Part shown: piece after piece, positions 1 to 64,000 of the stretch
Layout: the number at the start of each line of letters is the position of its first letter
Numbering within the stretch: position 1 is the first letter of the stretch
Source: an uncultured virus (IMG/VR IMGVR_UViG_3300047443_000199)
Lineage: Duplodnaviria > Heunggongvirae > Uroviricota > Caudoviricetes
Length of the DNA: 64,000 bases
Strand: one strand, 5' to 3'
IMG/VR virus record: IMGVR_UViG_3300047443_000199
The notes under the pieces: model-generated
The model's input: the letters and a program-made list of their open reading frames with translations, nothing else
Databases searched by the model: none
Told to the model about the DNA's origin: nothing
Translations under genes and position numbers: made by a program

Positions 1-216
1 GCAACCGAGGAAATAGTTAATAAGAAAGGGAGCGTTATTCGATGGAGTCTGGCTGGAGCATTGCTTTTAGGTCCGGTTGGACTAGTTGCGGGCTGGTGGC
101 TATGTGATAAAGAAAAGGAAATAACTTTCTACGCAAAATTCAAAGATGGCCGCAGCCTTCTTGCCACAACTGATATCAACACTTACTCCAAATTCTCTGC
201 CTCTCCCCACAAGTAA
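1..216 (+). CDS. 3' part of hypothetical membrane protein (truncated by window edge)
   Basis: Frame 1 open from base 1 to TAA at 214-216: ...WSLAGALLLGPVGLVAGWWL...ITFYAKFKDGRSLLATTD; hydrophobic Gly-rich segment. Confidence 0.5.
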   Translation, partial: ATEEIVNKKGSVIRWSLAGALLLGPVGLVAGWWLCDKEKEITFYAKFKDGRSLLATTDINTYSKFSASPHK

Positions 217-461
217 CACCACTTCCCCCTACAAAGTCAGCCGCTATAGCGGCAAGGACGAAGTCATGCCTGAGGAAATCGTTTTGATCCAGCCAGCCCC
301 TGTCGTCCGCGATAAGAATGGCAAGCCCCGACATAGGACGCCCCATGCCCACAGATAACCAAACCTGCCGCGCCGACATAGGATGAGTGCACGACGGTGA
401 TGAAGCCGGTCATCACCGCCGTGCGGTATGCACTTCGCCAGATCGAAGCAAGAACTTCTAT

Positions 462-767
462 CTAATCTGAAGTTACCGACTTTCTAGAACGATTCCGCAG
501 GCTGGTAGATCTCCCTTCTTCATCCCGATGAAGTAAGGAAACGCTGTAATCGTAGGTCGATATCAATGGCACAGGCTCCTCATTCCGGGACATATCAAGC
601 CATCGCCTTGTGCGTTCGATGTCGAAGGATTCCTTCTTGAACTTCATCTTCGCAACAAGGTTCGCTGAAACCTTGAAGTGTCCACAACCAGTTGAGCATT
701 TGACCTCTGACCACTCTCCCGGCGCTTGAACAATCCTGGCGGCAGCCTGGCAGATTAAGCACTTCAT
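462..767 (-). CDS. Small Cys-rich phage hypothetical protein
   Basis: MKCLICQ...KCSTGCGHF; close paralog at 62756-63061 in the same syntenic position. Confidence 0.7.
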   Translation of the reverse strand: MKCLICQAAARIVQAPGEWSEVKCSTGCGHFKVSANLVAKMKFKKESFDIERTRRWLDMSRNEEPVPLISTYDYSVSLLHRDEEGRSTSLRNRSRKSVTSD

Positions 768-981
768 ATTCGATCTCCATATCAGTGACCTATCAACTGT
801 AGCCGAACACCGGCAAAGGACATCCCCATGCCCACAGAAAATCGATCTACCCGGTTTCACCCGGACCCGCAAGTCGCTGATTAGCATCAGCGCGACAGTC
901 TCTGACCTGGCGCCTTCAGCAAACGAACTGCCACCTCCACTCACCCCACCTTCTGCCGCCACGCGCGGCATGGAGACGCTC

Positions 982-1188
982 ATGAACATTCAGTTTCTTT
1001 CCCACACAGAGGTCTGCGAGCTTACCGGCGCACGGACCAAGGCAGGCCAGATCCTCAACCTGAAGAAAAACGGTGTCAGGCACACCATTAAGGTAAATGG
1101 CTGGCCAAGTGATACGGCGTTGGCTGTGACGGCGGTCGGTATGTTTGAGCCAGAGAAACCCGTATGGAAACCACGCAAGGCTAGCTGA
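982..1188 (+). CDS. DUF4224-type excisionase-like protein
   Basis: FLSHTEVCELTG..Q...L...G motif directly upstream of integrase; paralog at 63275-63481. Confidence 0.75.
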   Translation: MNIQFLSHTEVCELTGARTKAGQILNLKKNGVRHTIKVNGWPSDTALAVTAVGMFEPEKPVWKPRKAS

Positions 1189-1189
1189 C

Positions 1190-2221
1190 ATGGGACGACG
1201 ACCAAGCAAACCCGGATCAATTGCCAGGTTTAGAGAGCGCAAGAAAGCCAGCGGCCGGGTTTTCTATTATTACGACACCGGCGGAAAGGACCGCAAAGAG
1301 ATCCCGCTCGGCAGCGACTACGGTCTGGCGATCATGGAATACGCGAAACTTGAGCGTGATCGTACAGCCACCGACCTGGTGGCCAAGGTGATCACCTTCC
1401 GTTACGTGGCCGAGAAGTATTTGGTCGACGTAGTGCCATCAAAGAAACCAGCAACGCAAAAGGACAACGTCAGGGAGTTGAAAAACCTGATGTCATTCTT
1501 CGACGACCCGCCGGCCCCGCTCGAAACAATCCAGCCCCTGCACGTCCGCCAATACCTGACCTGGCGTAAGGCCGCTCCGGTGCGTGCCAACAGGGAGAAG
1601 GCCCTGCTCAGTGCAATCTGGAACTTCGCCCGTGATATTGGCTATACCGCACTCGCTAATCCTTGCGCCGGGATAAAGGGCAACAAGGAGACGGGGCGGG
1701 ACATCTATATCGAGGATGCACTGTTCAAGCGCGTGTACGAGAAAGCAGATGTGGGTCTTCGGGATGCGATGGACCTTGCTTATTTGACTGGTCAACGGGT
1801 GACCGACACACGATTGATGGATGAGCGAGACGTCCGCGAAGGACTGATATGGGTCCTCCAGGGCAAGACAAACGCCAAGCGCCGAATTGAAATCACTGGC
1901 GAGTTGAAGGTTTTGATTGATCGAATTATGTCCCGGAAGTCAGGACAAAAGGTCCGCTCGACGCGGCTGATCGTTACAGAGGATGGCACACCAATGTCGG
2001 TGGCGATGTTGCGGGGAAGATTTGACTTAGCCAGAGAAGCGGCCGGGGTCGCAAAGTCCGAGTTCCAAATGCGCGACTTACGCGCTAAAGCAGGCACTGA
2101 CAAGGCCGAATCAAGCGGCGACATTTTGCAGGCCAGGGATCAACTTGGGCATACGACCGTCGTAATGACTGAGCAGTACATCCGAAACCGTAAGGGGAAG
2201 AAAGTCTCACCAACCAAGTGA
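1190..2221 (+). CDS. int: Phage integrase (tyrosine recombinase)
   Basis: TGQR, RDLRAKA, QLGH..TEQY catalytic motifs; ends next to tRNA 3' remnant. Confidence 0.95.
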   Translation: MGRRPSKPGSIARFRERKKASGRVFYYYDTGGKDRKEIPLGSDYGLAIMEYAKLERDRTATDLVAKVITFRYVAEKYLVDVVPSKKPATQKDNVRELKNLMSFFDDPPAPLETIQPLHVRQYLTWRKAAPVRANREKALLSAIWNFARDIGYTALANPCAGIKGNKETGRDIYIEDALFKRVYEKADVGLRDAMDLAYLTGQRVTDTRLMDERDVREGLIWVLQGKTNAKRRIEITGELKVLIDRIMSRKSGQKVRSTRLIVTEDGTPMSVAMLRGRFDLAREAAGVAKSEFQMRDLRAKAGTDKAESSGDILQARDQLGHTTVVMTEQYIRNRKGKKVSPTK

Positions 2222-2250
2222 ATTGCGGACCAATTCAATAATTGCGGACC
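2222..2250 (+). repeat. Putative phage integrase arm-type sites (ATTGCGGACC x2)
   Basis: ATTGCGGACC at 2222 and 2241; same 10-mer at 20757, just inside the left end of prophage 2. Confidence 0.6.
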
Positions 2251-2301
2251 AGAAACGAACAAGGGCTTGCCTAGCTTTCGCTCGCAAACCCTTGATTTAT
2301 A

Positions 2302-2324
2302 TGGTGCCGAAGCCGGGGTCGAAC
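2302..2324 (-). repeat. Degenerate tRNA-Leu 3'-end duplication (att site, distal end of satellite)
   Basis: TGGTGCCGAAGCCGGGGTCGAAC versus TGGTGCCCGAAGCCGGAATCGAAC at 20596. Confidence 0.85.
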
Positions 2325-2379
2325 ATACCACCTAAAGACCGCTAAATTACTGGATTTCTCTATTACCAAGCTCGTCTTG

Positions 2380-2400
2380 TATACCTAAACGTATACCTAA
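2380..2400 (+). repeat. Putative satellite integrase arm site
   Basis: TATACCTAAACGTATACCTAA identical at 2380-2400 and 20464-20484. Confidence 0.75.
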
Positions 2401-3117
2401 AACGAAAAGTACCCTCGTCTTCTCCGCCTCCAGCCGGCCGCTTATCGTGTCGACGCCCTCCCCGTTTCGCCGTCGCCGGGTGGCGCTTGTGATCATCTGC
2501 GCTCTCCCCATTTCGTGATGGTGGTTAGGAATACAAATTCTTAAGAGATGGAAAAATAGTTGGGCGCTGAGGCTGATACTGCGAACGCTTAGACTTTTGA
2601 CGCAGCACCTCCCGGCATTCCCTCATGATCGCCCAAGACAGCGATTTTCCTAAAAAACTACGAATTAATGGTTGAAACGGATAGGGACCGGTCTTTGAGG
2701 TGAAGGCTCCAGACTTTTGACCTCCCCCTCCCTAATGGCTTTATCGAGCAGCATCAACTGTCCGTGCTACCTTGCCCTGTGGCGAGTTACGGATCAACAA
2801 CCAATCCATCACGCCCTGCCGTATTCGGCCCTGCGCCGGACCTCGAATTACCCGCATAGGGGGGATGAGTCAGGGGTACCTCTCGAACTATCGAACTTAG
2901 GTGGATGGCTCGCTCTGGACTAGCCCCTGTATGGTGAGCAAGCTTAGGGGCGATTGCCATCCGTGGTCAGAATCAGTTTCGGTGATTGGTCGAGTGCGGC
3001 CGAAAGCAATCGCCTGAAAGTATCTAGGAAAGCCGGAGCAATCAGTTCGCTTCGCTCACTGGATTCACAAAAGCTACTCTTTGGCTCTCCTGTTAACTGA
3101 ATCGCCAGGTATCTCGA

Positions 3118-3645
3118 ATGCACCATCCCGAAAGTATACGCTCCGTTCAGCAAATGGTTGGCGAGCACGCCATTGACCTGCCTGCAGACCCGGGTATCTA
3201 CGCTTTTTGGTGGATTGGCGAACGTGATCAGTTGCTTGCTGCGAATCGCCGCATCACCCTCAAAGGGCCCAACGAGCAGCCTGTTGAAGTCGAGTACCGA
3301 GACTGGTGGCCTGAGGAGCTGGCCTATCCATGCCTGTATGTCGGAAAATCCACTAACATTCGAAAGCGGTTCTCACTCCACCTCAAGCGCGGTTCACCTG
3401 GTTGTCTTCACGCGGCACACCCTGAGCACCACAAAGCCAAACCCAATACGACCTCATGCCAGTTACGCTGGGGTATTGAGCACATCTTTCCGAATGAAGC
3501 AAACCCTCTGGCGTTGATCTCTACATCCGTCGGTTTTTCGTATCGAACAGATTTAGTCGATAACGCAATTGCTGAACGCTTCTTCGAGGAGGACCGTCTT
3601 GTAGGAACCTGGCGGCCTTGGTTCAATATTGACTCAGAGCGCTGA
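3118..3645 (+). CDS. GIY-YIG nuclease family protein
   Basis: PGIYAFW...LYVGKSTNIRKR...E...PWFN motifs. Confidence 0.8.
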   Translation: MHHPESIRSVQQMVGEHAIDLPADPGIYAFWWIGERDQLLAANRRITLKGPNEQPVEVEYRDWWPEELAYPCLYVGKSTNIRKRFSLHLKRGSPGCLHAAHPEHHKAKPNTTSCQLRWGIEHIFPNEANPLALISTSVGFSYRTDLVDNAIAERFFEEDRLVGTWRPWFNIDSER

Positions 3646-3718
3646 GATAACTACCCCTTCCTTCGACTGGACTAGCTCCAGCCCGTGGCCTTCACTCAAT
3701 TCTCATTCCAAGCGTTAG

Positions 3719-4549
3719 GTGCCACAAATGAGCTCCTTTCAAATCGAAGCCATGCGAGCCCTCTGGGACATTACGTCAGGATTTCAGTTGCAGGGCTACC
3801 CCATTGCTGAGTCGGGTAACGGCATTGAGTACAAGAATCACCTGAACTCGACGGTAATGACGGTCTATCACGACCGCCTCGATCCCGAGAATTTGGGCGC
3901 TATCGAAGTTGCAGTTGGTTGCCAGAATATTGCCGAGGAGTTGAGTATCCCAATTAACTCGGTTGAACACTGGATGGATAACCTACAACAGCGTTATCCG
4001 ACCGCAAAGGCTAAGTCACCACTGTGGTGGCCTCGAATTACGCTGAAATCACTCGCTCAATTAGCCCAGCTCCATGAGGACTTACAGCTACTTTATTCCG
4101 GGGAATCACTGGCATCTGCCACTCCAGAAACAGAGGAGACTCTGCAAGCCTCGCCTCATGATGTCGATGAACGAGTCCTTCGTGAAGTTCAAACTCGCAG
4201 AGGTCAGCCGGCCTTTCGTGCGGCGCTCATTCGAGCGTACGGGGTGTGCGCAATTTCGGGTTGTGCAGACATGGAAGCCCTCGAAGCCGCACACATTACA
4301 CCGCACTCTTCAGATGAAAACTACAGTACACGCAATGGTCTTCTTCTGAGGGCTGACATTCATACGCTGTTTGACCTGCGGCTGATATCGGTGAACCCTC
4401 GTTCCGGCAAAATTGTCGTCGTGGCCTCGCTGGGAACTACGTATCGTCAGTACGAAGGACAGCTTCTGCGCCTTCCTTCCGATCCTAAAGACCATCCAGA
4501 CCCTAGGGGGTTGATGGACCATTTCAAAGCATATGGAGGCAGGGTGTGA
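3719..4549 (+). CDS. HNH endonuclease (restriction-like HNH at C-terminus)
   Basis: RRGQPAFR...CAISGC...LEAAHI...NGLLLRADIHTLFD; start may be ATG 3728. Confidence 0.9.
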   Translation: MPQMSSFQIEAMRALWDITSGFQLQGYPIAESGNGIEYKNHLNSTVMTVYHDRLDPENLGAIEVAVGCQNIAEELSIPINSVEHWMDNLQQRYPTAKAKSPLWWPRITLKSLAQLAQLHEDLQLLYSGESLASATPETEETLQASPHDVDERVLREVQTRRGQPAFRAALIRAYGVCAISGCADMEALEAAHITPHSSDENYSTRNGLLLRADIHTLFDLRLISVNPRSGKIVVVASLGTTYRQYEGQLLRLPSDPKDHPDPRGLMDHFKAYGGRV

Positions 4550-4688
4550 CTGGGGGCCTTGATAGCTGTGCGAAGTACAATCACATCGTTCGATTGAGCT
4601 CCCTGCCTAACTTGGCGCTCAAGTTGTTCGCTTTCACGGATGTCCGTGTATGTGCGACAGTTCCTTATAGCAAATGGCTGCTTGGGGT

Positions 4689-4868
4689 CGATTCTGTTGA
4701 AAAGGCCCGCTGCAATCGTCGCCGCAAAAAACGGCGCAACGGAGGTTGAAATCTGCCGGGTTTTGAACGGCAAACGTGGTCAGACTTTCCTACCATTGCG
4801 CAAATTATGTGCTTTTTTGCCTCAACCTCTCGTTGTCGTGACTACTCCGATTTTTTCAACAGAATTGG
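4689..4868. mobile_element. MITE type A (~180 bp)
   Basis: Terminal IRs ATTCTGTTGAAAA / TTTTCAACAGAAT; internally similar to 10177-10356. Confidence 0.7.
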
Positions 4869-4894
4869 TCGATTCCTGTCAGTCATGACAGGGC

Positions 4895-5055
4895 CCAGGC
4901 TGTTTAACAACGCAGGCCCCCTTTGAAGTCTGCGTTGCTACGTAAAATCTGCCGGTGCTTAGTCAATCAGCAAGACCTGAAATTTGCGCAGGAACGCGAT
5001 TCTCGTTCTACTTCTGGCTGTCAAACCTGCTCTAAAACGTTTTTATACGGCCTGG
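4895..5055 (+). mobile_element. MITE type B copy 1 (degenerate IRs)
   Basis: CCAGGCTGTTTAACAACG...CGTTTTTATACGGCCTGG; body matches 8467-8627 and the reverse complement of 23546-23707. Confidence 0.8.
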
Positions 5056-5363
5056 GGCAGAAGCAGACGTTCGCGTGAAGCGGGTTTAAACCTTGAGCGC
5101 TAGGCGCTTCCTAATACAGCATGCTGGCGAACTCGGGCTCGTTCATGGCTCTTGCTCGTGCGCCCCTTAAATCTAAGGTGTTTTCAAAACTGCGAGATGC
5201 AAAGTAATTACACACCATGGCCTTTAGCCGATAATCTATTCACCTCTAATGAAAAGGAATTCCTCGTGAAGATATCGGTACGTTTGATGTTGACCATATC
5301 AGGACCAACAAGGACCTTGATCTGCGCAAGTGATTCCAGTGCGTTCCTGACAAAGGATCACTC

Positions 5364-8360
5364 ATGACTGTATCGCTCCCTAAACTGGGCCTCGCCTACC
5401 GAAAAGCAAAGGTTGACCTCTACTACTCGACCAACCCGTCACTCCTAGACATCGCCAACTATGAAGACAAGCTGGCCATTAATCTCGCTAGGCTGATGGC
5501 GCAGCTCGAATCCACAGACGAAACCTGGGTCAAAAAACCCGAGTTTCTAGGTACATGGAGGCTTGCCCCCAAACAGATCAAGGCCGCAGAAAAGGCGCCG
5601 AGCACAAGCCTGATCTTCGCTTCGCCTGAGACCGAATGGGCCAGCATTACCGAAGCAAGCAAAAAACCCATCGCCGAGTTTCGGCTTATGGCCAAATGCA
5701 GCATAGATTTCCATGTGCTATCGGCACTGTGGATGATGGAAATTGGCGCGCTGTTCGACAAACAGCTGAGTGCCAACGTCTACGGCAGCCGTCTTCGCCG
5801 CAACCGACACGACAAGATCAACACTTGGGCCTTGGGCTCCTTCAAGCCCTACCTTCGCCCCTTCCGCGAGTGGCGGGACGGAGGTATTAAGGCCATGAGC
5901 TCTGCCTTGGCCAACAAGAAAAAGGTTTTGGCGCTGACCGCCGATGTCAGCAGCTTCTACCACGAACTGAACCCCGGCTTCATGCTTGATCATGCCTTTC
6001 ACGCTTTAGCAGGCATACATCTGACCGAAACGCAGACAAAGCTCAACCGCATATTTATCAACGCATTACTGGCCTGGGCACAACAAACTCCACTCGAAAA
6101 GGGCTTACCCGTTGGCTTGCCCGCTTCCGCCGTGGTGGCCAATACCGCGTTGCTAAGGCTCGATCAGTTCATCGAGCGGCAAGTGGTGCCACTGTATTAC
6201 GGCCGCTACGTGGATGACATTTTACTGGTCATGGAAAACACCAGCGATATCAAAACCACTGAGCAGTTCTGGGACTGGGTCTTCAACCGAGACGGTGGTC
6301 GAGATCTGCTCAAGAACGACAATCGCAGCATTCTGTTCAAACCTGACTACCTTGATGGTTGCCGCATAGCTTTCGAAAACGCAAAGAACAAACTTTTCAT
6401 CCTCGCTGGCTCACCAGGCTTGGCACTAGTCAACGCAATATCGGAGCAGATTAACCAGCGCGCAAGCGAATGGCGTTCCCTCCCGGACCTGCCGGATTCA
6501 CCCAGCAGCGTGGCCACGGATCTACTCAAAGCCACCAACCTCGGTGGCGAACAAGCAGATAATTTGCGTAAAACTGACGCACTTACCCTGCACCGTGCCG
6601 GTTTTGCTCTTAGTCTGCGCGACTACGAGGCCTTCGAACGTGATCTGCTACCAAAGGACTGGCAAGCTCACCGTCATGCCTTTTTCTCGGCGGTCATCGA
6701 GCATCTCTTGACCCCAATCAAATTCTTCGAACTGGCCCAGTACCTACCCCGCGTAGTTCGGATGGCCGTCGCCTGTGAAGACTTTGAGCACTTGGGAAGA
6801 ATCATCAAAGCACTAGATGCTCTGGTTGCCAAAGTGACGCGGAGCTGTGAGCTGGTCATCAAGGGACTCGATGATAAGAAGGCGCTCCCCTTGGACTGCC
6901 ATACACGCTGGTGGTCAGCGCTGTTAGAAGCCCTTTCAGAGAACATCGTTTCAGCCTTTCCGCCCAGCCTCTCCAGTTCCGGCAAGGTTGCCTGGAAGGC
7001 TTTTGAATACGAAATTAAAAATGGTTTACTCGGCGCTCATCGGATTACAATAGCCTTAGGCTATTGGATGAGTAGCGCCAGCGAACTGCAGAAGACCCAA
7101 TCCAGATTGTTCAGCCGGGACCTCGCCCATATTCCCCTTCGTTTCACCGGCCTACCCATCGAGATGGTCAGCCAGCGCGGTATACCATTACGTAAAAACC
7201 TCACGACAGCAGCCGTGGAAGGGTTACTGCCCGATGAGATGCTTGACGGCATCAACATCCTGACAGGCTGGCTGAAGTTCAAACGCGGCACCCCGGCAGG
7301 CTTGGTCTTCGCCACCCGCCCCTTCAACCTGAATGAGCTTTACCTAGTCGCTCCCGCCCCGTTTGTAGCGAGTAACCGCAAGATCTTGGGCACGGTCGTT
7401 AAAGCCCTGCGTGGCTTTGATCTCACCGAGCACAAGATGCCCCACATCGACAAAAAACAGGTGTTGCATATCCCCAATGGTGAACCCAAATCCAAACAGA
7501 CCATCGCTGTAACCAGTTGGGAGACCAAAGATGAAAGCTTTACCGCCGCCATCATGCGCCTGCCCGATCCGGATGGACGCCGTCGTTACCAGCGTATCAA
7601 TCGCCTGATCAACGAGGTAATTTCGCGGCCCGACGGGGCTGGTTACTTAATCCTGCCGGAAGTCGCCCTGCCGCCACAGTGGTTTATGCGTATCGCTGAC
7701 AAGCTTAAAAGACGAGGCATCTCCCTGATCACTGGAGTGGAGTATTTGCACGCGCCAAAAAAACGCGTGCGGCATCAGGTCTGGGCGTCGCTTACCCATG
7801 ATGGCCTCGGTTTCCCTTCGCTAATGCTTTACCGTCAGGACAAACAGCGACCCGCTTTTCATGAAGAACAAGAACTCTTTCGCCTTGCTGGCTTGAATAT
7901 GCAACCCGCTCAGGAACAGCAATGGCAAAAGCCCCCAGTCATACAGCATGGTGACTTCCGCTTTGCCATCATGATCTGCAGCGAGCTGACCAACATTCGC
8001 TACCGCGCGGATCTACGCGGTCAAGTCGATGCTCTGTTCGTTCCAGAATGGAACCCCGACACTGACACCTTCAACGCTCTAGTGGAGTCCGCTGCACTGG
8101 ATATCCATGCCTACATTATCCAGTGCAACAACCGCCGCTACGGCGATAGCCGCATCCGCGCACCATACAAAGACCGTTGGAAACGCGACATCCTGCGCGT
8201 CAAGGGCGGCAATCACGACTATTGCATAACTGGCGAGATAGACGTGACAGCCCTTCGCCAATTCCAGTCCAGCCACCGGTCTCCTACCAGCGGCTTCAAG
8301 CCTGTGCCAGATGGCTTTAACGAAGACATGGCGTTTGATCGAAAAATACAACCCAAGTAG
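5364..8360 (+). CDS. Reverse transcriptase-nitrilase fusion (UG1/UG5-type, DRT1-like antiphage RT)
   Basis: RT motifs ADVSSFY, GLPVGLPAS, YGRYVDD; C-terminal nitrilase with apparent E-K-C triad (LILPE, QDKQ, MICSEL) and PEWN. Confidence 0.92.
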   Translation: MTVSLPKLGLAYRKAKVDLYYSTNPSLLDIANYEDKLAINLARLMAQLESTDETWVKKPEFLGTWRLAPKQIKAAEKAPSTSLIFASPETEWASITEASKKPIAEFRLMAKCSIDFHVLSALWMMEIGALFDKQLSANVYGSRLRRNRHDKINTWALGSFKPYLRPFREWRDGGIKAMSSALANKKKVLALTADVSSFYHELNPGFMLDHAFHALAGIHLTETQTKLNRIFINALLAWAQQTPLEKGLPVGLPASAVVANTALLRLDQFIERQVVPLYYGRYVDDILLVMENTSDIKTTEQFWDWVFNRDGGRDLLKNDNRSILFKPDYLDGCRIAFENAKNKLFILAGSPGLALVNAISEQINQRASEWRSLPDLPDSPSSVATDLLKATNLGGEQADNLRKTDALTLHRAGFALSLRDYEAFERDLLPKDWQAHRHAFFSAVIEHLLTPIKFFELAQYLPRVVRMAVACEDFEHLGRIIKALDALVAKVTRSCELVIKGLDDKKALPLDCHTRWWSALLEALSENIVSAFPPSLSSSGKVAWKAFEYEIKNGLLGAHRITIALGYWMSSASELQKTQSRLFSRDLAHIPLRFTGLPIEMVSQRGIPLRKNLTTAAVEGLLPDEMLDGINILTGWLKFKRGTPAGLVFATRPFNLNELYLVAPAPFVASNRKILGTVVKALRGFDLTEHKMPHIDKKQVLHIPNGEPKSKQTIAVTSWETKDESFTAAIMRLPDPDGRRRYQRINRLINEVISRPDGAGYLILPEVALPPQWFMRIADKLKRRGISLITGVEYLHAPKKRVRHQVWASLTHDGLGFPSLMLYRQDKQRPAFHEEQELFRLAGLNMQPAQEQQWQKPPVIQHGDFRFAIMICSELTNIRYRADLRGQVDALFVPEWNPDTDTFNALVESAALDIHAYIIQCNNRRYGDSRIRAPYKDRWKRDILRVKGGNHDYCITGEIDVTALRQFQSSHRSPTSGFKPVPDGFNEDMAFDRKIQPK

Positions 8361-8387
8361 AAGTAAGAACTGCAAGGGCTGCATCTA

Positions 8388-8422
8388 TATGGCCAGCAGA
8401 CATGGTGGATCTGCTGGCCATA
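8388..8422. other. 13-bp perfect hairpin downstream of RT gene
   Basis: TATGGCCAGCAGA-9nt-TCTGCTGGCCATA; no U-tract. Confidence 0.6.
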
Positions 8423-8466
8423 GCCGCCGTTCTTCAGTGGCAGCTATGGGTCGACGCTGGAGTTGG

Positions 8467-8627
8467 CCAGGCTGTGTGAAAACGCATGCACCGTTTTGAA
8501 GTCTGCGTTGCTACGTAAAATCTGCCAGCGTTTGGTTAGTCAGCAGACCTGAAATTTGCGTAGGAACGCGATTTTCGCTCCGATTCTGACTGTCAAACTT
8601 ACTCTAAACGTTTTCACACAGCCTAGG
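8467..8627 (+). mobile_element. MITE type B copy 2
   Basis: Perfect 15-bp IRs GGCTGTGTGAAAACG (8470) / CGTTTTCACACAGCC (ends 8623). Confidence 0.85.
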
Positions 8628-9000
8628 GCAATAGCTGCCGCCAATTCCACGTAAGAAATCACGGTGATCCACCTCTTGCAGCACCTTGTTGCAAGGCTTG
8701 GAGTTGTCTACAAACCTAGGAGCGCTTCAAACCAAAGCAGTCGATACCAAACCGTATCATTAAGTGGGATTTTACCGGTTAAAAATAGAAATCAGTCATC
8801 AATAGCATTATTGATTAATCCCACTGAAAATCAGAACCGACTACACCCACCTAAGGGGGCAGTCATAGACTTTACCACTAGCGGTCAATATCAAAATCGA
8901 GGCGGGACCTTAATTCGAGTATTGAAATACATCCATGAAGTCACGAAAATCTTAGATACCAGACAGAAAATATACAATAAAGACGAACTCCCAAACCCCT

Positions 9001-9408
9001 TCATCTCGTAGTAATATGATGCCTTTCAAGACAACCATTATAAACATGCTCACCCAGCTCGGACGCTGATGCCCGAGGCCGACTATATGTAAATCTAATC
9101 AGATCTATCTTCTGCTTAATATCCGCATCATTCATTGTCGTTCCTTTAAATTTATACTCAGCCCTAGATACTAGACTTTCTTCATCAAGCCCATTATCTC
9201 TTAGACCAGCTACGGCTTCGACCATCACCTTGTCGGCCAGACACAGCTCCTTTAATAATAGACCAAGTTGTTTAGCCTGATTATCCCAGTACTCAGCACG
9301 CTTTAGTAACTCTCGATTTATAGATGGATCATCGGTAGCCGATACAATAGAAATACTCCCGACCCATAATATAATAATAGCGTGAAAATACATCATGAGC
9401 AGCTCCAT
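9001..9408 (-). CDS. Putative secreted hypothetical protein
   Basis: 135-aa ORF with hydrophobic N-terminus ending VSA; low GC. Confidence 0.6.
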   Translation of the reverse strand: MELLMMYFHAIIILWVGSISIVSATDDPSINRELLKRAEYWDNQAKQLGLLLKELCLADKVMVEAVAGLRDNGLDEESLVSRAEYKFKGTTMNDADIKQKIDLIRFTYSRPRASASELGEHVYNGCLERHHITTR

Positions 9409-10176
9409 TCAATGGAATCAGGCAGAATAATTCGAAGCAACCATAAAATTAAATCATAAGAAATATATAGCACCTAGCCCGCACCAAGGCGAATCTGGAG
9501 ATGAGCACAAAAAGAAATAAAAAAAACAATACTTATTTCGATAAAAAAATGTCAGTCCCGCCGAAATTAGCCTTAGAGCCTGCTGCAAATCAGAAAAAAG
9601 TGGAGGCGGGATATTCACTGGCGGCGGTGAGCGCTAGAGACCTCGTGACTGCCATGCCGAGCACTTCGGCATCATCAGAATCTATTGGGTCTGCTGCAAA
9701 AACTCTAATAGCGCTTCCTCTAGCCCGGAATTTAAGCAATTGCGCTTTGCCTGGCACACATAGATCCGCCCCCAAAAGGAGCTGCGCTAATTACTTAGTT
9801 ATCTTGCTGACACTCATGTATTCACTCGTTCAGAATCTGATTTTCATCAGTTTGATGTTCGAAAACTCCTTCGCGCAATTCTTGATCTGCGCTGCTTTAA
9901 CCGTGACAACGATCGAGTATTACAAGATCATCGACGAGTTTGCACTGCTCACCTTTAAAGTCCGTCTGAACACACCGACCATACCGCCATATCAAGCAGG
10001 GGGCTTGCCTGTTGAAGGCCCTCCCCCGACTAACATCGTGCCATTGGCGAGTGCGTCGATCTAGCTGAGCGGAGACGCGGGGCGGTTATTGCGGGCCAAA
10101 GCTAGGGTAGCAGTCGGCAACCTTAGCGACGTCGAATGAATGTAAGTATTCATTTCCATGACAGGCAGCTATTGAC

Positions 10177-10356
10177 CGATTGCGTTGAAAAAGTCGGTTT
10201 TGATTTCCACGGCAGAAAAGTACGCGTCTGAGATTGAAATCCGTATTTTGTGCAGAAGGTTCAGGGCTCAGATTTGACGTAGCTGCGTGCAGAAAAGGCG
10301 TCTTCACCTCTCGATGCATGGCTAGCCAAGCCGGGTCGACTTTTTCAACACAATCG
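10177..10356. mobile_element. MITE type A-related (~180 bp)
   Basis: IRs CGATTGCGTTGAAAAAGTCG / CGACTTTTTCAACACAATCG. Confidence 0.8.
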
Positions 10357-10547
10357 ACCAGAAACGGTCAGTCATATGTTTCTATCAAAGCCTGCGCGAC
10401 TAACTTCCTACGAGCTGGAAATATCCGACTAAAGTCAGGGCGGAGGCGCGGGGGGATTGCAGAGCGATACGCCCCTTGGGCTCAGCAGTCGTCTCGCCCC
10501 CAGTTCTGCAACTGCCAAGTATGATAAATCACAAGGATGAATTGCCC

Positions 10548-11495
10548 ATGCGAACCCGCCACATCCTGATTTGCCTTGTGCTGGTAGGAGCACTGAACAC
10601 GGCCTACGCCGGTCTCGTTGAAGGTTTATTGGCTTATCGGCAAGGGAATTTCAAAATCGCCTTAAGTGAATGGCAACCTTTAACTGAACAGAAGGATGCC
10701 CTTGTGCAATACAAGCTCGGGGGGATGTACTTCAAAGGCCTCGGCGTGCCGCAGGACTACAAGGAGGCCATCAAATGGTTTCGCCTCGCAGCGGAGCAAG
10801 GGGATGCCCTCGCACAAGTCATCCTCGGTGCAATGTACTACGAAGGCCTTGGCGTGCCACAGGACTACAAAGAGGCCATCAAATGGTATCGCCTCGCAGC
10901 GGAGCAGCGGAATGCCGATGCTCAAATCAACCTTGGGCTCATGTACACCAACGGCGAAGGCGTGCCGCAGGACTACAAGCAGGCTATCAAGTGGTACCAC
11001 CTCGCCGTTGAGCAGCGGCATGCCGGTGCGCAATACAACCTCGGGGTGATGTACGCCAAAGGTCATGGCGTGCCGCAGGACTACAAGCAGGCTATCAAGT
11101 GGCATCGCCTCGCCGCTGAGCAAGGGTATGCCCGCGCGCAATATGAACTCGCGTTGATGTACGCTCAGAGCCTCGGCGTGCAGCAGGACTACAAGGAGGT
11201 CAGCAAGTGGTGTCGCCTCGCCGCTGAACAGGGTTATATCCCCGCGCAAGCCAGCCTCGGGGTGATGTACTCCAAGGGCCAAGGCGTGCCGCAAGATCAT
11301 GTGGTGGCTTATGCGCTGTTCAACCTGGCGGCAGCGAGTGCCCCCTCTGGCGACGACTCAATTGTGAAACTCCGCAATTTGTTTGCCGCTGTAATAACTA
11401 AAAAAGAGATCGAAGCGGGGCAGAACCTGACGCGAGAAATGTCTGACCATCCCATCGAGGCCATAGATAGGTATCTGGCAATGAAAAAGCTCTGA
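10548..11495 (+). CDS. Secreted Sel1-like repeat protein
   Basis: Signal peptide; about six 36-aa repeats AQ..LG.MY..G.GVPQDYKEAIKW.RLAAEQG. Confidence 0.92.
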   Translation: MRTRHILICLVLVGALNTAYAGLVEGLLAYRQGNFKIALSEWQPLTEQKDALVQYKLGGMYFKGLGVPQDYKEAIKWFRLAAEQGDALAQVILGAMYYEGLGVPQDYKEAIKWYRLAAEQRNADAQINLGLMYTNGEGVPQDYKQAIKWYHLAVEQRHAGAQYNLGVMYAKGHGVPQDYKQAIKWHRLAAEQGYARAQYELALMYAQSLGVQQDYKEVSKWCRLAAEQGYIPAQASLGVMYSKGQGVPQDHVVAYALFNLAAASAPSGDDSIVKLRNLFAAVITKKEIEAGQNLTREMSDHPIEAIDRYLAMKKL

Positions 11496-11830
11496 ACCTC
11501 ACTGGCTACCCCCGAAGAATCCTTGTGGGGTGGATTAAACCCGCATTGCTGGCGGCTCTAGAATTGCGTTGTGAGTTGAACCCTTACTGAAACTTCAGGT
11601 GTGACATCTGCGGATGACCGGTAACGGTCATTCTGTGCTGGTCGTGACCAGCTCGATTTGGTCAATCGCGAACGATGAACAAGCTTTTGGCATGTCAGCA
11701 GCGTAGTTTGATTTGCCGCCTATACTGATCGAGCAGTTCGGGTTTGCCATCCATTTCGTGCTTCTCCTCGAACAGTGTTGTGCTCACGGGGACCACATTT
11801 AGGTAAACATAACAAAGCAAGGAGCAACCC

Positions 11831-12103
11831 ATGAAAAATAAAGTAAAAATGACTTCTGCCATCATTGCACTTGCACTCTCAACAACTACATATGCGCTAT
11901 CTACGAGTGACACTTTAGGCGACTGGAGGAGCGCAACCCTCTCAGAAAAATCAAGTCTGGCCCAGATGATAGCCGATAAATTGAGCAGACCCTGGGTTTC
12001 AGAATCATTTCTCATTGCCTGCATTGATGAAACAGCAGGTGATGGGGGCCTTGATCAAATGAAAATTTCAGAGACTGCTGCCGCGTGTGCAACTTTGCAT
12101 TGA
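11831..12103 (+). CDS. Small secreted protein, probable integron gene-cassette ORF
   Basis: AAGGAG RBS, signal peptide; flanked by TTAGGT (11799) and ACCTAAC (12149). Confidence 0.7.
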   Translation: MKNKVKMTSAIIALALSTTTYALSTSDTLGDWRSATLSEKSSLAQMIADKLSRPWVSESFLIACIDETAGDGGLDQMKISETAAACATLH

Positions 12104-12148
12104 ACCCATAAAATGCAAACACATGCCAGCCTCATCGCGACACTAAAA

Positions 12149-12200
12149 ACCTAACATATGGTTCAAGTCGTTCGCTCCGCTCACTGGGACATCCTAAAGG
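12149..12200 (+). repeat. Truncated Pseudomonas-type attC site (left half)
   Basis: ACCTAACATATGGTTCAAGTCGTTCGCTCCGCTCACTGGGAC resembles the left arm of Pseudomonas chromosomal-integron attC sites; right half missing. Confidence 0.65.
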
Positions 12201-12430
12201 TGCAAAAAATAAATCCGTCCCTTTTTTCCATGCATCAGACGAACAAACTCTTGCACGGCCCCTCGCAAGGACGCACGCCTTTCATCAACAACTATATCAA
12301 GACTGAAGAGCATATGCCCTCTTAAGCGCTTAACATTCAGGTTAAGGGGTGGATTTAGCCCGTCCCCTTGGGCAGAGTGAACGATTTTAATCGTTGGCCA
12401 AGGCGAACAAATAACAAATTTAGATGCCAG

Positions 12431-12764
12431 CTATTTTAGGCTGCAGTCGTTGGTGTATTTTCGCACCAGAACTTGTTTTGGGCTGTATTCGAATGTTGTT
12501 GTGAGGCAGTCTATCTGCCCGCCCGTTGCAGTCACATACCCGGGAATAAAATTCTTTGCTCCTGCATATGAGTAGGAATATGACTCGACAAAATTATTTC
12601 CATTGCATGAGACATTTTGAGGTGGCCCGATAGCTTTCCTGATATACATTTGAGTTGTTTCACCCACTACAAAACCATCATAAGTTGCAGGTTCAATCTT
12701 TACGCCTAACAAGTTCGTGCAGCTGGCCAAAGTCATAGTCAGGGCTATCGTTATTTTTTTTCAT
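12431..12764 (-). pseudogene. Lipoprotein gene frameshifted in an A8 tract after the ATG
   Basis: Removing one A gives MKKITIALTMTLASC (lipobox) in frame with ORF 12431-12736. Confidence 0.65.
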
Positions 12765-13341
12765 AAGCGCTAACCTTTACGAGAAGGGGTGGGGAAAGTG
12801 AGCAATGGCAGTATAGGTTGACTGGTAAGATTCGCCACTAACGTTGAATTTTCACTCTCGCCAAGACCCTTGGCTACTATCATGCGGTACCGCTGTCGCA
12901 TAACATCCCTCTGGAGGTCGGATAACGTTTCTAGTTGATCCCTAAGTTATTGTTTTTATTGCAGATAGTCGCGGCAGATCCAAGTAAAAAACCGACACGG
13001 ATGACAAAACCCCAATCGAGCATTCACCCGGCAACTCAACCCTGATATCACTGTTTCGCCGTCAACCTGCCACTGCCTGCTTTTGACCGTTTTCTACCTA
13101 GCGCGTCCCGACCAGCCATAGCTGGTCCGGTCTCGTCGTTGGCTTTGGCTTTGGCTCATCAATTCCCGCACATCCTCCTGTCCGGCGCCATCTGTAACCG
13201 GCTTGGGCGGATTGTTCCTCTATCCCACTAGCTGTTGACCTGGTCGAGTCCACCCATCACCCGGCTAGCCTCGTCGGTTGCACTGGGACGACGAGATCGC
13301 CGGTGCATTCGTTGCGCTGGTATAGGCCGAGCAGTATTACC

Positions 13342-13773
13342 TCAGCTTTGCTGTAGGCGAGTCCTTCCCGATAGACGCGTTCCAGGCCAGCCAGTCCAGC
13401 CAGGGCCGCTTTGGTGAACGGAGTGACAATGGGCACCTGTTGGGAGCGAGTGCCAGCCACCTTTGCTCAGCCGCTTTTGCACTAGATCCTTGTAGTCCTG
13501 CGGCGCAGGCGCGTCCTTGCGCTTATGACGGCGCTGATTGCACAACAGGCAGGCGGCAGCAATGTTGGACTGGGCATCTCTCCCTCCATCCTGCTTGGCG
13601 ACCAGATGCTCGGCGGTGCACTGGAAGTGCCTAGTTTGGCGAAGGGAAAGGCCATGGAGCTGGGCGAAGGCTTCAGGGGAATCACGCCACATCTGAAAAC
13701 CGCAGTAATAGCAGCGGCCACCTTGGCGATCGAAGGCAGTGAAGCGATGTTTGATGACAGATTTATTGGCCAT
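13342..13773 (-). CDS. Small HNH endonuclease
   Basis: CYYC...TAEHL...GG...NIAAACLLCN; AGGAGG RBS. Confidence 0.88.
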   Translation of the reverse strand: MANKSVIKHRFTAFDRQGGRCYYCGFQMWRDSPEAFAQLHGLSLRQTRHFQCTAEHLVAKQDGGRDAQSNIAAACLLCNQRRHKRKDAPAPQDYKDLVQKRLSKGGWHSLPTGAHCHSVHQSGPGWTGWPGTRLSGRTRLQQS

Positions 13774-13935
13774 AGCGGCCTCCTATGTGAATAAGGAAGT
13801 CCGCTATGCCTAAAGGCAGGAAACGGTGCCAATCGAGTCACTCGAATTGGCCCAGCATCGCCCCCTAAGGAGAACGACAAGAACGAATCTACGCCTAAAC
13901 CAAAGCCACGAGCAAGTGGCAGCGAGGAGGCAACC

Positions 13936-14127
13936 ATGTGCGTACGCTTCGCCCAGTATCAGGCCTCGCAGACTACCTGGCCGAGTGCAGAGCAGACGTG
14001 ATCGCGGGTACGACAGCGTGCCCATTGCCCGCTACAACGTGGCTCCGAGTACTAAGGTGCAATGCTCCATGGCGAGCCCTGGGGCATCCACATAGGCGCA
14101 GTCAGGTGGGGCTGGGCGCCGCACTGG
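13936..14127 (+). pseudogene. SOS response-associated peptidase (SRAP) N-terminal remnant
   Basis: MCVRFAQY, RYNVAPST and VRWGWAPHW motifs split over different frames; GGAGG RBS; truncated. Confidence 0.75.
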
Positions 14128-14286
14128 GGCAGTATCAGCCGCGTCAGCGGTGAGTGGTGCACAACCCAGAAAGAAGCCAAGGCCAGCTACAAGGCTGCGC
14201 TCAAGAATGCAGCGCCCCGCGAAAGGCGGTACCGCCTCGACCGGATGTACGCTGGTTTGTAACCAACCTGGCTCACCCTCACCTTT

Positions 14287-14532
14287 TTATAAAAGGCGTT
14301 TCTGCTCAATGATCGCTTGGGCTATTTTGTCCAGCTCTTCATGGGCCACAAGCTCATCAGACCAGCGCCCTGCCACCTCCTGGTAGTACTCAACGGCTTT
14401 CGGGCTATCACCTTCTGGCTGGCGAATAGGACCGAGAAACGCTACCTGCGGTGGGCCATCCATCTGCGGGCCGAATGTGATCCACACTTTTGGTTCGTTC
14501 TCTGGGTAGCCGTACGAATCCCAATAAGCCAT
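14287..14532 (-). CDS. 81-aa accessory protein behind ATGGA-hairpin leader
   Basis: AAGGAG RBS before ATG (MAYWDSYG...). Confidence 0.7.
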   Translation of the reverse strand: MAYWDSYGYPENEPKVWITFGPQMDGPPQVAFLGPIRQPEGDSPKAVEYYQEVAGRWSDELVAHEELDKIAQAIIEQKRLL

Positions 14533-14548
14533 ATCGATTCTCCTTTTA

Positions 14549-14563
14549 CCGGCTCCATGCCGG
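14549..14563 (-). promoter_or_regulatory. Leader hairpin copy 1, putative CsrA/RsmA site
   Basis: CCGGC-ATGGA-GCCGG on minus strand, just upstream of RBS. Confidence 0.6.
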
Positions 14564-14886
14564 GCCATCCACCAATAGCCCACTTCAACGAATCACGCCA
14601 GCCGGCGAGGCCGGCGCCTGACTGGAGATACATCATGAAGAAGATCGTAGAAATCAAGGACGGCTTGGCGAAGGCGCTGGCAGACGCTCATCTTCAGATG
14701 GTTGAGAATGACTATCAGGGCTTCGACTACAAGATTGCGAATTCCGGGGGCTCAAGGTGCGCATCGTGGCGGAGCAGGAAGGACTGGGCGTCATGGACCG
14801 CTGGGAATCGACGGCGAACTGAATGTCACAGCATTCTGCGAAGCCTGACCCGCCCTCACCTATTGCGCCGGAGTGCGGCTGGCGAA

Positions 14887-15360
14887 CTATTTAGGAAATG
14901 ATTTCAGCGATTGAATGTGTGCTGACATTGATCCCGACAACTCTTCCAAAGCCACCATCAACTTTCGCCATTCTTGAGAAAACTCCTCACTGCCATCACT
15001 CAGAGATTCAAAGTTTTTCTGAGACTTGTAAAAAACATCCTGATAAGCCACTACCGCGTCAGATTGGACTCTGTGCTTTTTCTTAACATCATCATTTGCA
15101 AAGAGTCGAATTACGGCATTCAGATGCGCCAGATCTTTTTCGAGATCCATGCTTTTGAGCTTTGAGCGAAGAAAAAGCTCAGTTCCTGAAAGGACCATCA
15201 AGTATTTTTCTTCTATTGAATGACGAACTGCGCTTTGCTCTAAACGCTTAGCTGTTTCAGTAGCCGAAATATTGTTCAAAAGCCAAGTGCAAATAGACCC
15301 TGCTAAAACGGAAATGGCAGAAATAACGCCAACCGTAACCATTGCCAATTCCTGAGCCAT
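14887..15360 (-). CDS. Accessory protein with N-terminal TM helix behind ATGGA-hairpin leader
   Basis: GGGAGG RBS; MAQELAMVTVGVISAISVLAGSICTWLL; low GC. Confidence 0.75.
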   Translation of the reverse strand: MAQELAMVTVGVISAISVLAGSICTWLLNNISATETAKRLEQSAVRHSIEEKYLMVLSGTELFLRSKLKSMDLEKDLAHLNAVIRLFANDDVKKKHRVQSDAVVAYQDVFYKSQKNFESLSDGSEEFSQEWRKLMVALEELSGSMSAHIQSLKSFPK

Positions 15361-15377
15361 TTTCAAACCCTCCCAAT

Positions 15378-15392
15378 CCGGCTCCATGCCGG
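15378..15392 (-). promoter_or_regulatory. Leader hairpin copy 2, putative CsrA/RsmA site
   Basis: CCGGC-ATGGA-GCCGG; upstream ~50 bp also similar to copy 1. Confidence 0.6.
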
Positions 15393-15461
15393 GCCGAACA
15401 CAAATACACCACATCAACGAATCACGCCAGCCGGCGAGGCCTACTGGTGCACGGCAGATCA

Positions 15462-15914
15462 ATGAATGAGTTGGCTCTTTTCGCAGGCTCTGGTGGCGGA
15501 ATACTTGGCGACCACCTGCTCGGGTGGCGCACCGTCTGCGCCGTTGAGCGTGATGCCTACTCCACACAAGTTCTGGCACAACGAAAAAACGATGGAGCCT
15601 TCCCAACTTTCCCGATTTGGTCTGACGTGTGCAGTTTTAACGGAAGACCATGGCGCGGCCTTGTTGATGTGGTTTCTGGCGGATTCCCTTGTCAGGACAT
15701 ATCAGCTGCCGGGAATGGCGCTGGCATCGACGGAGCACGATCCGGGCTCTGGCGTGAAATGGCGCGAATCATCGGCGAAGTACGACCTGATCAGGTCTAC
15801 CTGGAAAACTCACCTTTGTTTGTGGGAAGAGGACTTGCACTGGTCCTCGGTGACCTTGCCGAAATGAGGTATGACGCGCAGTGGTTCATTGTTTCAGCAT
15901 TAAATGGGCGTTGA
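15462..15914 (+). pseudogene. Phage C5-cytosine DNA methyltransferase, truncated
   Basis: LFAGSGG (motif I), GGFPCQDIS (IV), LENSP (VI); ends just before IS remnant. Confidence 0.8.
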
Positions 15915-15947
15915 GCTGCAGGAGAGTGCCCCTTGGTGGCTGATAGT

Positions 15948-16150
15948 GAACGAGCCCCATGAAAGACAGGACACCGTTTCCCCCTTACGATAAGGAGTAG
16001 GCAAACGGGTATGTTTATGACTAACAGCAACGATAAGGGTGGCGAACTGCTCGGCCAGGAACGCCTTCGCCGTTGGAATACCGGGCAGAAACTGGCGATG
16101 GTTCGCGAGAGCCTTGAGCCAGGACAAAGCGTTTCAGTGGTCGCCCAATG
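15948..16150 (+). mobile_element. IS3-family remnant (left end and OrfA N-terminus)
   Basis: TGAACGAGCCCC end; ERLRRWNTGQKLAMVRESLEPGQSVSVVA resembles IS2-group OrfA HTH. Confidence 0.7.
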
Positions 16151-16374
16151 GCGGAGCTCCAGGCCAGCTTCAAGCACGTGGGCACCGAACTAGATCGCCG
16201 GGGATACCGGCCGCATTCCATTGCTTTCGTGGTGATCAACGGTCTGAAGCCAACCGATGAAGAACGAGCCCAAGGGTTCGAGCAGTGCCGCCATTCGCAC
16301 TGCGTTCATATGGTCACGTTCGACGGACTGGTTGAACGTCTTCAATCGCTATACGACTTGCTTGCAGGTGAGAC

Positions 16375-17514
16375 TTAGGCGTCCGAATAGTCCGAAGTCC
16401 CTAAGGGTTTCGTTTTCTTCGGACAGACTCCAGTTACTAGGACATGCGGTCCGTCCCGCTCAACTATTCCACGCTTCTGCAAGCCTTCACACGCCTCCTT
16501 GGCGCGGTTGCGATCCAGCCCGACAACCTCGCAGCGCGCCTTCCAGTCATCGAACAGGATGTTGATCGGATGATCTTCTCGGCCCTGCGTGGCAAGCCGC
16601 GTGGCGACCTCCCCCCACATCTGGTTCAGGATGTCCAGGGCCTTCTGCTGGTTCTTCCCCTGCGGCTTCGTCGCAGGAACAGGTGCGGTGTACTCGGTCA
16701 ATTTCAACGCCGCGCCGCCAACCAAACTTCCACTATCGTCGCGCACCGGCACCCCTACTAGCTCGAAGGCGAGCGGCGGCGGCTCTTCTGCGTCCTTCAT
16801 CTTGCGCGGAGTCAGTCGGATCAGTTGGTCTACGTCGCTCCGACTGACTTCGTACTCGGCATCAGCCGCCCCCTTCAGGGCGGAAGACCCACGCGCGCCC
16901 TTTTCCCCATCCTTACCGCTGTGGTGGACGATCAGCACAGTAGCCTTCCAGTGTCTGCGTAGCACGTCGGCATTGCGCACAAACAGCCCAACTTCCGTTG
17001 CGCTGTTTTCGTCGCCGCCAAAGTTGCGGGCCATCGTGTCGATAACGATCAGAGCCGGGGCTTCGCCGGTTGCGTCTGCGAGTTGCTGAACCGACTCGGC
17101 TACCTTCGCCACGTTAGTAGCGCTGGCTAGATCGGTGGGGGCGTCGGACACGAATAACAGTGCCGGCATGTCGGTGCCATTGTGCTGTGCCCATGCTCGC
17201 AAGCGTCGCGCCAGCCCGTTGTGGCCTTCACCCGCAATGTAGAACACTGTTCCCCGCTTCACATCATGCCCGTGGAACGGGATACCCATAGCGATGCAGC
17301 ACGACACATCCAGGGCCAAGAAGGATTTGCCCTTGCCGGGAGGGCCATACACTACAGCAAGCGCATCTTCCTCGATGTATCCGCGAACTAGCCACGCGAC
17401 AGGCTTCACCGGCATGTCACAGGCGGCGATGAACCGGAACGGCGTTGTGCTGGAAAGACGCTGGTCAACCTCGGCCCACTGGTCGCCATAACGGTCTTGT
17501 GCCTTTGCATTCAT
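16375..17514 (-). CDS. RepA-like SF4 helicase (AAA_25)
   Basis: WLVRGYI, GPPGKGKS Walker A, LIVIDT, DENS, IVHHSGK, RGSSAL. Confidence 0.9.
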   Translation of the reverse strand: MNAKAQDRYGDQWAEVDQRLSSTTPFRFIAACDMPVKPVAWLVRGYIEEDALAVVYGPPGKGKSFLALDVSCCIAMGIPFHGHDVKRGTVFYIAGEGHNGLARRLRAWAQHNGTDMPALLFVSDAPTDLASATNVAKVAESVQQLADATGEAPALIVIDTMARNFGGDENSATEVGLFVRNADVLRRHWKATVLIVHHSGKDGEKGARGSSALKGAADAEYEVSRSDVDQLIRLTPRKMKDAEEPPPLAFELVGVPVRDDSGSLVGGAALKLTEYTAPVPATKPQGKNQQKALDILNQMWGEVATRLATQGREDHPINILFDDWKARCEVVGLDRNRAKEACEGLQKRGIVERDGPHVLVTGVCPKKTKPLGTSDYSDA

Positions 17515-17903
17515 ACACGCTCCTCCCATTGAGCCAGACGGCGACGTGCCAACTCCAAGCGGTCTAGATCTGACTTCGGAAGCTTCTCGCCTTGAGCTAG
17601 CAGGGACAGGCCAATCGCGACGATGTGACGCTCGTGCTCAACTGCCGCACGACTGGGCCCTCTTCGGGGGAAGCGCTTGCCGCCATCAGGAAACAGGTCG
17701 CGCATCTCCAGGCCGACAGCAGTGACGATTTGCGCCGCCGAGCAGCCAGCCCAGCATTTCAGCAGTAGCGTGCCGTCCCCTGCTTCCGTGATCTTCAGAC
17801 TCGGATTGCTGTCATCATGAGCTGGGCAGCAGGCGACCCATTGGCTTGGTTTAAGGGGGCGCACCTTATTTAGACGCGGCAACAGCTTCTCGGCGGGCAT
17901 CAT
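17511..17903 (-). CDS. Primase zinc-finger domain protein
   Basis: CCPAHDDSNPSL...LLKCWAGC; overlaps helicase start. Confidence 0.85.
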   Translation of the reverse strand: MMPAEKLLPRLNKVRPLKPSQWVACCPAHDDSNPSLKITEAGDGTLLLKCWAGCSAAQIVTAVGLEMRDLFPDGGKRFPRRGPSRAAVEHERHIVAIGLSLLAQGEKLPKSDLDRLELARRRLAQWEERV

Positions 17904-18172
17904 TGCTGTACCTCGCAAAGCCAGCAAAGGGAGATCAGGACCAAGGGGGGCTGTAGGCCGACGGCATGCTCGTTGCGGAGCAAGTCAGTGGCGCGATTGT
18001 GAATTGCGGACGAGTTGCGCGCAGCGCCGTGCTTCAAGGGCGGTGCTCCGAACGGAGATTTGGAGACAGCTGTGCTAAGGTTTGCCGACCGGGCAATCGA
18101 GCGCGCTTTTCGATTTGACTGAGCCTGCATCACTTCGAGGCCATTTTTCTTCGCTAAGGCGGCCATTTTCAT
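17900..18172 (-). CDS. Hypothetical satellite protein
   Basis: Fills the gap with 4-bp overlaps to both neighbours. Confidence 0.45.
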   Translation of the reverse strand: MKMAALAKKNGLEVMQAQSNRKARSIARSANLSTAVSKSPFGAPPLKHGAARNSSAIHNRATDLLRNEHAVGLQPPLVLISLCWLCEVQQ

Positions 18173-18390
18173 TCTGCATCCCTCGCTTCGATCTTGGCGC
18201 ACAGCCATGCATCCACCTCAGCCACGACGTAATACGCAGCAGCCTGGCGGGTGTCGCCGTCTTTGATCGGCTTCGGGAAGGTCGGGTCTTTCTTGCGGAG
18301 CTTGTCTAGGCCGGAGCGGGACAGGTCCAGCCATTGACAGAGCGCTGGCTGACGGATGAGAGCTTTCGGGGGAATTGTTACTGGTTGCAT
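18169..18390 (-). CDS. alpA: AlpA-family regulator/excisionase
   Basis: LIRQPALCQWLDLSRS...DPTFPKPIK...EVDAW. Confidence 0.85.
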   Translation of the reverse strand: MQPVTIPPKALIRQPALCQWLDLSRSGLDKLRKKDPTFPKPIKDGDTRQAAAYYVVAEVDAWLCAKIEARDAE

Positions 18391-18462
18391 TTGAGCGCCT
18401 CCGTATCGGTACGGAGCCATTTTTGTTGAACCCCCGATTGCTGTCGCAGTGCTCAAAAGAGA

Positions 18463-19125
18463 TTAGTTAGAGGCTTTTTTTCCCCCTTTTTTTGCACGTC
18501 TGATCAGTTTTTCGATTTCGACAATATCCTCTGGCACCTCTACTCCTGCGGCAACGAGAAGCACTCGGGCGAGCCCAGAAGCTCTGCGTTTGGTCATCTT
18601 CACTAAGGACGACTGTCGCAGCTTGTCCGCGATATCAGCCAACAAATCATCTCGCGGATACTTCGGCTTCACGCCACGAATAGTTGGAGCCTGCTCCAGG
18701 TCCTGCTCAACAATGTCCAGCAAATCGATAAGCTCAGCGGCGCTCGCCGTAAAACCAAAAAGAAAGCTGCCGTTGAAAGGGTGCCCATATTTCCGAAAGC
18801 AAGCGCCGTTGATGTAACCCTCGGCGAAAGGAGGGAGATTGTTTATCCCTCGTGACAGTTCTTGAAGATGAAGTCGCAACTGCCGCACACGTCGAATTTC
18901 TTCGTGGCGTGCGGGTCCTTGTTCCGTTTCACGGATGACCGTTCTGTAGGACCCAAGCTTTTCCTTGAACCATTCCTGCAGATCGCCGTCGTGATGTTCG
19001 GCGATGTCAGCGATAATTGCCTGTGCAGCATCAGACAGGCTTTCATCGACCAAATCACCTGTACCCCACTCGGGTTGATTATCGAATACTGGAAGTGCTT
19101 TTGATCGCTTGCCTCGTTTCGTCAT
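18463..19125 (-). CDS. Hypothetical protein coupled to satellite integrase
   Basis: 220-aa ORF, ATGA overlap with int stop. Confidence 0.75.
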   Translation of the reverse strand: MTKRGKRSKALPVFDNQPEWGTGDLVDESLSDAAQAIIADIAEHHDGDLQEWFKEKLGSYRTVIRETEQGPARHEEIRRVRQLRLHLQELSRGINNLPPFAEGYINGACFRKYGHPFNGSFLFGFTASAAELIDLLDIVEQDLEQAPTIRGVKPKYPRDDLLADIADKLRQSSLVKMTKRRASGLARVLLVAAGVEVPEDIVEIEKLIRRAKKGGKKASN

Positions 19126-20435
19126 GTTTGTATCCCCCGTATCACGCTCACAATATCGGTGTTCCGGTGTGCAAAATCATAGGGCGTGATGTGCTTTTCC
19201 CGGTTGGCGTCCAAGTAGTCAGCCCACCACGTCATCATCAGTCGGCGCTCTTCCAGGTGCTCAGCCTTGTGGATATAGGCCGCGCGCACGCCATTGCGCT
19301 CTTGGTGGCTCATTTGCCGCTCAACCGCGTCCCGCGACCACAGGCCGGACTCGACCAACGCGGAACAGGCCATAGTGCGGAACCCGTGCCCGCAAACGTC
19401 TATCTTGGTGTCGTACCCCATGCGGCGCAGTGACTTGTTTACGGTGTTCTCCGACATTGGCCGCCAGTGGTAATGATCTCCTGGCAGCACCAGCTCAAAA
19501 CGACCGCTCAGCCGGCGTATCTGTTCCAGCACCTCAAGCGTCTGGCGTGACAACGGGACAAGGTGCGGAGTCCCCATCTTGGCTCCTCGGTGCGACCTCT
19601 TGACACCCTCGATTGGTGCCCGTTCGCCGGGAATCGTCCACATGCTCCGGGTAAAGTCGAACTCCGACCAGCGAGCAAAACGCAGCTCACTAGAACGAAT
19701 GAACACCAGTAAAGCGAGGCTTACAGCAAGACAGGTAAGCGGTCGTCCGGTGTCAGCCTCGCAGCGTTGCAACAACTCCGGCAACCGCTCAAGGGGCAAG
19801 GCCGGGCGGTGTTTGGTCTTGCGGGTGGCAGTCCCCCCCACCAGATCAAGCGCCGGGTTGTATTCGATGAAATTGCGCTGAACGGCGATTCGCATGATTC
19901 CGGCGATGCGCTGGCGCAGTCGCCCAACCAGATCAAGCGCGCCGCGTTTCTCTACCGCCTTCAGACAGACCAGCAGATCACGGGTTTTCAGGACGGTTAC
20001 GGGGCGCTTGCCCAGCATGGGGAAAAGATCAACCTCAATCTCTTTCAGTACCCTGACCGCGTGATCCTTCGACCATTTGCCGGCCATGCTGGCGTGCCAC
20101 TCCAGGGCCAGCGCCTCAAAGGTGTTCCCCGCCTCATTGGCCGCCTCGATCTTTGCTTGCTTAGCGCTCTCGATGGGGTCTTGGCCATGCGCCAGCAACT
20201 CGAGTGCATCGGCTCGACGCGCGCGGGCGGCTTTCAGAGTGATAGCCGGGTAGTTGCCGAACGTGGCCAGACCAGGCTTACCGCTTGGCTTTTTATACTT
20301 GAAGCGCCAGACCTTGGTGCCGGTAGCCCTTACAAGCAAAAAAAGCCCTTGCCCATCGAACAGGGTGTAGTCCTTTGCGCGGGGTTTGGCGGCCTCGCAT
20401 TTGGGGTCAGTAAGGGGGGTTACAGTGCGCGCCAT
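19122..20435 (-). CDS. int: P4-type integrase with arm-binding domain
   Basis: DGQGLFL N-domain; IRSSELR, HGFR, MSH, AAY motifs; adjacent to tRNA 3' end. Confidence 0.96.
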   Translation of the reverse strand: MARTVTPLTDPKCEAAKPRAKDYTLFDGQGLFLLVRATGTKVWRFKYKKPSGKPGLATFGNYPAITLKAARARRADALELLAHGQDPIESAKQAKIEAANEAGNTFEALALEWHASMAGKWSKDHAVRVLKEIEVDLFPMLGKRPVTVLKTRDLLVCLKAVEKRGALDLVGRLRQRIAGIMRIAVQRNFIEYNPALDLVGGTATRKTKHRPALPLERLPELLQRCEADTGRPLTCLAVSLALLVFIRSSELRFARWSEFDFTRSMWTIPGERAPIEGVKRSHRGAKMGTPHLVPLSRQTLEVLEQIRRLSGRFELVLPGDHYHWRPMSENTVNKSLRRMGYDTKIDVCGHGFRTMACSALVESGLWSRDAVERQMSHQERNGVRAAYIHKAEHLEERRLMMTWWADYLDANREKHITPYDFAHRNTDIVSVIRGIQT

Positions 20436-20524
20436 AGGTATACGCCTCGATATCGAACCGATATATACCTAAACGTATACCTAAATCGTGGGGCTGTACA
20501 GGAACATACGGGGATATTCAGACA

Positions 20525-20553
20525 CAAAAAAACCGGCTACAAGGCCGGTTTCT
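20525..20553 (-). terminator. Rho-independent terminator after tRNA 3' end
   Basis: AAACCGGC-TACAAG-GCCGGTTT with A-run on the left (T-tract on minus strand). Confidence 0.65.
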
Positions 20554-20595
20554 CTAGGTTTCAGGTGTTTACGGGAACATCTGAAATCATACTGT

Positions 20596-20654
20596 TGGTG
20601 CCCGAAGCCGGAATCGAACCGGCACGCCCTTACGAGCGGGGGATTTTAAGTCCC
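20596..20654 (-). repeat. 3' 59 bp of tRNA-Leu(TAA): att core of prophage 2, shared with the satellite; not a complete tRNA
   Basis: Minus strand GGGACTTAAAATCCCCCGCTCGTAAGGGCGTGCCGGTTCGATTCCGGCTTCGGGCACCA; D-arm and 5' acceptor strand absent. Confidence 0.92.
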
Positions 20655-21118
20655 AAGGGAAAATCAATCAGGCCGCACCTCTCAATAGTTTTTCCGGGTC
20701 GCAATCACGCCTTTTTGGCTGCCATCTAGGCCAGTGTTTCCGCATACCTTTCAGAGATTGCGGACCGAAAAAATGACCCATTTCAGCGTCAAAGTATGTT
20801 TCCGTTCCGAAGCGACTTACACCGTAGATATGCCGATCATGCATACCATAGCGTTTCGCTGTGTGGTTCTCGGCCCCTAGCACCCCATGCTGGGGACAGT
20901 AGCGACCTAAGCTATTGTTTTATAACAGATACAGCCTACTTTAAGACCAGCAAAACATCCGTTTTTTGTGTTTTTGCAAACGGTAAACCGGGGCTTGCAG
21001 CGGAGGTTTTGCGCAAGCTGTCGCGAGCGGATGCCAAAGCGGTATTGCAAAACGTCCTGCATTCGTTAGAACCTCGACGTGGCGCAGAATCCTCTGCCCG
21101 CCACCTCAAGGAAAGGAC

Positions 21119-21382
21119 ATGTCTGTAATCACGAAGAGTGACCTGGCTTACAAATACACTTGGTCGGCAGATCAGGGCGACAACCCGAACTACATCGGGA
21201 AGCTGGATCGCGACAAGGTAGATCGGGACGAGGGATATGAAGTTCTGCGTTTTCTGAACAGCATCTGCACAACCAAACCTCAGGCGCTCCAAGCCGAGCG
21301 ACTGATCAAAACCCTGCTCCCAGGCACTGTTCAGAAACGGACAGACATACACCAGTGGCTTATCGATAACTGGAAGAAGTAA
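21119..21382 (+). CDS. 87-aa hypothetical protein
   Basis: AAGGA RBS; followed by hairpin at ~21392-21426. Confidence 0.75.
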   Translation: MSVITKSDLAYKYTWSADQGDNPNYIGKLDRDKVDRDEGYEVLRFLNSICTTKPQALQAERLIKTLLPGTVQKRTDIHQWLIDNWKK

Positions 21383-21650
21383 TCAACGACCGCTGGGAGA
21401 CCGCTCTACTTTGCCGGTCTCTCAGCACCACCATGTCAAGGTGACCGGGTAACAGTCATAACACCTTGACCTATAAGAGAAAATAAGCTTTTCACACCCC
21501 TCTCAAAACCGCCACATCTCCCTATAAGAGTCAATAACTTAGCGTTGTATATTCCTACAGTAGTGCCACCCATCTCCGGCGTTCTGCCGACCTGAACTCC
21601 AAGCCCAGAGCACGCCCATGCTACGCTGAAATCTCCACGGAGGATTCGCG

Positions 21651-21860
21651 ATGCCAAGTTCAGATCTACTCCCTTCCCTACTGTTCAAGCTCAACGAAAA
21701 CCAGCTCGCCCTAGAAGCCGCCATCATGGAGCTTTCAAACTGGGTCGAGCAACGCGGATCTGCCGAGGTTGCCGACAACGTGCACGGCGCCCTTGAAGCC
21801 ATCGATAGGAATGAGGAGTTCATCAAGATGACGCTCGCAGTGATGATGGCGCCGGAGTGA
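21651..21860 (+). CDS. Small prophage-end hypothetical protein
   Basis: GGAGG RBS; NENQLALEAAIMEL helical protein. Confidence 0.75.
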   Translation: MPSSDLLPSLLFKLNENQLALEAAIMELSNWVEQRGSAEVADNVHGALEAIDRNEEFIKMTLAVMMAPE

Positions 21861-22031
21861 CGGCTATCGCAAGCAGCCCCTCGCGACAGGCAAAAAACGG
21901 CCAAAACCAGCTATTGAGGATCTATAAAATCAGGGCCGCTTCAACCGGCTATCATCTTTGATACTCAGAGCGATATCAAAACAACACAAAATCTCCCACC
22001 AAGTCGTTGCCCCAAGCGACAAGGAGTGTCT

Positions 22032-23369
22032 ATGCGTATCAACTTGCTGTCCGCAAGCCTCGGCCTGTGCGTACTTGTTAGTGGCCCGCTGATGGCGGAT
22101 GAAGCTCAAGATTTGCGGAATCAGTTGGAACTGCTCAAAACCCAGAATGAGATTCTGAAGCTGCAAAAGGAGATGGCCACATCGCAGGCTGAAATCCTTA
22201 AGGCACAGTATGGAGTCTCGACCTATAACGCACTCACTGGCGCCACCGAGGGTAAATCGATAGCCGAGGCAGACCGAGACGCTGCCTTGGCAAAGGCGAA
22301 GGCGAAGTACGCTGATGCAGTGGCGTTGAAAGAGATTCTTGGAGACACGAAGGCCACAACTGTCGATGGCTCCATTGCGTTCAAGTCAGATAACGCGCCC
22401 GTCATGTTGCAGTCCCGGCAAGGGGGGCTGATGGCAACACGAGATATCGCGAATGAGCTCTGCGATGCTGTAGGAAGTAACCCAGAGGTCAAAAGGGTGC
22501 TCAATGCAAAAGGGGCGCGGGTTATTCCGATCGACGAAACGAAGTTAGCCTCGATCGTTGCTGCCAAGCTTCGGACCTCACGTTTTGACGCGCTCTACGA
22601 AGCAATTGTGGCCGAGACGAACCTGGGAGGGCTGCCAGGTGGTGTAGGTAAACGCCCTGGCAGTGGATTGATGGATCAGCGGCCAGTTAGTGCCTTCGCA
22701 TTGATCCCCTCACTAATTGCAGTATCCCAGGGATTGAATTTGGTCAACGGGGTCGCGGGGGCCATTCGAACAACCAAATCGATCTCATTGAATGACGTTC
22801 AAACAGCACGGAAGGACCTTTTCGAGTCGAGGTTGAGTGCCTGCAACAACGTGTTTGCAACAGTGTCACTGACTCGCCAAGGGGAGCGCTCGCGGCTTCA
22901 GACTAAACTCAAGGAGTTTGGAGAGAAGCTTCAAACCATGCAGCTCTTCGCTACTACTGTTGCCGAAGAGCGCAAGCACTTCGATGCACTCACGAAGGGC
23001 AAACAGACGACCAAAAACGAGGCAATTAAGCAGCGGGAAGCGCTCGTCGCCCGCATTGCCGCACTTAATCTTACCGATGACGTAGTGCTTGAGGACCTGG
23101 CAATGAATGTCATGGAGGACTCGATCAAGAGCAATCCGATCATGACCTACACCCTTGCCGTTCAAGACATCCAGATCGCCAAGGACCGCTTTCTGATCAA
23201 CGACAAGATTACCTTCCAAGGAACTGCTGAGGTCGTGTTTCAAGTGACGGATGTTAAGGGTAACATTCTGTATGGTGATGCAATCTCACATACCACTGAC
23301 GCTTTTGACGCTCACAGTATGAAAAGCGTCAAAGCCAAACCTACAAAATCGACCGGCATGATCCAGTAG
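22032..23369 (+). CDS. Secreted hypothetical protein with N-terminal coiled coil (moron)
   Basis: AAGGAG RBS; signal peptide; long ORF. Confidence 0.8.
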   Translation: MRINLLSASLGLCVLVSGPLMADEAQDLRNQLELLKTQNEILKLQKEMATSQAEILKAQYGVSTYNALTGATEGKSIAEADRDAALAKAKAKYADAVALKEILGDTKATTVDGSIAFKSDNAPVMLQSRQGGLMATRDIANELCDAVGSNPEVKRVLNAKGARVIPIDETKLASIVAAKLRTSRFDALYEAIVAETNLGGLPGGVGKRPGSGLMDQRPVSAFALIPSLIAVSQGLNLVNGVAGAIRTTKSISLNDVQTARKDLFESRLSACNNVFATVSLTRQGERSRLQTKLKEFGEKLQTMQLFATTVAEERKHFDALTKGKQTTKNEAIKQREALVARIAALNLTDDVVLEDLAMNVMEDSIKSNPIMTYTLAVQDIQIAKDRFLINDKITFQGTAEVVFQVTDVKGNILYGDAISHTTDAFDAHSMKSVKAKPTKSTGMIQ

Positions 23370-23545
23370 GGCCGTACCACCTCGCAATTAGGCAGCGCCT
23401 CAAGTCCGGGGAACCCATTCTTGACGGCAGTTGGTAACCTCCAGTGATCAAGAAGGTCAACTAAGTGCGGTGAACTGGAACGCCACCATTCGCATGAGTG
23501 GTGCCTTCGGAGCAAATGAGGACCGAGTCGAATGGCAGCTTCTGG

Positions 23546-23707
23546 CCGAGGCTGTGTAAAAACGTTTTAGAACACGTTTGACAGTTGGGGCTGGAACAAA
23601 CAACGCGCTCCTACGCAAATTTCTGGTCTGCTGATTACACAAGCACCAGCAGATTTTACGTAGCTACGCAGACTTCAAAACGGCGCATGCGTTTTTACAC
23701 ACTCTGG
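23546..23707 (-). mobile_element. MITE type B copy 3 (inverted)
   Basis: GGCTGTGTAAAAACG...CGTTTTTACACACTC; body is the reverse complement of 8467-8627. Confidence 0.85.
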
Positions 23708-24043
23708 GCCGTGGGCTGCCTTCCGGGAAGGGCAGTTCTGGGTCGAATGCGGTCAGTGCTTTTTAGTAAATGGCAGGGTATAGAAAGGAATTCGCCCCCC
23801 TTCAGGCGGCTATGCAGTCCACCTTAGGCCAGCTAATTCAGTCTTTCCGCTCGAGGTCTGAGGCGCATTGCGGCCAATGGCAGACTCTTGGGTTTCTGGG
23901 GATGTACTTGCGGTACATAGAAGAATGCGGAAAGATCTAGCGTAACGCATAATAAGCGATTCAAGCAGTTCACTACCCTCCCTCGGGACTACGTCTGCAA
24001 TCCCTTAACCTATTCGTCATATACCCCTTTGGAGCCCCCTGCG

Positions 24044-24748
24044 ATGACCTTTGAAGACTGGATGCGCCACCGAGGGCTATCTCCATCATCGGTGAAAAAG
24101 TACGAAGGCGCTATTCGTGGACCGATGTCCGAGTGGGCCATGGATAGCGGTCTTACTCAAGGCCCACTGACTTCATTAATTAGTCAGTCTGCGCTGGAAA
24201 CAATTGCGCCTAAAATCCGTGCGCTACCAATTTATAAAGAGAGAAACGAACGTGGCCATCACATGTACAGCAGCGCTCTTTTAAAATTCTCAGAATATCT
24301 CTCAGAGGATTGTAACAGCGACATTGAATCAGATATTGATGACATTTTGAGTGCTACTGATATTGGCGAGACAGAGAAAAGCAATCTAGTTAAATCGAGA
24401 ATCGGCCAAGGCATTTTCAGGCAAAAACTGGTTTCCTATTGGAATAGTTGTGCCATAACCGGCTTTAAGGACATGAGATTACTAGTCGCCTCACACATAA
24501 AACCCTGGCGCGCCTCAACTAATTCAGAGCGGCTAGATCAATTCAATGGCTTCTTGCTTACCCCAAATCTAGATAAAGCCTTCGATACGGGCTACATAAC
24601 CTTATCGCCAACAGGCAACATAGAGATATCCCCTCTTCTGACAGAACCGGAAATACTAGGTATTTCTCCAAACATGCGCATTTCCCTAGCTCCGGAGCAT
24701 GAGCCATTCCTTGCATTTCACCGCTCCGAGGTATTTCGTGCCACATGA
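24044..24748 (+). CDS. HNH endonuclease with uncharacterised N-terminal domain
   Basis: RIGQGIFR...CAITG...LVASHIKPW...NGFLLTPNLDKAFD. Confidence 0.9.
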   Translation: MTFEDWMRHRGLSPSSVKKYEGAIRGPMSEWAMDSGLTQGPLTSLISQSALETIAPKIRALPIYKERNERGHHMYSSALLKFSEYLSEDCNSDIESDIDDILSATDIGETEKSNLVKSRIGQGIFRQKLVSYWNSCAITGFKDMRLLVASHIKPWRASTNSERLDQFNGFLLTPNLDKAFDTGYITLSPTGNIEISPLLTEPEILGISPNMRISLAPEHEPFLAFHRSEVFRAT

Positions 24749-25004
24749 CAGTACTCTCAACACTGTTCACGTCACTTGGCCAATTTCTGGTGAGATTATA
24801 AAAAAGCCTGGATTTATAGGTTATTGGATTATGGGGGATTATTACTACCCAACACGGTTATTCAAAAAGGACCTTTATCCCCCTAAATCTGTCCTACCTC
24901 CCAGCTTCTAAGTAGAGGACACCTCTGCCATTTAATTACCTGACGTTCAGAGATGTCATCAAAAGACGTTATAAGATCGAGCCCCTTCACTTAGATAATG
25001 ATCT

Positions 25005-25988
25005 CTACGAAAGATAATTGCTACGCACTTCTGCTTGCAGACCTTCATTCTTGAAAAGATAACTCACAATTCTAGGGATCTCCAACTCTAAATAGTTTGC
25101 AAAAAACTTCAACTGAGGGTCGATTGCAGAACGATGATAGTTATGAACCAAGTTGTTTCTAACATCATATATAAGCGTCGGGCGATGAGCATCAGTATAG
25201 TATTTTTCGGTTCTAGCATCTCCCAAAACAGCCCTAACCTGGGCAGCCAATGCAACATCAATTTGTTCACCACCCATATCCAGATAAAACAGGGTGATTA
25301 GTTTTTTCTCCGAGGATAGCTCTGCCATTCTTTCCCGAACAGCTGCTAACGGAAGCCTCTCCTTCCTGTAGTCATTAATCACCTTATAAAACGTGAGATC
25401 CATCGCTAATTCATACAACTGGTAAATCAGCATGAATCGCGCGTACTCATTAGATTCACAAGGAAGAACATCAAAAAAAAGCGTTGCCCAATAGCCATAG
25501 GCTTGAGTGATATCAAAGCACTTATCAACCTTCAGCCTAGGTGAAAATTGAGTTCCCGTTGAGCGAGATATCGACGAATGCTTAGTGCGAAATGGATAAA
25601 CCCCATAACTTAAAAAACTTAAAGACAGCTCACCAATGGTATCTATCCCAGCATCACCCATCAATCGCCGACTGACTACCAGCACATAAGTCCGTTCATC
25701 CAACCCCTTTTCACCCAACAAGCTCATTGCTTCATAAACATGCTTAATAAAATATGGATTACTATTGAAATCATGCTCGATAGAGCTCATAGAAATAAAC
25801 GGAATCAGCCAGCCAATTCTAATATCTCTTGATTTTCCAGGCAAAAAAACCTCAGCAATTTCCTTTTCATCAGCGTCAAACTTCGTATATAAGGCGACCT
25901 CATATGGCCCCATAACTTCCGGATACGGATTTGAATGATATTTTTCGTGAACAAGTTCCTGCATTGGAGTATTCAGATCCATGTTCAC
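25005..25988 (-). CDS. Hypothetical protein with C-terminal HEPN-like RxxxxH motif
   Basis: FMLIYQLYEL...IYDVRNNLVHNY; coupled to upstream gene. Confidence 0.7.
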   Translation of the reverse strand: MNMDLNTPMQELVHEKYHSNPYPEVMGPYEVALYTKFDADEKEIAEVFLPGKSRDIRIGWLIPFISMSSIEHDFNSNPYFIKHVYEAMSLLGEKGLDERTYVLVVSRRLMGDAGIDTIGELSLSFLSYGVYPFRTKHSSISRSTGTQFSPRLKVDKCFDITQAYGYWATLFFDVLPCESNEYARFMLIYQLYELAMDLTFYKVINDYRKERLPLAAVRERMAELSSEKKLITLFYLDMGGEQIDVALAAQVRAVLGDARTEKYYTDAHRPTLIYDVRNNLVHNYHRSAIDPQLKFFANYLELEIPRIVSYLFKNEGLQAEVRSNYLS

Positions 25989-27148
25989 ACCTCAGCGAGC
26001 GCTCGCTTTCTGGCCTTTTCCAACGAATCGTATACCGAGCAAAAAGTACCACCTTCCTTATCCAACAGATTCCGGAAGAATAACTTGAAGAAAATCCTTT
26101 GCCCCGTACCGATCTTTTTAGACTTATCCCGCACATCATCAAGAGCTTTATTTATATATAGCAAGTCATCTTCTGTAAACTTCATTTTCAACCGAGTTCT
26201 TTCAACGCACTCCAACGACTCAATGGCCCCGCTATGTATAAGCTCAGCTACAGCAGCCCCATACCCCGTCAAAGCTTGACTTCGGTTGAAAATCCGGTAC
26301 ACACTTTTTCCAAATGGAGGCCCAACTGTCTTCAGATCCCCATTGAACTCAGCTTCATTTGGGTAAGTCCAGCCAGCAAACTCATTATCAAAAGCTTGCA
26401 CCACTCCATAATATGATCGGACAAACTCAGGAAATTCAATTTTCTTGCCAGCGCTCTCATCAGAGATAAATTCTATCGTCTTAACTGCTTGGAGAATATC
26501 AAATCTATCTAATGGCAGTTCATTTCTTTCAAGAAAAGAGTTATAACCTTCGATCAGGTCAGAAAAACGGTAATCAGTGATCGAGGTGACTGACTCTTCG
26601 TCAGTTTCCTTGAGAATATTGATATCATCCAATTCACTCCCAGCATATTTAGAAAAGAGAATTTCTAGCTGATGACGTAACGTCATTGGCGTTTGGCCGG
26701 TATTCAAAGTCAACATTCTATAAAGAAGTCCGGTCTCACTGATTGATAAATAGACCTCAGCTCTGACCAGGTAATCCTGTTGAGCAAAATGACCAGGATT
26801 ATTGCGGTACACGTCGATGATGGACAACGTTCGCTGCAGCCCATCAAGAATCTTCAAATTATCAGAATCCTCCAAAACTTCATCTAAGCGTTCTTCATCA
26901 TTAACCTGACGATCTAGACTAGCAGTCGACGCGAGAACAATTGGCGGAATGATACAACCTTTCAAGATATCCTCCTTGAGAAGGCTGTACACGCTATTAC
27001 TTCTGCTAACTTTATTTCGTTGGTACACATTATTTTGGACAATCTTTGATGCCAATTCCACATAGTCCTTTATATCAATAATGAACTGAATATTCTTCGA
27101 CTTAACTTTTTTATCATCCAGCACATGTATTATCTGTTTCATGGTCAT
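25985..27148 (-). CDS. ParB/Srx-fold (DUF262/DGQHR-like) protein
   Basis: YQR, IIPPIVL, ILDGLQRT, LNTGQTPM motifs. Confidence 0.78.
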   Translation of the reverse strand: MTMKQIIHVLDDKKVKSKNIQFIIDIKDYVELASKIVQNNVYQRNKVSRSNSVYSLLKEDILKGCIIPPIVLASTASLDRQVNDEERLDEVLEDSDNLKILDGLQRTLSIIDVYRNNPGHFAQQDYLVRAEVYLSISETGLLYRMLTLNTGQTPMTLRHQLEILFSKYAGSELDDINILKETDEESVTSITDYRFSDLIEGYNSFLERNELPLDRFDILQAVKTIEFISDESAGKKIEFPEFVRSYYGVVQAFDNEFAGWTYPNEAEFNGDLKTVGPPFGKSVYRIFNRSQALTGYGAAVAELIHSGAIESLECVERTRLKMKFTEDDLLYINKALDDVRDKSKKIGTGQRIFFKLFFRNLLDKEGGTFCSVYDSLEKARKRALAEV

Positions 27149-27684
27149 CCCTTCTAGTTACCACGATCAATCATCGATATCTTTCACGGTTCAGCAATTC
27201 TGACCCGCAAAGCAAAGCTTAACGGAACTTTGCGTTGGTGTGTGCCTTTCGTGTGGCCCAAGCCTTCCCGCAAACACATTTGAAGAGTCACGGCAACAAT
27301 TGCTTCCAACGCTGTCCCCAACAGTATTTGTCGACGGCTTTCCAGCGGGGTGACGGAAAAGAGAAACCTACGGCGCTATCAGATAGCCACGGAACAATCG
27401 TGGATGTCCGCGCTAGTGCGCTAGCACTCTTGGCTTTTCCGCTGTTATGGCGTACCCCGCACGATCCCAGGACGCGACATTTAATTATGACGTCTACAGG
27501 GGATAAGCGGGGATTCGGCCTTGGAATTCAAGAACCGCATCCCGAAAATCCCCCGCCTCGCTCCGTCACTCCCCGAAAATTTGGCCCAGAAATTTGCCCA
27601 GCCATCTACGGCGTTCTGTCGACAATCCCCAGATCAGTTTCCGCCTCGTCGCCTCATGCTCGCGAAAATCTCACGCCTCGATTA

Positions 27685-27700
27685 CTGTATATTAAAACAG
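27685..27700. promoter_or_regulatory. LexA (SOS) box
   Basis: CTGTATATTAAAACAG (CTG-N10-CAG). Confidence 0.75.
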
Positions 27701-27718
27701 TATTTAATAGGCACCACC

Positions 27719-28057
27719 GTGGACCCATACGAAATCGAAGACACCAGCGATTGGCTTGGCTGTCCGACCCGACTCGAAACCGTTAAGCATTACGCAAGCA
27801 TGCTTGAGGAGGACATCCAGGTACTTAGGCTCCAGCTGCGTGCGGCAAAAGAAAACATCTCCTGCCTGGTCGAAATAAACGCCCAGTTGACTGCCGAGCT
27901 CCAAAAAAATCGAGTATGGATGGCAAACCTTGAAGCGGAAACCACCAATCAGCTGTTGCAGATCCTGATCCTGACACTGGTTTTAGACCAGAAGACCCGA
28001 ATCATTCTTGAGCTACAGGCAGGTAATGGATGCCGCTCTTCAAAAGAGACCACCTAA
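27719..28057 (+). CDS. SOS-box-preceded coiled-coil hypothetical protein
   Basis: GTG start downstream of LexA box; DPYEIEDTSDWLGCPT. Confidence 0.65.
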   Translation: MDPYEIEDTSDWLGCPTRLETVKHYASMLEEDIQVLRLQLRAAKENISCLVEINAQLTAELQKNRVWMANLEAETTNQLLQILILTLVLDQKTRIILELQAGNGCRSSKETT

Positions 28058-28839
28058 CGCCGCCGGCTCCCAGTTCATGATCACCAGTTCACCGCTTACC
28101 TCAGCCTTGCCTTGCCTTGCCGTTGGTTGGTCGTTGTGTAGCGAATGTCCAGCGTCTGAAAGTGAAAGCCTTCGAACACTCGGCGGATGTCCGGGTGGTC
28201 GTTAATGCTGACCATCACCCTGCCCTTACAGCGGCGCATGAAGTCGGCCATGCGCTCGTAGTTTTCAAGCGGAAAATCCACGCCATAGCCTGCGGTCTGC
28301 CAGTACGGCGGGTCCATGTAGTGGAACGTGTGGGCACGGTCGTAGCGTTCGGCGCATTCCAGCCAGGGCAGGTTTTCCACGTAGGTGCCGGAGAGGCGTT
28401 GCCAAGCGGCGGAAAGGTTTTCCTCAATCCGCAACAGGTTGATTGACGGGGTGGTGGTTGCGGTACCGAAGGTCTGCCCGGAAACCTTGCCAGCGAAGGC
28501 ATGGTGTTGCAGGTAGAAAAATCGAGCGGCGCGCTGGATGTCGGTAAGGGTTTCGACGCGCGTCATTTTCTGCCACTCGAACACTTGGCGCGAACTGAGC
28601 GCCCATTTGAATTGGCGCACAAATTCTTCGAGGTGGTTTTGCACCACGCGGTACAACGTCACCAGGTCGCCGTTGATGTCGTTGAGCACTTCCACCGGTG
28701 CCGCCTGGGGCCGCATGAAGTACAGCGCGGCGCCGCCGGCAAAGACTTCGACGTAGCATTCATGAGGGGGAAACAGCGGAATGAGGCGATCGGCCAGGCG
28801 GCGTTTGCCGCCCATCCAAGGAATGATAGGAGTAGACAT
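28040..28839 (-). pseudogene. D12-class DNA adenine methyltransferase with C-terminal frameshift
   Basis: PWMGGKRR, VEVFAGG, DPPY; extra 5-bp unit gives stop at 28096 and leaves ELVIMNW...GGLF out of frame. Confidence 0.85.
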
Positions 28840-28856
28840 GAATAGCAAGACCTTTA

Positions 28857-28872
28857 CTGTATAAATAAACAG
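28857..28872. promoter_or_regulatory. LexA (SOS) box upstream of adenine MTase
   Basis: CTGTATAAATAAACAG. Confidence 0.75.
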
Positions 28873-29039
28873 GTGCTAGGCTCGCTCTGCTTTGTGCACA
28901 GAGCAGGAGCCTTGGCGGGACTTGCAGGGACAATCTGCGGGTACGGTGGCCAAGCTGGATGTTGACGCATCCAGCCTGGTCGCTCCTTTTACTTTAATTT
29001 TTAAACTTCTGACTCGGGACGACTCATGCGCCCGGGCGA

Positions 29040-30074
29040 TCAATCCGGCACTTCAAGCACGACTTTCTGCGGCTTGCCGGAGGCCTTGGCCTTACCCTCC
29101 TTGCCACCGTTGCACTCCACCGACACCGTCCACCCGGACGGGGTGAAGGTGTGCTCCACCGACTCCACCAGGTATTCGCCATCGAGCCCGCGCTTGAAGT
29201 CTTGCGCCTTGATCATGATTTCGGCAAACAGGTCGGTCCGGCCCGGCAGGTCAAGGCGCACCGAGGCGGTGGATCGGTTGAACGCGGCCAGGCGCGCCTT
29301 CGCCGCCTCGTCGGCCGCCGTGCGATCCGGGTAGATATGCCGATCGGTGTGCACCGGCGGCAGGCCCTCGGGCACGTTGGGGTTGTCCAGATGCGAGACC
29401 AACAATTCCCCGCTGGCCGGGTCCTGGTATAGGGTGCTGACTCCTTGGTGGGCGCTGCGGTCGCTCAAGCGAAACTGCCAGCGGGTCACGTCATTGCGTT
29501 GCAAGGTGATCACACCCAAGTCCTTGCCACTGGCGCTTTGCCCGCCCTGTCGCGGCAGGACCAGCAGCTTGCCATCGGCCACCTTGGCCGTGCAGTCGTG
29601 CTTCTTGGCCACCCGGGTGATGAAGTTGAAGTCGGATTCATTGAACTGGTCCATGCGCGGCACCCGGGTGTCGACCGGGCACGACGGCTGCCAGCCATTG
29701 CGCGCGGCCACATCACCGACGATCTGCGCCAGGCTGACGTCCTCCCAACTGCCGCTGCGCGTGGTCTTGCCGCTGCCGCGCATGTCGCTGGCCTTGCCGC
29801 TGATCACCAGCGTGTCCGGCGGGCCGGAAACGGCCACCTCGTCCACGGTGTAGCGGCCCATGCGCGTCAGGTCGGCGCCGGCATAACCCAGGTAGACCTC
29901 GATACTCGCGCCACGCACGGGCAGCGACACCGCTCCATCGCGGTCATCAATGCGCAGCTCAAACGAATCTGAGGCCATTCCGGGCCGATCGGAGAGCTGC
30001 AGCGAGACCAGCCGATCATTGATCAAGGTGCTGATGTCGGCGCCATCGGCGACAATGCGGAAAAGCGGTTGCAT
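29040..30074 (-). CDS. Phage late control D (baseplate hub) protein
   Basis: P2 gpD-like: DSFELRIDDRDG, ESDFNFITR. Confidence 0.92.
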   Translation of the reverse strand: MQPLFRIVADGADISTLINDRLVSLQLSDRPGMASDSFELRIDDRDGAVSLPVRGASIEVYLGYAGADLTRMGRYTVDEVAVSGPPDTLVISGKASDMRGSGKTTRSGSWEDVSLAQIVGDVAARNGWQPSCPVDTRVPRMDQFNESDFNFITRVAKKHDCTAKVADGKLLVLPRQGGQSASGKDLGVITLQRNDVTRWQFRLSDRSAHQGVSTLYQDPASGELLVSHLDNPNVPEGLPPVHTDRHIYPDRTAADEAAKARLAAFNRSTASVRLDLPGRTDLFAEIMIKAQDFKRGLDGEYLVESVEHTFTPSGWTVSVECNGGKEGKAKASGKPQKVVLEVPD

Positions 30075-30126
30075 GACGACACCTCAGACAAGAAAAAGCC
30101 CGCACGCGGCGGGCTGGTTAACGGGA

Positions 30127-30333
30127 TTAATCCCACAGTGAAATCACGCTGTCAGTCTCCACCACCAGGTCCGGCAGCGTGATCAGTACGCCGGCCCGGA
30201 ACGGCTGCGGCTCATCGGCCAGGCCCTGATTGGCGGCCAGCACCGCCTCGACGCTGCGGTTCAGATGGCCGTAATAGTGGTGGCACAGGGTGTCGAGCAG
30301 ATCCCCGTCAGCCGTTCTGCAGGTCATCGCCAT
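30127..30333 (-). CDS. Tail protein X
   Basis: GDLLDTLC..YYG....VLAANQGLA. Confidence 0.9.
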   Translation of the reverse strand: MAMTCRTADGDLLDTLCHHYYGHLNRSVEAVLAANQGLADEPQPFRAGVLITLPDLVVETDSVISLWD

Positions 30334-31165
30334 AACGGACAAACTCCAATGAAAAGCCCTGCTTGCGCGGGATCGCCCCGGGCAGCAACGCGCTTTGCTC
30401 TTCGTCAATATTGGTCAAACACCAGTTGCCCAACACCTCTCCATAACCGGTGGTCAGGTTCAGCGGCAGCAACTTGGCACCGATGCTGCGCAGCCTATCC
30501 AGCTGCTTCAGCCCACCTTTGAAGCTCGGGTAGATCGCGCCCTTGATGGTGATTTTCTCCTCACCCAGACCCACTGCCTGCTGTGCTGGGCGCCGGGTCA
30601 GACGTTCCTGTGCGGCCCAGCGAAACGCCGTCTGCCGGCGCAGTTCATCGAAGGCTGCCGTGTCCAGGTTGAAGTAGTACGGTCGCTCATTGGCTTTCAG
30701 CGGGTAGAGGATCAGCAGGTGCGGGAATGGCTTCACCGCGTCGGGAATCGGCGACATATCGCCGGAAAACCATTCCGTGGGGAAGATGTTGCCCAACGTG
30801 GCATTGGCCTTGCCGGCGACCTTGTTGAACGCCGCGCCAAAGCGGCCAATCTGCTCAGTCAACGCAGAAAAATGCTCATCAAACTGGGCCAGGGCGCGCT
30901 GGGTCTGGTTGTAGTAGCTGGCCACCTTGCCGATCTTGGCCTGCGCCGAGTTGATTGCACTTTGCAGACGGCGGGTCTTGTCGCTCAGGTCCTCGCTGAG
31001 AAAGGGCAAGCCTTCCAGCGCATCCGCCGCCCCGCTGATTTCATTGAGCGCGCCATTCATGGGCCCGGTCATCGACTCGATGTCCGTGCGACCGGCTTCA
31101 CCTGCGTCGACCATGTACTTGAGGCTACCCTGCAGGTGCTCCAGGTAGTTTTTTTCATCACCCAT
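30308..31165 (-). CDS. P2 GpU-like tail protein
   Basis: C-terminal WAAQERL..QAVGLGEEKITIKG; position after tape measure. Confidence 0.85.
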   Translation of the reverse strand: MGDEKNYLEHLQGSLKYMVDAGEAGRTDIESMTGPMNGALNEISGAADALEGLPFLSEDLSDKTRRLQSAINSAQAKIGKVASYYNQTQRALAQFDEHFSALTEQIGRFGAAFNKVAGKANATLGNIFPTEWFSGDMSPIPDAVKPFPHLLILYPLKANERPYYFNLDTAAFDELRRQTAFRWAAQERLTRRPAQQAVGLGEEKITIKGAIYPSFKGGLKQLDRLRSIGAKLLPLNLTTGYGEVLGNWCLTNIDEEQSALLPGAIPRKQGFSLEFVRYGDDLQNG

Positions 31166-31174
31166 AACACTTCC

Positions 31175-33511
31175 TTAGCCCACATGGGGCGCATCAAACA
31201 ACTGGCGGTTACGCGCCTCCCGGGCGAAGTCGTCAAACTGGCGCCGCAGGTACGGCATCAGCTCCTGCGCCAACTGCGCCGGATCTTTCACATCGCCCTG
31301 CACCTGAAAAACCGGTGCCGGAGCGAAGGTAAATTGCTGATCGACCTTCGGCCATTCGGGTGTTTTTGCCGCCGTGCTCGACATCAATGCCGCCGCTGTG
31401 ACCGGCGCGGCGGGGGCGTTTTCCATCGCACGCACGACCGCGCCCACCCCTTGGCCGGCGGCCATGGGCAAGATGCCGATCGGTGCTTTGGCCGGCGTGT
31501 CCGGTCCGCCAAACAAGGCCTTGCCCATGGTCGCGCCCACGTCACCGCCGCCCCACGCGCCGACCATGCCACCGATCACTCCGCCAATCGCGGTTCCGAT
31601 CAGTGGGATGATCGAACCGATGGCCGCGCCGGCCGCTGCACCCGCCAGGCCTCCGGCCAAGCTACCCGCCGCCCCGCCGTAACCTTCAGCCTTTTCATCG
31701 CGGGTGGTGGCGTTCAGGTAAGTGTCCACTACCTGGTAGCCGGCAGCAGCCACCGCCACCGCCCCGCCCGCTTTCACGCCACGGGAAAGTCGATTGGCAG
31801 AACCTTTTCCCTTTCGACCTGGATCGCGATCCAGTCCTTCGTCATCACCGTCCTTCGCGTTGGTCACGAACACCCGCTGGACGATGTTGGATCGGTCGCC
31901 GGCCGAACCGCGCGCGATGTTGGCCAGCCCCCGACCGATTTTCAGCGCGGCCCAGGCTTTGCCCAATACCAACGCACCAGCAGTGAGTGCCGCCAGGCCC
32001 AGCACGGCCTTGGGCGTTTCCTCGGACAAAGCGGTCAAGCCACGCGCCGCCGCGCCAATCCCGATGGCCAGCGCATCCGTCGCCGGACGCAGGGCATCAC
32101 CGATGGCCCGCAGCGAATCGTTGAACGCCTGACCGGTTTCGGCCCAGCGTTGTGACGAGGCTTCGCGACGCTCGCTCAGGTTCTTGTCGAGAATGTCCTT
32201 GCGTTGGCCGTTGGGGTTCGAGGCGTCCCTTTTCAGGTCCGCATACAGCTTTTTGTTCTGGGTGTACGCCATCAGCGCGGTCTTGACCTGCATGTCGGCA
32301 AATACATCACCGGTACGTAGGGTCGCGGCCAGAGCATCGGCCATCGCTTGCGCCTTGGCCGGGTCCGTCTCCTGGTTGATTTTGGTCAGGCCCTGATCCA
32401 GCTGTTTGGCCTTTTTGGGGTCGGTCTTTTCCACGTACCGGCGAGCCAGTTCAAAACTGGCTTCAAAGGTCGACAGGCCCTTGCCAATGGCGGCGTTCAT
32501 CGAGCCCTGATAGTCGATCCCGGCATCGGCATAACCTTTGACCGTTTCCCCTGAACCGATTTTCGCAATCCAGTTTTTCAGGTTGTTCGCCGCCTCATCG
32601 GCACTGCCGGCGCTCTTGATCTGCACCTGCAGCATGGCGCCCAACTGGGTCACCGCATCCTGACCGGTGATGCCGCTGCTGGCCATCTGCGCCAGCAGTT
32701 CCGGAAACCACTTGGCCATGTCGGCCGCTTCGAAGCTGCCTTGCTGGCCCAATAGCGCGACTGACGCCAGGGCTTGTTCCATGCTCTTGGGATCAGTGAG
32801 CTTGGCGTTGTTCTGCATCGCCAGAATCATCTTCGCCGTGTCGGTACCCAACGCGCCCTGCCCGACCGCAAACTTGGCGGCCACCGGGGCATACTTCAGC
32901 GCCTGGGCCAACTCCATGCCGCCACCGACCAGCTGGTTCACCAGCTCGGCCACCTGGGTGTTGGCCATGCCGGTGTCTTTCGAAGTCTGCACAATGTCGC
33001 GGGCGGTATTTACTTCCTGTTGAGTATTGGCGATACCGGACTTGATCGCGATGTCACGAATGATCGCCTGAAAATCCGCACTGACTTTGGTCGGCACCGC
33101 AGCCAGGGTGGTGCCGGCCACCGCCGTGCCGAAACCGCTACGCAGGCTTTCCTGCCCCTCCTGCACCTGCGCCATGCCTTTGGCCTTGAACTCGGCGCTG
33201 CGCACCACCTTGCCCAGCGCCAGGTACTCCTGACGCAGGCGGCCGACTTCAATCCCCTGCTTGCGCAGGCTGCTGGTGTTGGTCTCCAGTTTGCGCAGCA
33301 GGGCGTCGGCATTGGCCGCGCCACTGTCGTGAGCCTTTTTCCATTCATCGCGCAGACGCATGGTCTCGCCGATGACTTTCTGCAAACCCTTGGCACGGGT
33401 GGTTTGCGCCTCGAGCTTTTTCATTTCGCCGCTGACGTTCTTGAAGGCGGCGCCGAGGGATGAATCGACGGCGCCACCAATCACCAGCCCGAGCGAGAGT
33501 TTGTTCGCCAT
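31175..33511 (-). CDS. Tail tape measure protein
   Basis: Long Ala/Gly-rich helical ORF after tail chaperone. Confidence 0.93.
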   Translation of the reverse strand: MANKLSLGLVIGGAVDSSLGAAFKNVSGEMKKLEAQTTRAKGLQKVIGETMRLRDEWKKAHDSGAANADALLRKLETNTSSLRKQGIEVGRLRQEYLALGKVVRSAEFKAKGMAQVQEGQESLRSGFGTAVAGTTLAAVPTKVSADFQAIIRDIAIKSGIANTQQEVNTARDIVQTSKDTGMANTQVAELVNQLVGGGMELAQALKYAPVAAKFAVGQGALGTDTAKMILAMQNNAKLTDPKSMEQALASVALLGQQGSFEAADMAKWFPELLAQMASSGITGQDAVTQLGAMLQVQIKSAGSADEAANNLKNWIAKIGSGETVKGYADAGIDYQGSMNAAIGKGLSTFEASFELARRYVEKTDPKKAKQLDQGLTKINQETDPAKAQAMADALAATLRTGDVFADMQVKTALMAYTQNKKLYADLKRDASNPNGQRKDILDKNLSERREASSQRWAETGQAFNDSLRAIGDALRPATDALAIGIGAAARGLTALSEETPKAVLGLAALTAGALVLGKAWAALKIGRGLANIARGSAGDRSNIVQRVFVTNAKDGDDEGLDRDPGRKGKGSANRLSRGVKAGGAVAVAAAGYQVVDTYLNATTRDEKAEGYGGAAGSLAGGLAGAAAGAAIGSIIPLIGTAIGGVIGGMVGAWGGGDVGATMGKALFGGPDTPAKAPIGILPMAAGQGVGAVVRAMENAPAAPVTAAALMSSTAAKTPEWPKVDQQFTFAPAPVFQVQGDVKDPAQLAQELMPYLRRQFDDFAREARNRQLFDAPHVG

Positions 33512-33540
33512 GCTTATCACCTACGTGCGACGGGGTGGGC

Positions 33541-33660
33541 TCAATCCGTGAGCCACCAGACCATCTCGGAAAACGACAGCCCCTGAATCTCGGCCGCCGA
33601 AAAATTCAGCTCGACGGCCAGGCGTTTAGCCAGGGCCTTTTGCAGGCGGGGATTAAACCC
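33541..33660 (-). CDS. Frameshifted C-terminal extension of tail assembly chaperone (gpE'-like)
   Basis: FNPRLQKALAKRLAVELNFSAAEIQGLSFSEMVWWLTD*, no start codon, overlaps GGGGTTTAA. Confidence 0.65.
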   Translation of the reverse strand, partial: GFNPRLQKALAKRLAVELNFSAAEIQGLSFSEMVWWLTD

Positions 33661-33961
33661 CGTCGTCTGCTCCCAGACGAAAATAGGCGGTCTGCAGACG
33701 ACGGTAATCACGCATCAGCAGCCCCTCCAAATCCGCGCGGCCGATACTTGCCAGGCTGCAGAACAAGACCATTTCCTGTTCTTCTTCGTTGCTTCCGCCC
33801 TGCAGGGTCGCGGCGCGCATCTCGCGCACCGTCGGCTCGCGCAGGGTCAGCTTGTCGACCTTGATGCCATTGGCCTCGCTCGGTTTGGATAGGATGACGG
33901 TGGCGATGCCATCGCCCAGTTGCAGCCACTTGGGCAGGACGTTGTCTTTCGCGTTATTCAT
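33653..33961 (-). CDS. Tail assembly chaperone
   Basis: LTLREPTVRE...DYRRLQ; between tube and tape measure. Confidence 0.88.
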   Translation of the reverse strand: MNNAKDNVLPKWLQLGDGIATVILSKPSEANGIKVDKLTLREPTVREMRAATLQGGSNEEEQEMVLFCSLASIGRADLEGLLMRDYRRLQTAYFRLGADDGV

Positions 33962-33972
33962 GGTGGTATTCC

Positions 33973-34476
33973 TTACATGCCCAGGGCAGACCGCACGGCG
34001 GCCAGTTGGTCGACGCCATCGATGACGCGGATCGAGTTGAGAGGATCGATTTCAAACATCACGCTGCCGTCGATCTCCAGCTTGTAATAGGTCACGGCGA
34101 CGGCGTACTTGAACTCGCCTTTTTCACCCGGTTTCCAGTCCCCCGGGTCGACTTCCTTGAGGCTGCCACGCAGGGTGGCGACCACCGACTTGACCACACC
34201 TTTCTGGCCCTTAAAGGCACCGCGGAACGAGGCGTTGAACCCGGTCAAGTCGGACTGGCCGAAGAACTTCAGCACCTCGCGGCGCACACCATTGGTGAGG
34301 AAGCTGGCTTCCAGCTTCTCCATACCCATGTCGAGTTCGACCGCCGCGTCCATGCCGCCCGCGCGGTATTCGTCAGTCTTGAGGGTCAACTTGGGCAGGG
34401 TCAGGCTCGGCACGTCGCCTTGCAGGCTGATGCCGTCCACGAACAGGTTGGTGTTGTAGAGCACTTCCGGAATCAT
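33973..34476 (-). CDS. Major tail tube protein (P2 FII-like)
   Basis: LPKL..KTDEYRAGGM; YYKLEIDG. Confidence 0.95.
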   Translation of the reverse strand: MIPEVLYNTNLFVDGISLQGDVPSLTLPKLTLKTDEYRAGGMDAAVELDMGMEKLEASFLTNGVRREVLKFFGQSDLTGFNASFRGAFKGQKGVVKSVVATLRGSLKEVDPGDWKPGEKGEFKYAVAVTYYKLEIDGSVMFEIDPLNSIRVIDGVDQLAAVRSALGM

Positions 34477-34488
34477 AGAGCGGCCTCC

Positions 34489-35652
34489 TTAGGCAGCGGT
34501 GTCCAGCACTTCAGTGATCCACTGATCGGTCACCTCCACGCGGAAGTTCGGGTTTTCGGCCGGCGGCACATCGGTGAACCGGATGTTCCAGTACACCTTG
34601 CCGTCGCTGAGTTCGCTGGAGGTGTTCAGCTCTTCGTCGGCATAGACCTCAAAGTTGATGATCGCGCCCTGATTCTTCAGGTCGCGCATGAACGCCTGCA
34701 GGCCTTCGGTCACGTCCTTGACGTAGGTCGCGGTGATCGAGCGGTCGACGGCCCACTTGTGCGCGTAGAGGATGGCGTCCATGACGATATCCAGCGTGCG
34801 CACGCGGGTGACGAACTTCCATTTCGGGTCACTGGACAGTGTGCGGTTGCCCCACAGCCGGTACCCGTCATCACGGATGATCGTGGTGATGTTGGCGTTG
34901 TTCAGCACGTTGGCCCGGCAGGACGCATCGCCGTCGAGAAACTCGATCGGCCGCGTGGTGCCGGTGATGCCGACAAACTCCTTGTTCGACGGCGAGGCCC
35001 AGAAACCGTAGGTGGCATCGGTCCAGGCAAACAGGCCGGCGGTCCAGGCCGATGCTGGTGCGTTGACGGTAGCGCTGGTTCCGGTGTCCCAGAACTGCAC
35101 GCCAGGGTCGACCATGTAGGCGTGTTTGCTGCCGAAATTTTCGGCATAAGCAATCGCCGCTTCGTCGGTGGTGTTCGGCCCGTCGAGGATGGCCATGGCC
35201 CGCATCTTGTCGCCCAGCGCGACCAACTCGGTGGCCACCGCCAGCGTCGCCGAGTACCCCGGGGAAACCAGCAAGCGTGGCTGGGCGTTGAACTTGCTTT
35301 TGCCGTTGAGCAGCGCCTGCATACCGGTACGCGTGCCGTCAGCCCAAACGCCACCGATGATCGCGGACAGCTGCTCGGCCGGGTCGTCCAGTACCGGCAC
35401 ACCGACGGCGACAATCACCGCCTTCGACCGCTTGAAAATGGCCTTGCAGTCCTGGGTGATCGCCGCATCCGGTCCCCAGGCGGCGACCGCTTCGCTTTCG
35501 CGGGTGATCAGCAGCAATTCGTTGGCCGCCGCGGTCGCCGGCGGCGCCACGGTGAAGGTGTTGCACAGGCCGATGATCGACGCGGACGGGGTGGCGATAT
35601 GCCGGGCGCCGGTGTCCACCAAGGTCACGGTGACGCCGTGAAAAAAACTCAT
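34489..35652 (-). CDS. Tail sheath protein
   Basis: FFHGVTV, SPSNKE, LWGNRT, PPAEN. Confidence 0.95.
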   Translation of the reverse strand: MSFFHGVTVTLVDTGARHIATPSASIIGLCNTFTVAPPATAAANELLLITRESEAVAAWGPDAAITQDCKAIFKRSKAVIVAVGVPVLDDPAEQLSAIIGGVWADGTRTGMQALLNGKSKFNAQPRLLVSPGYSATLAVATELVALGDKMRAMAILDGPNTTDEAAIAYAENFGSKHAYMVDPGVQFWDTGTSATVNAPASAWTAGLFAWTDATYGFWASPSNKEFVGITGTTRPIEFLDGDASCRANVLNNANITTIIRDDGYRLWGNRTLSSDPKWKFVTRVRTLDIVMDAILYAHKWAVDRSITATYVKDVTEGLQAFMRDLKNQGAIINFEVYADEELNTSSELSDGKVYWNIRFTDVPPAENPNFRVEVTDQWITEVLDTAA

Positions 35653-35754
35653 AGAGTGATGCTCCAGAAACGAAAAAGCCCCGCATAAGCGAGGCCGTGG
35701 GGATGTGCGGTGATGTGCAGCATGGAAAAGAAAACGCCCCGGCAATGCGGGGCG

Positions 35755-36345
35755 TCAGGACGCGGTGCTGGTCAGTCCGTCCGGCTTTAACGGCCGTTTA
35801 TCACTGGCTGGAAAGTCTGGCGAAAGAGGCCAGGCCCGCAGTTCATTGCGGTAGGTGCGCCAGGCGAGTTCGGTGTTCAGCGCAGCCGGGTCAGCATCCA
35901 GATGTTTGTCGATCTCTCGGCCAGCCCAATGCAGTTCGTTTTCGATCCATGACTTTTCTCGGCGGCTCTGAAGCGCCAGATCGAGCGCGGCATCTAATAC
36001 CCAGTCGAGACCATCCCAGATATAGGCCGAACCCGGTCGCGGCAAGGTCGTCAGCTCGGCCGGTAACTCGCCCGGCATCGAGTGCGTCACCTCGGCACCA
36101 TCAGTGGTGCGGAAAGCCACGCCCCGGAAGTCGGGCACGACACTCCATGCATCCTGCTGCCTAACGACCACCTGTTGTTCCGGAGCTTGTGGTGGTTCAT
36201 CCAGCGTTGCGCCAGCCGGTAGACCGCAGCCACGGCTCACATAGATTTCGTTCTTTCCGAGGTATTCAGCAGTGGTTTCACTGAACGTGTAAACGTCGAT
36301 CCAGCCGCTCTCTTCAAAAAAACCATTCACTAGAGTAGTCATCAA
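35755..36345 (-). CDS. Tail fibre assembly protein
   Basis: GLPAGATLDEPP, W...DFRG, WRTYRNELR. Confidence 0.88.
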   Translation of the reverse strand: MMTTLVNGFFEESGWIDVYTFSETTAEYLGKNEIYVSRGCGLPAGATLDEPPQAPEQQVVVRQQDAWSVVPDFRGVAFRTTDGAEVTHSMPGELPAELTTLPRPGSAYIWDGLDWVLDAALDLALQSRREKSWIENELHWAGREIDKHLDADPAALNTELAWRTYRNELRAWPLSPDFPASDKRPLKPDGLTSTAS

Positions 36346-38651
36346 TACATCCTGCAGATGTAGTTGTAAGCCACGTTGCGCATGCGGGTTTCCGTGCTCA
36401 CACGGGCGACGGCTGAAGGATTAAAAGTTACAGACATGTTGCCCGTTGTACTGACTCGTGGTGCAGCGGGTATATCACTCGTCATGTAACCAGTAGCCGT
36501 AAATACGCCGGTCGCGGTATTCACAAGTAACATCGAATCATCGTCCTGTAGCCTGAGTTCACCCGTCATGTTTTGTAGCGTGTCGAGTTGAAGGCTCAAC
36601 ACGGCGCGCCCAGAGTCGGGGTCAATTCCGCGCCCGCCGTCCAGACCACGAATCGACTCGGCACGCATGTCTGGCAGGAAGCCGCTGGGATACACGGCGG
36701 CCAATGCCGGGTACCACTCGACATTGAACGGCTGTCCCCCCATCAACACGCATTTCTCGGGCGGCGTAGCAGTTGGCCATGGAAACGGCACGCCGATGGG
36801 AAGCGAAAATATGGCAGCAGGATCAAAATTGGCCTGGGTCCAGATATGCCCGAAATCAGACGCATCAACCTGTATTTTTATTTGACCCGTGGCGTTGTTG
36901 TAGCCGATGTGAATTTTATTGGGGTCTTGACCCACCCCCCCGCCTTGCTGCACGGGAGCGAAGCCCAACGCAGGTTGGTACGCAGCAGGGTTAAAGTTAT
37001 TAGTGTCCCAACCGGTTGCCCACGCACTGAATACGTATCCCTCTGGGCCCAGAACACCGCCACGAGTAATAGTTGTACCGGTGTTATAGCCGATGATTTG
37101 TTGCCAGAGGGTGTCTTGACTGACCGTAACCAGCATGGGGGAGAATTGACCGCCTTCTGGAACGTTCGGGCCGGGGTTCACTCGGTACATACCCACGGTG
37201 GTGACTGTGTTTAGATCGGTGCCGTCGGGAAGGACAATCCCGCCGTGACCGATGCCATAAGCACCCGTGAGCAATACACGGCCTGGCGTGTCATCTTGGG
37301 GGTAGATTTGTTTAACCAGATTGGTTGAGTCCCAGATGCTTTCCCATTCGCCCCAAACACCGGCAGTCAAGGCCCGGCGGTGAAGGGTGTGGTCGGCATT
37401 CCCATAAATCTCCTGGAAGGCGTATTGACCTGGTGTAATCGCCGAGACGCGAACCCAACCCTCATAGATCCCGCCTCCTGGCCCTCCTATGCCATTGCTG
37501 ATGAAATAGAGGGCCGTCTCCGCGTTCAAGCCACCGATGTCAACATCACTGACCGCATAGGCGGGCCCGCCCCAGCCGAACGCTCCGACCTTCATCAGCG
37601 CATCAGGCGTTCCATCGTGCAGATAGACCTGCACATCAGCGGTCGCGGCGGAGCCAAGCCCGAGGTTATTCCGAGCCTCGACCACATCCGCAACATCGCC
37701 CAGGTTTTCACTCACCGCCAGGGCATCGGTGATGCCGTAGCCGGCCAGGGTGGTCGGGTTGGTGCCAGCGATCACATGCCCAAGGGCATCGACGGTGACA
37801 CTGCGAAAGGTGCCCACACCGCCCCCACTGCCGCCCGCGATCATTTCAAACTGCAAACCGGTGGTGCCGAGGGTGATCGGCGCGTCGGTGACCAACTGCC
37901 AGAGGCTGTCGCCGTTGGTCGTGCCCTGCTCGACGTGGATAAACAACCCCGGTGTCACTTCCAGGCTGTTGTCGGCATCGGCGGCCCGCGTCCAGCCTTC
38001 GGCGCTGACGACATAGACACCGTTGTTCTGGGCCTCTGCCTGGGCGGTCACCAGCACGCGATCACCGGCGGCCATGGCCACGTCATCGATGGTCTGCACA
38101 TTGCTCAGGGTGATGGGGACTGTGGCCGCGACCCGCGCTGACTGTTTGTGATCCAGCTTGGCCAGCGCCTCACTGATAGCCAGGTCGACGTATTCACGCG
38201 TGGCCAGCACCACCGCCGGGTCAATCTTCAGCACGATGTTCGCCGAGCTGCTGACGATGAAATTCATCCGCACGACCTGGGTTTTACCACTGCCCTGGTC
38301 CAGCAATGGTTTATAGCTCGGCGCGCAGTTGGCCACCGCCACCAGATCACCGTCGACATCGTACAGGCCGATCTCGCGAATCCACTCACCGCCCACTTCC
38401 GGCGGAATGATCTGCTCAGTGATCACCGTGTTGGGATTGGCCGGATCGACCCGGATCTGGTTGATCGGCGCCCGGCGCCATTCGTTGATCAGCAGGGTCT
38501 GCAGGCGATCGGGAATCGGGTCGGTGCCGTTGGCATCGCCCAGGCCCATCTCGGTGAACATCCAGTCCAGGCCCATGGCGATGGCATTGGCGTGCTTGGC
38601 TTCACCGACCGCCGTGAGAATGGCAAAAAACTGACTGGTTTTATCAATCAT
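36342..38651 (-). CDS. Tail fibre protein
   Basis: P2 gpH-like N-terminus (GGEWIREIGLYD); collar domain (PIGVPFPWP...RGLDGGRG); ETRMRNVAYNYI. Confidence 0.93.
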   Translation of the reverse strand: MIDKTSQFFAILTAVGEAKHANAIAMGLDWMFTEMGLGDANGTDPIPDRLQTLLINEWRRAPINQIRVDPANPNTVITEQIIPPEVGGEWIREIGLYDVDGDLVAVANCAPSYKPLLDQGSGKTQVVRMNFIVSSSANIVLKIDPAVVLATREYVDLAISEALAKLDHKQSARVAATVPITLSNVQTIDDVAMAAGDRVLVTAQAEAQNNGVYVVSAEGWTRAADADNSLEVTPGLFIHVEQGTTNGDSLWQLVTDAPITLGTTGLQFEMIAGGSGGGVGTFRSVTVDALGHVIAGTNPTTLAGYGITDALAVSENLGDVADVVEARNNLGLGSAATADVQVYLHDGTPDALMKVGAFGWGGPAYAVSDVDIGGLNAETALYFISNGIGGPGGGIYEGWVRVSAITPGQYAFQEIYGNADHTLHRRALTAGVWGEWESIWDSTNLVKQIYPQDDTPGRVLLTGAYGIGHGGIVLPDGTDLNTVTTVGMYRVNPGPNVPEGGQFSPMLVTVSQDTLWQQIIGYNTGTTITRGGVLGPEGYVFSAWATGWDTNNFNPAAYQPALGFAPVQQGGGVGQDPNKIHIGYNNATGQIKIQVDASDFGHIWTQANFDPAAIFSLPIGVPFPWPTATPPEKCVLMGGQPFNVEWYPALAAVYPSGFLPDMRAESIRGLDGGRGIDPDSGRAVLSLQLDTLQNMTGELRLQDDDSMLLVNTATGVFTATGYMTSDIPAAPRVSTTGNMSVTFNPSAVARVSTETRMRNVAYNYICRMY

Positions 38652-39255
38652 AGGGATAAACGTCCAAAGTATCGGTTTCATCGACGCAGAGCGCCGGGCC
38701 AAAAGTGCCGGTCACGTCGATGTCTTTCGGGGCCGGCGGGTACACGTCGATCTCTTCACCTTCTTGCACGCACACTGCAATGCCCAGCACCCCCTCGGTC
38801 TGCAGGCTGAGCGCCAGGTTGGTCATGTGCCGGCTGACCGGACGGGCGTCGTCGATCAACCACGCCAGTTCCTCATACAGTTCCTCGGTGATACCCGAAT
38901 CATTCAGGCCGACTTCTAGGGCGAAGGTGCCGGGCGCGCCTTCCGGCACAGTGTCGAACCACTCGACCACGTCGATCAGGTAGCCCAAGGGCTCGACCAC
39001 CCGGCGCAACGCACCGATGGTGCCTTTGCGCGCATGCACGTCGTACGCCGAACGGATTGCCGTGCGCTTGGCCTCCTGCGTCCAGTTGTTGTTCCAGCGG
39101 TCCACCGACCAGGCCGACGCCAGATACGGCAACAGGTGTTCAGGGCAGGTATCGGCGTTGTACAAACTGCGCAGCGGAATCAGTGTGTTTTCATAGTTGG
39201 CCGCTTCCACAGCCAGCTCCAGCGGCGTGCTGTTGAGCGGCAGCTGAGTAGTCAT
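38644..39255 (-). CDS. Tail protein I
   Basis: CPEHLLPYLA..WSVD; HARKGT. Confidence 0.93.
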   Translation of the reverse strand: MTTQLPLNSTPLELAVEAANYENTLIPLRSLYNADTCPEHLLPYLASAWSVDRWNNNWTQEAKRTAIRSAYDVHARKGTIGALRRVVEPLGYLIDVVEWFDTVPEGAPGTFALEVGLNDSGITEELYEELAWLIDDARPVSRHMTNLALSLQTEGVLGIAVCVQEGEEIDVYPPAPKDIDVTGTFGPALCVDETDTLDVYPYD

Positions 39256-39256
39256 G

Positions 39257-40135
39257 TCAGGCCCCCAGGATCACGCTGTAGCCCGTGCAGTACGCAGCCT
39301 CGGCCTTGCTCGGTTTGATGTCGGTCCAGTTCAACAACTCGACCCGGGCAATGCCGGGAATATGTAACTGTGCATCGATGCCTGAACGCGCCACCTCCAG
39401 CCCCAGACGGCGGCGCGGGTTGATCCACTCGCTCAAGCGTTTCTCACTTTCAGCCAAGTAGGCCTCGTTCTCCGGACCCGGTGCCTGCGGGTACAGCACC
39501 GCTTCAATGCGGTAGTCGATGACCACCGCGCTCTGCACCGTGAGGCGGTCGGCCACCGGCCGCACGTCTTCGTCATTGAGGTGCAGCCGGACCTCCTCCA
39601 GCAGTTCCGGCGAGGCGGCGCCGCTGCCTTCCAGGCTGAGCACGGTGACCACCACCACGGCGGGTGATGGACTTTCCGCCGTGGCATCGGCCACCAGGCC
39701 CGAGGCGTTGCGCGCATGCAGGATGTAGCTGTTTCGCGGTCCCGCCGTGGTCAGCCCCTCATACGACAGCTGCACTCGCTCGCGCAGGGCATCGTCTTCC
39801 TCAAGCACCTGCGGCGTAGGCGGCACCGTGCTCGGGTCTCCAGCCTGAATCACCAGACGCTGCAGGTTGACGTTGGCGGCCAGGTGATCGAGGTCGGCCC
39901 GCTCGGCATGGGCCAACAGCAAGGCCTTGCCCGCGTCGTTGACCCGCGCCCGGTTCTGCAAGGCGCCATACGCGGCCTGCTCGATCAGTTTGAGCACCGG
40001 GTCGCTTTCGAGCTCCGCACTCCAGTTGTCACCCATGCTCAGGCGGAAGGCTTCCAGCTTCTCCTGGTAGACCACTTCAAAGTCGAGGTCTTCGAGCACT
40101 TGCGGCGGCGGCAGGGCCGCCAGTTCCATGGTCAT
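39257..40135 (-). CDS. Baseplate J protein
   Basis: LESDP, TAGP..SY, VRPVADR. Confidence 0.93.
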   Translation of the reverse strand: MTMELAALPPPQVLEDLDFEVVYQEKLEAFRLSMGDNWSAELESDPVLKLIEQAAYGALQNRARVNDAGKALLLAHAERADLDHLAANVNLQRLVIQAGDPSTVPPTPQVLEEDDALRERVQLSYEGLTTAGPRNSYILHARNASGLVADATAESPSPAVVVVTVLSLEGSGAASPELLEEVRLHLNDEDVRPVADRLTVQSAVVIDYRIEAVLYPQAPGPENEAYLAESEKRLSEWINPRRRLGLEVARSGIDAQLHIPGIARVELLNWTDIKPSKAEAAYCTGYSVILGA

Positions 40136-40467
40136 GCGGACACCTCCAAAGTCACGTCGCTGCCCAGGTACTGCCCGGTCAGCTCAAAGGTGATACGCCC
40201 GTCGAGAATGGCCACGGCGCGCACACGGCCGAGTTTCAGGCGTGGCTCCCAACGCCCGAGCGTACTGGCCACCTCCGCCTGCACGGCACTTTTCCAGCCG
40301 TCATTGACCGGTAAATCGACAAAGCGCCGCAGCTTGCTGCCGTACTCCGGGCGCATGCGCCGGCTGCCCATGGGAGTGGACAAGATGTCCTCGATGGACT
40401 GGCGCAGGTGATCGAGGCCGGAAATGAGTTGGCCGGTGCGGCGGTCCAGTCCGATCATCCCGATCAT
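40132..40467 (-). CDS. Baseplate W/gp25 protein
   Basis: HLRQSIEDILSTPMGSR.MRPEYGS; RWEPR. Confidence 0.93.
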   Translation of the reverse strand: MIGMIGLDRRTGQLISGLDHLRQSIEDILSTPMGSRRMRPEYGSKLRRFVDLPVNDGWKSAVQAEVASTLGRWEPRLKLGRVRAVAILDGRITFELTGQYLGSDVTLEVSA

Positions 40468-40471
40468 GGGA

Positions 40472-40693
40472 TCAGCCCTCGACCGCGATAAAGTCCTTAC
40501 GGCCGCGCAAATAGTCGAGCGCGACCGTGTCGGCCGACGCCACCGCGACCTGCCCCTTTTCCACTTTCAAGGTGCGCCCGGCCTCCAGCAGGATCAGCAC
40601 CCGCGAGGTATACAGCGTGTCGCGAAAGATGCTCAGCGTGGCCGACGCGGGCGCATCCGTGGCGGCGGGAACTGCCTTGGTTTTACTCGTCAT
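40472..40693 (-). CDS. Small phage hypothetical protein
   Basis: GGAG RBS; fits tail operon. Confidence 0.7.
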   Translation of the reverse strand: MTSKTKAVPAATDAPASATLSIFRDTLYTSRVLILLEAGRTLKVEKGQVAVASADTVALDYLRGRKDFIAVEG

Positions 40694-40750
40694 GCTTTTT
40701 CTCCAGACATGAAAAAGCCCGCGCGCAGCGGGCTGAAGGTGAATGTGAAC

Positions 40751-41311
40751 TCAATGCGAGTGGTTGCTGCTGTTACCCCCGGCATCCATGATCGTGCCGG
40801 CACCGCTGATGTCGCCGGACACGCTCAGCGATCCGTCGATAGCCACCTCACCCGCCAGGATGATTTGGCTGGCCGTCACCCGCACTTGCTCCGGCGTCAC
40901 TTCAAACTGCGAGCCACCGACCGTGATGGTCGCGCGGCTGCCGTCAGGCAGCGCAATGCTGTAGCTGCCGGCCTGCCAGTCGTAAACCAGTGAGCCGCCA
41001 TCGTCGAAGTACCAGGCCTCGACGTGATCGCGGTTGTCCGGTGGCGTCCCGGCGTTGCCATACAACCCCGGGATAAAGGTGCCCATGGCCGGATCACCGC
41101 TCGGGCTGAACAGCGCGCCCTGCTCATTCGGGCTCGGTGCGCGCCAATGACGGGCCTTGCCGGCGGCCAGGCTATGCCAGCGCACCCAGGCACTGACCCA
41201 GGTTCCGGCCTTGACCCGCACCCGCCCCGCCATCAGATCGACGCCGACCACCACGCAGGGCAGCAGCATGGCGGCAATCATCCGGTCGTGTTCGGCGCTG
41301 ACGTATCCCAT
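40751..41311 (-). CDS. Baseplate assembly protein V (spike)
   Basis: WRAPS..EQ...SPSGD; C-terminal HSH. Confidence 0.92.
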   Translation of the reverse strand: MGYVSAEHDRMIAAMLLPCVVVGVDLMAGRVRVKAGTWVSAWVRWHSLAAGKARHWRAPSPNEQGALFSPSGDPAMGTFIPGLYGNAGTPPDNRDHVEAWYFDDGGSLVYDWQAGSYSIALPDGSRATITVGGSQFEVTPEQVRVTASQIILAGEVAIDGSLSVSGDISGAGTIMDAGGNSSNHSH

Positions 41312-41829
41312 GCCAGATCCTCCGGTTGAAAGTAGTGATCTTCATTGCCGGTACCGGTGCAGCCATCGACGTTCAGGTACAGAGAACCCGGCGGCTCGAC
41401 TGGCCATAACCATTCGGTTTCACCGATCTGGAATATCTGCTTCCACTCCACGATCCACACCACAAATTGCGCCAGCTCCGGCATCGAGTCGTCCGGGAAT
41501 GCACGCACCTCCTGCACCTCTTCGACAAAGTCCAGCCCCCAATACTGCCCGCGCAAAATCTTGCTGATCTCGGTGGCCAGAATGGCGGCCTGCAAGGCCG
41601 CTTTGCTGATGGTGGAATCGACCATGATGCACACCTGAAAGCGGCCGCTCAGGGAAGTTTTGCCGCTGCCATTGTCGGATGCTTCGCCGATTTCCGTCAG
41701 GGCGAACAATACCGCCGGCAGACCGACTTCAGCATTCAACTCGGGAAACGCCTCGACACTGACCACCGACGGCAAGCCGGCGCGGAAGGTCGCCTCAATC
41801 GCATTGTGTAAGGTCGTCAGCTCATCCAT
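41278..41829 (-). CDS. Putative tail completion/terminator protein
   Basis: Position between head-tail joining gene and V. Confidence 0.7.
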   Translation of the reverse strand: MDELTTLHNAIEATFRAGLPSVVSVEAFPELNAEVGLPAVLFALTEIGEASDNGSGKTSLSGRFQVCIMVDSTISKAALQAAILATEISKILRGQYWGLDFVEEVQEVRAFPDDSMPELAQFVVWIVEWKQIFQIGETEWLWPVEPPGSLYLNVDGCTGTGNEDHYFQPEDLAWDTSAPNTTG

Positions 41830-42187
41830 TGTTCAAACTCAAAATGAAGTTGACCATGCCCGCGCCGTCCGGCTCACGCTTGCTGACCTTGTAGCGGCCG
41901 CCGCCCTGCTCTGCCGGTAGATCGATGGTGAGAAAGGTGTCTTTCTCGATGCCCACCGCATCCACCACGCGGACGGTGAAGGTGGGCGCCAAGACGTTAT
42001 CCGTCACGATGGCATTGCCCAGACGCACGCTCTTCGATTTGCCGCCGACATCCGCACCGACGAAGGGCGAGAAAAACGCACCGAACAACGCTTGGCCGTC
42101 CGGCTTGATGGCGCGATCGCCGAGACGATCGACCAGCACCGCGTCCATCCGGGCCGTGGCATCACGAAAGAGGCCCAGCGCGGTCAC
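41822..42187 (-). CDS. Head-tail joining protein
   Basis: Position after capsid cement gene; REPDGAG. Confidence 0.65.
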   Translation of the reverse strand: MTALGLFRDATARMDAVLVDRLGDRAIKPDGQALFGAFFSPFVGADVGGKSKSVRLGNAIVTDNVLAPTFTVRVVDAVGIEKDTFLTIDLPAEQGGGRYKVSKREPDGAGMVNFILSLNNG

Positions 42188-42504
42188 TGGATCAACAACG
42201 CTTCGGCAATACCGCCGACCGGGGCACTCAGCAGCTTGCCGAAGGGCACCGTGTCACCGGTGGCCGTGAGCGGATCAACCAGCACACCGGCTTGCAGGGC
42301 CACTTTCTGTCCCTGCAACAGCGCAGCATCGGCGGGCAGGCGCCAGACGCCGCCGAGATGGCCAACCAGCACGTCACCCTCGATGCCACTGGCAATCGGG
42401 ATAATCACCAGATCGACCAACACCAGCGGCACACCCGATGTTGCCCCACCGGCCGGGGCAGTGAAGGTCACCGTTTGGCCGGCACCCGAATAATTCTTGG
42501 ACAT
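42184..42504 (-). CDS. DUF2190-type capsid cement protein
   Basis: MSKNY...G..VTFTAPAGG..SG; follows capsid gene. Confidence 0.85.
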   Translation of the reverse strand: MSKNYSGAGQTVTFTAPAGGATSGVPLVLVDLVIIPIASGIEGDVLVGHLGGVWRLPADAALLQGQKVALQAGVLVDPLTATGDTVPFGKLLSAPVGGIAEALLIQ

Positions 42505-42573
42505 GCAAATTTCTCCTGTACAGAAACAACAAACCCCGCTCGCGGCGGGGTATTGAGTGGAATGTTACGACCG

Positions 42574-44673
42574 TTAACGGGAGGCCGATTTAGCGGGTGG
42601 TACTGCACCCACCGACTTGTTCAGCCCCCGATAATCCAGCGCCGCGACCCCTGCGTCGATTCGAACCTTGCTGGTCACGCCATCAATGGTGAACCCCTGC
42701 TGCTGCTCCATGTAGGGCTGTTCAACGCCGTCCAGGTAAGCAACTTCGATGGTGTCAGCACCTTGGCGGGCAGCTTCATACCAAGTAACCGGCGAATCAT
42801 CGTCCAGGCGTGGCTCGGCGATCACTGTGGCGAAATTGCGGATCGGGTTGTCGATGCCGGCATTGGTATCGACGCCAGGCACCGACGCCGAGCGGATCAG
42901 TTGGTTGGTCTTGTCTTCCAGCGCCACCGGCACCAGGACAAACGCCGGGCGAATGTTCAGGGTGCGGGCCTTGCCGCCTTCGACCTCGGTTTTCTGCAAG
43001 GCCATGGCGGTCTTGGCCCTGCTCAGCGCTTCGATCGACATGTTCGCGCCGGTACCGGAGAACAGGTTGTTGCGCTCGGCATCGAACAGCGCTTTGCCGT
43101 CACTCATCACCGGCGAATGGATCAACGTGTCATAGACCAGATCGCCGATGGTGCCGCGCGCGGCCAGGCCCATGTTGTAGGGCACCGTGCTCAGCTGGTC
43201 GAGGTCATCGTTGATGATCGCCTGCCGGGTGATGCTGAACATTTCACCGTAGGTGGCCAGGCGGATTTTTTCGCCACGGTCACTGGTGGTGATGTATTTG
43301 TATTCCGCACCTGGGCGAACTTCACGCAGGCTCGGGAACGCCCCCATGCCGACCCGGGACGCCACCTTGAAGTCACTCAAGCGGCCCTTTTTGGTCCACA
43401 AGTGGTAGGTTTCCGGCGCCTCGTCCCAGCCGAGCAGGACCGACTTGGCGGCGCTGTCCACCAGGATGTTGCCGAAGTCGCTGGAATCATGGGTGAACGC
43501 CAGGCCAACCATGGCCATCGGATCAAGGGTGGCCACCAGAATGCCGCGATCATGCAGCGAGGCGCGGGCCAGTTCGCGCAGGCTCATGTGGTTATAGGCG
43601 TTGTCTTTCTGGTTTTCTGCCTGGCCCAAACGACCGGCCAGCGAGGCGCGCACCGAATCACCGACCAGGTTGCCGTTGCTGATGTGGCCATGGTGGTGAG
43701 GTCCACCCGTTGGGGTAGTGGTCGAGCCCAGTGCAACCAGCAGTTTTTCCCGCGCCATCTCGGCCGTGCAGCTCAGGTCATTGAGGCAAGTGTTGAGCAG
43801 TTCGGTGTGGCTGGTGACCAGCGAGCCACAGAACGCGGCGTTGATCGCCGTGCGGCGGGCCCCGTCCGCCGCCATGACTTGGGCGCGCATCTGATCCAGG
43901 GTCAGCGCGACCGGCGCCGGATCGACAGCCGGCGTTGGAGTCGGGGCTGGAGCTGGGGTTCGGGCCGGGGTTGGGGTTGGAGCGGAAGCGCGTGGATTGA
44001 ACAGATTTTTTGCCGATGGGGGCATGTTGGTGAACTCCTGCATGCGTTTTGAAGTGAGTTGAGCGGCCGCCTTGAACGGGTCAAGCACGTTGTCAGCGAA
44101 ACCGGCCGCCACCGCTTCGTTGCCATCCATCCAGGTTTCCGCCTTGAGTAGCGCCTGAATGTCCTCGATCGCCTTGCCCGACTTGCGCGTATACGCCTGA
44201 ATCAGCGTGCTCTCGACCTTGTCGAGTAGGTCGGCGTACTCGCGCATGGCGTCGGCATCACCCACCTGACCACCCCACGGTTTGTGAATCATCATCATGG
44301 CGTTGGCCGGCATGTTGATTTCATCCCCGGCCATGGCAATCACGCTGGCCATCGAAGCGGCGAGACCGTCGATGTACACCACGACCCGCGCCGAATGGCC
44401 ACGCAGCAGGTTGTACATGGTGGTCCCTTCAAACACGTCGCCACCCGGCGAGTGGATGTGCAGATTGATCTGTGACACGTCACCCAGGGCGGCCAGATCG
44501 CGGGCGAACTGCTTGGCGGTAATGCCCCAGGCGCCGATCTCGTCGTACAGCATCACCTCGACCAACCCGCGCTGCTGCGCCGCACGGAGCGAGTACCAGC
44601 TTTCACCGGGCTTATTCGTCGAGGTTATCGAGGCCCTCGGCCTCATCAGCGACAGGTTTTTTTGGCTGTTCAT
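42574..44673 (-). CDS. ClpP-like prohead protease / major capsid fusion
   Basis: IHSPGGDV, AASMAS, MIHKPW, ETWM; C-terminal Mu-like capsid (VAYLDG..P, DYRG). Confidence 0.93.
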   Translation of the reverse strand: MNSQKNLSLMRPRASITSTNKPGESWYSLRAAQQRGLVEVMLYDEIGAWGITAKQFARDLAALGDVSQINLHIHSPGGDVFEGTTMYNLLRGHSARVVVYIDGLAASMASVIAMAGDEINMPANAMMMIHKPWGGQVGDADAMREYADLLDKVESTLIQAYTRKSGKAIEDIQALLKAETWMDGNEAVAAGFADNVLDPFKAAAQLTSKRMQEFTNMPPSAKNLFNPRASAPTPTPARTPAPAPTPTPAVDPAPVALTLDQMRAQVMAADGARRTAINAAFCGSLVTSHTELLNTCLNDLSCTAEMAREKLLVALGSTTTPTGGPHHHGHISNGNLVGDSVRASLAGRLGQAENQKDNAYNHMSLRELARASLHDRGILVATLDPMAMVGLAFTHDSSDFGNILVDSAAKSVLLGWDEAPETYHLWTKKGRLSDFKVASRVGMGAFPSLREVRPGAEYKYITTSDRGEKIRLATYGEMFSITRQAIINDDLDQLSTVPYNMGLAARGTIGDLVYDTLIHSPVMSDGKALFDAERNNLFSGTGANMSIEALSRAKTAMALQKTEVEGGKARTLNIRPAFVLVPVALEDKTNQLIRSASVPGVDTNAGIDNPIRNFATVIAEPRLDDDSPVTWYEAARQGADTIEVAYLDGVEQPYMEQQQGFTIDGVTSKVRIDAGVAALDYRGLNKSVGAVPPAKSASR

Positions 44674-46156
44674 CGGTTTGCGTTTTTCCATAGATCTCGT
44701 GATAGAAGTCCGAACTGAAGACCAGTCCCTGTTCCCGGTTGGTTTTGATTTCCGAAGCCCGGGAACGCTTGAGTTCCTGCGGATTGCGCTGCCGCGCCCG
44801 CGCAACTTCCGATTCATCGGAAAAGCCGGCCTCGACCAGAATTTTCCAGGCATTGGCCTCATGAATTGGGTTGATCCAAGGCATCACCGGCCCTTGGTAG
44901 ATCGCGCCAAACACCGTGTCCGGATCGACGTCGACCGGCACCTTGATCACCCCGCTGGCAATCGCCATGTGCAGCCATTCGCGATAGACCGGGCGACTCC
45001 AGTAGTCGATAAATTCGTGCTGCAGCAGGTCATAACCGGCCTGCCCCTCGACCAGTTCCTGACGCTGTGCGGAATAAGTGCCGTCGTAACTACGGGCCAC
45101 ACTGGAGTAGGTGCCACGGGTGCCGGCGGCCACGGCCTTGAGTTGACCGTTGCGGAAGCCTTCCAGAAAAGGGTTGGGCCGATTGCTCTCGATCATGCCG
45201 ACGTCTTCGCCGGGCAACAGGCCGTCGAACACCATGCCCGGGCCGATGGGAATGCTGCGAGCAGCGGCAGCCTGGCCATTCACCACCGATGGCGTGGTGT
45301 AGTCGTCCGGTGTGCCTTTTTTGATGTACATGGCCAGTGCCGCGCTGATACGTGCGGCAACCCGTTCGCTTTCCTCGTAATCCTTGATGTCTGCCAGGCG
45401 AATCAGCACGGCATGCAACAGCGGTTGGCCGCGGTTTTGACCGATGCGCTTCCGGTGCGCGATGTGAATCATCTGTTCGACCGGGACGCGCTTGGTGGTC
45501 AAAGTCAGCTGGAAACCGGCGGCATGTCCGGGGTGATGCTTGACCAGGTGATAAGCCCGGACCCGCCGCCACTGATTGCGCTCGATCCCCTGCACAATGC
45601 CCTTGGCTTCATCGTTGTATTCCCACGGCAGGTAATCCGGCTCCAGCAACTCCAAAGCGAAGGGCACCACGCTCAAATGCTCATAGCTGGGCACACGCCC
45701 CTTGAGCTTCTGCGCCAAGGCTTCGCCATCGCGTAGCCAAGTTCGGCACACCTGCCGCTCCATCTGCGGTCGGGACAGCTCGCCGGACGTTTCCGGGCGC
45801 AACGACCACTCGGCCCAGCGGGCCTTGATCTGCGCCGCAAACTCCAGATGCACTTCCCCGGCGTAACTCAAGGGAAACGGCTCGACCGCGATGCCCATGC
45901 CGCCCACCACCCGCTCTTCCAGACGATCGAACAAACCGGTGACGATGTCGTGGTCTTCGTCCAACTTGCGGCACTGCTCGCGCAAAGAGCGCGCCGAACG
46001 TTGCAGCGAGCGGTCCGCGCTGGCCGATTGTTTTTTGGCTTGGTGCGTGCGGGTCGCCTGCGCCGCTTCAAAGGCCATGATGGTGCTACGGGCACGCAGA
46101 CGGTCAGCCACCAGCCCGGGAAACACCGGGGCCAGCACGCGATCCAGCAGGTTCAT
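44612..46156 (-). CDS. Portal protein (lambda family)
   Basis: RDGEAL, QNRGQP, YSAQRQ, WINP..E. Confidence 0.93.
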   Translation of the reverse strand: MNLLDRVLAPVFPGLVADRLRARSTIMAFEAAQATRTHQAKKQSASADRSLQRSARSLREQCRKLDEDHDIVTGLFDRLEERVVGGMGIAVEPFPLSYAGEVHLEFAAQIKARWAEWSLRPETSGELSRPQMERQVCRTWLRDGEALAQKLKGRVPSYEHLSVVPFALELLEPDYLPWEYNDEAKGIVQGIERNQWRRVRAYHLVKHHPGHAAGFQLTLTTKRVPVEQMIHIAHRKRIGQNRGQPLLHAVLIRLADIKDYEESERVAARISAALAMYIKKGTPDDYTTPSVVNGQAAAARSIPIGPGMVFDGLLPGEDVGMIESNRPNPFLEGFRNGQLKAVAAGTRGTYSSVARSYDGTYSAQRQELVEGQAGYDLLQHEFIDYWSRPVYREWLHMAIASGVIKVPVDVDPDTVFGAIYQGPVMPWINPIHEANAWKILVEAGFSDESEVARARQRNPQELKRSRASEIKTNREQGLVFSSDFYHEIYGKTQTDEQPKKPVADEAEGLDNLDE

Positions 46157-46365
46157 CGGAATGTCGCCAAGGCGTACGGCGGCTGCCCCGCCGCTGCTGC
46201 CTGTTGTGCTCGCAGCCGGCGCTCCCATTCCAGCCGACCAGCGCGGATTTCCTCCAGGTCATCCATGATCAGCTTGCGACCGTTAAAGAGGATTTCCTTA
46301 CCCTGCAGGATGGCCAGTTCGGCCTCCAGATAGCGGTCCACCATGTCTTGAGCGGTTATAGCCAT
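46153..46365 (-). CDS. Head completion protein (gpW-like)
   Basis: YLEAELAILQGK...DLEEIRAGR between terL and portal. Confidence 0.8.
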   Translation of the reverse strand: MAITAQDMVDRYLEAELAILQGKEILFNGRKLIMDDLEEIRAGRLEWERRLRAQQAAAAGQPPYALATFR

Positions 46366-48437
46366 GCGCCTTGTCCTGTATTAAGCCAGCCGCCCGACTC
46401 GGCGGGCTGGTCGGATGATTGTTCAGGCTCTACCTCAGGCACCGACACCGTGGCCGGTGTCAGAGCGGCAACGGTGGCCCGTTTGCTTTCCTGCTCGTGA
46501 CTCATCGGCACAGCCCAGGTGCCTGACGGCAACTGCTGTGCGAGCAGGTCGAGATTCATGCCAAAGCGCTGCTGCGTTACACGTAACGCTGCCAAGGCGT
46601 ACACCAGGCAATCGAGCGCTTCGTTTCGACGCCCGCCTGCGTCCCAACGTTGAACACGCTGATGCTTGACGATCACCCACTTGCGGCGCTCGGCGGTGAG
46701 TTGCCTCAACTCGTCTTCGCCGCAAATCATCTCGTTGGCAGGCAGGTGGATACAGCCAGGCACAGGCGTGCCCGAGCCGTCCGGCTGCATCTTGAGACGG
46801 CCATAAATCAGCTCTTTGGCATTGTCGGTACCCACTTCAACCAGGTACGCACGCCCGCCTTTGACCTTGGTTTTCTTACGCGGCCAGGTCGCAATCGGCT
46901 TGCCGTAGGTCGAGGCACCAAATACAGGGATCACCCACTGGGTGCCGTGCTTGATGCATTCCTCACGTACTTCATCGCAGTAGTGCCCACCTTGGTCCCA
47001 ACACCAACGCTCCACGCCCATCACCGTGCCATCCGCCCGAGTGAAGGTCTTGTGGATCTCGATGCCAACCTTGGCCCGCAGCTCGATGCTGCCCGGATCA
47101 CCTTGCAGCACGAACTTATGGACCAGCCACGCTTCCTCACCTGCGCCAAACGCCCAGACCCGGCCTTCATAGCGGTCATCCTGGGTATCAATACCGCCGA
47201 ACAGGGCAACCGCTTTAGCCGGCACTTGCGGGTATATCTCCCGGCGCGCGTGCAACTGCTGCCACTCCAGCTGCTCGCCTTGGTCCTCTTCCCACGCTTC
47301 GCCCAGCGTGGTGTTGACGAAGGTTTTCAGCTTGCCCCGATCCTTCTTGATCTTGAGCCATTCCGTGACGACTTCGGCCCAGGTCACAAACTCCGAGTAC
47401 ACCGTCCAGATATGAAAAGTCACCGAACGCGGCGACGGCATTGAAGTGTCCACATCGGTGAACCAGTCCATGCCGTCACGCGTCCAGATACCGGTCCGCT
47501 CGCAGATGTAGCGCCCGCTGACGGATGCCGCGACCATTTCGTGGTATTCGAAGGTGCAGCCATGGCCGGACTCGCACAAGTACCAGGCCTTAATCACCTG
47601 CCCCAGTTCATCCACGGCCCACTTGATACCGAACGGTGTAGCCGGGTCACCCCACTTCAGGTATTGCTCGGTCCCGCAGCACGGGCACTTGATGTTGAAA
47701 CGCAGAAAGTGCGGGGAATCGTTGGCCGCCCGCGTGATCTGGCAGCCCTCCCCCGAGGTTTCCTCATTGTCGTCAGCGACAACTACTGTCGTCGGGGTCG
47801 ATCCGCGTATGGACTTTTTGAACGTGGCACCTTCCAGGCGCTTGTCGCCAAGAATGGTCGGAGCCCCCTCGCCCTCGATGTCCGCATTGAACTTCGATAG
47901 CTCGTCATAGATCACTTCATCCGGGCTTTTCTCCCGGTAGTTTTTTGCCGCCGTGCCACCCAGGCACCACAGCATCTTGGCGTTATCGAACCGTTTTTCA
48001 TCCAGTGTGTTGTCGCGATGCTTCACCCCATACCAAGGCGCCAAGGCGCGCACCACCGGACTGTCACGAATCATCGTTTCGATGTGCCGCTTCATCATCC
48101 CGTCAGCGTCGCCATCGGTTGGGCACCAGACGATGACGTTGCGTTTCTTGTGCTGGACCTTGTAACCCATGTTGGCTACCAGCATTTTGGTGTAGCCAAC
48201 CCGCGCCGATTTCAGCACGTTGACTTCACGGATCAGGTCGTTACCCATCGCGTTGAGAATCGCGACCTGAAAAGGCGCCGTCGTCCAATCGCCCTCTTGA
48301 TAGGACGATTCAGACGACAGATAGAAATGCTCATCAGCCCACTCAACCGCTGTACGCGGCGGCTCTTTGTAGAGCCCGGCGAGTCCCTTGCGGACACCCT
48401 CAACCAGCGCCCTCATCCAAGGTGTCGACAAACTCAT
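46356..48437 (-). CDS. terL: Terminase large subunit (lambda GpA family)
   Basis: KSARVGYTK, YDE, GSTP, GIDTQ, RNEALDC. Confidence 0.96.
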   Translation of the reverse strand: MSLSTPWMRALVEGVRKGLAGLYKEPPRTAVEWADEHFYLSSESSYQEGDWTTAPFQVAILNAMGNDLIREVNVLKSARVGYTKMLVANMGYKVQHKKRNVIVWCPTDGDADGMMKRHIETMIRDSPVVRALAPWYGVKHRDNTLDEKRFDNAKMLWCLGGTAAKNYREKSPDEVIYDELSKFNADIEGEGAPTILGDKRLEGATFKKSIRGSTPTTVVVADDNEETSGEGCQITRAANDSPHFLRFNIKCPCCGTEQYLKWGDPATPFGIKWAVDELGQVIKAWYLCESGHGCTFEYHEMVAASVSGRYICERTGIWTRDGMDWFTDVDTSMPSPRSVTFHIWTVYSEFVTWAEVVTEWLKIKKDRGKLKTFVNTTLGEAWEEDQGEQLEWQQLHARREIYPQVPAKAVALFGGIDTQDDRYEGRVWAFGAGEEAWLVHKFVLQGDPGSIELRAKVGIEIHKTFTRADGTVMGVERWCWDQGGHYCDEVREECIKHGTQWVIPVFGASTYGKPIATWPRKKTKVKGGRAYLVEVGTDNAKELIYGRLKMQPDGSGTPVPGCIHLPANEMICGEDELRQLTAERRKWVIVKHQRVQRWDAGGRRNEALDCLVYALAALRVTQQRFGMNLDLLAQQLPSGTWAVPMSHEQESKRATVAALTPATVSVPEVEPEQSSDQPAESGGWLNTGQGAWL

Positions 48438-48954
48438 CAAGCAACTCCGGCAAAAGATCAGCCAAGCCGACCGCATCATTACGCGTCACGGCGACTTCGC
48501 GCTGGATCGCCTCAAGGTGGCGCACCTCGATGTCGGGGCACTTGCGTTTAACCTTCAAATGCACGGTGTCGAGGGTTGACCCGAGCTTTGCGCTCAGGCG
48601 AGACAATGCGAACAAGCAAAAATCAACCGGCACCAGCTTCTTGGCCTTCACCTTGTTGCGCATTTCCTGAGCGTCCGCCTGCTCAGTTGTCAGCCGCAAT
48701 TTTTGCTGCGCCTGTTTGTATTCAATGAGCGGATCGATCGGATCACCGTTGTCGTCGACAGGTTGGTCTTTTGTCACCTGATGCTTGAGCCGGTTATCCA
48801 GCACCGACCGGACGTCGTAGAAGACGTCGCGGCCGATCTTCGCAACAGGCTGCACGCCCCATTTATCAAAGGCCTGAGTCGTGATGCCGAGGCTGGTAGC
48901 CATGCGCGACTTGTTCAGCCAATGAGGCTCGCGGGAGATGGTCGGATTGGCCAT
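48400..48954 (-). CDS. terS: Terminase small subunit (Nu1-like)
   Basis: N-terminal wHTH, coiled coil; overlaps terL. Confidence 0.88.
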   Translation of the reverse strand: MANPTISREPHWLNKSRMATSLGITTQAFDKWGVQPVAKIGRDVFYDVRSVLDNRLKHQVTKDQPVDDNGDPIDPLIEYKQAQQKLRLTTEQADAQEMRNKVKAKKLVPVDFCLFALSRLSAKLGSTLDTVHLKVKRKCPDIEVRHLEAIQREVAVTRNDAVGLADLLPELLDEFVDTLDEGAG

Positions 48955-48994
48955 GGACTAAACAACAACCTCGATTCAAAAATGGGTCATATAT

Positions 48995-49050
48995 AGCGAA
49001 GCAGCGGGGCCCGAATTACCCCCTGCCCCCCGCCCCCTCGGGAGGACCCG
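48995..49050 (-). other. Predicted cos region
   Basis: GGGTCCT (same as lambda cosQ) at 49043-49049, followed by a G-rich segment upstream of terS. Confidence 0.55.
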
Positions 49051-49116
49051 TTAAATTTTCGTCTGGGCAAACAAGTCGAGCATCACCAGCCAGAAGCCGG
49101 CCTTTCTTGCTCGTTG

Positions 49117-49857
49117 TCAGGGCTTGGCAGTAGCCATTGCATCGGCAAATGCACCGCGGAACTCGGCGCTGTAATTGGCCTTGCAGATGTTGTTGGCAAT
49201 CTTGAAGAACGGGAAGATCGTGCGGTACATCGGCGCGGTGCGGCTGAAGACAAACACCGGCCTGACGGCATCGCCGAACGCCGTCTCTTTGCGCTCCCAC
49301 ACACCGGCCGTTCCCCCGACAATGCCGGAGAAATAGCTCTTGGCGTTGCCCTTGCGTTGACTGCGCTTGCTGTTTGAAGCATTGGCCTGGTAGCCACGCG
49401 ACGCTTCGGCAGCGCCAAGGCCCGACAAGATCCGGGTCATCGTTCCTCGGGAAACGTTGCCATGCTTGTCGAGCACATTGGGATTAGGGATCGCGAACTG
49501 GCTGGACTTCATAAAGCCACGCGCGATCAGAGCCTTTTCAAAGCGCTTATGCGGTCGTGGCCCGCCCCTGACAGTCTGCTGAAGGTAGGTATCAGCGGGA
49601 ATGCCAGAGGTCCAAGAATCCTTGAAATACACTTCGGCCGGTTTGCTTTTGGTGGCCATTTTAACGAACAAGCTGTTCATCGTGGTTCGGGTTGGCCGAT
49701 CCAAGCGCTGCGCCATGACGGTCAGTTCGCCCTTCTTGACCCGTTGTGCCAAGCGGGTTGCGGTCACCCTAAGGACAAACGGAATGTGCTTTTTCTCCAG
49801 CTCCAGCAACGCCTCGGAAACGGGCAGCATGTCGGGCGTGATCTTGACTTTGACCAT
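49117..49857 (-). CDS. Basic phage late protein of unknown function
   Basis: 246-aa ORF between holin and terS; DRPT..T.NS motif. Confidence 0.75.
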   Translation of the reverse strand: MVKVKITPDMLPVSEALLELEKKHIPFVLRVTATRLAQRVKKGELTVMAQRLDRPTRTTMNSLFVKMATKSKPAEVYFKDSWTSGIPADTYLQQTVRGGPRPHKRFEKALIARGFMKSSQFAIPNPNVLDKHGNVSRGTMTRILSGLGAAEASRGYQANASNSKRSQRKGNAKSYFSGIVGGTAGVWERKETAFGDAVRPVFVFSRTAPMYRTIFPFFKIANNICKANYSAEFRGAFADAMATAKP

Positions 49858-49932
49858 CTATTTTTCCACGCCACCCGAGCTGCCAAGCGGTCCGTTGAGC
49901 GGGTCATAGCAGGTCATCATTGGTTTAGCTCG

Positions 49933-50256
49933 CTATGAATTATGGAATTTGATACCAGCTTTCCTGGCCAAGAACTGGGTGTACAAACCACCGGTTACAT
50001 CAGCACCGATGACAGCGATTACGATGCCCAAGCCGGCGGCAAGATAAAAGTTGCTCCACAGCGCCATCGCGAGCAGCAGCGTGGCCATACCCAATAGTCC
50101 AGACGCAAGAAAACGCAGCGCTACACGCTGGAGGATCTGTCGAAGACCAAGGTCAGTACCTGAGGCTCTTAACATCTCCCCAGACAAACCGGCCATGCTC
50201 AACAATACCAACAGCCAAAGGGGCACATCGGCGAGAGCCTGATGCTCTGTGTTCAT
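49933..50256 (-). CDS. Holin
   Basis: Three hydrophobic segments; AGLSGEM motif; first gene of late operon. Confidence 0.82.
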   Translation of the reverse strand: MNTEHQALADVPLWLLVLLSMAGLSGEMLRASGTDLGLRQILQRVALRFLASGLLGMATLLLAMALWSNFYLAAGLGIVIAVIGADVTGGLYTQFLARKAGIKFHNS

Positions 50257-50974
50257 CTGTAGTCCTCGAAAAGGTTCGGCCTCCATGTCCCTTTCATCCG
50301 CTTGGAGCAAAGAGCGAGGCCTGGGGCCAAAAACGAAAAAGCCCTGCTCGACGGCAGGGCTTATAAATGGGCACAAAAAACCCGACTCAATGGGCGGTTT
50401 TTTGAAAAGCGTCTCGCAGCAACACACGCTGCTATAAAAGCAGGTCTATTCCGTGCGGAAAAGAATTTTCGCAGCTAATGCGAAATTGCGCCTAACTCGA
50501 GCACATATTTGATATTCGACCTGACCATCGATTCATACATCCGGCGTTCGAGTTCGTCTAATAAGCGGATGATACCGTCACAATTGTTGTTTGCCGGTCA
50601 GCACCACACCGTGATACCGGCAGGCATTTCATTGGCCGCCTTCACTTTCTACAACTTACTCGCAATACATTTTATTTATAGCCACCCCAAACAAAAAATA
50701 TAGAAAATCTTATAGCTCGTTATTTATCTGCCACATTTAAAATTTGCAAAGCCGAATACAAACAAAGCACGCAGCACAACCCAAAGAAGCGAGCAATTAT
50801 TAAAAATTGGAATAAACATTATATCAAATCACAATCATAACGGCGCCAATGTGTAAACCACCTGAAACAGACCACCTAAATTCATCAAATTCCCGAAATG
50901 AAATTTGCACTCTTCCAGAGCGTGAGCTAAACCAATGCTCGCCACCTTGATCCAACAACACAAGGAGTCTAAGC

Positions 50975-52408
50975 ATGTACATTTTCGCAAACAGCCCAGT
51001 GAGAGATATCAGCTTTGGGCAAGCATTAAAGTTGTCGCTAGACAGCTACTATGACTTGTTAAAAGGTCAAGTAGCATCTCTTCAAGCCGATGAATTTCTA
51101 CAATTAAAACTAGTCGCCGACATGATTGACTTGTCGCTTGAAGAAAAAGCTTCAAAAGGAGGATATGTTTGGTACTCCTACCACAACCTCCTTGAACGCT
51201 CTGACGTTGCAATAGAACCCAAAGCGGTTTCAGACTCGGCAACCGTTGGGCTTGAACTTTTATCAGATATTTATGGTCGATTTTTAAGGCGTCTAAGAAA
51301 ATACGCGATAGCAAAAGAGCTAACACCTCAGGAGCAACTTCACGTACATGACATCGAAAATCAAATTGACGCTCTTAAAAAAGAGTGCGATGGACTGGTA
51401 CTTGATGATAGAGCTCGATGGGAGAAAATCGCACCTGCAATGGGGTACAGTGTTGGCGACTGGACTGCATATCGACAATGGAGCAACATGAATGGAAGCA
51501 TTCGTAAAATACAAGAGAAGTATGACAAAATCAGGAAGTTAACGTTTGACAAAAAAACGATACTTAATCGCCAATACCCAGACGCAGCCGATAAAGAAAT
51601 AATTGACGCAGAGTTCGATTATGACAACCCAATGACCAAACTCCGGTACCCCATTTGGCCAGATTATACATACCCTGAAGGCGATTCATTTAGTCCAAGC
51701 TACCTATCAGGACTCGGAGGCGGATCGACAGCTCTATTTGCTGATCGCTACGTTGCAAAATTCGGACAAACACTTAAAACTATAAAAAGAGCAGGTACCG
51801 GTACGTTGGTTGGATCGCTTGACAAACAGACTGCCGCATCTACTTCGATTACCACAGATTGGTCTGCATCAGGGAGTGGTAGCTATGGCTTTATCTCTGC
51901 AAACGTATCAGCCTCAGAGCACAGACAAATACAGGAAGATTTTAAAAAAGGCGTTACAATAAACGTTGGAGCAGCGAGTGCAAGTAGAGTGGGAGTCACT
52001 TTCCCGTCATGGTTCAAACCTACTCTTTTTAAACATAAACATGTAACTGACAACCCTCATGATTTCTTGGAGTTTTTTGGAGAAAAAGGTTCACTCCGAT
52101 ATTACCCAACAGCACTTATTGTGGTGCGAGGATTCTCAATCGAGTTCATCTCAACACAGGCCTGGACATACGATTATGATAAAAGGTTCAGTGCTTCAGG
52201 CGGGGGAGGCTTCAGTTCATTTGGAATTTCATTTGGTTCCTCGGCAAGCTATAGCTCCCACATCAAAGAGCATCAGGTTGATACAAGCAACACAACCCTG
52301 AAATTTTATGATGATGCAGACACTGTTCGATTTGTGGGTTATGCAGTCAAAAAAAATGACGTCCTATCTAGCGCCATCGAGAATGGCGTTAGAGGACTTG
52401 GCATTTAA
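50975..52408 (+). CDS. 477-aa low-GC moron protein
   Basis: AAGGAG RBS; AT-rich upstream region; antisense to late operon. Confidence 0.85.
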   Translation: MYIFANSPVRDISFGQALKLSLDSYYDLLKGQVASLQADEFLQLKLVADMIDLSLEEKASKGGYVWYSYHNLLERSDVAIEPKAVSDSATVGLELLSDIYGRFLRRLRKYAIAKELTPQEQLHVHDIENQIDALKKECDGLVLDDRARWEKIAPAMGYSVGDWTAYRQWSNMNGSIRKIQEKYDKIRKLTFDKKTILNRQYPDAADKEIIDAEFDYDNPMTKLRYPIWPDYTYPEGDSFSPSYLSGLGGGSTALFADRYVAKFGQTLKTIKRAGTGTLVGSLDKQTAASTSITTDWSASGSGSYGFISANVSASEHRQIQEDFKKGVTINVGAASASRVGVTFPSWFKPTLFKHKHVTDNPHDFLEFFGEKGSLRYYPTALIVVRGFSIEFISTQAWTYDYDKRFSASGGGGFSSFGISFGSSASYSSHIKEHQVDTSNTTLKFYDDADTVRFVGYAVKKNDVLSSAIENGVRGLGI

Positions 52409-52409
52409 A

Positions 52410-52856
52410 ATGCGAACCCGCGACGTAAAAAAAGACTGCACTTATAGGTTCGTTCCTATAAGCATTACTTTGCTATTCTTAGCAAGTTGTACAACAGTCG
52501 TATTACCGCTCTGTCCGACCGTTGCGAGAATTAGCTACTCAAATAACGAAGAGGATGTTGCAATAAATCGTCTCATCATCCAAGAGGCAAAAACCAGACA
52601 GATAGAGATAAATCAACTATCGTGGTTTGCTGCCGAATTTAGTGGATACGCGCCATCGGTAGCGGCCTTTAAGAAAAACTATCGATACATGCTTTGCGCA
52701 TTTAATCCAAGCAATCCAAAAATACTTCAAGACAAGGTGAGGGGAACTTATCAAACTTGCATGACCCACGCGGCAGAATGGATTGAAAAAACAACATCCG
52801 GGCCAGAAATTCTCATGACAACCGATTTTTATGAGAACTGTGCCATCCGCGACTAA
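52410..52856 (+). CDS. Putative lipoprotein, partner of 477-aa moron
   Basis: Starts 1 nt after upstream stop; ITLLFLASC lipobox. Confidence 0.7.
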   Translation: MRTRDVKKDCTYRFVPISITLLFLASCTTVVLPLCPTVARISYSNNEEDVAINRLIIQEAKTRQIEINQLSWFAAEFSGYAPSVAAFKKNYRYMLCAFNPSNPKILQDKVRGTYQTCMTHAAEWIEKTTSGPEILMTTDFYENCAIRD

Positions 52857-53091
52857 ACATGAATACTTGCCCTGGATCCCTCAGGGCTTGTTTTATTTTC
52901 GATTTTACGCTTCGCACGCATGGTGGAACGCCGACCAATGTACTTTCAAGCACCGACTGTGTTTTTTGTGTCCGAAGACCAAAGTAGCAATCGTGCCTAT
53001 CTAGCCGCATGGTCGACTCAGTTTGCATATGCATGACTTTCGGAAAATTATAAATTTCCCTCTGGCCCTACTCTACATTTAAGATGATCGA

Positions 53092-53481
53092 TCAAGCAGC
53101 TTTCCGTATTGCATCGATAGCACAATCGATCCATGCCGCTCCTGCTCTCGCCAATTCCCGCGCCTTGCCTTCACTTATGCCGTAGTGCTTGCCAACCCGA
53201 AGCATGGGCCATTTAGCACCGTAGTAAAGCCAAATAATATCGCCCATTTGTCGGTCACGATGTGAGAGCCGCGCAATCGCGCTATCAATAGCTCCGGCCC
53301 ATTCATCTGTGATGCAATAGCTCTTGCTCGCCGACACTTGCGGCATCGCCTGACGCATTAGCGCAAAAGTCGGTGAGATATAGGTTGGGACACCGGCCCC
53401 ATCCATCCGCCACCAACCCCACTGCTCCAGCAGGTATTCGGTATCACCTAAAGGTCGACCTGCCGGCTTTCGAATCATCAT
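53092..53481 (-). CDS. Antiterminator Q-like protein
   Basis: LLEQWGWW...ITDE.A..ID..IARL...AWID. Confidence 0.88.
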   Translation of the reverse strand: MMIRKPAGRPLGDTEYLLEQWGWWRMDGAGVPTYISPTFALMRQAMPQVSASKSYCITDEWAGAIDSAIARLSHRDRQMGDIIWLYYGAKWPMLRVGKHYGISEGKARELARAGAAWIDCAIDAIRKAA

Positions 53482-53560
53482 GCTCTCAATCCCCTGTGTA
53501 ATTTGTGCCGCCGGCACCGAGACGGTTGTTCATTTGGTGATACTCGGCCTGGTCAGATAT

Positions 53561-53806
53561 CTACGAGCTCTGCTTGAGAACTTCAATTTCACGCTGAGCC
53601 TGCTGCAATTTGAAACTTAACTGGGTGACTAACTCGTCCGAAGAAAGCACCAACCTGCTGCCCAAAACAACCCAACCTGAGCCGTTGCATGCGGTACAAA
53701 TCTGCTCATAAAACACCCCTTCCACTACCGCTTTGCGCTTGCAGATCGAGCAAGGCTCCAGCTCGATCCGCTCCCTCTTAATGCCAAGCCCCTGCGCTTT
53801 CTGCAT
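53561..53806 (-). CDS. Zn-finger phage protein, possibly shortened by a nonsense codon
   Basis: CSIC...CTACNGSG; frame stays open past TAG (..NNRLGAGGTNYTGD*) up to the Q start region. Confidence 0.65.
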   Translation of the reverse strand: MQKAQGLGIKRERIELEPCSICKRKAVVEGVFYEQICTACNGSGWVVLGSRLVLSSDELVTQLSFKLQQAQREIEVLKQSS

Positions 53807-53845
53807 GTTTGAATCCTCTTGTAAGATTAATTTCTGTTTTCGGCT

Positions 53846-55123
53846 TCAGGCCAACCAGCCCGAGGGGTCCAGGGCAACCGGCTTACTCGCGCGTCTTGCT
53901 CCTGTCTTGTCCTGCAATGCATCAAAACCCTGTGCGTCGAGCCAGCCGTGCCACCGCTCCAGGGCGTTGCGCTTTACCACCTCGCCCATCGCCTGAAAGT
54001 AGGTGCGCTCCAGTTCGGTCAGGGCGTGATTGAGTAGTAGTTTTCCCACCAGTGAATCGACACCGAGGTTGGCCCAGATGGAAGGCGCCAGTTTGCGCAG
54101 GTCGTGACTGGTCCACTCGCCCGCTCCCAATCGGGCAAAAATGGCAAAGGCCTGGCTGCGTGACATCGGGCGCCCCGCACGTGAAGTCGCCGGAAACAGG
54201 TACGCCCCGTCGTAACCCTGGGCCCGCTGCTGCGCACGGTAACGTTCCAGAAAAGCTACGGCCTGCGTGGTCAACGGCAACAGGTGGTCGCGCTTGGATT
54301 TGGTGTCATCGGCCGGGATGAACCACTCCCCCGCATCCAAGTGGATGTTTTTCCACTTGGCCAGACGGGTTTCGGTGATCCGCGTAGCATGGGTCAGCAT
54401 CAACACCAGCAGCGTCACGGCCGCCGGTTCCGTGGTGAACGCTTCACCCCATTCGGCCAGCAGGTCCACCACGGCGACGTGTCGCAAGCGCGCGCCCTTG
54501 GGCTTGATTTTGGCCTTGGTGAAGTGACTGAACGACACCCCAAGCAGTGGATTCACGGTGATCTTTTTCAGCGTTAAGGCGGCGCCAAACACCACCTTCA
54601 GTACGTCCAACACCGACTTGACGTAGGACAGGCTGTACTCGGCCTGCATGTGCCAGACCAAGTGTCGGTCCAAGGTATCGGCATTGAGTTTGCACAAGGG
54701 CAAATCACCCAGCGCGGGGAACAATTGGCAGCGGATCGCTGACAACGACGATCCCCGGCGGCTTTTGGACAAACTGTTATCAGTGTTCAGGCGGGCCGCA
54801 TACCACTCCAACACCTGCCCGACCCGCTCCCAGCCATCCACCGTGGCAGCAGCCGATGGATCGGCCAACAACCGGGCCTGCACTACCGGTAAGTTGTCGA
54901 GCATGACCCGCGCCGGCACGTCGGGCCAGTTGGCAGCCTTTTTCCATTTGGCGCCCTTGTCGAAACGCACCAGGTGCCAACTGCCTTTGCTGCGGTCATG
55001 ACGGTAACGAAAGCGCAGCGGGTGCCGAGGATCCTTCAGCTCGGTAATGGTCGGGTCGATGGCATGTTGTTTGATGACGGCATCCGACAGTTTCACAGTC
55101 AGGGTTTTCAAAGGAGCAGTCAT
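53846..55123 (-). CDS. Internal tyrosine recombinase/integrase-like protein
   Basis: TRITE, TKSK, HDLRK, LNH, ERTY. Confidence 0.88.
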   Translation of the reverse strand: MTAPLKTLTVKLSDAVIKQHAIDPTITELKDPRHPLRFRYRHDRSKGSWHLVRFDKGAKWKKAANWPDVPARVMLDNLPVVQARLLADPSAAATVDGWERVGQVLEWYAARLNTDNSLSKSRRGSSLSAIRCQLFPALGDLPLCKLNADTLDRHLVWHMQAEYSLSYVKSVLDVLKVVFGAALTLKKITVNPLLGVSFSHFTKAKIKPKGARLRHVAVVDLLAEWGEAFTTEPAAVTLLVLMLTHATRITETRLAKWKNIHLDAGEWFIPADDTKSKRDHLLPLTTQAVAFLERYRAQQRAQGYDGAYLFPATSRAGRPMSRSQAFAIFARLGAGEWTSHDLRKLAPSIWANLGVDSLVGKLLLNHALTELERTYFQAMGEVVKRNALERWHGWLDAQGFDALQDKTGARRASKPVALDPSGWLA

Positions 55124-55359
55124 TGGTCATCGCCCCTTTTGCCAAGCAGGTCAACCACTTCAAATGTCGAGGGCCACATCCAGGCGCCGTAGCGCTCGGC
55201 CATTGCCTGGTCAACGAACAACGCCAATGCGTGATCGGGGGTGCTGCCCAAGTCCACCTTGTATGAACAGCAGAACACGGCAAACCGATAGTTTGCCGAA
55301 TCCGGAATAGCCAAACGGCGATCAGGCATCTCCAAGCTGATCCCCATGCGCTTGCCCAT
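55120..55359 (-). CDS. Phage hypothetical protein
   Basis: Coupled to both neighbours. Confidence 0.7.
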   Translation of the reverse strand: MGKRMGISLEMPDRRLAIPDSANYRFAVFCCSYKVDLGSTPDHALALFVDQAMAERYGAWMWPSTFEVVDLLGKRGDDQ

Positions 55360-55859
55360 TAGCCCCCCTTCAGCAGAGATTGCAGGAGCTTGAATTTGTC
55401 GAGTGCTTCAGCATTGACCTCGCGCTCTACCTCAACGGACAACGCCACTTCCTCGATACGCGCGGCGAGCTTTTTCATGCGCTGACCGACCTCCTCGGCA
55501 AAGCTGATTACCTCGCCAGACAGCACCGCCAATGTATCCAGAGCGCTACCCCCGGGTTTCTTGGTGGTAGCCACGGCCGGCTTGGTTTCTTTCGACATGC
55601 TCTGTTCTCTCTGGGACGTGATGGTGATGGCGGTGCGCTGGAAGTGTCCGTTAACGGGTTCGCGAATGAGACCTGCATCCTTCAACTCGCCCAGGCCGCG
55701 ACGTACGGCCGGAAACTGGGCACCCGTGGTTTCGGCAACCATCAACGAATTGAAAATATCGTGAGCAGTCCAGCGCTCCTGGATTGGCACGACTTGAAAT
55801 ACTTTGCGGGCGAGCGACGATTGCCCGGCGAGCAAGTTTTGTTGCTTGGCGGCGTTCAT
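55359..55859 (-). CDS. wHTH-like phage protein
   Basis: VRRGLGELKDAGLIRE; coupled to ATPase gene. Confidence 0.75.
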   Translation of the reverse strand: MNAAKQQNLLAGQSSLARKVFQVVPIQERWTAHDIFNSLMVAETTGAQFPAVRRGLGELKDAGLIREPVNGHFQRTAITITSQREQSMSKETKPAVATTKKPGGSALDTLAVLSGEVISFAEEVGQRMKKLAARIEEVALSVEVEREVNAEALDKFKLLQSLLKGG

Positions 55860-56641
55860 CAGAAGCCCTCCTTACCGCGTTGAGATTCCCATTCGAATGC
55901 CACACCGATGCAGCCGTTTTCGCGGATGCGGTCGACACAGCGCGCACCAATGGCGTCGTTTAGTTCGGTGGGAGACAGGTTGCTGACGATGATCGTCGGA
56001 CGGCATTGCTCGTAACGACCATTGATGATGCTGAATAGAGTGGCCAGCTCGAACTCGCTCTGCTTGGTTGCACCAACTTCATCGAGCACCAGCAGGTCCG
56101 CGCCAATCACCTCACGCAAGATGTGCGCCTCGGACTCGCCCGAGCGATCATTGAACGTCGCTCGAATCTCGCCGATGAGCGTGCCCACCGTGCGGTAAAT
56201 CGCCTTGACCATGCATTCGTTGATCAGGTGACTGGCCGAAGCAATAGCCAGGTGGGTCTTGCCGGTACCGACCTTCCCCAACAGCAACATGCAGCGACCT
56301 TCCCGGCGATGCTTCGAAAAGTTGTCGACGTAGTCGGTGCACGCATCCAGGGCAATCTGCTGGGCCGGATTCGACACGACGAAATCGGCGAATGTCTTTT
56401 CCGCGAAACGCTTCGGAATCCGGGCGCTTGAGTGCTGAACTATCCGAAACTGAGAGCGCTTGCGCTGAAGTTCTAGCATGTCGCGTTTGTTGCTCGCGCA
56501 GATGGGACAACCAGACAGGCTTCCGCACTTGAGGATGACCGCCGAGTAACCACCATGATCCAAGCAGCTTGCTGGCTGACGGCCGATGACGCCGAATTTG
56601 CGGTCCATGTGAGTGCCGAGGTTAGAGACGGAAGGTGCCAT
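55859..56641 (-). CDS. DnaC/IstB-like helicase loader ATPase
   Basis: GKVGTGKTHLA, LLVLDEVG, SNL, DRIRE. Confidence 0.92.
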   Translation of the reverse strand: MAPSVSNLGTHMDRKFGVIGRQPASCLDHGGYSAVILKCGSLSGCPICASNKRDMLELQRKRSQFRIVQHSSARIPKRFAEKTFADFVVSNPAQQIALDACTDYVDNFSKHRREGRCMLLLGKVGTGKTHLAIASASHLINECMVKAIYRTVGTLIGEIRATFNDRSGESEAHILREVIGADLLVLDEVGATKQSEFELATLFSIINGRYEQCRPTIIVSNLSPTELNDAIGARCVDRIRENGCIGVAFEWESQRGKEGF

Positions 56642-57473
56642 TGGCGTTCTCCTTGGTGCCGGCCTTGTAATCGCGAGTGTCAAAGCCGGAATGGCGACTG
56701 GTCGGAAGTGGTGCGGGGATGACTGCTTTGTCGGGGAAGATCCCCGTCCATCCATTGCTGATCGAAAGGGACAGAACGGAATCGGGGGCTGGATGGTTCG
56801 CCAAGGCCTTGGCCTGTTGTTCGCAGCTCTTGGCGGTGAGGGGTTTGTGGATTTCCTTGCGGTGCTGGCACCAATCGCCCCAAACCTCGACGCTGACGTT
56901 TTCCGGTTTGGCGGTCAGCGGGTTGAATTTTGACGATTTGCCTGGCGCGTTAGCGCCCTGATTTTCCTGATTACTGGTTACCTGATTGGTACCCTGATTA
57001 CTGGTATCCTGATTTGTCGGAGATTTTTCCGACCCTCCTCGGATATTTTTCCGACCCTGTTCGGATTTTTTTCCGACCTTGCTCGGAGTTTCTTCCGAGG
57101 TAGATCGGATTTTTTTCCGACTCTCAAACGCCTCAGAGGTCGGATATTTTTCCGACCCGTCCAGCTTGCGATTCCACTCTTTCGCCTTCTCGGTCAAGCG
57201 AAACAACGAGACGTTTGCAGTGCTGGATAACTCCACCAGACCTGCCCTTTCGAGCCCTTTGAGAAGTCGATACGCGGTATCTGGCTTGTCGGTGAGCAGG
57301 GGCAATTCCTCAATGATCTTTGCCTTGGTCAAGACAAAGAAAATCCCGTTATCGGTCTTGATTGGTTTTGCCCAGCTAGGACATTCGTAGACAAAGGAAA
57401 ACAGCAGCGCCTGTTGGGAGTTCAACCCCCACTCCAGCGCTTTCACTTGGTTGATCGCGATCGTGAACTGCAT
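56622..57473 (-). CDS. Phage replication initiator
   Basis: N-terminal wHTH, internal iterons, SISNGWTGIF C-domain. Confidence 0.88.
   Translation of the reverse strand: MQFTIAINQVKALEWGLNSQQALLFSFVYECPSWAKPIKTDNGIFFVLTKAKIIEELPLLTDKPDTAYRLLKGLERAGLVELSSTANVSLFRLTEKAKEWNRKLDGSEKYPTSEAFESRKKIRSTSEETPSKVGKKSEQGRKNIRGGSEKSPTNQDTSNQGTNQVTSNQENQGANAPGKSSKFNPLTAKPENVSVEVWGDWCQHRKEIHKPLTAKSCEQQAKALANHPAPDSVLSLSISNGWTGIFPDKAVIPAPLPTSRHSGFDTRDYKAGTKENANGTFRL
56956..57155. repeat. Replication origin: iterons and CCTGATT repeats
   Basis: TCGGA-N-TCCGA palindromes at 57017, 57039, 57061, 57083, 57105 (22-bp period) and 57140. Confidence 0.85.
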
Positions 57474-57474
57474 G

Positions 57475-57972
57475 TCAGCCCTTCCCGCTTGGCGTTCGGG
57501 CTGGGCGTTTCGACTTGTGCAACTCAATAAGTGCGGTCACCTCCTCGTGCCGGGCAGCCAAGTGTTTCGCGTGCAAGGCCAGAATCTCTGCGGCTTCCAC
57601 TGCAGTGATTTCTCCGTCCTCCAGCGCCAGGGCAAGAAACTGGTCAACGCGGCCGCGCTTCACAGAAGTACGTAAAGAGCGCTGGTGCATGTCTACGTTG
57701 TCCAGCTCACCAACCTCAGGCAAGCGAACAAATACGCCGCCGTACATCGCGCAGATGTAGTCCGGCAAGAAGGTGGTTTTGGCTTCAGTCTCAAGCGTGC
57801 AGACCTCATCGTCGGTGAGGGGCCTGACACCTGCCGACTCGTAAATCCGGTTCTTGAAGCGCTTGAGATTCTCTTCGCCAAGAAAGTCAGAGGCGTACGC
57901 AAGCCCGCCTGGGAATGCATTGGCAGAGGCAATGACTGCTTTGCGACGGGTGTCTAGCACTGGCGATTTCAT
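57475..57972 (-). CDS. CII-like (YmfL-type) regulator
   Basis: Position after cro; DGEITAVE C-terminus. Confidence 0.75.
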   Translation of the reverse strand: MKSPVLDTRRKAVIASANAFPGGLAYASDFLGEENLKRFKNRIYESAGVRPLTDDEVCTLETEAKTTFLPDYICAMYGGVFVRLPEVGELDNVDMHQRSLRTSVKRGRVDQFLALALEDGEITAVEAAEILALHAKHLAARHEEVTALIELHKSKRPARTPSGKG

Positions 57973-58012
57973 CGTCTAGTTTTCTCTCGGCGCCGTTGCG
58001 CTCAAAGTTTGC

Positions 58013-58234
58013 TCATGAAATGGGCAGCATCCGGCGACGCGACCTTTTTGCGCTTTGGACCGGGAATGGTCTGAACTCTTCAGCTGTGAAAGAACCATCT
58101 GCGTGCTCAGTAACAAAAATGTCACGGCCAACCTGCAGAGCTTTGTTGAGCGACCCTTGGGACATCCCAAGCAGATTTGCTGCGTTGGTTTGCCCGCGTG
58201 CACGAGCAAACTCATCCAGACTTTTTCGGCTCAT
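58013..58234 (-). CDS. cro: Cro repressor
   Basis: GQTNAANLLGMSQGSLNKAL...EEFRPFP, lambda Cro-like. Confidence 0.9.
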   Translation of the reverse strand: MSRKSLDEFARARGQTNAANLLGMSQGSLNKALQVGRDIFVTEHADGSFTAEEFRPFPVQSAKRSRRRMLPIS

Positions 58235-58267
58235 CTCGCCGATCTCCTTTATTAAACATCCAACAAG

Positions 58268-58332
58268 TATCTCCGGCGGAATTTAATTAATCAAGCCCGG
58301 CGGCATTTGATTAAATATCGCCGCTAGGAATA
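58268..58332. promoter_or_regulatory. Operator region between cro and cI (OR-like)
   Basis: Three related sites CTCCGGCGGAAT, CCCGGCGGCAT, CGCCGCTAGGAAT. Confidence 0.7.
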
Positions 58333-58340
58333 ATCGTGGA

Positions 58341-59063
58341 ATGAAAAAACGCGAACTCGAAGACTGGGAAAAAGAAGAGTGCTCGGCACTCAAAGCGGCT
58401 GTGGATGCCTTCAACACAGGCAAGTCGCGGCGTGACGCCCTGACACAGGGAAAGATCGCAGATGCCCTAGGCATAAATCAGGGCTCCGTCAGTTCGTACC
58501 TGAACGGCTACAACGCACTGAATGCGAAAGTCGCTAGCGCAATTGCCGGATTGATTTCCAAGCCCGTGGAGTCATTCAGCCCTCGACTGGCTGATGAGAT
58601 TGCGAAAATGGCGCAGTCCAGCTTCGAATCTAATGTCGAGGCTGGCCCCCCCATCTATTCCTCACCTCGCAGAATCAATATCGAAGGCACCGCACAGCTC
58701 GGCAGTGAGGGATATTGGACAAGCCTTGACCAGGCAGCTGGCTGGGTTGAGACCTACTCCAGAGATGAGGACGCCTACGCACTTCGGCTCAAGGGTGACT
58801 CAATGGCACCAGCAATCCGTAGCGGGTGGGTCGCTGTCTGCGAACCCAATCACCGCCTAGTGCCGGGTGAGTATGTAATGGTCACCACCGTTGATGGACA
58901 AAGCATGGTTAAAGAACTTCTCTTCGAGACCGAAGAAGAGGTCAGCCTCATGTCGATCAACTCGGCTTACGGCGAGCGGCTGACAGTAGCTCGGGTTGAT
59001 ATCGAGAAAATCCATTACGTAGGGGCAATTCTTGCCCCCAGCAAGGTGCTGGGCAGAATCTAA
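58341..59063 (+). CDS. cI: CI repressor with S24 peptidase domain
   Basis: HTH TQGKIADALGINQGSVS; KGDSMAP; MVKEL. Confidence 0.95.
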   Translation: MKKRELEDWEKEECSALKAAVDAFNTGKSRRDALTQGKIADALGINQGSVSSYLNGYNALNAKVASAIAGLISKPVESFSPRLADEIAKMAQSSFESNVEAGPPIYSSPRRINIEGTAQLGSEGYWTSLDQAAGWVETYSRDEDAYALRLKGDSMAPAIRSGWVAVCEPNHRLVPGEYVMVTTVDGQSMVKELLFETEEEVSLMSINSAYGERLTVARVDIEKIHYVGAILAPSKVLGRI

Positions 59064-59112
59064 ATTTGAGCCCTTCGATTTGTCTCTAATTCCCTTGGAC
59101 ACCTCCCTCCTG

Positions 59113-59138
59113 AAGCCCGCAAATTGCGGGCTTTTCTC
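59113..59138 (+). terminator. Terminator after cI
   Basis: AAGCCCGCAAATTGCGGGCTTTT. Confidence 0.8.
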
Positions 59139-59225
59139 TGTTAAATAATTGTTTTTAATCGTTAATCTTTAGCGCTTAGGGTTCAAGCCATTCACTGTGT
59201 ATCCATACATAAAAGGAGCAGTGCT

Positions 59226-59474
59226 ATGGCAAAGCCAAAAAACAAACCAACACCGCCAAACTCGTTTGAGCTTCTTGGATTCCGCATCCAAAAAATCATC
59301 AGCGCCCCCGCTGCCCAAAAACGAAAAACCGTAGTCATTTGCAAGGAAGCAGATGAATGCCTTAAGGACTGGAAACGGCTCCTTGAAGAGATAGCAGAAA
59401 CCGAGCACGTACTAGTGCATCGAGAAGATGACTGCGCCGCGCGCATCTCTTGGGACCTCCCCGCAAATATCTAG
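59226..59474 (+). CDS. DUF1654-like protein
   Basis: SFELLGFRIQKII.AP.AQK; followed by terminator at ~59482-59508. Confidence 0.7.
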   Translation: MAKPKNKPTPPNSFELLGFRIQKIISAPAAQKRKTVVICKEADECLKDWKRLLEEIAETEHVLVHREDDCAARISWDLPANI

Positions 59475-59521
59475 CCCAAAGCAAGCCCGTCCAACACGGG
59501 CTTTTTTCATAGAGCGGAATT

Positions 59522-59583
59522 ATATCTCCGGCGGCATTGACTTTAAATATCCCCGGCGGCAATATTTGTCCGCCGCAGCGAAT
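59522..59583. promoter_or_regulatory. Second operator/promoter (OL/PL-like)
   Basis: CTCCGGCGGCAT, CCCCGGCGGCAAT sites around TTGACT -35. Confidence 0.7.
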
Positions 59584-59792
59584 CGCAGCGGCAATACGGG
59601 GCCACCCGCCGCTCTTTAACAACCCAATCGATTCAAAGCTGCCAGCTGCAAAAAGACTAACGCACCAGGCGTGGGCGACTCCCACCTAAGTGCGCCGTAT
59701 CTGAGTCCCGCTGACAGCCCAAACAGATTTCACTACATGGCCTTGGCAACAGGGCCATGTGGGAAATCCCATCCCCTGTATGAGGAAACACC

Positions 59793-60242
59793 ATGTTCGG
59801 AATGAAAAAACTCTTCGGCAAACAAGTCGGCAATGCCCAGGCCGAAATGAAGAAGGTCGTTAACCGCGACTTGATGCAGGCCATTGTCGGTGGCGGCCTA
59901 TTGGTCGCTGCGGCTGATGGTGAGATTGAAGCCAGCGAGGTTTCCAAGCTGGATGAGCTGATTCGCTCCAACCCAAATTTGACGCACTTCGGCAGCGAAA
60001 TCACCGAAACCATCAATCGTTTTACAGGCCAGTTGAACGCCAACTTCCAAGTAGGTCGATTGGCGATCAAGCGCGAACTGGCCGACATCAAAAACGTTCC
60101 GACCGACGCAGAGGAAGCCTTCGTTAACATTCTTGCCGTTGCCCAGGCTGATGGTCAGATCGAGCCAGCAGAGTTGGTGGTGCTGAAGGAAATAGGCATG
60201 CACTTCGGTCTGCGCCTGGCTGACTACGGTATCGAGGCGTGA
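59793..60242 (+). CDS. TerB-family protein
   Basis: Two ADG.I...E motifs (ADGEIEASE, ADGQIEPAE). Confidence 0.88.
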   Translation: MFGMKKLFGKQVGNAQAEMKKVVNRDLMQAIVGGGLLVAAADGEIEASEVSKLDELIRSNPNLTHFGSEITETINRFTGQLNANFQVGRLAIKRELADIKNVPTDAEEAFVNILAVAQADGQIEPAELVVLKEIGMHFGLRLADYGIEA

Positions 60243-60442
60243 AGTACGCGACAAAGGTTCTGCTGATCCTGCTGGCACTGATCGTCGGCTGCATATTGCT
60301 GAGCAACGTAGCCTCTCGGGCCACTTGCTCCTACTACGGCTTCCAGACTGACCGAGAGACCCGCTACGCCGCCTTTGTTGGCTGCATGGTTCTGGTTAAC
60401 GGTGCGTGGTTCCCTCGTAACGAAATCCGCGTAATGCAGTGA
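60239..60442 (+). CDS. Small membrane-anchored protein
   Basis: N-terminal TM helix, Cys pair; GTGA overlap with terB. Confidence 0.7.
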   Translation: MKYATKVLLILLALIVGCILLSNVASRATCSYYGFQTDRETRYAAFVGCMVLVNGAWFPRNEIRVMQ

Positions 60443-60507
60443 CGTTTCACTGATGCCGCTTCTTACAAGGCGGCATTGGGAAACTAACTCACGCAAGGAA
60501 ATGGACA

Positions 60508-60708
60508 ATGCTAATTTTGACTCGCAAAGAAGGCGAAAGCATCAACATAGGCAACGACATCACGATCACAGTGTTGGGTGTTAGCGGCAAACAGGTACGT
60601 ATCGGAATAAGCGCCCCAAAAGATGTCCTGGTAAATCGAGAAGAAATCACGCAGCGCATTCAGGCGGGTCTGTCGACTCCCTCGATGGCAACACCTGCAA
60701 TCACTTAG
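60508..60708 (+). CDS. csrA: Phage-encoded CsrA/RsmA homolog
   Basis: [47 protein letters not shown]. Confidence 0.95.
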
Positions 60709-60859
60709 ACAGGTCTTCGTGACGCAAACAATGGCCCGGTTCCGATCGGGCTTTTTTACGCCTGCAATTTATCAATCAGCCCCCCTTCCCTGCCCAATGG
60801 GCACCGGCAGATGGTCGGAGTGCTGATGAATACACCTAACCTACTCCGAGGGATCAACC

Positions 60860-61132
60860 ATGCATCCATCATTTCAAGAGCGCTTCGATGAAGTCGGTGA
60901 GCTGCTGCAACGAACAAAGGCCGCCCGCTCCGGGTTCTACAGTCGTATTGATCGACGTGCCCCAGCCAAACCGGTGCGCTACCAAATCGCAGGCGGAAGC
61001 TTCGGTATGTATCAGATTAAAGACCGCACCACCGACAAGACTCACGCCTTCCGTGACGACTACAAGGCTGCTCACGACCTTGCCATGCAGTTCGAAGCAA
61101 AAGCCAATCGTCAGCTTGCGGTGACGCTATGA
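60860..61132 (+). CDS. Phage early hypothetical protein
   Basis: GAGG RBS; overlaps next ORF. Confidence 0.7.
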   Translation: MHPSFQERFDEVGELLQRTKAARSGFYSRIDRRAPAKPVRYQIAGGSFGMYQIKDRTTDKTHAFRDDYKAAHDLAMQFEAKANRQLAVTL

Positions 61133-61590
61133 AAAAGCGAAAGCCCAATAACATGCGTACCCGGTTAGAGCGAGCGAGCCGGGCACTGCTCAATGCCAAT
61201 CACGTCGCAGTGGTCCACATCGATCCCAGCGGACGCCAAGGGATGATCAACAGGAAGAGCTGCAAGAGCATCCCGCCAGGGCAGCGCATGGCAGAAGCAG
61301 TCTGCGACATTGCCCACCGCTGGACGATCTATGTCAGCGTCCAGTGTCGCGATCAACAAGGGCACCGCTACACTAAATCAGTAGAGGTTGCTCCCCAAGG
61401 CAACTATCTGGCCGCGCACCTCGAAGACGTGATCGAGGAAACCTACAAAGACCTGGTCGCCGAGAGCAATCCGAATCATCGGGTTGCTTCGGGCTGGATC
61501 GCCATTCCCGCCGAAATATCGCTGACTGAAGAGCAAGCCGCCCAGGTGTTCGACGCCGCGGGTGTCTGGAATCAACAGAGGGCAGCATGA
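61129..61590 (+). CDS. Phage early hypothetical protein
   Basis: 153-aa ORF in early operon. Confidence 0.75.
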   Translation: MKKRKPNNMRTRLERASRALLNANHVAVVHIDPSGRQGMINRKSCKSIPPGQRMAEAVCDIAHRWTIYVSVQCRDQQGHRYTKSVEVAPQGNYLAAHLEDVIEETYKDLVAESNPNHRVASGWIAIPAEISLTEEQAAQVFDAAGVWNQQRAA

Positions 61591-61827
61591 GAAGCATCAG
61601 CAACCAGGTACGCCAGCGCCGACGACAGGCATGGCTGGATCTACCGGCCCACGGAATTGAAGAGGCAGGCCATGACGCAAAGTCAACGCGCAGATCCAGC
61701 AGGACAACCGCACCAAGGAGAAAACCCTGCTAGAGCGAATTGGCGCCGAGAAGCGCACGCTGATTGTGTCGAGGGCGCTGACTGATGCTATAACCGCGAG
61801 GCGCTGCATATTTGCCGAAACGAATAG

Positions 61828-62076
61828 TTACTCCGGCACGATCACAAACAGGCAGTAGTGATTGCCATCAACAACCATGGCATTACCTTCACCTGACTCG
61901 ACGATCTCGCCAAGATACTTTCCGCTCATGTCGTAGAACTCGGAACCTTCAACCCGATAGAGCAGACCTTTATTCGATCGGACAAACTCGTCCTCGTCGA
62001 TACGGCCAATCAGCGGTGCTCCCGGTCCACGACCTTCGTACACGTTGTAACGTCCAGCGCTGTAATCAGTAGCCAT
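61828..62076 (-). CDS. 82-aa accessory protein behind ATGGA-hairpin leader
   Basis: GGGAG RBS; beta-rich; antisense to early operon. Confidence 0.75.
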   Translation of the reverse strand: MATDYSAGRYNVYEGRGPGAPLIGRIDEDEFVRSNKGLLYRVEGSEFYDMSGKYLGEIVESGEGNAMVVDGNHYCLFVIVPE

Positions 62077-62089
62077 CTTATCTCCCTAT

Positions 62090-62104
62090 CCGGCTCCATG
62101 CCGG
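62090..62104 (-). promoter_or_regulatory. Leader hairpin copy 3, putative CsrA/RsmA site
   Basis: CCGGC-ATGGA-GCCGG. Confidence 0.6.
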
Positions 62105-62173
62105 TCATCCGTATTAACTCACCTCAAACCAAATTGCCACTGTCGCATCCGGTCACTGGAAACCGTGCAGACG

Positions 62174-62506
62174 CTATTTAGCGCGGTTTTGGTAGCTCTC
62201 CAGCTTAGATTTCGCCCTAGAAATTAAGGCTGGGGTCCGTGGATTGCCTGCTTCATCGGTGAGAACCATGATTGCAACGCATCGGCATCCCACATCGTTA
62301 TCATTCAGCCCCCACCACTCAAGCATTTCCGGCCCAGTAAAAAGCTCTCCATGCCGGGCGACATGTTCGTCGCGGCTATTTGGGGCAAGCGCTGACATGT
62401 GCATGAAGCGGTGAGAAATACCCAGGCGCTTCGCATCCGCTATGTCCTGATTCAACTTGCGAATTTTCATAGCGTGAAGTTCAGAATCTGCAGGTTTGTT
62501 CGCCAC
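62174..62506 (-). CDS. Accessory protein with MuF-like His/Cys motif behind hairpin leader
   Basis: AAGGAG RBS + GTG; SRDEHVARHG...NDVGCRC. Confidence 0.7.
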   Translation of the reverse strand: MANKPADSELHAMKIRKLNQDIADAKRLGISHRFMHMSALAPNSRDEHVARHGELFTGPEMLEWWGLNDNDVGCRCVAIMVLTDEAGNPRTPALISRAKSKLESYQNRAK

Positions 62507-62521
62507 AACACTCTCCTTTGT

Positions 62522-62536
62522 CCAGCTCCATGCCGG
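62522..62536 (-). promoter_or_regulatory. Leader hairpin copy 4 (G-U variant)
   Basis: CCGGC-ATGGA-GCTGG; the substitution keeps pairing as a G-U wobble. Confidence 0.6.
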
Positions 62537-62755
62537 GCGGAACACAAATACCCCACTGAATGGGTCGAGTGGCTCATGGGGTGGCCCATCAGGTGGACCG
62601 AATTAAAGCCCTTGGCAATGGACAAGTTCCGCGAGTGGCAGCAACAGCATTCACTCTTCTCTCAATCGACCGAGACTGACGCAGCGTAAGCGCCTACCCC
62701 CCTCCACCGGCCGGGCATGACCAAGCGCATCAGCGGGCCGAAGTTAGAAGTCCAT

Positions 62756-63061
62756 TTATTCCGAAGTTATCGGCTCACCAGAGCGGCTCCGCAAGATGGT
62801 GGATCGCTCATTAACAGCGCGGTGCAATAAAGAAACACTGTAATCGTAGGTCGAAATCAACGGTACTGGTCCCTCCCGCCGAGCCATCGCGAGCCATTGC
62901 CTAGTTCGTTCAACGTCAAAAAACTCGCTCTTGAACTTCATCTTCGCAACAAGGTTCGCTGAGACTCTGAAGTGTCCACAACCAGCTGAGCATTTGACCT
63001 CTGACCAGTCTCCAAGCGCGTGAACAATCCTGGCGGCAGCCTGACAGATTAAGCACTTCAT
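62756..63061 (-). CDS. Small Cys-rich phage hypothetical protein
   Basis: Paralog of 462-767. Confidence 0.7.
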   Translation of the reverse strand: MKCLICQAAARIVHALGDWSEVKCSAGCGHFRVSANLVAKMKFKSEFFDVERTRQWLAMARREGPVPLISTYDYSVSLLHRAVNERSTILRSRSGEPITSE

Positions 63062-63274
63062 ATCCGATCTCCATATCAGTGACCCATCAACTGTAGCCGA
63101 TCATTGGCGAAGGACATCCCAATGCCCACAGAAAATCGATCCACCCGGTTTCACCCGGATCCGCAAGTCGCTGATTAGCATCAGCGCGACAGTCTCCGAC
63201 CTAGCGCCTTCAGCAAACGAACTGCCACCTCCACTCACCCACCTTCTGCCGCCAAGCGCGGCACGGAGCAGCTC

Positions 63275-63481
63275 ATGAACATCCAGTTTCTTTCCCATGA
63301 GGAGGTTTGCGAGCTCACTGGCGCTCGGACCAAGGCCGGACAGATCCTCAACCTGAAGAAAAACGGCGTCAGGCACACCATCAAAGTGAATGGCTGGCCA
63401 AGCGTCACCGCCATGGCCGTAACAGCGGTCGGCATGTATGAAGCAGAAAAACCAGAATGGAAACCACGCAAGGCTAGCTGA
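63275..63481 (+). CDS. DUF4224-type excisionase-like protein
   Basis: Paralog of 982-1188. Confidence 0.78.
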   Translation: MNIQFLSHEEVCELTGARTKAGQILNLKKNGVRHTIKVNGWPSVTAMAVTAVGMYEAEKPEWKPRKAS

Positions 63482-63482
63482 T

Positions 63483-64000
63483 ATGGGACGACGACCAAGT
63501 AAAACCGGCTCAATTGCCCGGCTGCGAGAGCGAAAGAAAGCCAGCGGCCGGACTTTCTATTACTACGAGATAGGCGGAAAGGACCGGAAAGAGATCGCAC
63601 TGGGTAGCGATTACGGACTGGCGATCATGGAATACGCCAAACTTGAGCGTGACCGCACAGCGACTGCTTTGGTCGCCAAAGTGATCACGTTCAGGTATGT
63701 GGCCGAAAAATACATGATCGACGTTGTGCCAACGAAAAAGCCGGCCACACAGAAGGACAATGTCAGAGAGCTGAAGAACTTGATGTCCTTTTTCGATGAT
63801 CCGCCAGCCCCGCTCGAAACAATCAAGCCACTGCACGTCCGCCAGTACCTAACATGGCGGAAGGCGGCACCAGTGCGAGCAAACAGAGAAAAGGCCCTGC
63901 TCAGCGCAATCTGGAACTTCGCCAGGGACGTTGGATATACAGCTCTGGCCAACCCATGCGCCGGGATTAAGGGCAACAAGGAAACAGGTAGAGACATCTA
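63483..64000 (+). CDS. int: Prophage 2 integrase (5' part, runs off window)
   Basis: MGRRPSK..., colinear with 1190-2221. Confidence 0.92.
   Translation, partial: MGRRPSKTGSIARLRERKKASGRTFYYYEIGGKDRKEIALGSDYGLAIMEYAKLERDRTATALVAKVITFRYVAEKYMIDVVPTKKPATQKDNVRELKNLMSFFDDPPAPLETIKPLHVRQYLTWRKAAPVRANREKALLSAIWNFARDVGYTALANPCAGIKGNKETGRDI

What the first reader, a model, noticed from the sequence alone, without database searches (positions are those of the whole stretch)
60480..62560. Phage CsrA plus a reusable ATGGA-hairpin leader in front of swappable antisense genes
Seen: CCGGC-ATGGA-GC(C/T)GG occurs four times on the minus strand (14549, 15378, 62090, 62522). Each copy lies a few nt upstream of the Shine-Dalgarno of a different, unrelated small gene inserted against the direction of a phage early operon. 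The only variant keeps pairing as G-U. The prophage encodes a CsrA homolog 1.4 kb away, and its own RBS region has AAGGA and ATGGA. Known: CsrA/RsmA dimers bind ANGGA in hairpin loops plus a second GGA in the SD and block translation. Inference: a standard expression slot in which accessory (possibly defence or toxic) genes are translated in the lysogen and silenced by phage CsrA after induction, or are tied to the host Gac/Rsm state. I do not know a description of this module.
Basis: partly seen in the sequence, partly recalled or inferred. Interest (0 to 1): 0.85.

Follow-up and report, generated by a model that had tools for sequence, protein, structure and literature searches.

The report
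Reusable phage leader for accessory genes
The four hairpins belong to a short conserved start signal that temperate Pseudomonas phages place in front of many unrelated small accessory genes, a handy marker for finding such genes, but the proposed control by the phage's own CsrA protein is not supported.

Summary
Observation confirmed: CCGGCATGGAGCYGG occurs 4 times on the minus strand (0 expected). Each copy lies 13-16 nt before the start of a different small ORF. A CsrA gene lies at 60508-60708.

The hairpin is the core of a ~65-nt leader: TGGC..TTG..GGGGTATT block, 5-bp GC hairpin, AAGGAG, start codon. It is widespread in temperate Pseudomonas phages. Of 198 copies, 181 precede an SD plus ORF, and these cargoes fall into 87 unrelated clusters. 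In 46 of 49 large phage records it lies within 12 kb of an end, always pointing inward. Empty and filled slots exist.

The "reusable slot" reading is therefore supported. The closest analogue is the PeSL cassette of T4-type phages.

The CsrA half is not supported. Only 3 of 50 leader-bearing phages encode CsrA. Loop GGA is present in only 135 of 211 neutrally sampled hairpins; AUGGG is common and equally followed by genes. The stem is far more conserved than the loop.

Binding of host RsmA/E to canonical copies remains possible. The promoter and the transcript start are inferred, not shown.

The parts
62105..62139 (-). Promoter-like conserved block of leader copy 3: TGGCAA, 17 nt, TAATAC, 6 nt, ending at the hairpin.
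   Evidence: Read. Matched by the leader profile (62141-62086, E 2.5e-12). Aligned with family members.
62090..62104 (-). Hairpin CCGGC-AUGGA-GCCGG of leader copy 3.
   Evidence: Predicted as the only structure of the short leader, -9.3 kcal/mol.
61828..62076 (-). Cargo gene 3, 82 aa (MATDYSAGRYNVYEG...). SD AGGGAG; ATG 13 nt after the hairpin.
   Evidence: Homologues stand behind the same leader in other phages (cluster of 5, e.g. L057). No Pfam, PHROG or PADLOC match.
62537..62557 (-). Truncated leader block of copy 4. Only the AGTGGGGTATTTGTGTTCCGC half is kept; the TGGC..TTG half is missing.
   Evidence: The profile matches only model positions 24-71. The sequence further upstream is instead the end of a methyltransferase gene on the other strand.
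62522..62536 (-). Hairpin of copy 4, CCGGC-AUGGA-GCUGG (one G-U pair).
   Evidence: In the short-leader fold the minimum-energy structure is a different one.
62174..62506 (-). Cargo gene 4, 110 aa, GTG start 15 nt after the hairpin. It resembles the C-terminal part of Mu F / head-morphogenesis proteins. It contains the fifth partial motif at 62347-62357.
   Evidence: Pfam Phage_Mu_F E 2e-4, below the cut-off. phrog_22052 E 1e-32 and phrog_758 E 6e-21.
62552..62689 (+). Remnant of a C-5 cytosine DNA methyltransferase gene (last 45 codons) that abuts leader copy 4.
   Evidence: tblastn: 81% identity to the C-terminus of Salmonella phage methyltransferases. No Pfam hit for the fragment itself.
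60508..60708 (+). Phage CsrA/RsmA homologue (66 aa) in the operon direction, not behind a leader copy.
   Evidence: Pfam PF02599, E 2.5e-25, 88.6 bits. AAGGA and ATGGA before its ATG. Leu4, Arg6 and Arg44 are present by reading the translation; the residue roles are recalled.
14564..14600 (-). Promoter-like block of leader copy 1: TGGCGT, 17 nt, TATTGG, 8 nt.
   Evidence: Read. Profile match 14608-14538, E 1.1e-14.
14549..14563 (-). Hairpin of copy 1.
14287..14532 (-). Cargo gene 1, 81 aa (MAYWDSYGYPENEPKV...). SD AAGGAG; ATG 16 nt after the hairpin.
   Evidence: Homologues lie behind the same leader elsewhere (cluster of 4 with L268; also L010, second copy).
15393..15429 (-). Promoter-like block of leader copy 2: TGGCGT, 17 nt, TATTTG, 8 nt.
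   Evidence: Read. Profile match 15437-15372, E 1.5e-12. 85% identical to phage phiAH14a over 65 nt.
15378..15392 (-). Hairpin of copy 2.
14887..15360 (-). Cargo gene 2, 157 aa, with an N-terminal hydrophobic stretch. It forms a cluster of its own.
   Evidence: No Pfam, PHROG or PADLOC match.
15462..15914 (+). N-terminal 150 codons of a C-5 cytosine methyltransferase, divergent from leader copy 2 and cut short next to a transposase-like fragment.
   Evidence: Pfam DNA_methylase E 7.9e-19, profile positions 4-144 of 324. Matches to phage methyltransferases, and to a transposase region of phage MD8 at window 15947-16146.

Best explanation
The four hairpins are copies of a portable expression leader of temperate Pseudomonas phages. 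The unit is about 65 nt long and has three parts:
- a conserved block that begins with TGGC exactly 35-37 nt before the hairpin and contains GGGGTATT;
- a 5-bp G+C hairpin with a 5-nt loop;
- an AAGGAG-type Shine-Dalgarno and a start codon, usually 14-16 nt after the hairpin.

Phages place this unit, with one small accessory gene behind it, in the integrase-proximal early region. It is always antisense to the early operon, tail to tail with an operon gene, and often occurs in tandem.

Shown:
- The unit is conserved.
- It precedes many unrelated genes.
- Its place and orientation are fixed.
- Related phages differ by empty and filled slots.

Inferred:
- The block is the promoter. Its layout has sigma-70 geometry: TGGCGT, 17 nt, TATTAC, 6 nt. 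The hexamers are weak.
- Transcription starts at or 1-2 nt before the hairpin.
- The hairpin acts in the cargo-sense RNA as a 5'-terminal stem-loop. It would protect or insulate the short leader while leaving the SD free.
- Homologous recombination between leader copies moves, deletes and swaps the cargo, as shown for PeSL cassettes of T4-type phages.

With the early operon repressed in the lysogen, such antisense units would be free to express lysogen-benefit genes; one cargo is the defence gene PD-T7-5. The loop GGA of the commonest form makes it a plausible RsmA/E site. That is not what the family conserves, and the phage CsrA in this window is one more variable early gene rather than the leader's partner.
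For: Family and spread:
Of these, 47 share the extended leader and 73 are chance hits.
- With the flanks fixed and the interior free, all 115 matches have a 15-nt interior.
- Of 26 family loci with record titles in species-representative genomes, 25 are Pseudomonas.
- The fetched DNA holds 358 distinct leader sequences.
- The named phages phiAH14a, UFJF_PfDIW6 and PseuP_222 carry it. There is no plasmid match.

Cargo:
- Of 198 distinct copies, 181 are followed by SD, start and at least 40 codons. Seven are clear empty slots.
- The cargoes form 87 clusters at blastp E 1e-5.
- The hairpin-to-start distance is 14-16 nt in 148 of 181.
- Cargoes are mostly ORFans: Pfam hits in 4 of 89 and PHROG hits in 10 of 44, nine of them of unknown function. 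PADLOC hits 1 of 50, PD-T7-5 at E 1e-97.

Slot:
- In L033 the cargo sits exactly between the hairpin and the stop codon of the gene that abuts the hairpin in phiAH14a.
- In 46 of 49 phage records of at least 40 kb the leader is within 12 kb of an end (median 7.5 kb). All 46 point away from that end (strand columns), as in the window.

Promoter inference:
- Conservation starts at TGGC and is lost upstream of it, even where the upstream DNA is unrelated.
- In leaders that lack the hairpin, the conserved block ends at the position where the hairpin would start, and a cargo-specific 5'UTR follows (L379, L396, L478, L493, L552).

RNA-level hairpin in the cargo sense:
- Stem positions are 98-100% conserved, against 84-98% for loop positions (n=94).
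- Stem changes are mostly C>T, which keep G-U pairs in the cargo-sense RNA only: 21 C>T against 9 G>A, one-sided binomial p 0.02. There is one compensatory C-G to U-A change.
- The consensus fold is the 5-bp hairpin alone.
- The SD is unpaired in 3 of 4 predicted window leaders.
Against: - No consensus sigma-70 promoter is found at any of the four leaders: 0 sites in both window regions, against 1.0 expected in shuffles. The proposed hexamers lack the usual T at -7.
- No transcript data could be obtained, so neither the promoter nor the presence of the hairpin in the RNA is shown.
- No pair of the hairpin shows covariation in the 80-sequence alignment. The strand asymmetry of substitutions is modest, the copies are related by descent, and 8 of the 9 G>A changes hit the terminal pair.
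- The hairpin's folding energy is not unusual against shuffles: z from -2.3 to +0.1.
- About 6-7% of leaders have no gene behind them, and nearly all of these carry the canonical loop. A pure cargo-expression role does not explain that.
- Copy 62522 lacks the TGGC half of the block yet keeps an intact ORF.
- The cargo units have no terminator of their own.
Confidence: 0.6

Rival explanations
1. One reading: the phage CsrA, made after induction, binds the loop GGA and the SD GGA of each leader and shuts off the antisense accessory genes.
For: - All four window leaders have AUGGA in a 5-nt loop on a C-G closing pair and a second GGA in the SD 12-13 nt further on.
- The window's CsrA scores well above the Pfam cut-off and keeps Arg44.
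- It lies in the early operon 1.4 kb away.
- A(N)GGA(X) loops on a stem are the known Csr/Rsm target, and AGGGA/AAGGA pentaloops bind RsmE strongly (PMC4005645, passages).
Against: - CsrA is encoded in only 3 of 50 leader-bearing phage records. That is about the 5% background reported for Pseudomonas phages (PMC7366521).
- In those three records csrA is not behind a leader.
- Loop GGA is absent from 76 of 211 hairpins. Those leaders still precede SD+start in 72 of 76 cases.
- According to PMC4005645 the GGA bases cannot be replaced.
Confidence: 0.06
2. Host Gac/Rsm control: chromosomal RsmA/RsmE binds the canonical AUGGA hairpin together with the SD. Accessory genes would then be translated only when RsmX/Y/Z sRNAs titrate the repressor, for example at high cell density. 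AUGGG and other loops would be escape or tuning variants.
For: - The canonical loop is the modal state: 132 of 211.
- 175 of 181 leaders have GGA in the SD window at a suitable distance.
- The family is confined to Pseudomonas, a genus with RsmA/E in its core genome (PMC7366521).
- Loop variants arise on several different upstream leader versions, which would fit repeated tuning.
Against: - The loop's GGA is the least conserved part of the element: the A is kept in 84% and 64% of copies in two samples, against 98-100% for the stem.
- 36% of hairpins lack GGA.
- About 10% of leaders lack the hairpin altogether, and 13 of 23 of these still precede SD+start.
- Empty slots keep the canonical loop although there is nothing to repress.
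- A GGA in the SD is expected of any AGGAG-type SD.
Confidence: 0.22
3. A DNA-level element: the inverted repeat and its conserved flanks are a recombination linker or a protein-binding site whose purpose is cassette exchange. Any effect on expression would be secondary.
For: - Empty and filled slots have breakpoints at the edges of the element.
- Tandem copies flank single genes: the window pairs; L018, L057 and L367.
- The leader is mosaic. Its upstream half occurs alone in phiPSA1-type phages. Copy 62522 is truncated inside the block.
- PeSL recombination and mini-circles are documented for an analogous element, and a stem-loop-binding recombination protein was suggested there (PMC2839356, passages).
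Against: - A constant 14-16 nt spacing to the start codon and a conserved SD are expression features.
- Loop conservation is asymmetric (A and U kept, GGA variable), and stem changes are biased to C>T on one strand. Both fit an RNA better than a symmetric DNA site.
- No dedicated recombinase was sought or found next to the element.
Confidence: 0.1
4. The element serves the early operon on the other strand, for example as a processing, pausing or attenuation signal between operon genes. Accessory genes would merely tend to land beside it.
For: - In phiAH14a, UFJF_PfDIW6 and about 14-16 of 234 sampled leaders the element lies directly after the stop codon of an operon-direction gene, with no antisense gene.
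- The DNA upstream of the block carries the SD and start of the next operon-direction gene.
Against: - There is no U-tract on either strand, so it is not an intrinsic terminator.
- The common stem variants would be A-C mismatches in the operon-sense RNA.
- More than 90% of copies have a gene with a correctly spaced SD on the antisense side.
- phiPSA1-type phages keep the operon-side sequence without the GGGGTATT block and hairpin.
Confidence: 0.05

Closest known systems
PeSL (promoter-early stem-loop) mobile regulatory cassettes of T4-type phages (PMC2839356, passages read; PMC4122927, abstract)
   Same: - A conserved intergenic motif of up to ~100 bp with promoter, stem-loop, SD and start codon, repeated in front of many ORFans in plastic genome regions.
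- Related phages differ by presence or absence of a gene bounded by the motif.
- The stem tolerates G-T pairs.
- Proposed role as a homologous-recombination linker that brings its own expression signals.
   Different: - PeSLs have strong consensus sigma-70 promoters, and their stem-loops were shown to terminate transcription. Here no consensus promoter is detected, and the hairpin has no U-tract and lies after the promoter-like block, next to the SD.
- The hosts are temperate Pseudomonas phages, not lytic T4-type phages.
- The units are antisense to the surrounding operon.
- Recombination and circles are not shown here.
Csr/Rsm target leaders and sponge-RNA hairpins, such as the hcnA RBS hairpin and the RsmZ stem-loops (PMC4005645, passages)
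   Same: A(N)GGA in a short loop directly on a stem with a C-G closing pair, plus a second GGA in the SD a dozen nt away, in Pseudomonas.
   Different: - Loop GGA is absent in 36% of family hairpins, and the stem is more conserved than the loop.
- There is no link to phage csrA.
- Binding is untested.
- The high-affinity pentaloops cited have a purine at N; here N is U.
Morons of lambdoid phages: single genes with their own promoter and terminator inserted between two phage genes (concept as summarised in PMC2839356; the rest recalled)
   Same: Single accessory genes inserted between neighbours that are adjacent in related phages, on the strand opposite to a repressed operon. One cargo is a defence gene.
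   Different: - Classical morons have unrelated, individual control signals and a terminator, and arrive by illegitimate recombination.
- These units share one leader, lack terminators and abut the convergent gene's stop codon.
5'-terminal stabiliser stem-loops of bacterial mRNAs, such as the ompA 5'UTR (recalled, not looked up)
   Same: A stable hairpin at or within 1-2 nt of the predicted 5' end, upstream of a free SD.
   Different: The position of the 5' end is only inferred here. No stability data exist.
csrA/rsm genes on Pseudomonas phages and plasmids (PMC7366521, passages)
   Same: The window's 66-aa CsrA is another phage-borne family member. Such alleles were reported in 9 of 185 Pseudomonas phages.
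   Different: That survey names no RNA targets on the phage. I find none that is specific to csrA-bearing phages.

Membership tests
Csr/Rsm-regulated leader (CsrA/RsmA/RsmE binding site pair) | GGA presented in the loop of a short hairpin (A(N)GGA(X) on a stem) | tested here: met
   All four window copies have an AUGGA pentaloop on a 5-bp stem. Motif definition from PMC4005645.
Csr/Rsm-regulated leader (CsrA/RsmA/RsmE binding site pair) | Loop GGA conserved among homologous leaders | tested here: not met
   GGA is in the loop in 135 of 211 hairpins, 74 of 94 and 25 of 44. AUGGG occurs in 52 of 211.
Csr/Rsm-regulated leader (CsrA/RsmA/RsmE binding site pair) | Second GGA overlapping the SD within reach of a dimer | tested here: met
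   175 of 181 leaders have one. In the window the two GGA lie 12-13 nt apart. This is not discriminating, because AGGAG-type SDs contain GGA.
Csr/Rsm-regulated leader (CsrA/RsmA/RsmE binding site pair) | Binding and translational repression by a CsrA-family protein | not testable with these tools
   Needs EMSA or ITC and reporter assays.
   3 of 50 leader-bearing phage records have PF02599. The three csrA genes are not behind a leader.
PeSL-type mobile regulatory cassette | Conserved intergenic motif repeated in front of unrelated ORFans, ending in SD and start codon | tested here: met
   181 of 198 copies precede an SD plus ORF; 87 cargo clusters; Pfam hits in 4 of 89.
PeSL-type mobile regulatory cassette | Consensus sigma-70 promoter inside the motif | tested here: inconclusive
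   No site passes the consensus scan. The conserved block nevertheless has -35 / 17 nt / -10 / 6 nt geometry and ends at the hairpin.
PeSL-type mobile regulatory cassette | Stable stem-loop within the motif that acts as a terminator or attenuator | tested here: inconclusive
   The stem-loop is present and conserved. No U-tract and no terminator-like call. Function is untested.
PeSL-type mobile regulatory cassette | Insertion/deletion differences between related phages bounded by the motif | tested here: met
   L033 (filled) against phiAH14a (empty); L007/L039 and other empty slots.
PeSL-type mobile regulatory cassette | Recombination between copies giving mini-circles | not testable with these tools
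   Needs inverse PCR or deep sequencing of induced lysogens.
Moron (lambdoid sense) | Own terminator after the gene | tested here: not met
   No terminator-like site after the window cargoes. In L033 the cargo stop abuts the convergent gene's stop.
Moron (lambdoid sense) | Inserted between genes that are adjacent in related phages | tested here: met
Intrinsic terminator | G+C stem followed by a U-run | tested here: not met
   None of the four hairpins is called. The flanks are AUCAAGGAG in the cargo sense and UCACCCGU in the opposite sense.
CsrA protein family (gene 60508-60708) | Match to PF02599 above the curated cut-off | tested here: met
   88.6 bits against a cut-off of 27, E 2.5e-25, profile positions 1-52 of 53.
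Rfam RNA families | Match to any curated covariance model | tested here: not met
   No match in 58000-64000. Only two chance-level eukaryotic hits in 13000-17000, away from the leaders.

The most novel reading that the evidence does not exclude
A genus-wide 'plug-and-play' cassette system of temperate Pseudomonas phages. One portable promoter, 5'-hairpin and SD unit both expresses and, by recombination between copies, shuffles a pool of at least 87 families of unknown lysogen-expressed genes (defence, exclusion or host-modifying). Its loop switches between an RsmA/E-binding form (AUGGA) and non-binding forms (AUGGG and others). Individual cargoes would thus be coupled to, or released from, the host Gac/Rsm state.
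Probability: 0.15. Interest if true: 0.8.

Novelty: new variant of a known kind. Interest (0 to 1): 0.55.

Why it matters
The leader is a short non-coding tag that marks accessory genes of temperate Pseudomonas phages. These genes are otherwise invisible: 85 of 89 cargo proteins have no Pfam match. Searching for the tag yields a ready catalogue of candidate defence, exclusion or host-modifying genes. One cargo is already a known defence gene, PD-T7-5.

The finding also extends the idea of shared regulatory cassettes as vehicles of modular shuffling. So far that idea is documented for lytic T4-type phages. Here it would apply to temperate phages, to antisense 'lysogen' genes, and to plant- and soil-associated Pseudomonas.

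If the block is a promoter, it is a compact, naturally portable expression part for Pseudomonas.

I found no description of it:
- No held paper contains the motif, apart from one chance hit in a wheat paper.
- A keyword search for a conserved moron promoter in Pseudomonas prophages listed nothing on this element by title or abstract (15 of 151 papers listed).
- The genome papers of PseuP_222 and phiAH14a do not mention promoters, hairpins or intergenic repeats there (term searches).
- The paper on UFJF_PfDIW6 was seen only in a search listing.

Tried and rejected
- **Whole genome:** none is held for this window, so copy number outside the window is unknown.
- **RNA evidence:** no RNA holder was listed for 60000-63300, so expression and 5' ends could not be examined.
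- **Rfam:** nothing relevant.
- **Megablast of 58-64 kb against named phages:** no match.
- **Plasmids:** no match to the leader.
- **Earlier scan notes:** none on this sequence. One note on another genome concerned a prophage CsrA without Arg44.
- **Sigma-54 promoter:** considered because of TGGC..TTG, and rejected by reading. The spacing is one base too long and the -12 GC is missing in both leader versions.
- **Sigma-32-like CCCCAT on the opposite strand:** rejected, because the T is not conserved.
- **A conserved small ORF starting at the loop ATG on either strand:** rejected, because the two spacer versions differ by 2 nt and shift the frame.
- **A larger conserved RNA structure around the hairpin:** the consensus fold finds only the 5-bp stem.
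- **Integron-like attC site:** considered but not pursued. The hairpin is at the 5' side of the cargo and is only 15 nt long.
- **Primase-helicase 16375-17529 against phage records:** gave only distant hits and no link to the phiAH14b satellite.
- **Lapouge et al. 2013 on pentaloops:** not held; it is cited only through PMC4005645.
- **Supplementary tables of PMC7366521** (phage csrA lists): not opened.

Full report
**1. The observation**

The 15-mer CCGGCATGGAGCYGG occurs four times, always on the minus strand, at 14549, 15378, 62090 and 62522. No match was found in 100 shuffles. The shorter CCGGCATGGAG has a fifth copy at 62347, inside an ORF.

Reading the minus strand shows a purine-rich SD after each hairpin and a start codon 13-16 nt after its last base. 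The ORFs are 14287-14532, 14887-15360, 61828-62076 and 62174-62506. The four products are unrelated to each other.

The CsrA gene is real: 60508-60708 on the plus strand, PF02599, E 2.5e-25.

Similarity among the copies is not limited to the hairpin. It runs 35-37 nt upstream in three copies and about 21 nt upstream in the fourth. A profile built from relatives finds only these four copies in the window.

**2. The surroundings**

Pfam scans of 81 ORFs give this map:
- 1-13 kb: an integrase and a defence-type island (a 998-aa reverse transcriptase, HNH, GIY-YIG, Sel1).
- 16.3-20.4 kb: a small integrative element (integrase, AlpA-like protein, primase-helicase).
- 24-27 kb: GmrSD-like genes.
- 28 kb to the window end: a prophage.

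In the prophage the structural and lysis genes and a Q-type antiterminator lie on the minus strand. An S24-type cI repressor lies at 58341-59063 on the plus strand. It is followed on the same strand by DUF1654, TerB, CsrA, unknown genes, an excisionase-like gene and the integrase.

The leaders at 62 kb and their two genes therefore lie antisense inside the integrase-ward early operon. The leaders at 14-15 kb face plus-strand genes. One of these is the first 150 codons of a C5 methyltransferase (15462-15914), cut short beside a transposase-like fragment.

The DNA just upstream of leader copy 4 encodes, on the plus strand, the last 45 codons of the same kind of methyltransferase. Copy 4 also lacks the upstream half of the conserved block. 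This looks like a deletion running from the block into the methyltransferase gene.

**3. Relatives**

73 are plainly chance matches, mostly inside coding sequence.
- *Flanks fixed, interior free.* This gave 114 loci with 115 matches. The interior was always 15 nt, and 85 were canonical.
Over all 123 fetched loci there were 44 distinct family copies. Of the 26 family loci with titles, 25 are Pseudomonas of the fluorescens, putida and syringae groups. The other is a 4-kb contig of a MAG labelled Geminicoccus.
- *Named phages.* phiAH14a, UFJF_PfDIW6 and PseuP_222 carry the leader. PseuP_222 has three copies.
- *Plasmids.* No match.
- *Total.* The fetched DNA holds 358 distinct leader sequences.

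**4. Anatomy of the unit**

The commonest form reads: TGGCGT GATTCGTTGATATGGGG TATTAC GGGTGA | CCGGC AUGGA GCCGG | AUCAAGGAG, then 5-7 nt, then AUG.

- There are two upstream versions: TGGCGTGATTCGTTGA.. and TGGCAATTTGGTTTGG...
- There are two spacers before the hairpin: ACGGGTGA and TGTGTTCGGC.
- These versions and spacers occur in mixed combinations.
- Conservation begins at TGGC. Further upstream the sequences are unrelated, or they carry the SD and start of the divergent operon-direction gene.
- The hairpin-to-start distance is 14-16 nt in 148 of 181 units, and 175 of 181 have GGA in the SD window.

**5. Cargo**

- Of 198 distinct copies, 181 are followed by SD, start and at least 40 codons. 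Seven are clear empty slots. The other ten are ambiguous: short flanks, no SD by my rule, or a repeat.
- The 181 products fall into 87 clusters by single linkage at blastp E 1e-5; 52 of these are singletons.
- Pfam matches 4 of 89 proteins tested: an octameric-membrane-protein family, DUF4160, a lipoprotein signal, and a sub-threshold Mu F match for the window's 110-aa protein.
- PHROGs matches 10 of 44. Nine are of unknown function.
- PADLOC matches 1 of 50: PD-T7-5, E 1e-97.

**6. The slot**

In phiAH14a the hairpin stands one base after the stop codon of gene p13, and no antisense gene follows. In L033 a 139-aa cargo sits exactly between the hairpin and the stop codon of the p13 homologue. 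The two convergent stop codons abut.

In 46 of 49 viral records of at least 40 kb the leader is within 12 kb of a record end (median 7.5 kb). In all 46 it points away from that end (strand columns). The window shows the same arrangement relative to its integrase. The three exceptions are two records with terminal repeats, which are probably permuted, and one copy at 14.9 kb.

**7. The CsrA idea**

*Co-occurrence.* PF02599 is found in 3 of 50 leader-bearing phage records, and in 3 of the 40 that are at least 90% complete. A survey reports csrA in 9 of 185 Pseudomonas phages (PMC7366521, passages), so there is no enrichment. The three csrA genes are not behind a leader.

*Loop conservation.*
- Flanks fixed: per-position identity is 99-100% for nine stem positions and 98% for one. 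For the loop it is A98 U98 G96 G94 A84 (n=94).
- Stem and GGGGTATT fixed: A100 U98 G93 G89 A64 (n=44).
- Two scans anchored only on the upstream block placed no constraint on the hairpin (234 distinct leaders). 211 have a recognisable hairpin, and 194 have all five pairs. The loop contains GGA in 135. AUGGA occurs 132 times and AUGGG 52 times.
- An SD and start follow in 113 of 135 GGA leaders and in 72 of 76 non-GGA leaders. In the first data set the figures were 140 of 153 and 41 of 45.
- AUGGG occurs on several different upstream versions.

The structural work on RsmE states that the GGA bases cannot be replaced (PMC4005645, passages). GGA-less leaders therefore cannot use this site, yet they are evidently functional. 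The canonical AUGGA pentaloop on a C-G pair, with a second GGA 12-13 nt away, remains a reasonable RsmA/E target. That paper cites high affinity for AGGGA and AAGGA pentaloops.

**8. What the hairpin and block most likely are**

*Hairpin.*
- The stem is the best-conserved part.
- Stem substitutions are mostly C>T, which leave G-U pairs in the cargo-sense RNA but A-C mismatches in the opposite sense: 21 C>T against 9 G>A, one-sided binomial p 0.02. Eight of the nine G>A changes are at the last base.
- One copy has a compensatory C-G to U-A change.
- In an 80-sequence alignment the only consensus structure is this stem. It shows 10 one-sided changes that keep pairing, one break and no double change. 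Some of those rows came from patterns that allowed Y at one stem position.
- Neither strand has a U-run after the stem, and no terminator is called.

*Block.*
- It has exact sigma-70 geometry: hexamer, 17 nt, hexamer, 6-8 nt, hairpin.
- Its 5' conservation limit is the -35-like hexamer.
- In leaders that lack the hairpin, the conserved sequence stops where the hairpin would begin, and a cargo-specific 5'UTR with SD follows.
- These points fit a promoter whose +1 is at the base of the hairpin. The RNA would then start with a stem-loop and a free SD (hairpin predicted and SD unpaired in 3 of 4 window leaders).

*Against this reading.*
- The hexamers are poor, and the consensus scan finds nothing.
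- No RNA data were available.
- The role as a 5' stabiliser is an inference from what is known of 5'-terminal stem-loops (recalled).

**9. Comparison with known systems**

The nearest described system is the PeSL of T4-type phages. PeSLs are ~100-bp cassettes of an early promoter, a stem-loop, an SD and a start, placed before ORFans. They were shown to recombine and to account for gene presence/absence between close relatives (PMC2839356, passages; PMC4122927, abstract).

The present element works like a PeSL but is not a member of that family:
- the host phages are different;
- there is no consensus promoter;
- the hairpin is not terminator-like;
- the units are antisense inside a repressed operon.

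It also differs from classical morons by the shared leader and the lack of terminators.

I found no description of it. The motif strings occur in no held paper except by chance. A keyword search for a conserved moron promoter in Pseudomonas prophages listed no paper on it by title or abstract (15 of 151 listed). The genome papers of PseuP_222 and phiAH14a do not mention it (term searches only).

**10. Verdict**

- The 'phage CsrA' half is not supported.
- Host Rsm control of the canonical form is an open minority possibility.

I rate it a new variant of a known kind, of moderate interest. Its main value is as a marker for unknown accessory genes and as a testable case of cassette shuffling in temperate phages.

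Noticed in passing
window 15462-15914 (+) and 62552-62689 (+): Two pieces of the same kind of C5 cytosine methyltransferase lie 47 kb apart: the N-terminal 150 codons and the C-terminal 45 codons. Both best match the same Salmonella phage genes, and each sits beside a leader copy. The first piece is cut off next to a transposase-like fragment at 15947-16146.
   Followed up: partly
window 62347-62357 (-): A fifth CCGGCATGGAG lies inside cargo ORF 62174-62506 and shares 14 nt (cgcccggcatggag) with the leader 180 nt upstream. It could be chance or a recombination scar; unexplained.
   Followed up: no
window 3118-11495: A defence-type island follows an integrase: a GIY-YIG-like protein, an HNH_2 protein, a 998-aa reverse-transcriptase protein (5364-8360) and a Sel1-repeat protein.
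   Followed up: no
window 24029-27148: An HNH_2 protein and a GmrSD-N-like protein (25985-27148) with an unknown partner (25005-25988). This may be a second defence cluster, between the small integrative element and the prophage.
   Followed up: no
window 16375-20435 (-): A small integrative element with integrase, an AlpA-like protein, a zinc-ribbon protein and an AAA_25 primase-helicase, reminiscent of a P4-type satellite. The leaders at 14-15 kb lie beside it. No link to the phiAH14b satellite was found.
   Followed up: partly
L075:2178-3014 (viral contig): A cargo gene behind a leader with loop AUAGA matches the single-gene defence system PD-T7-5, E 1e-97.
   Followed up: partly
L062 (second copy), L379, L396, L478, L493, L552: These leaders have the conserved block but not the usual hairpin. 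In L062 it is replaced by a different 7-bp hairpin (loop UGAG). In the others a cargo-specific 5'UTR starts at the block's end.
   Followed up: partly
L366 (phage phiPSA1) 2001-2050, and relatives: The upstream 'version B' part of the leader region occurs alone, without GGGGTATT and the hairpin, between an unannotated gene and a methyltransferase in phiPSA1, MR13, MR15, psageB2, psageK9 and Medea1. The region is therefore mosaic.
   Followed up: partly
all hairpins: The last loop bases plus the first base of the 3' arm read GGAG, GGGG or GAGG in most variants. All of these are SD-like, so a decoy or standby ribosome site is an untested alternative to both the Rsm and the stabiliser readings.
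   Followed up: no
L361 (Pseudomonas genome contig): A leader with loop AUGGG is followed directly by a run of ATGG tandem repeats instead of an SD.
   Followed up: no
Empty slots (a leader abutting the stop of an operon-direction gene) nearly all carry the canonical AUGGA loop. Non-GGA loops are almost always followed by a gene.
   Followed up: partly
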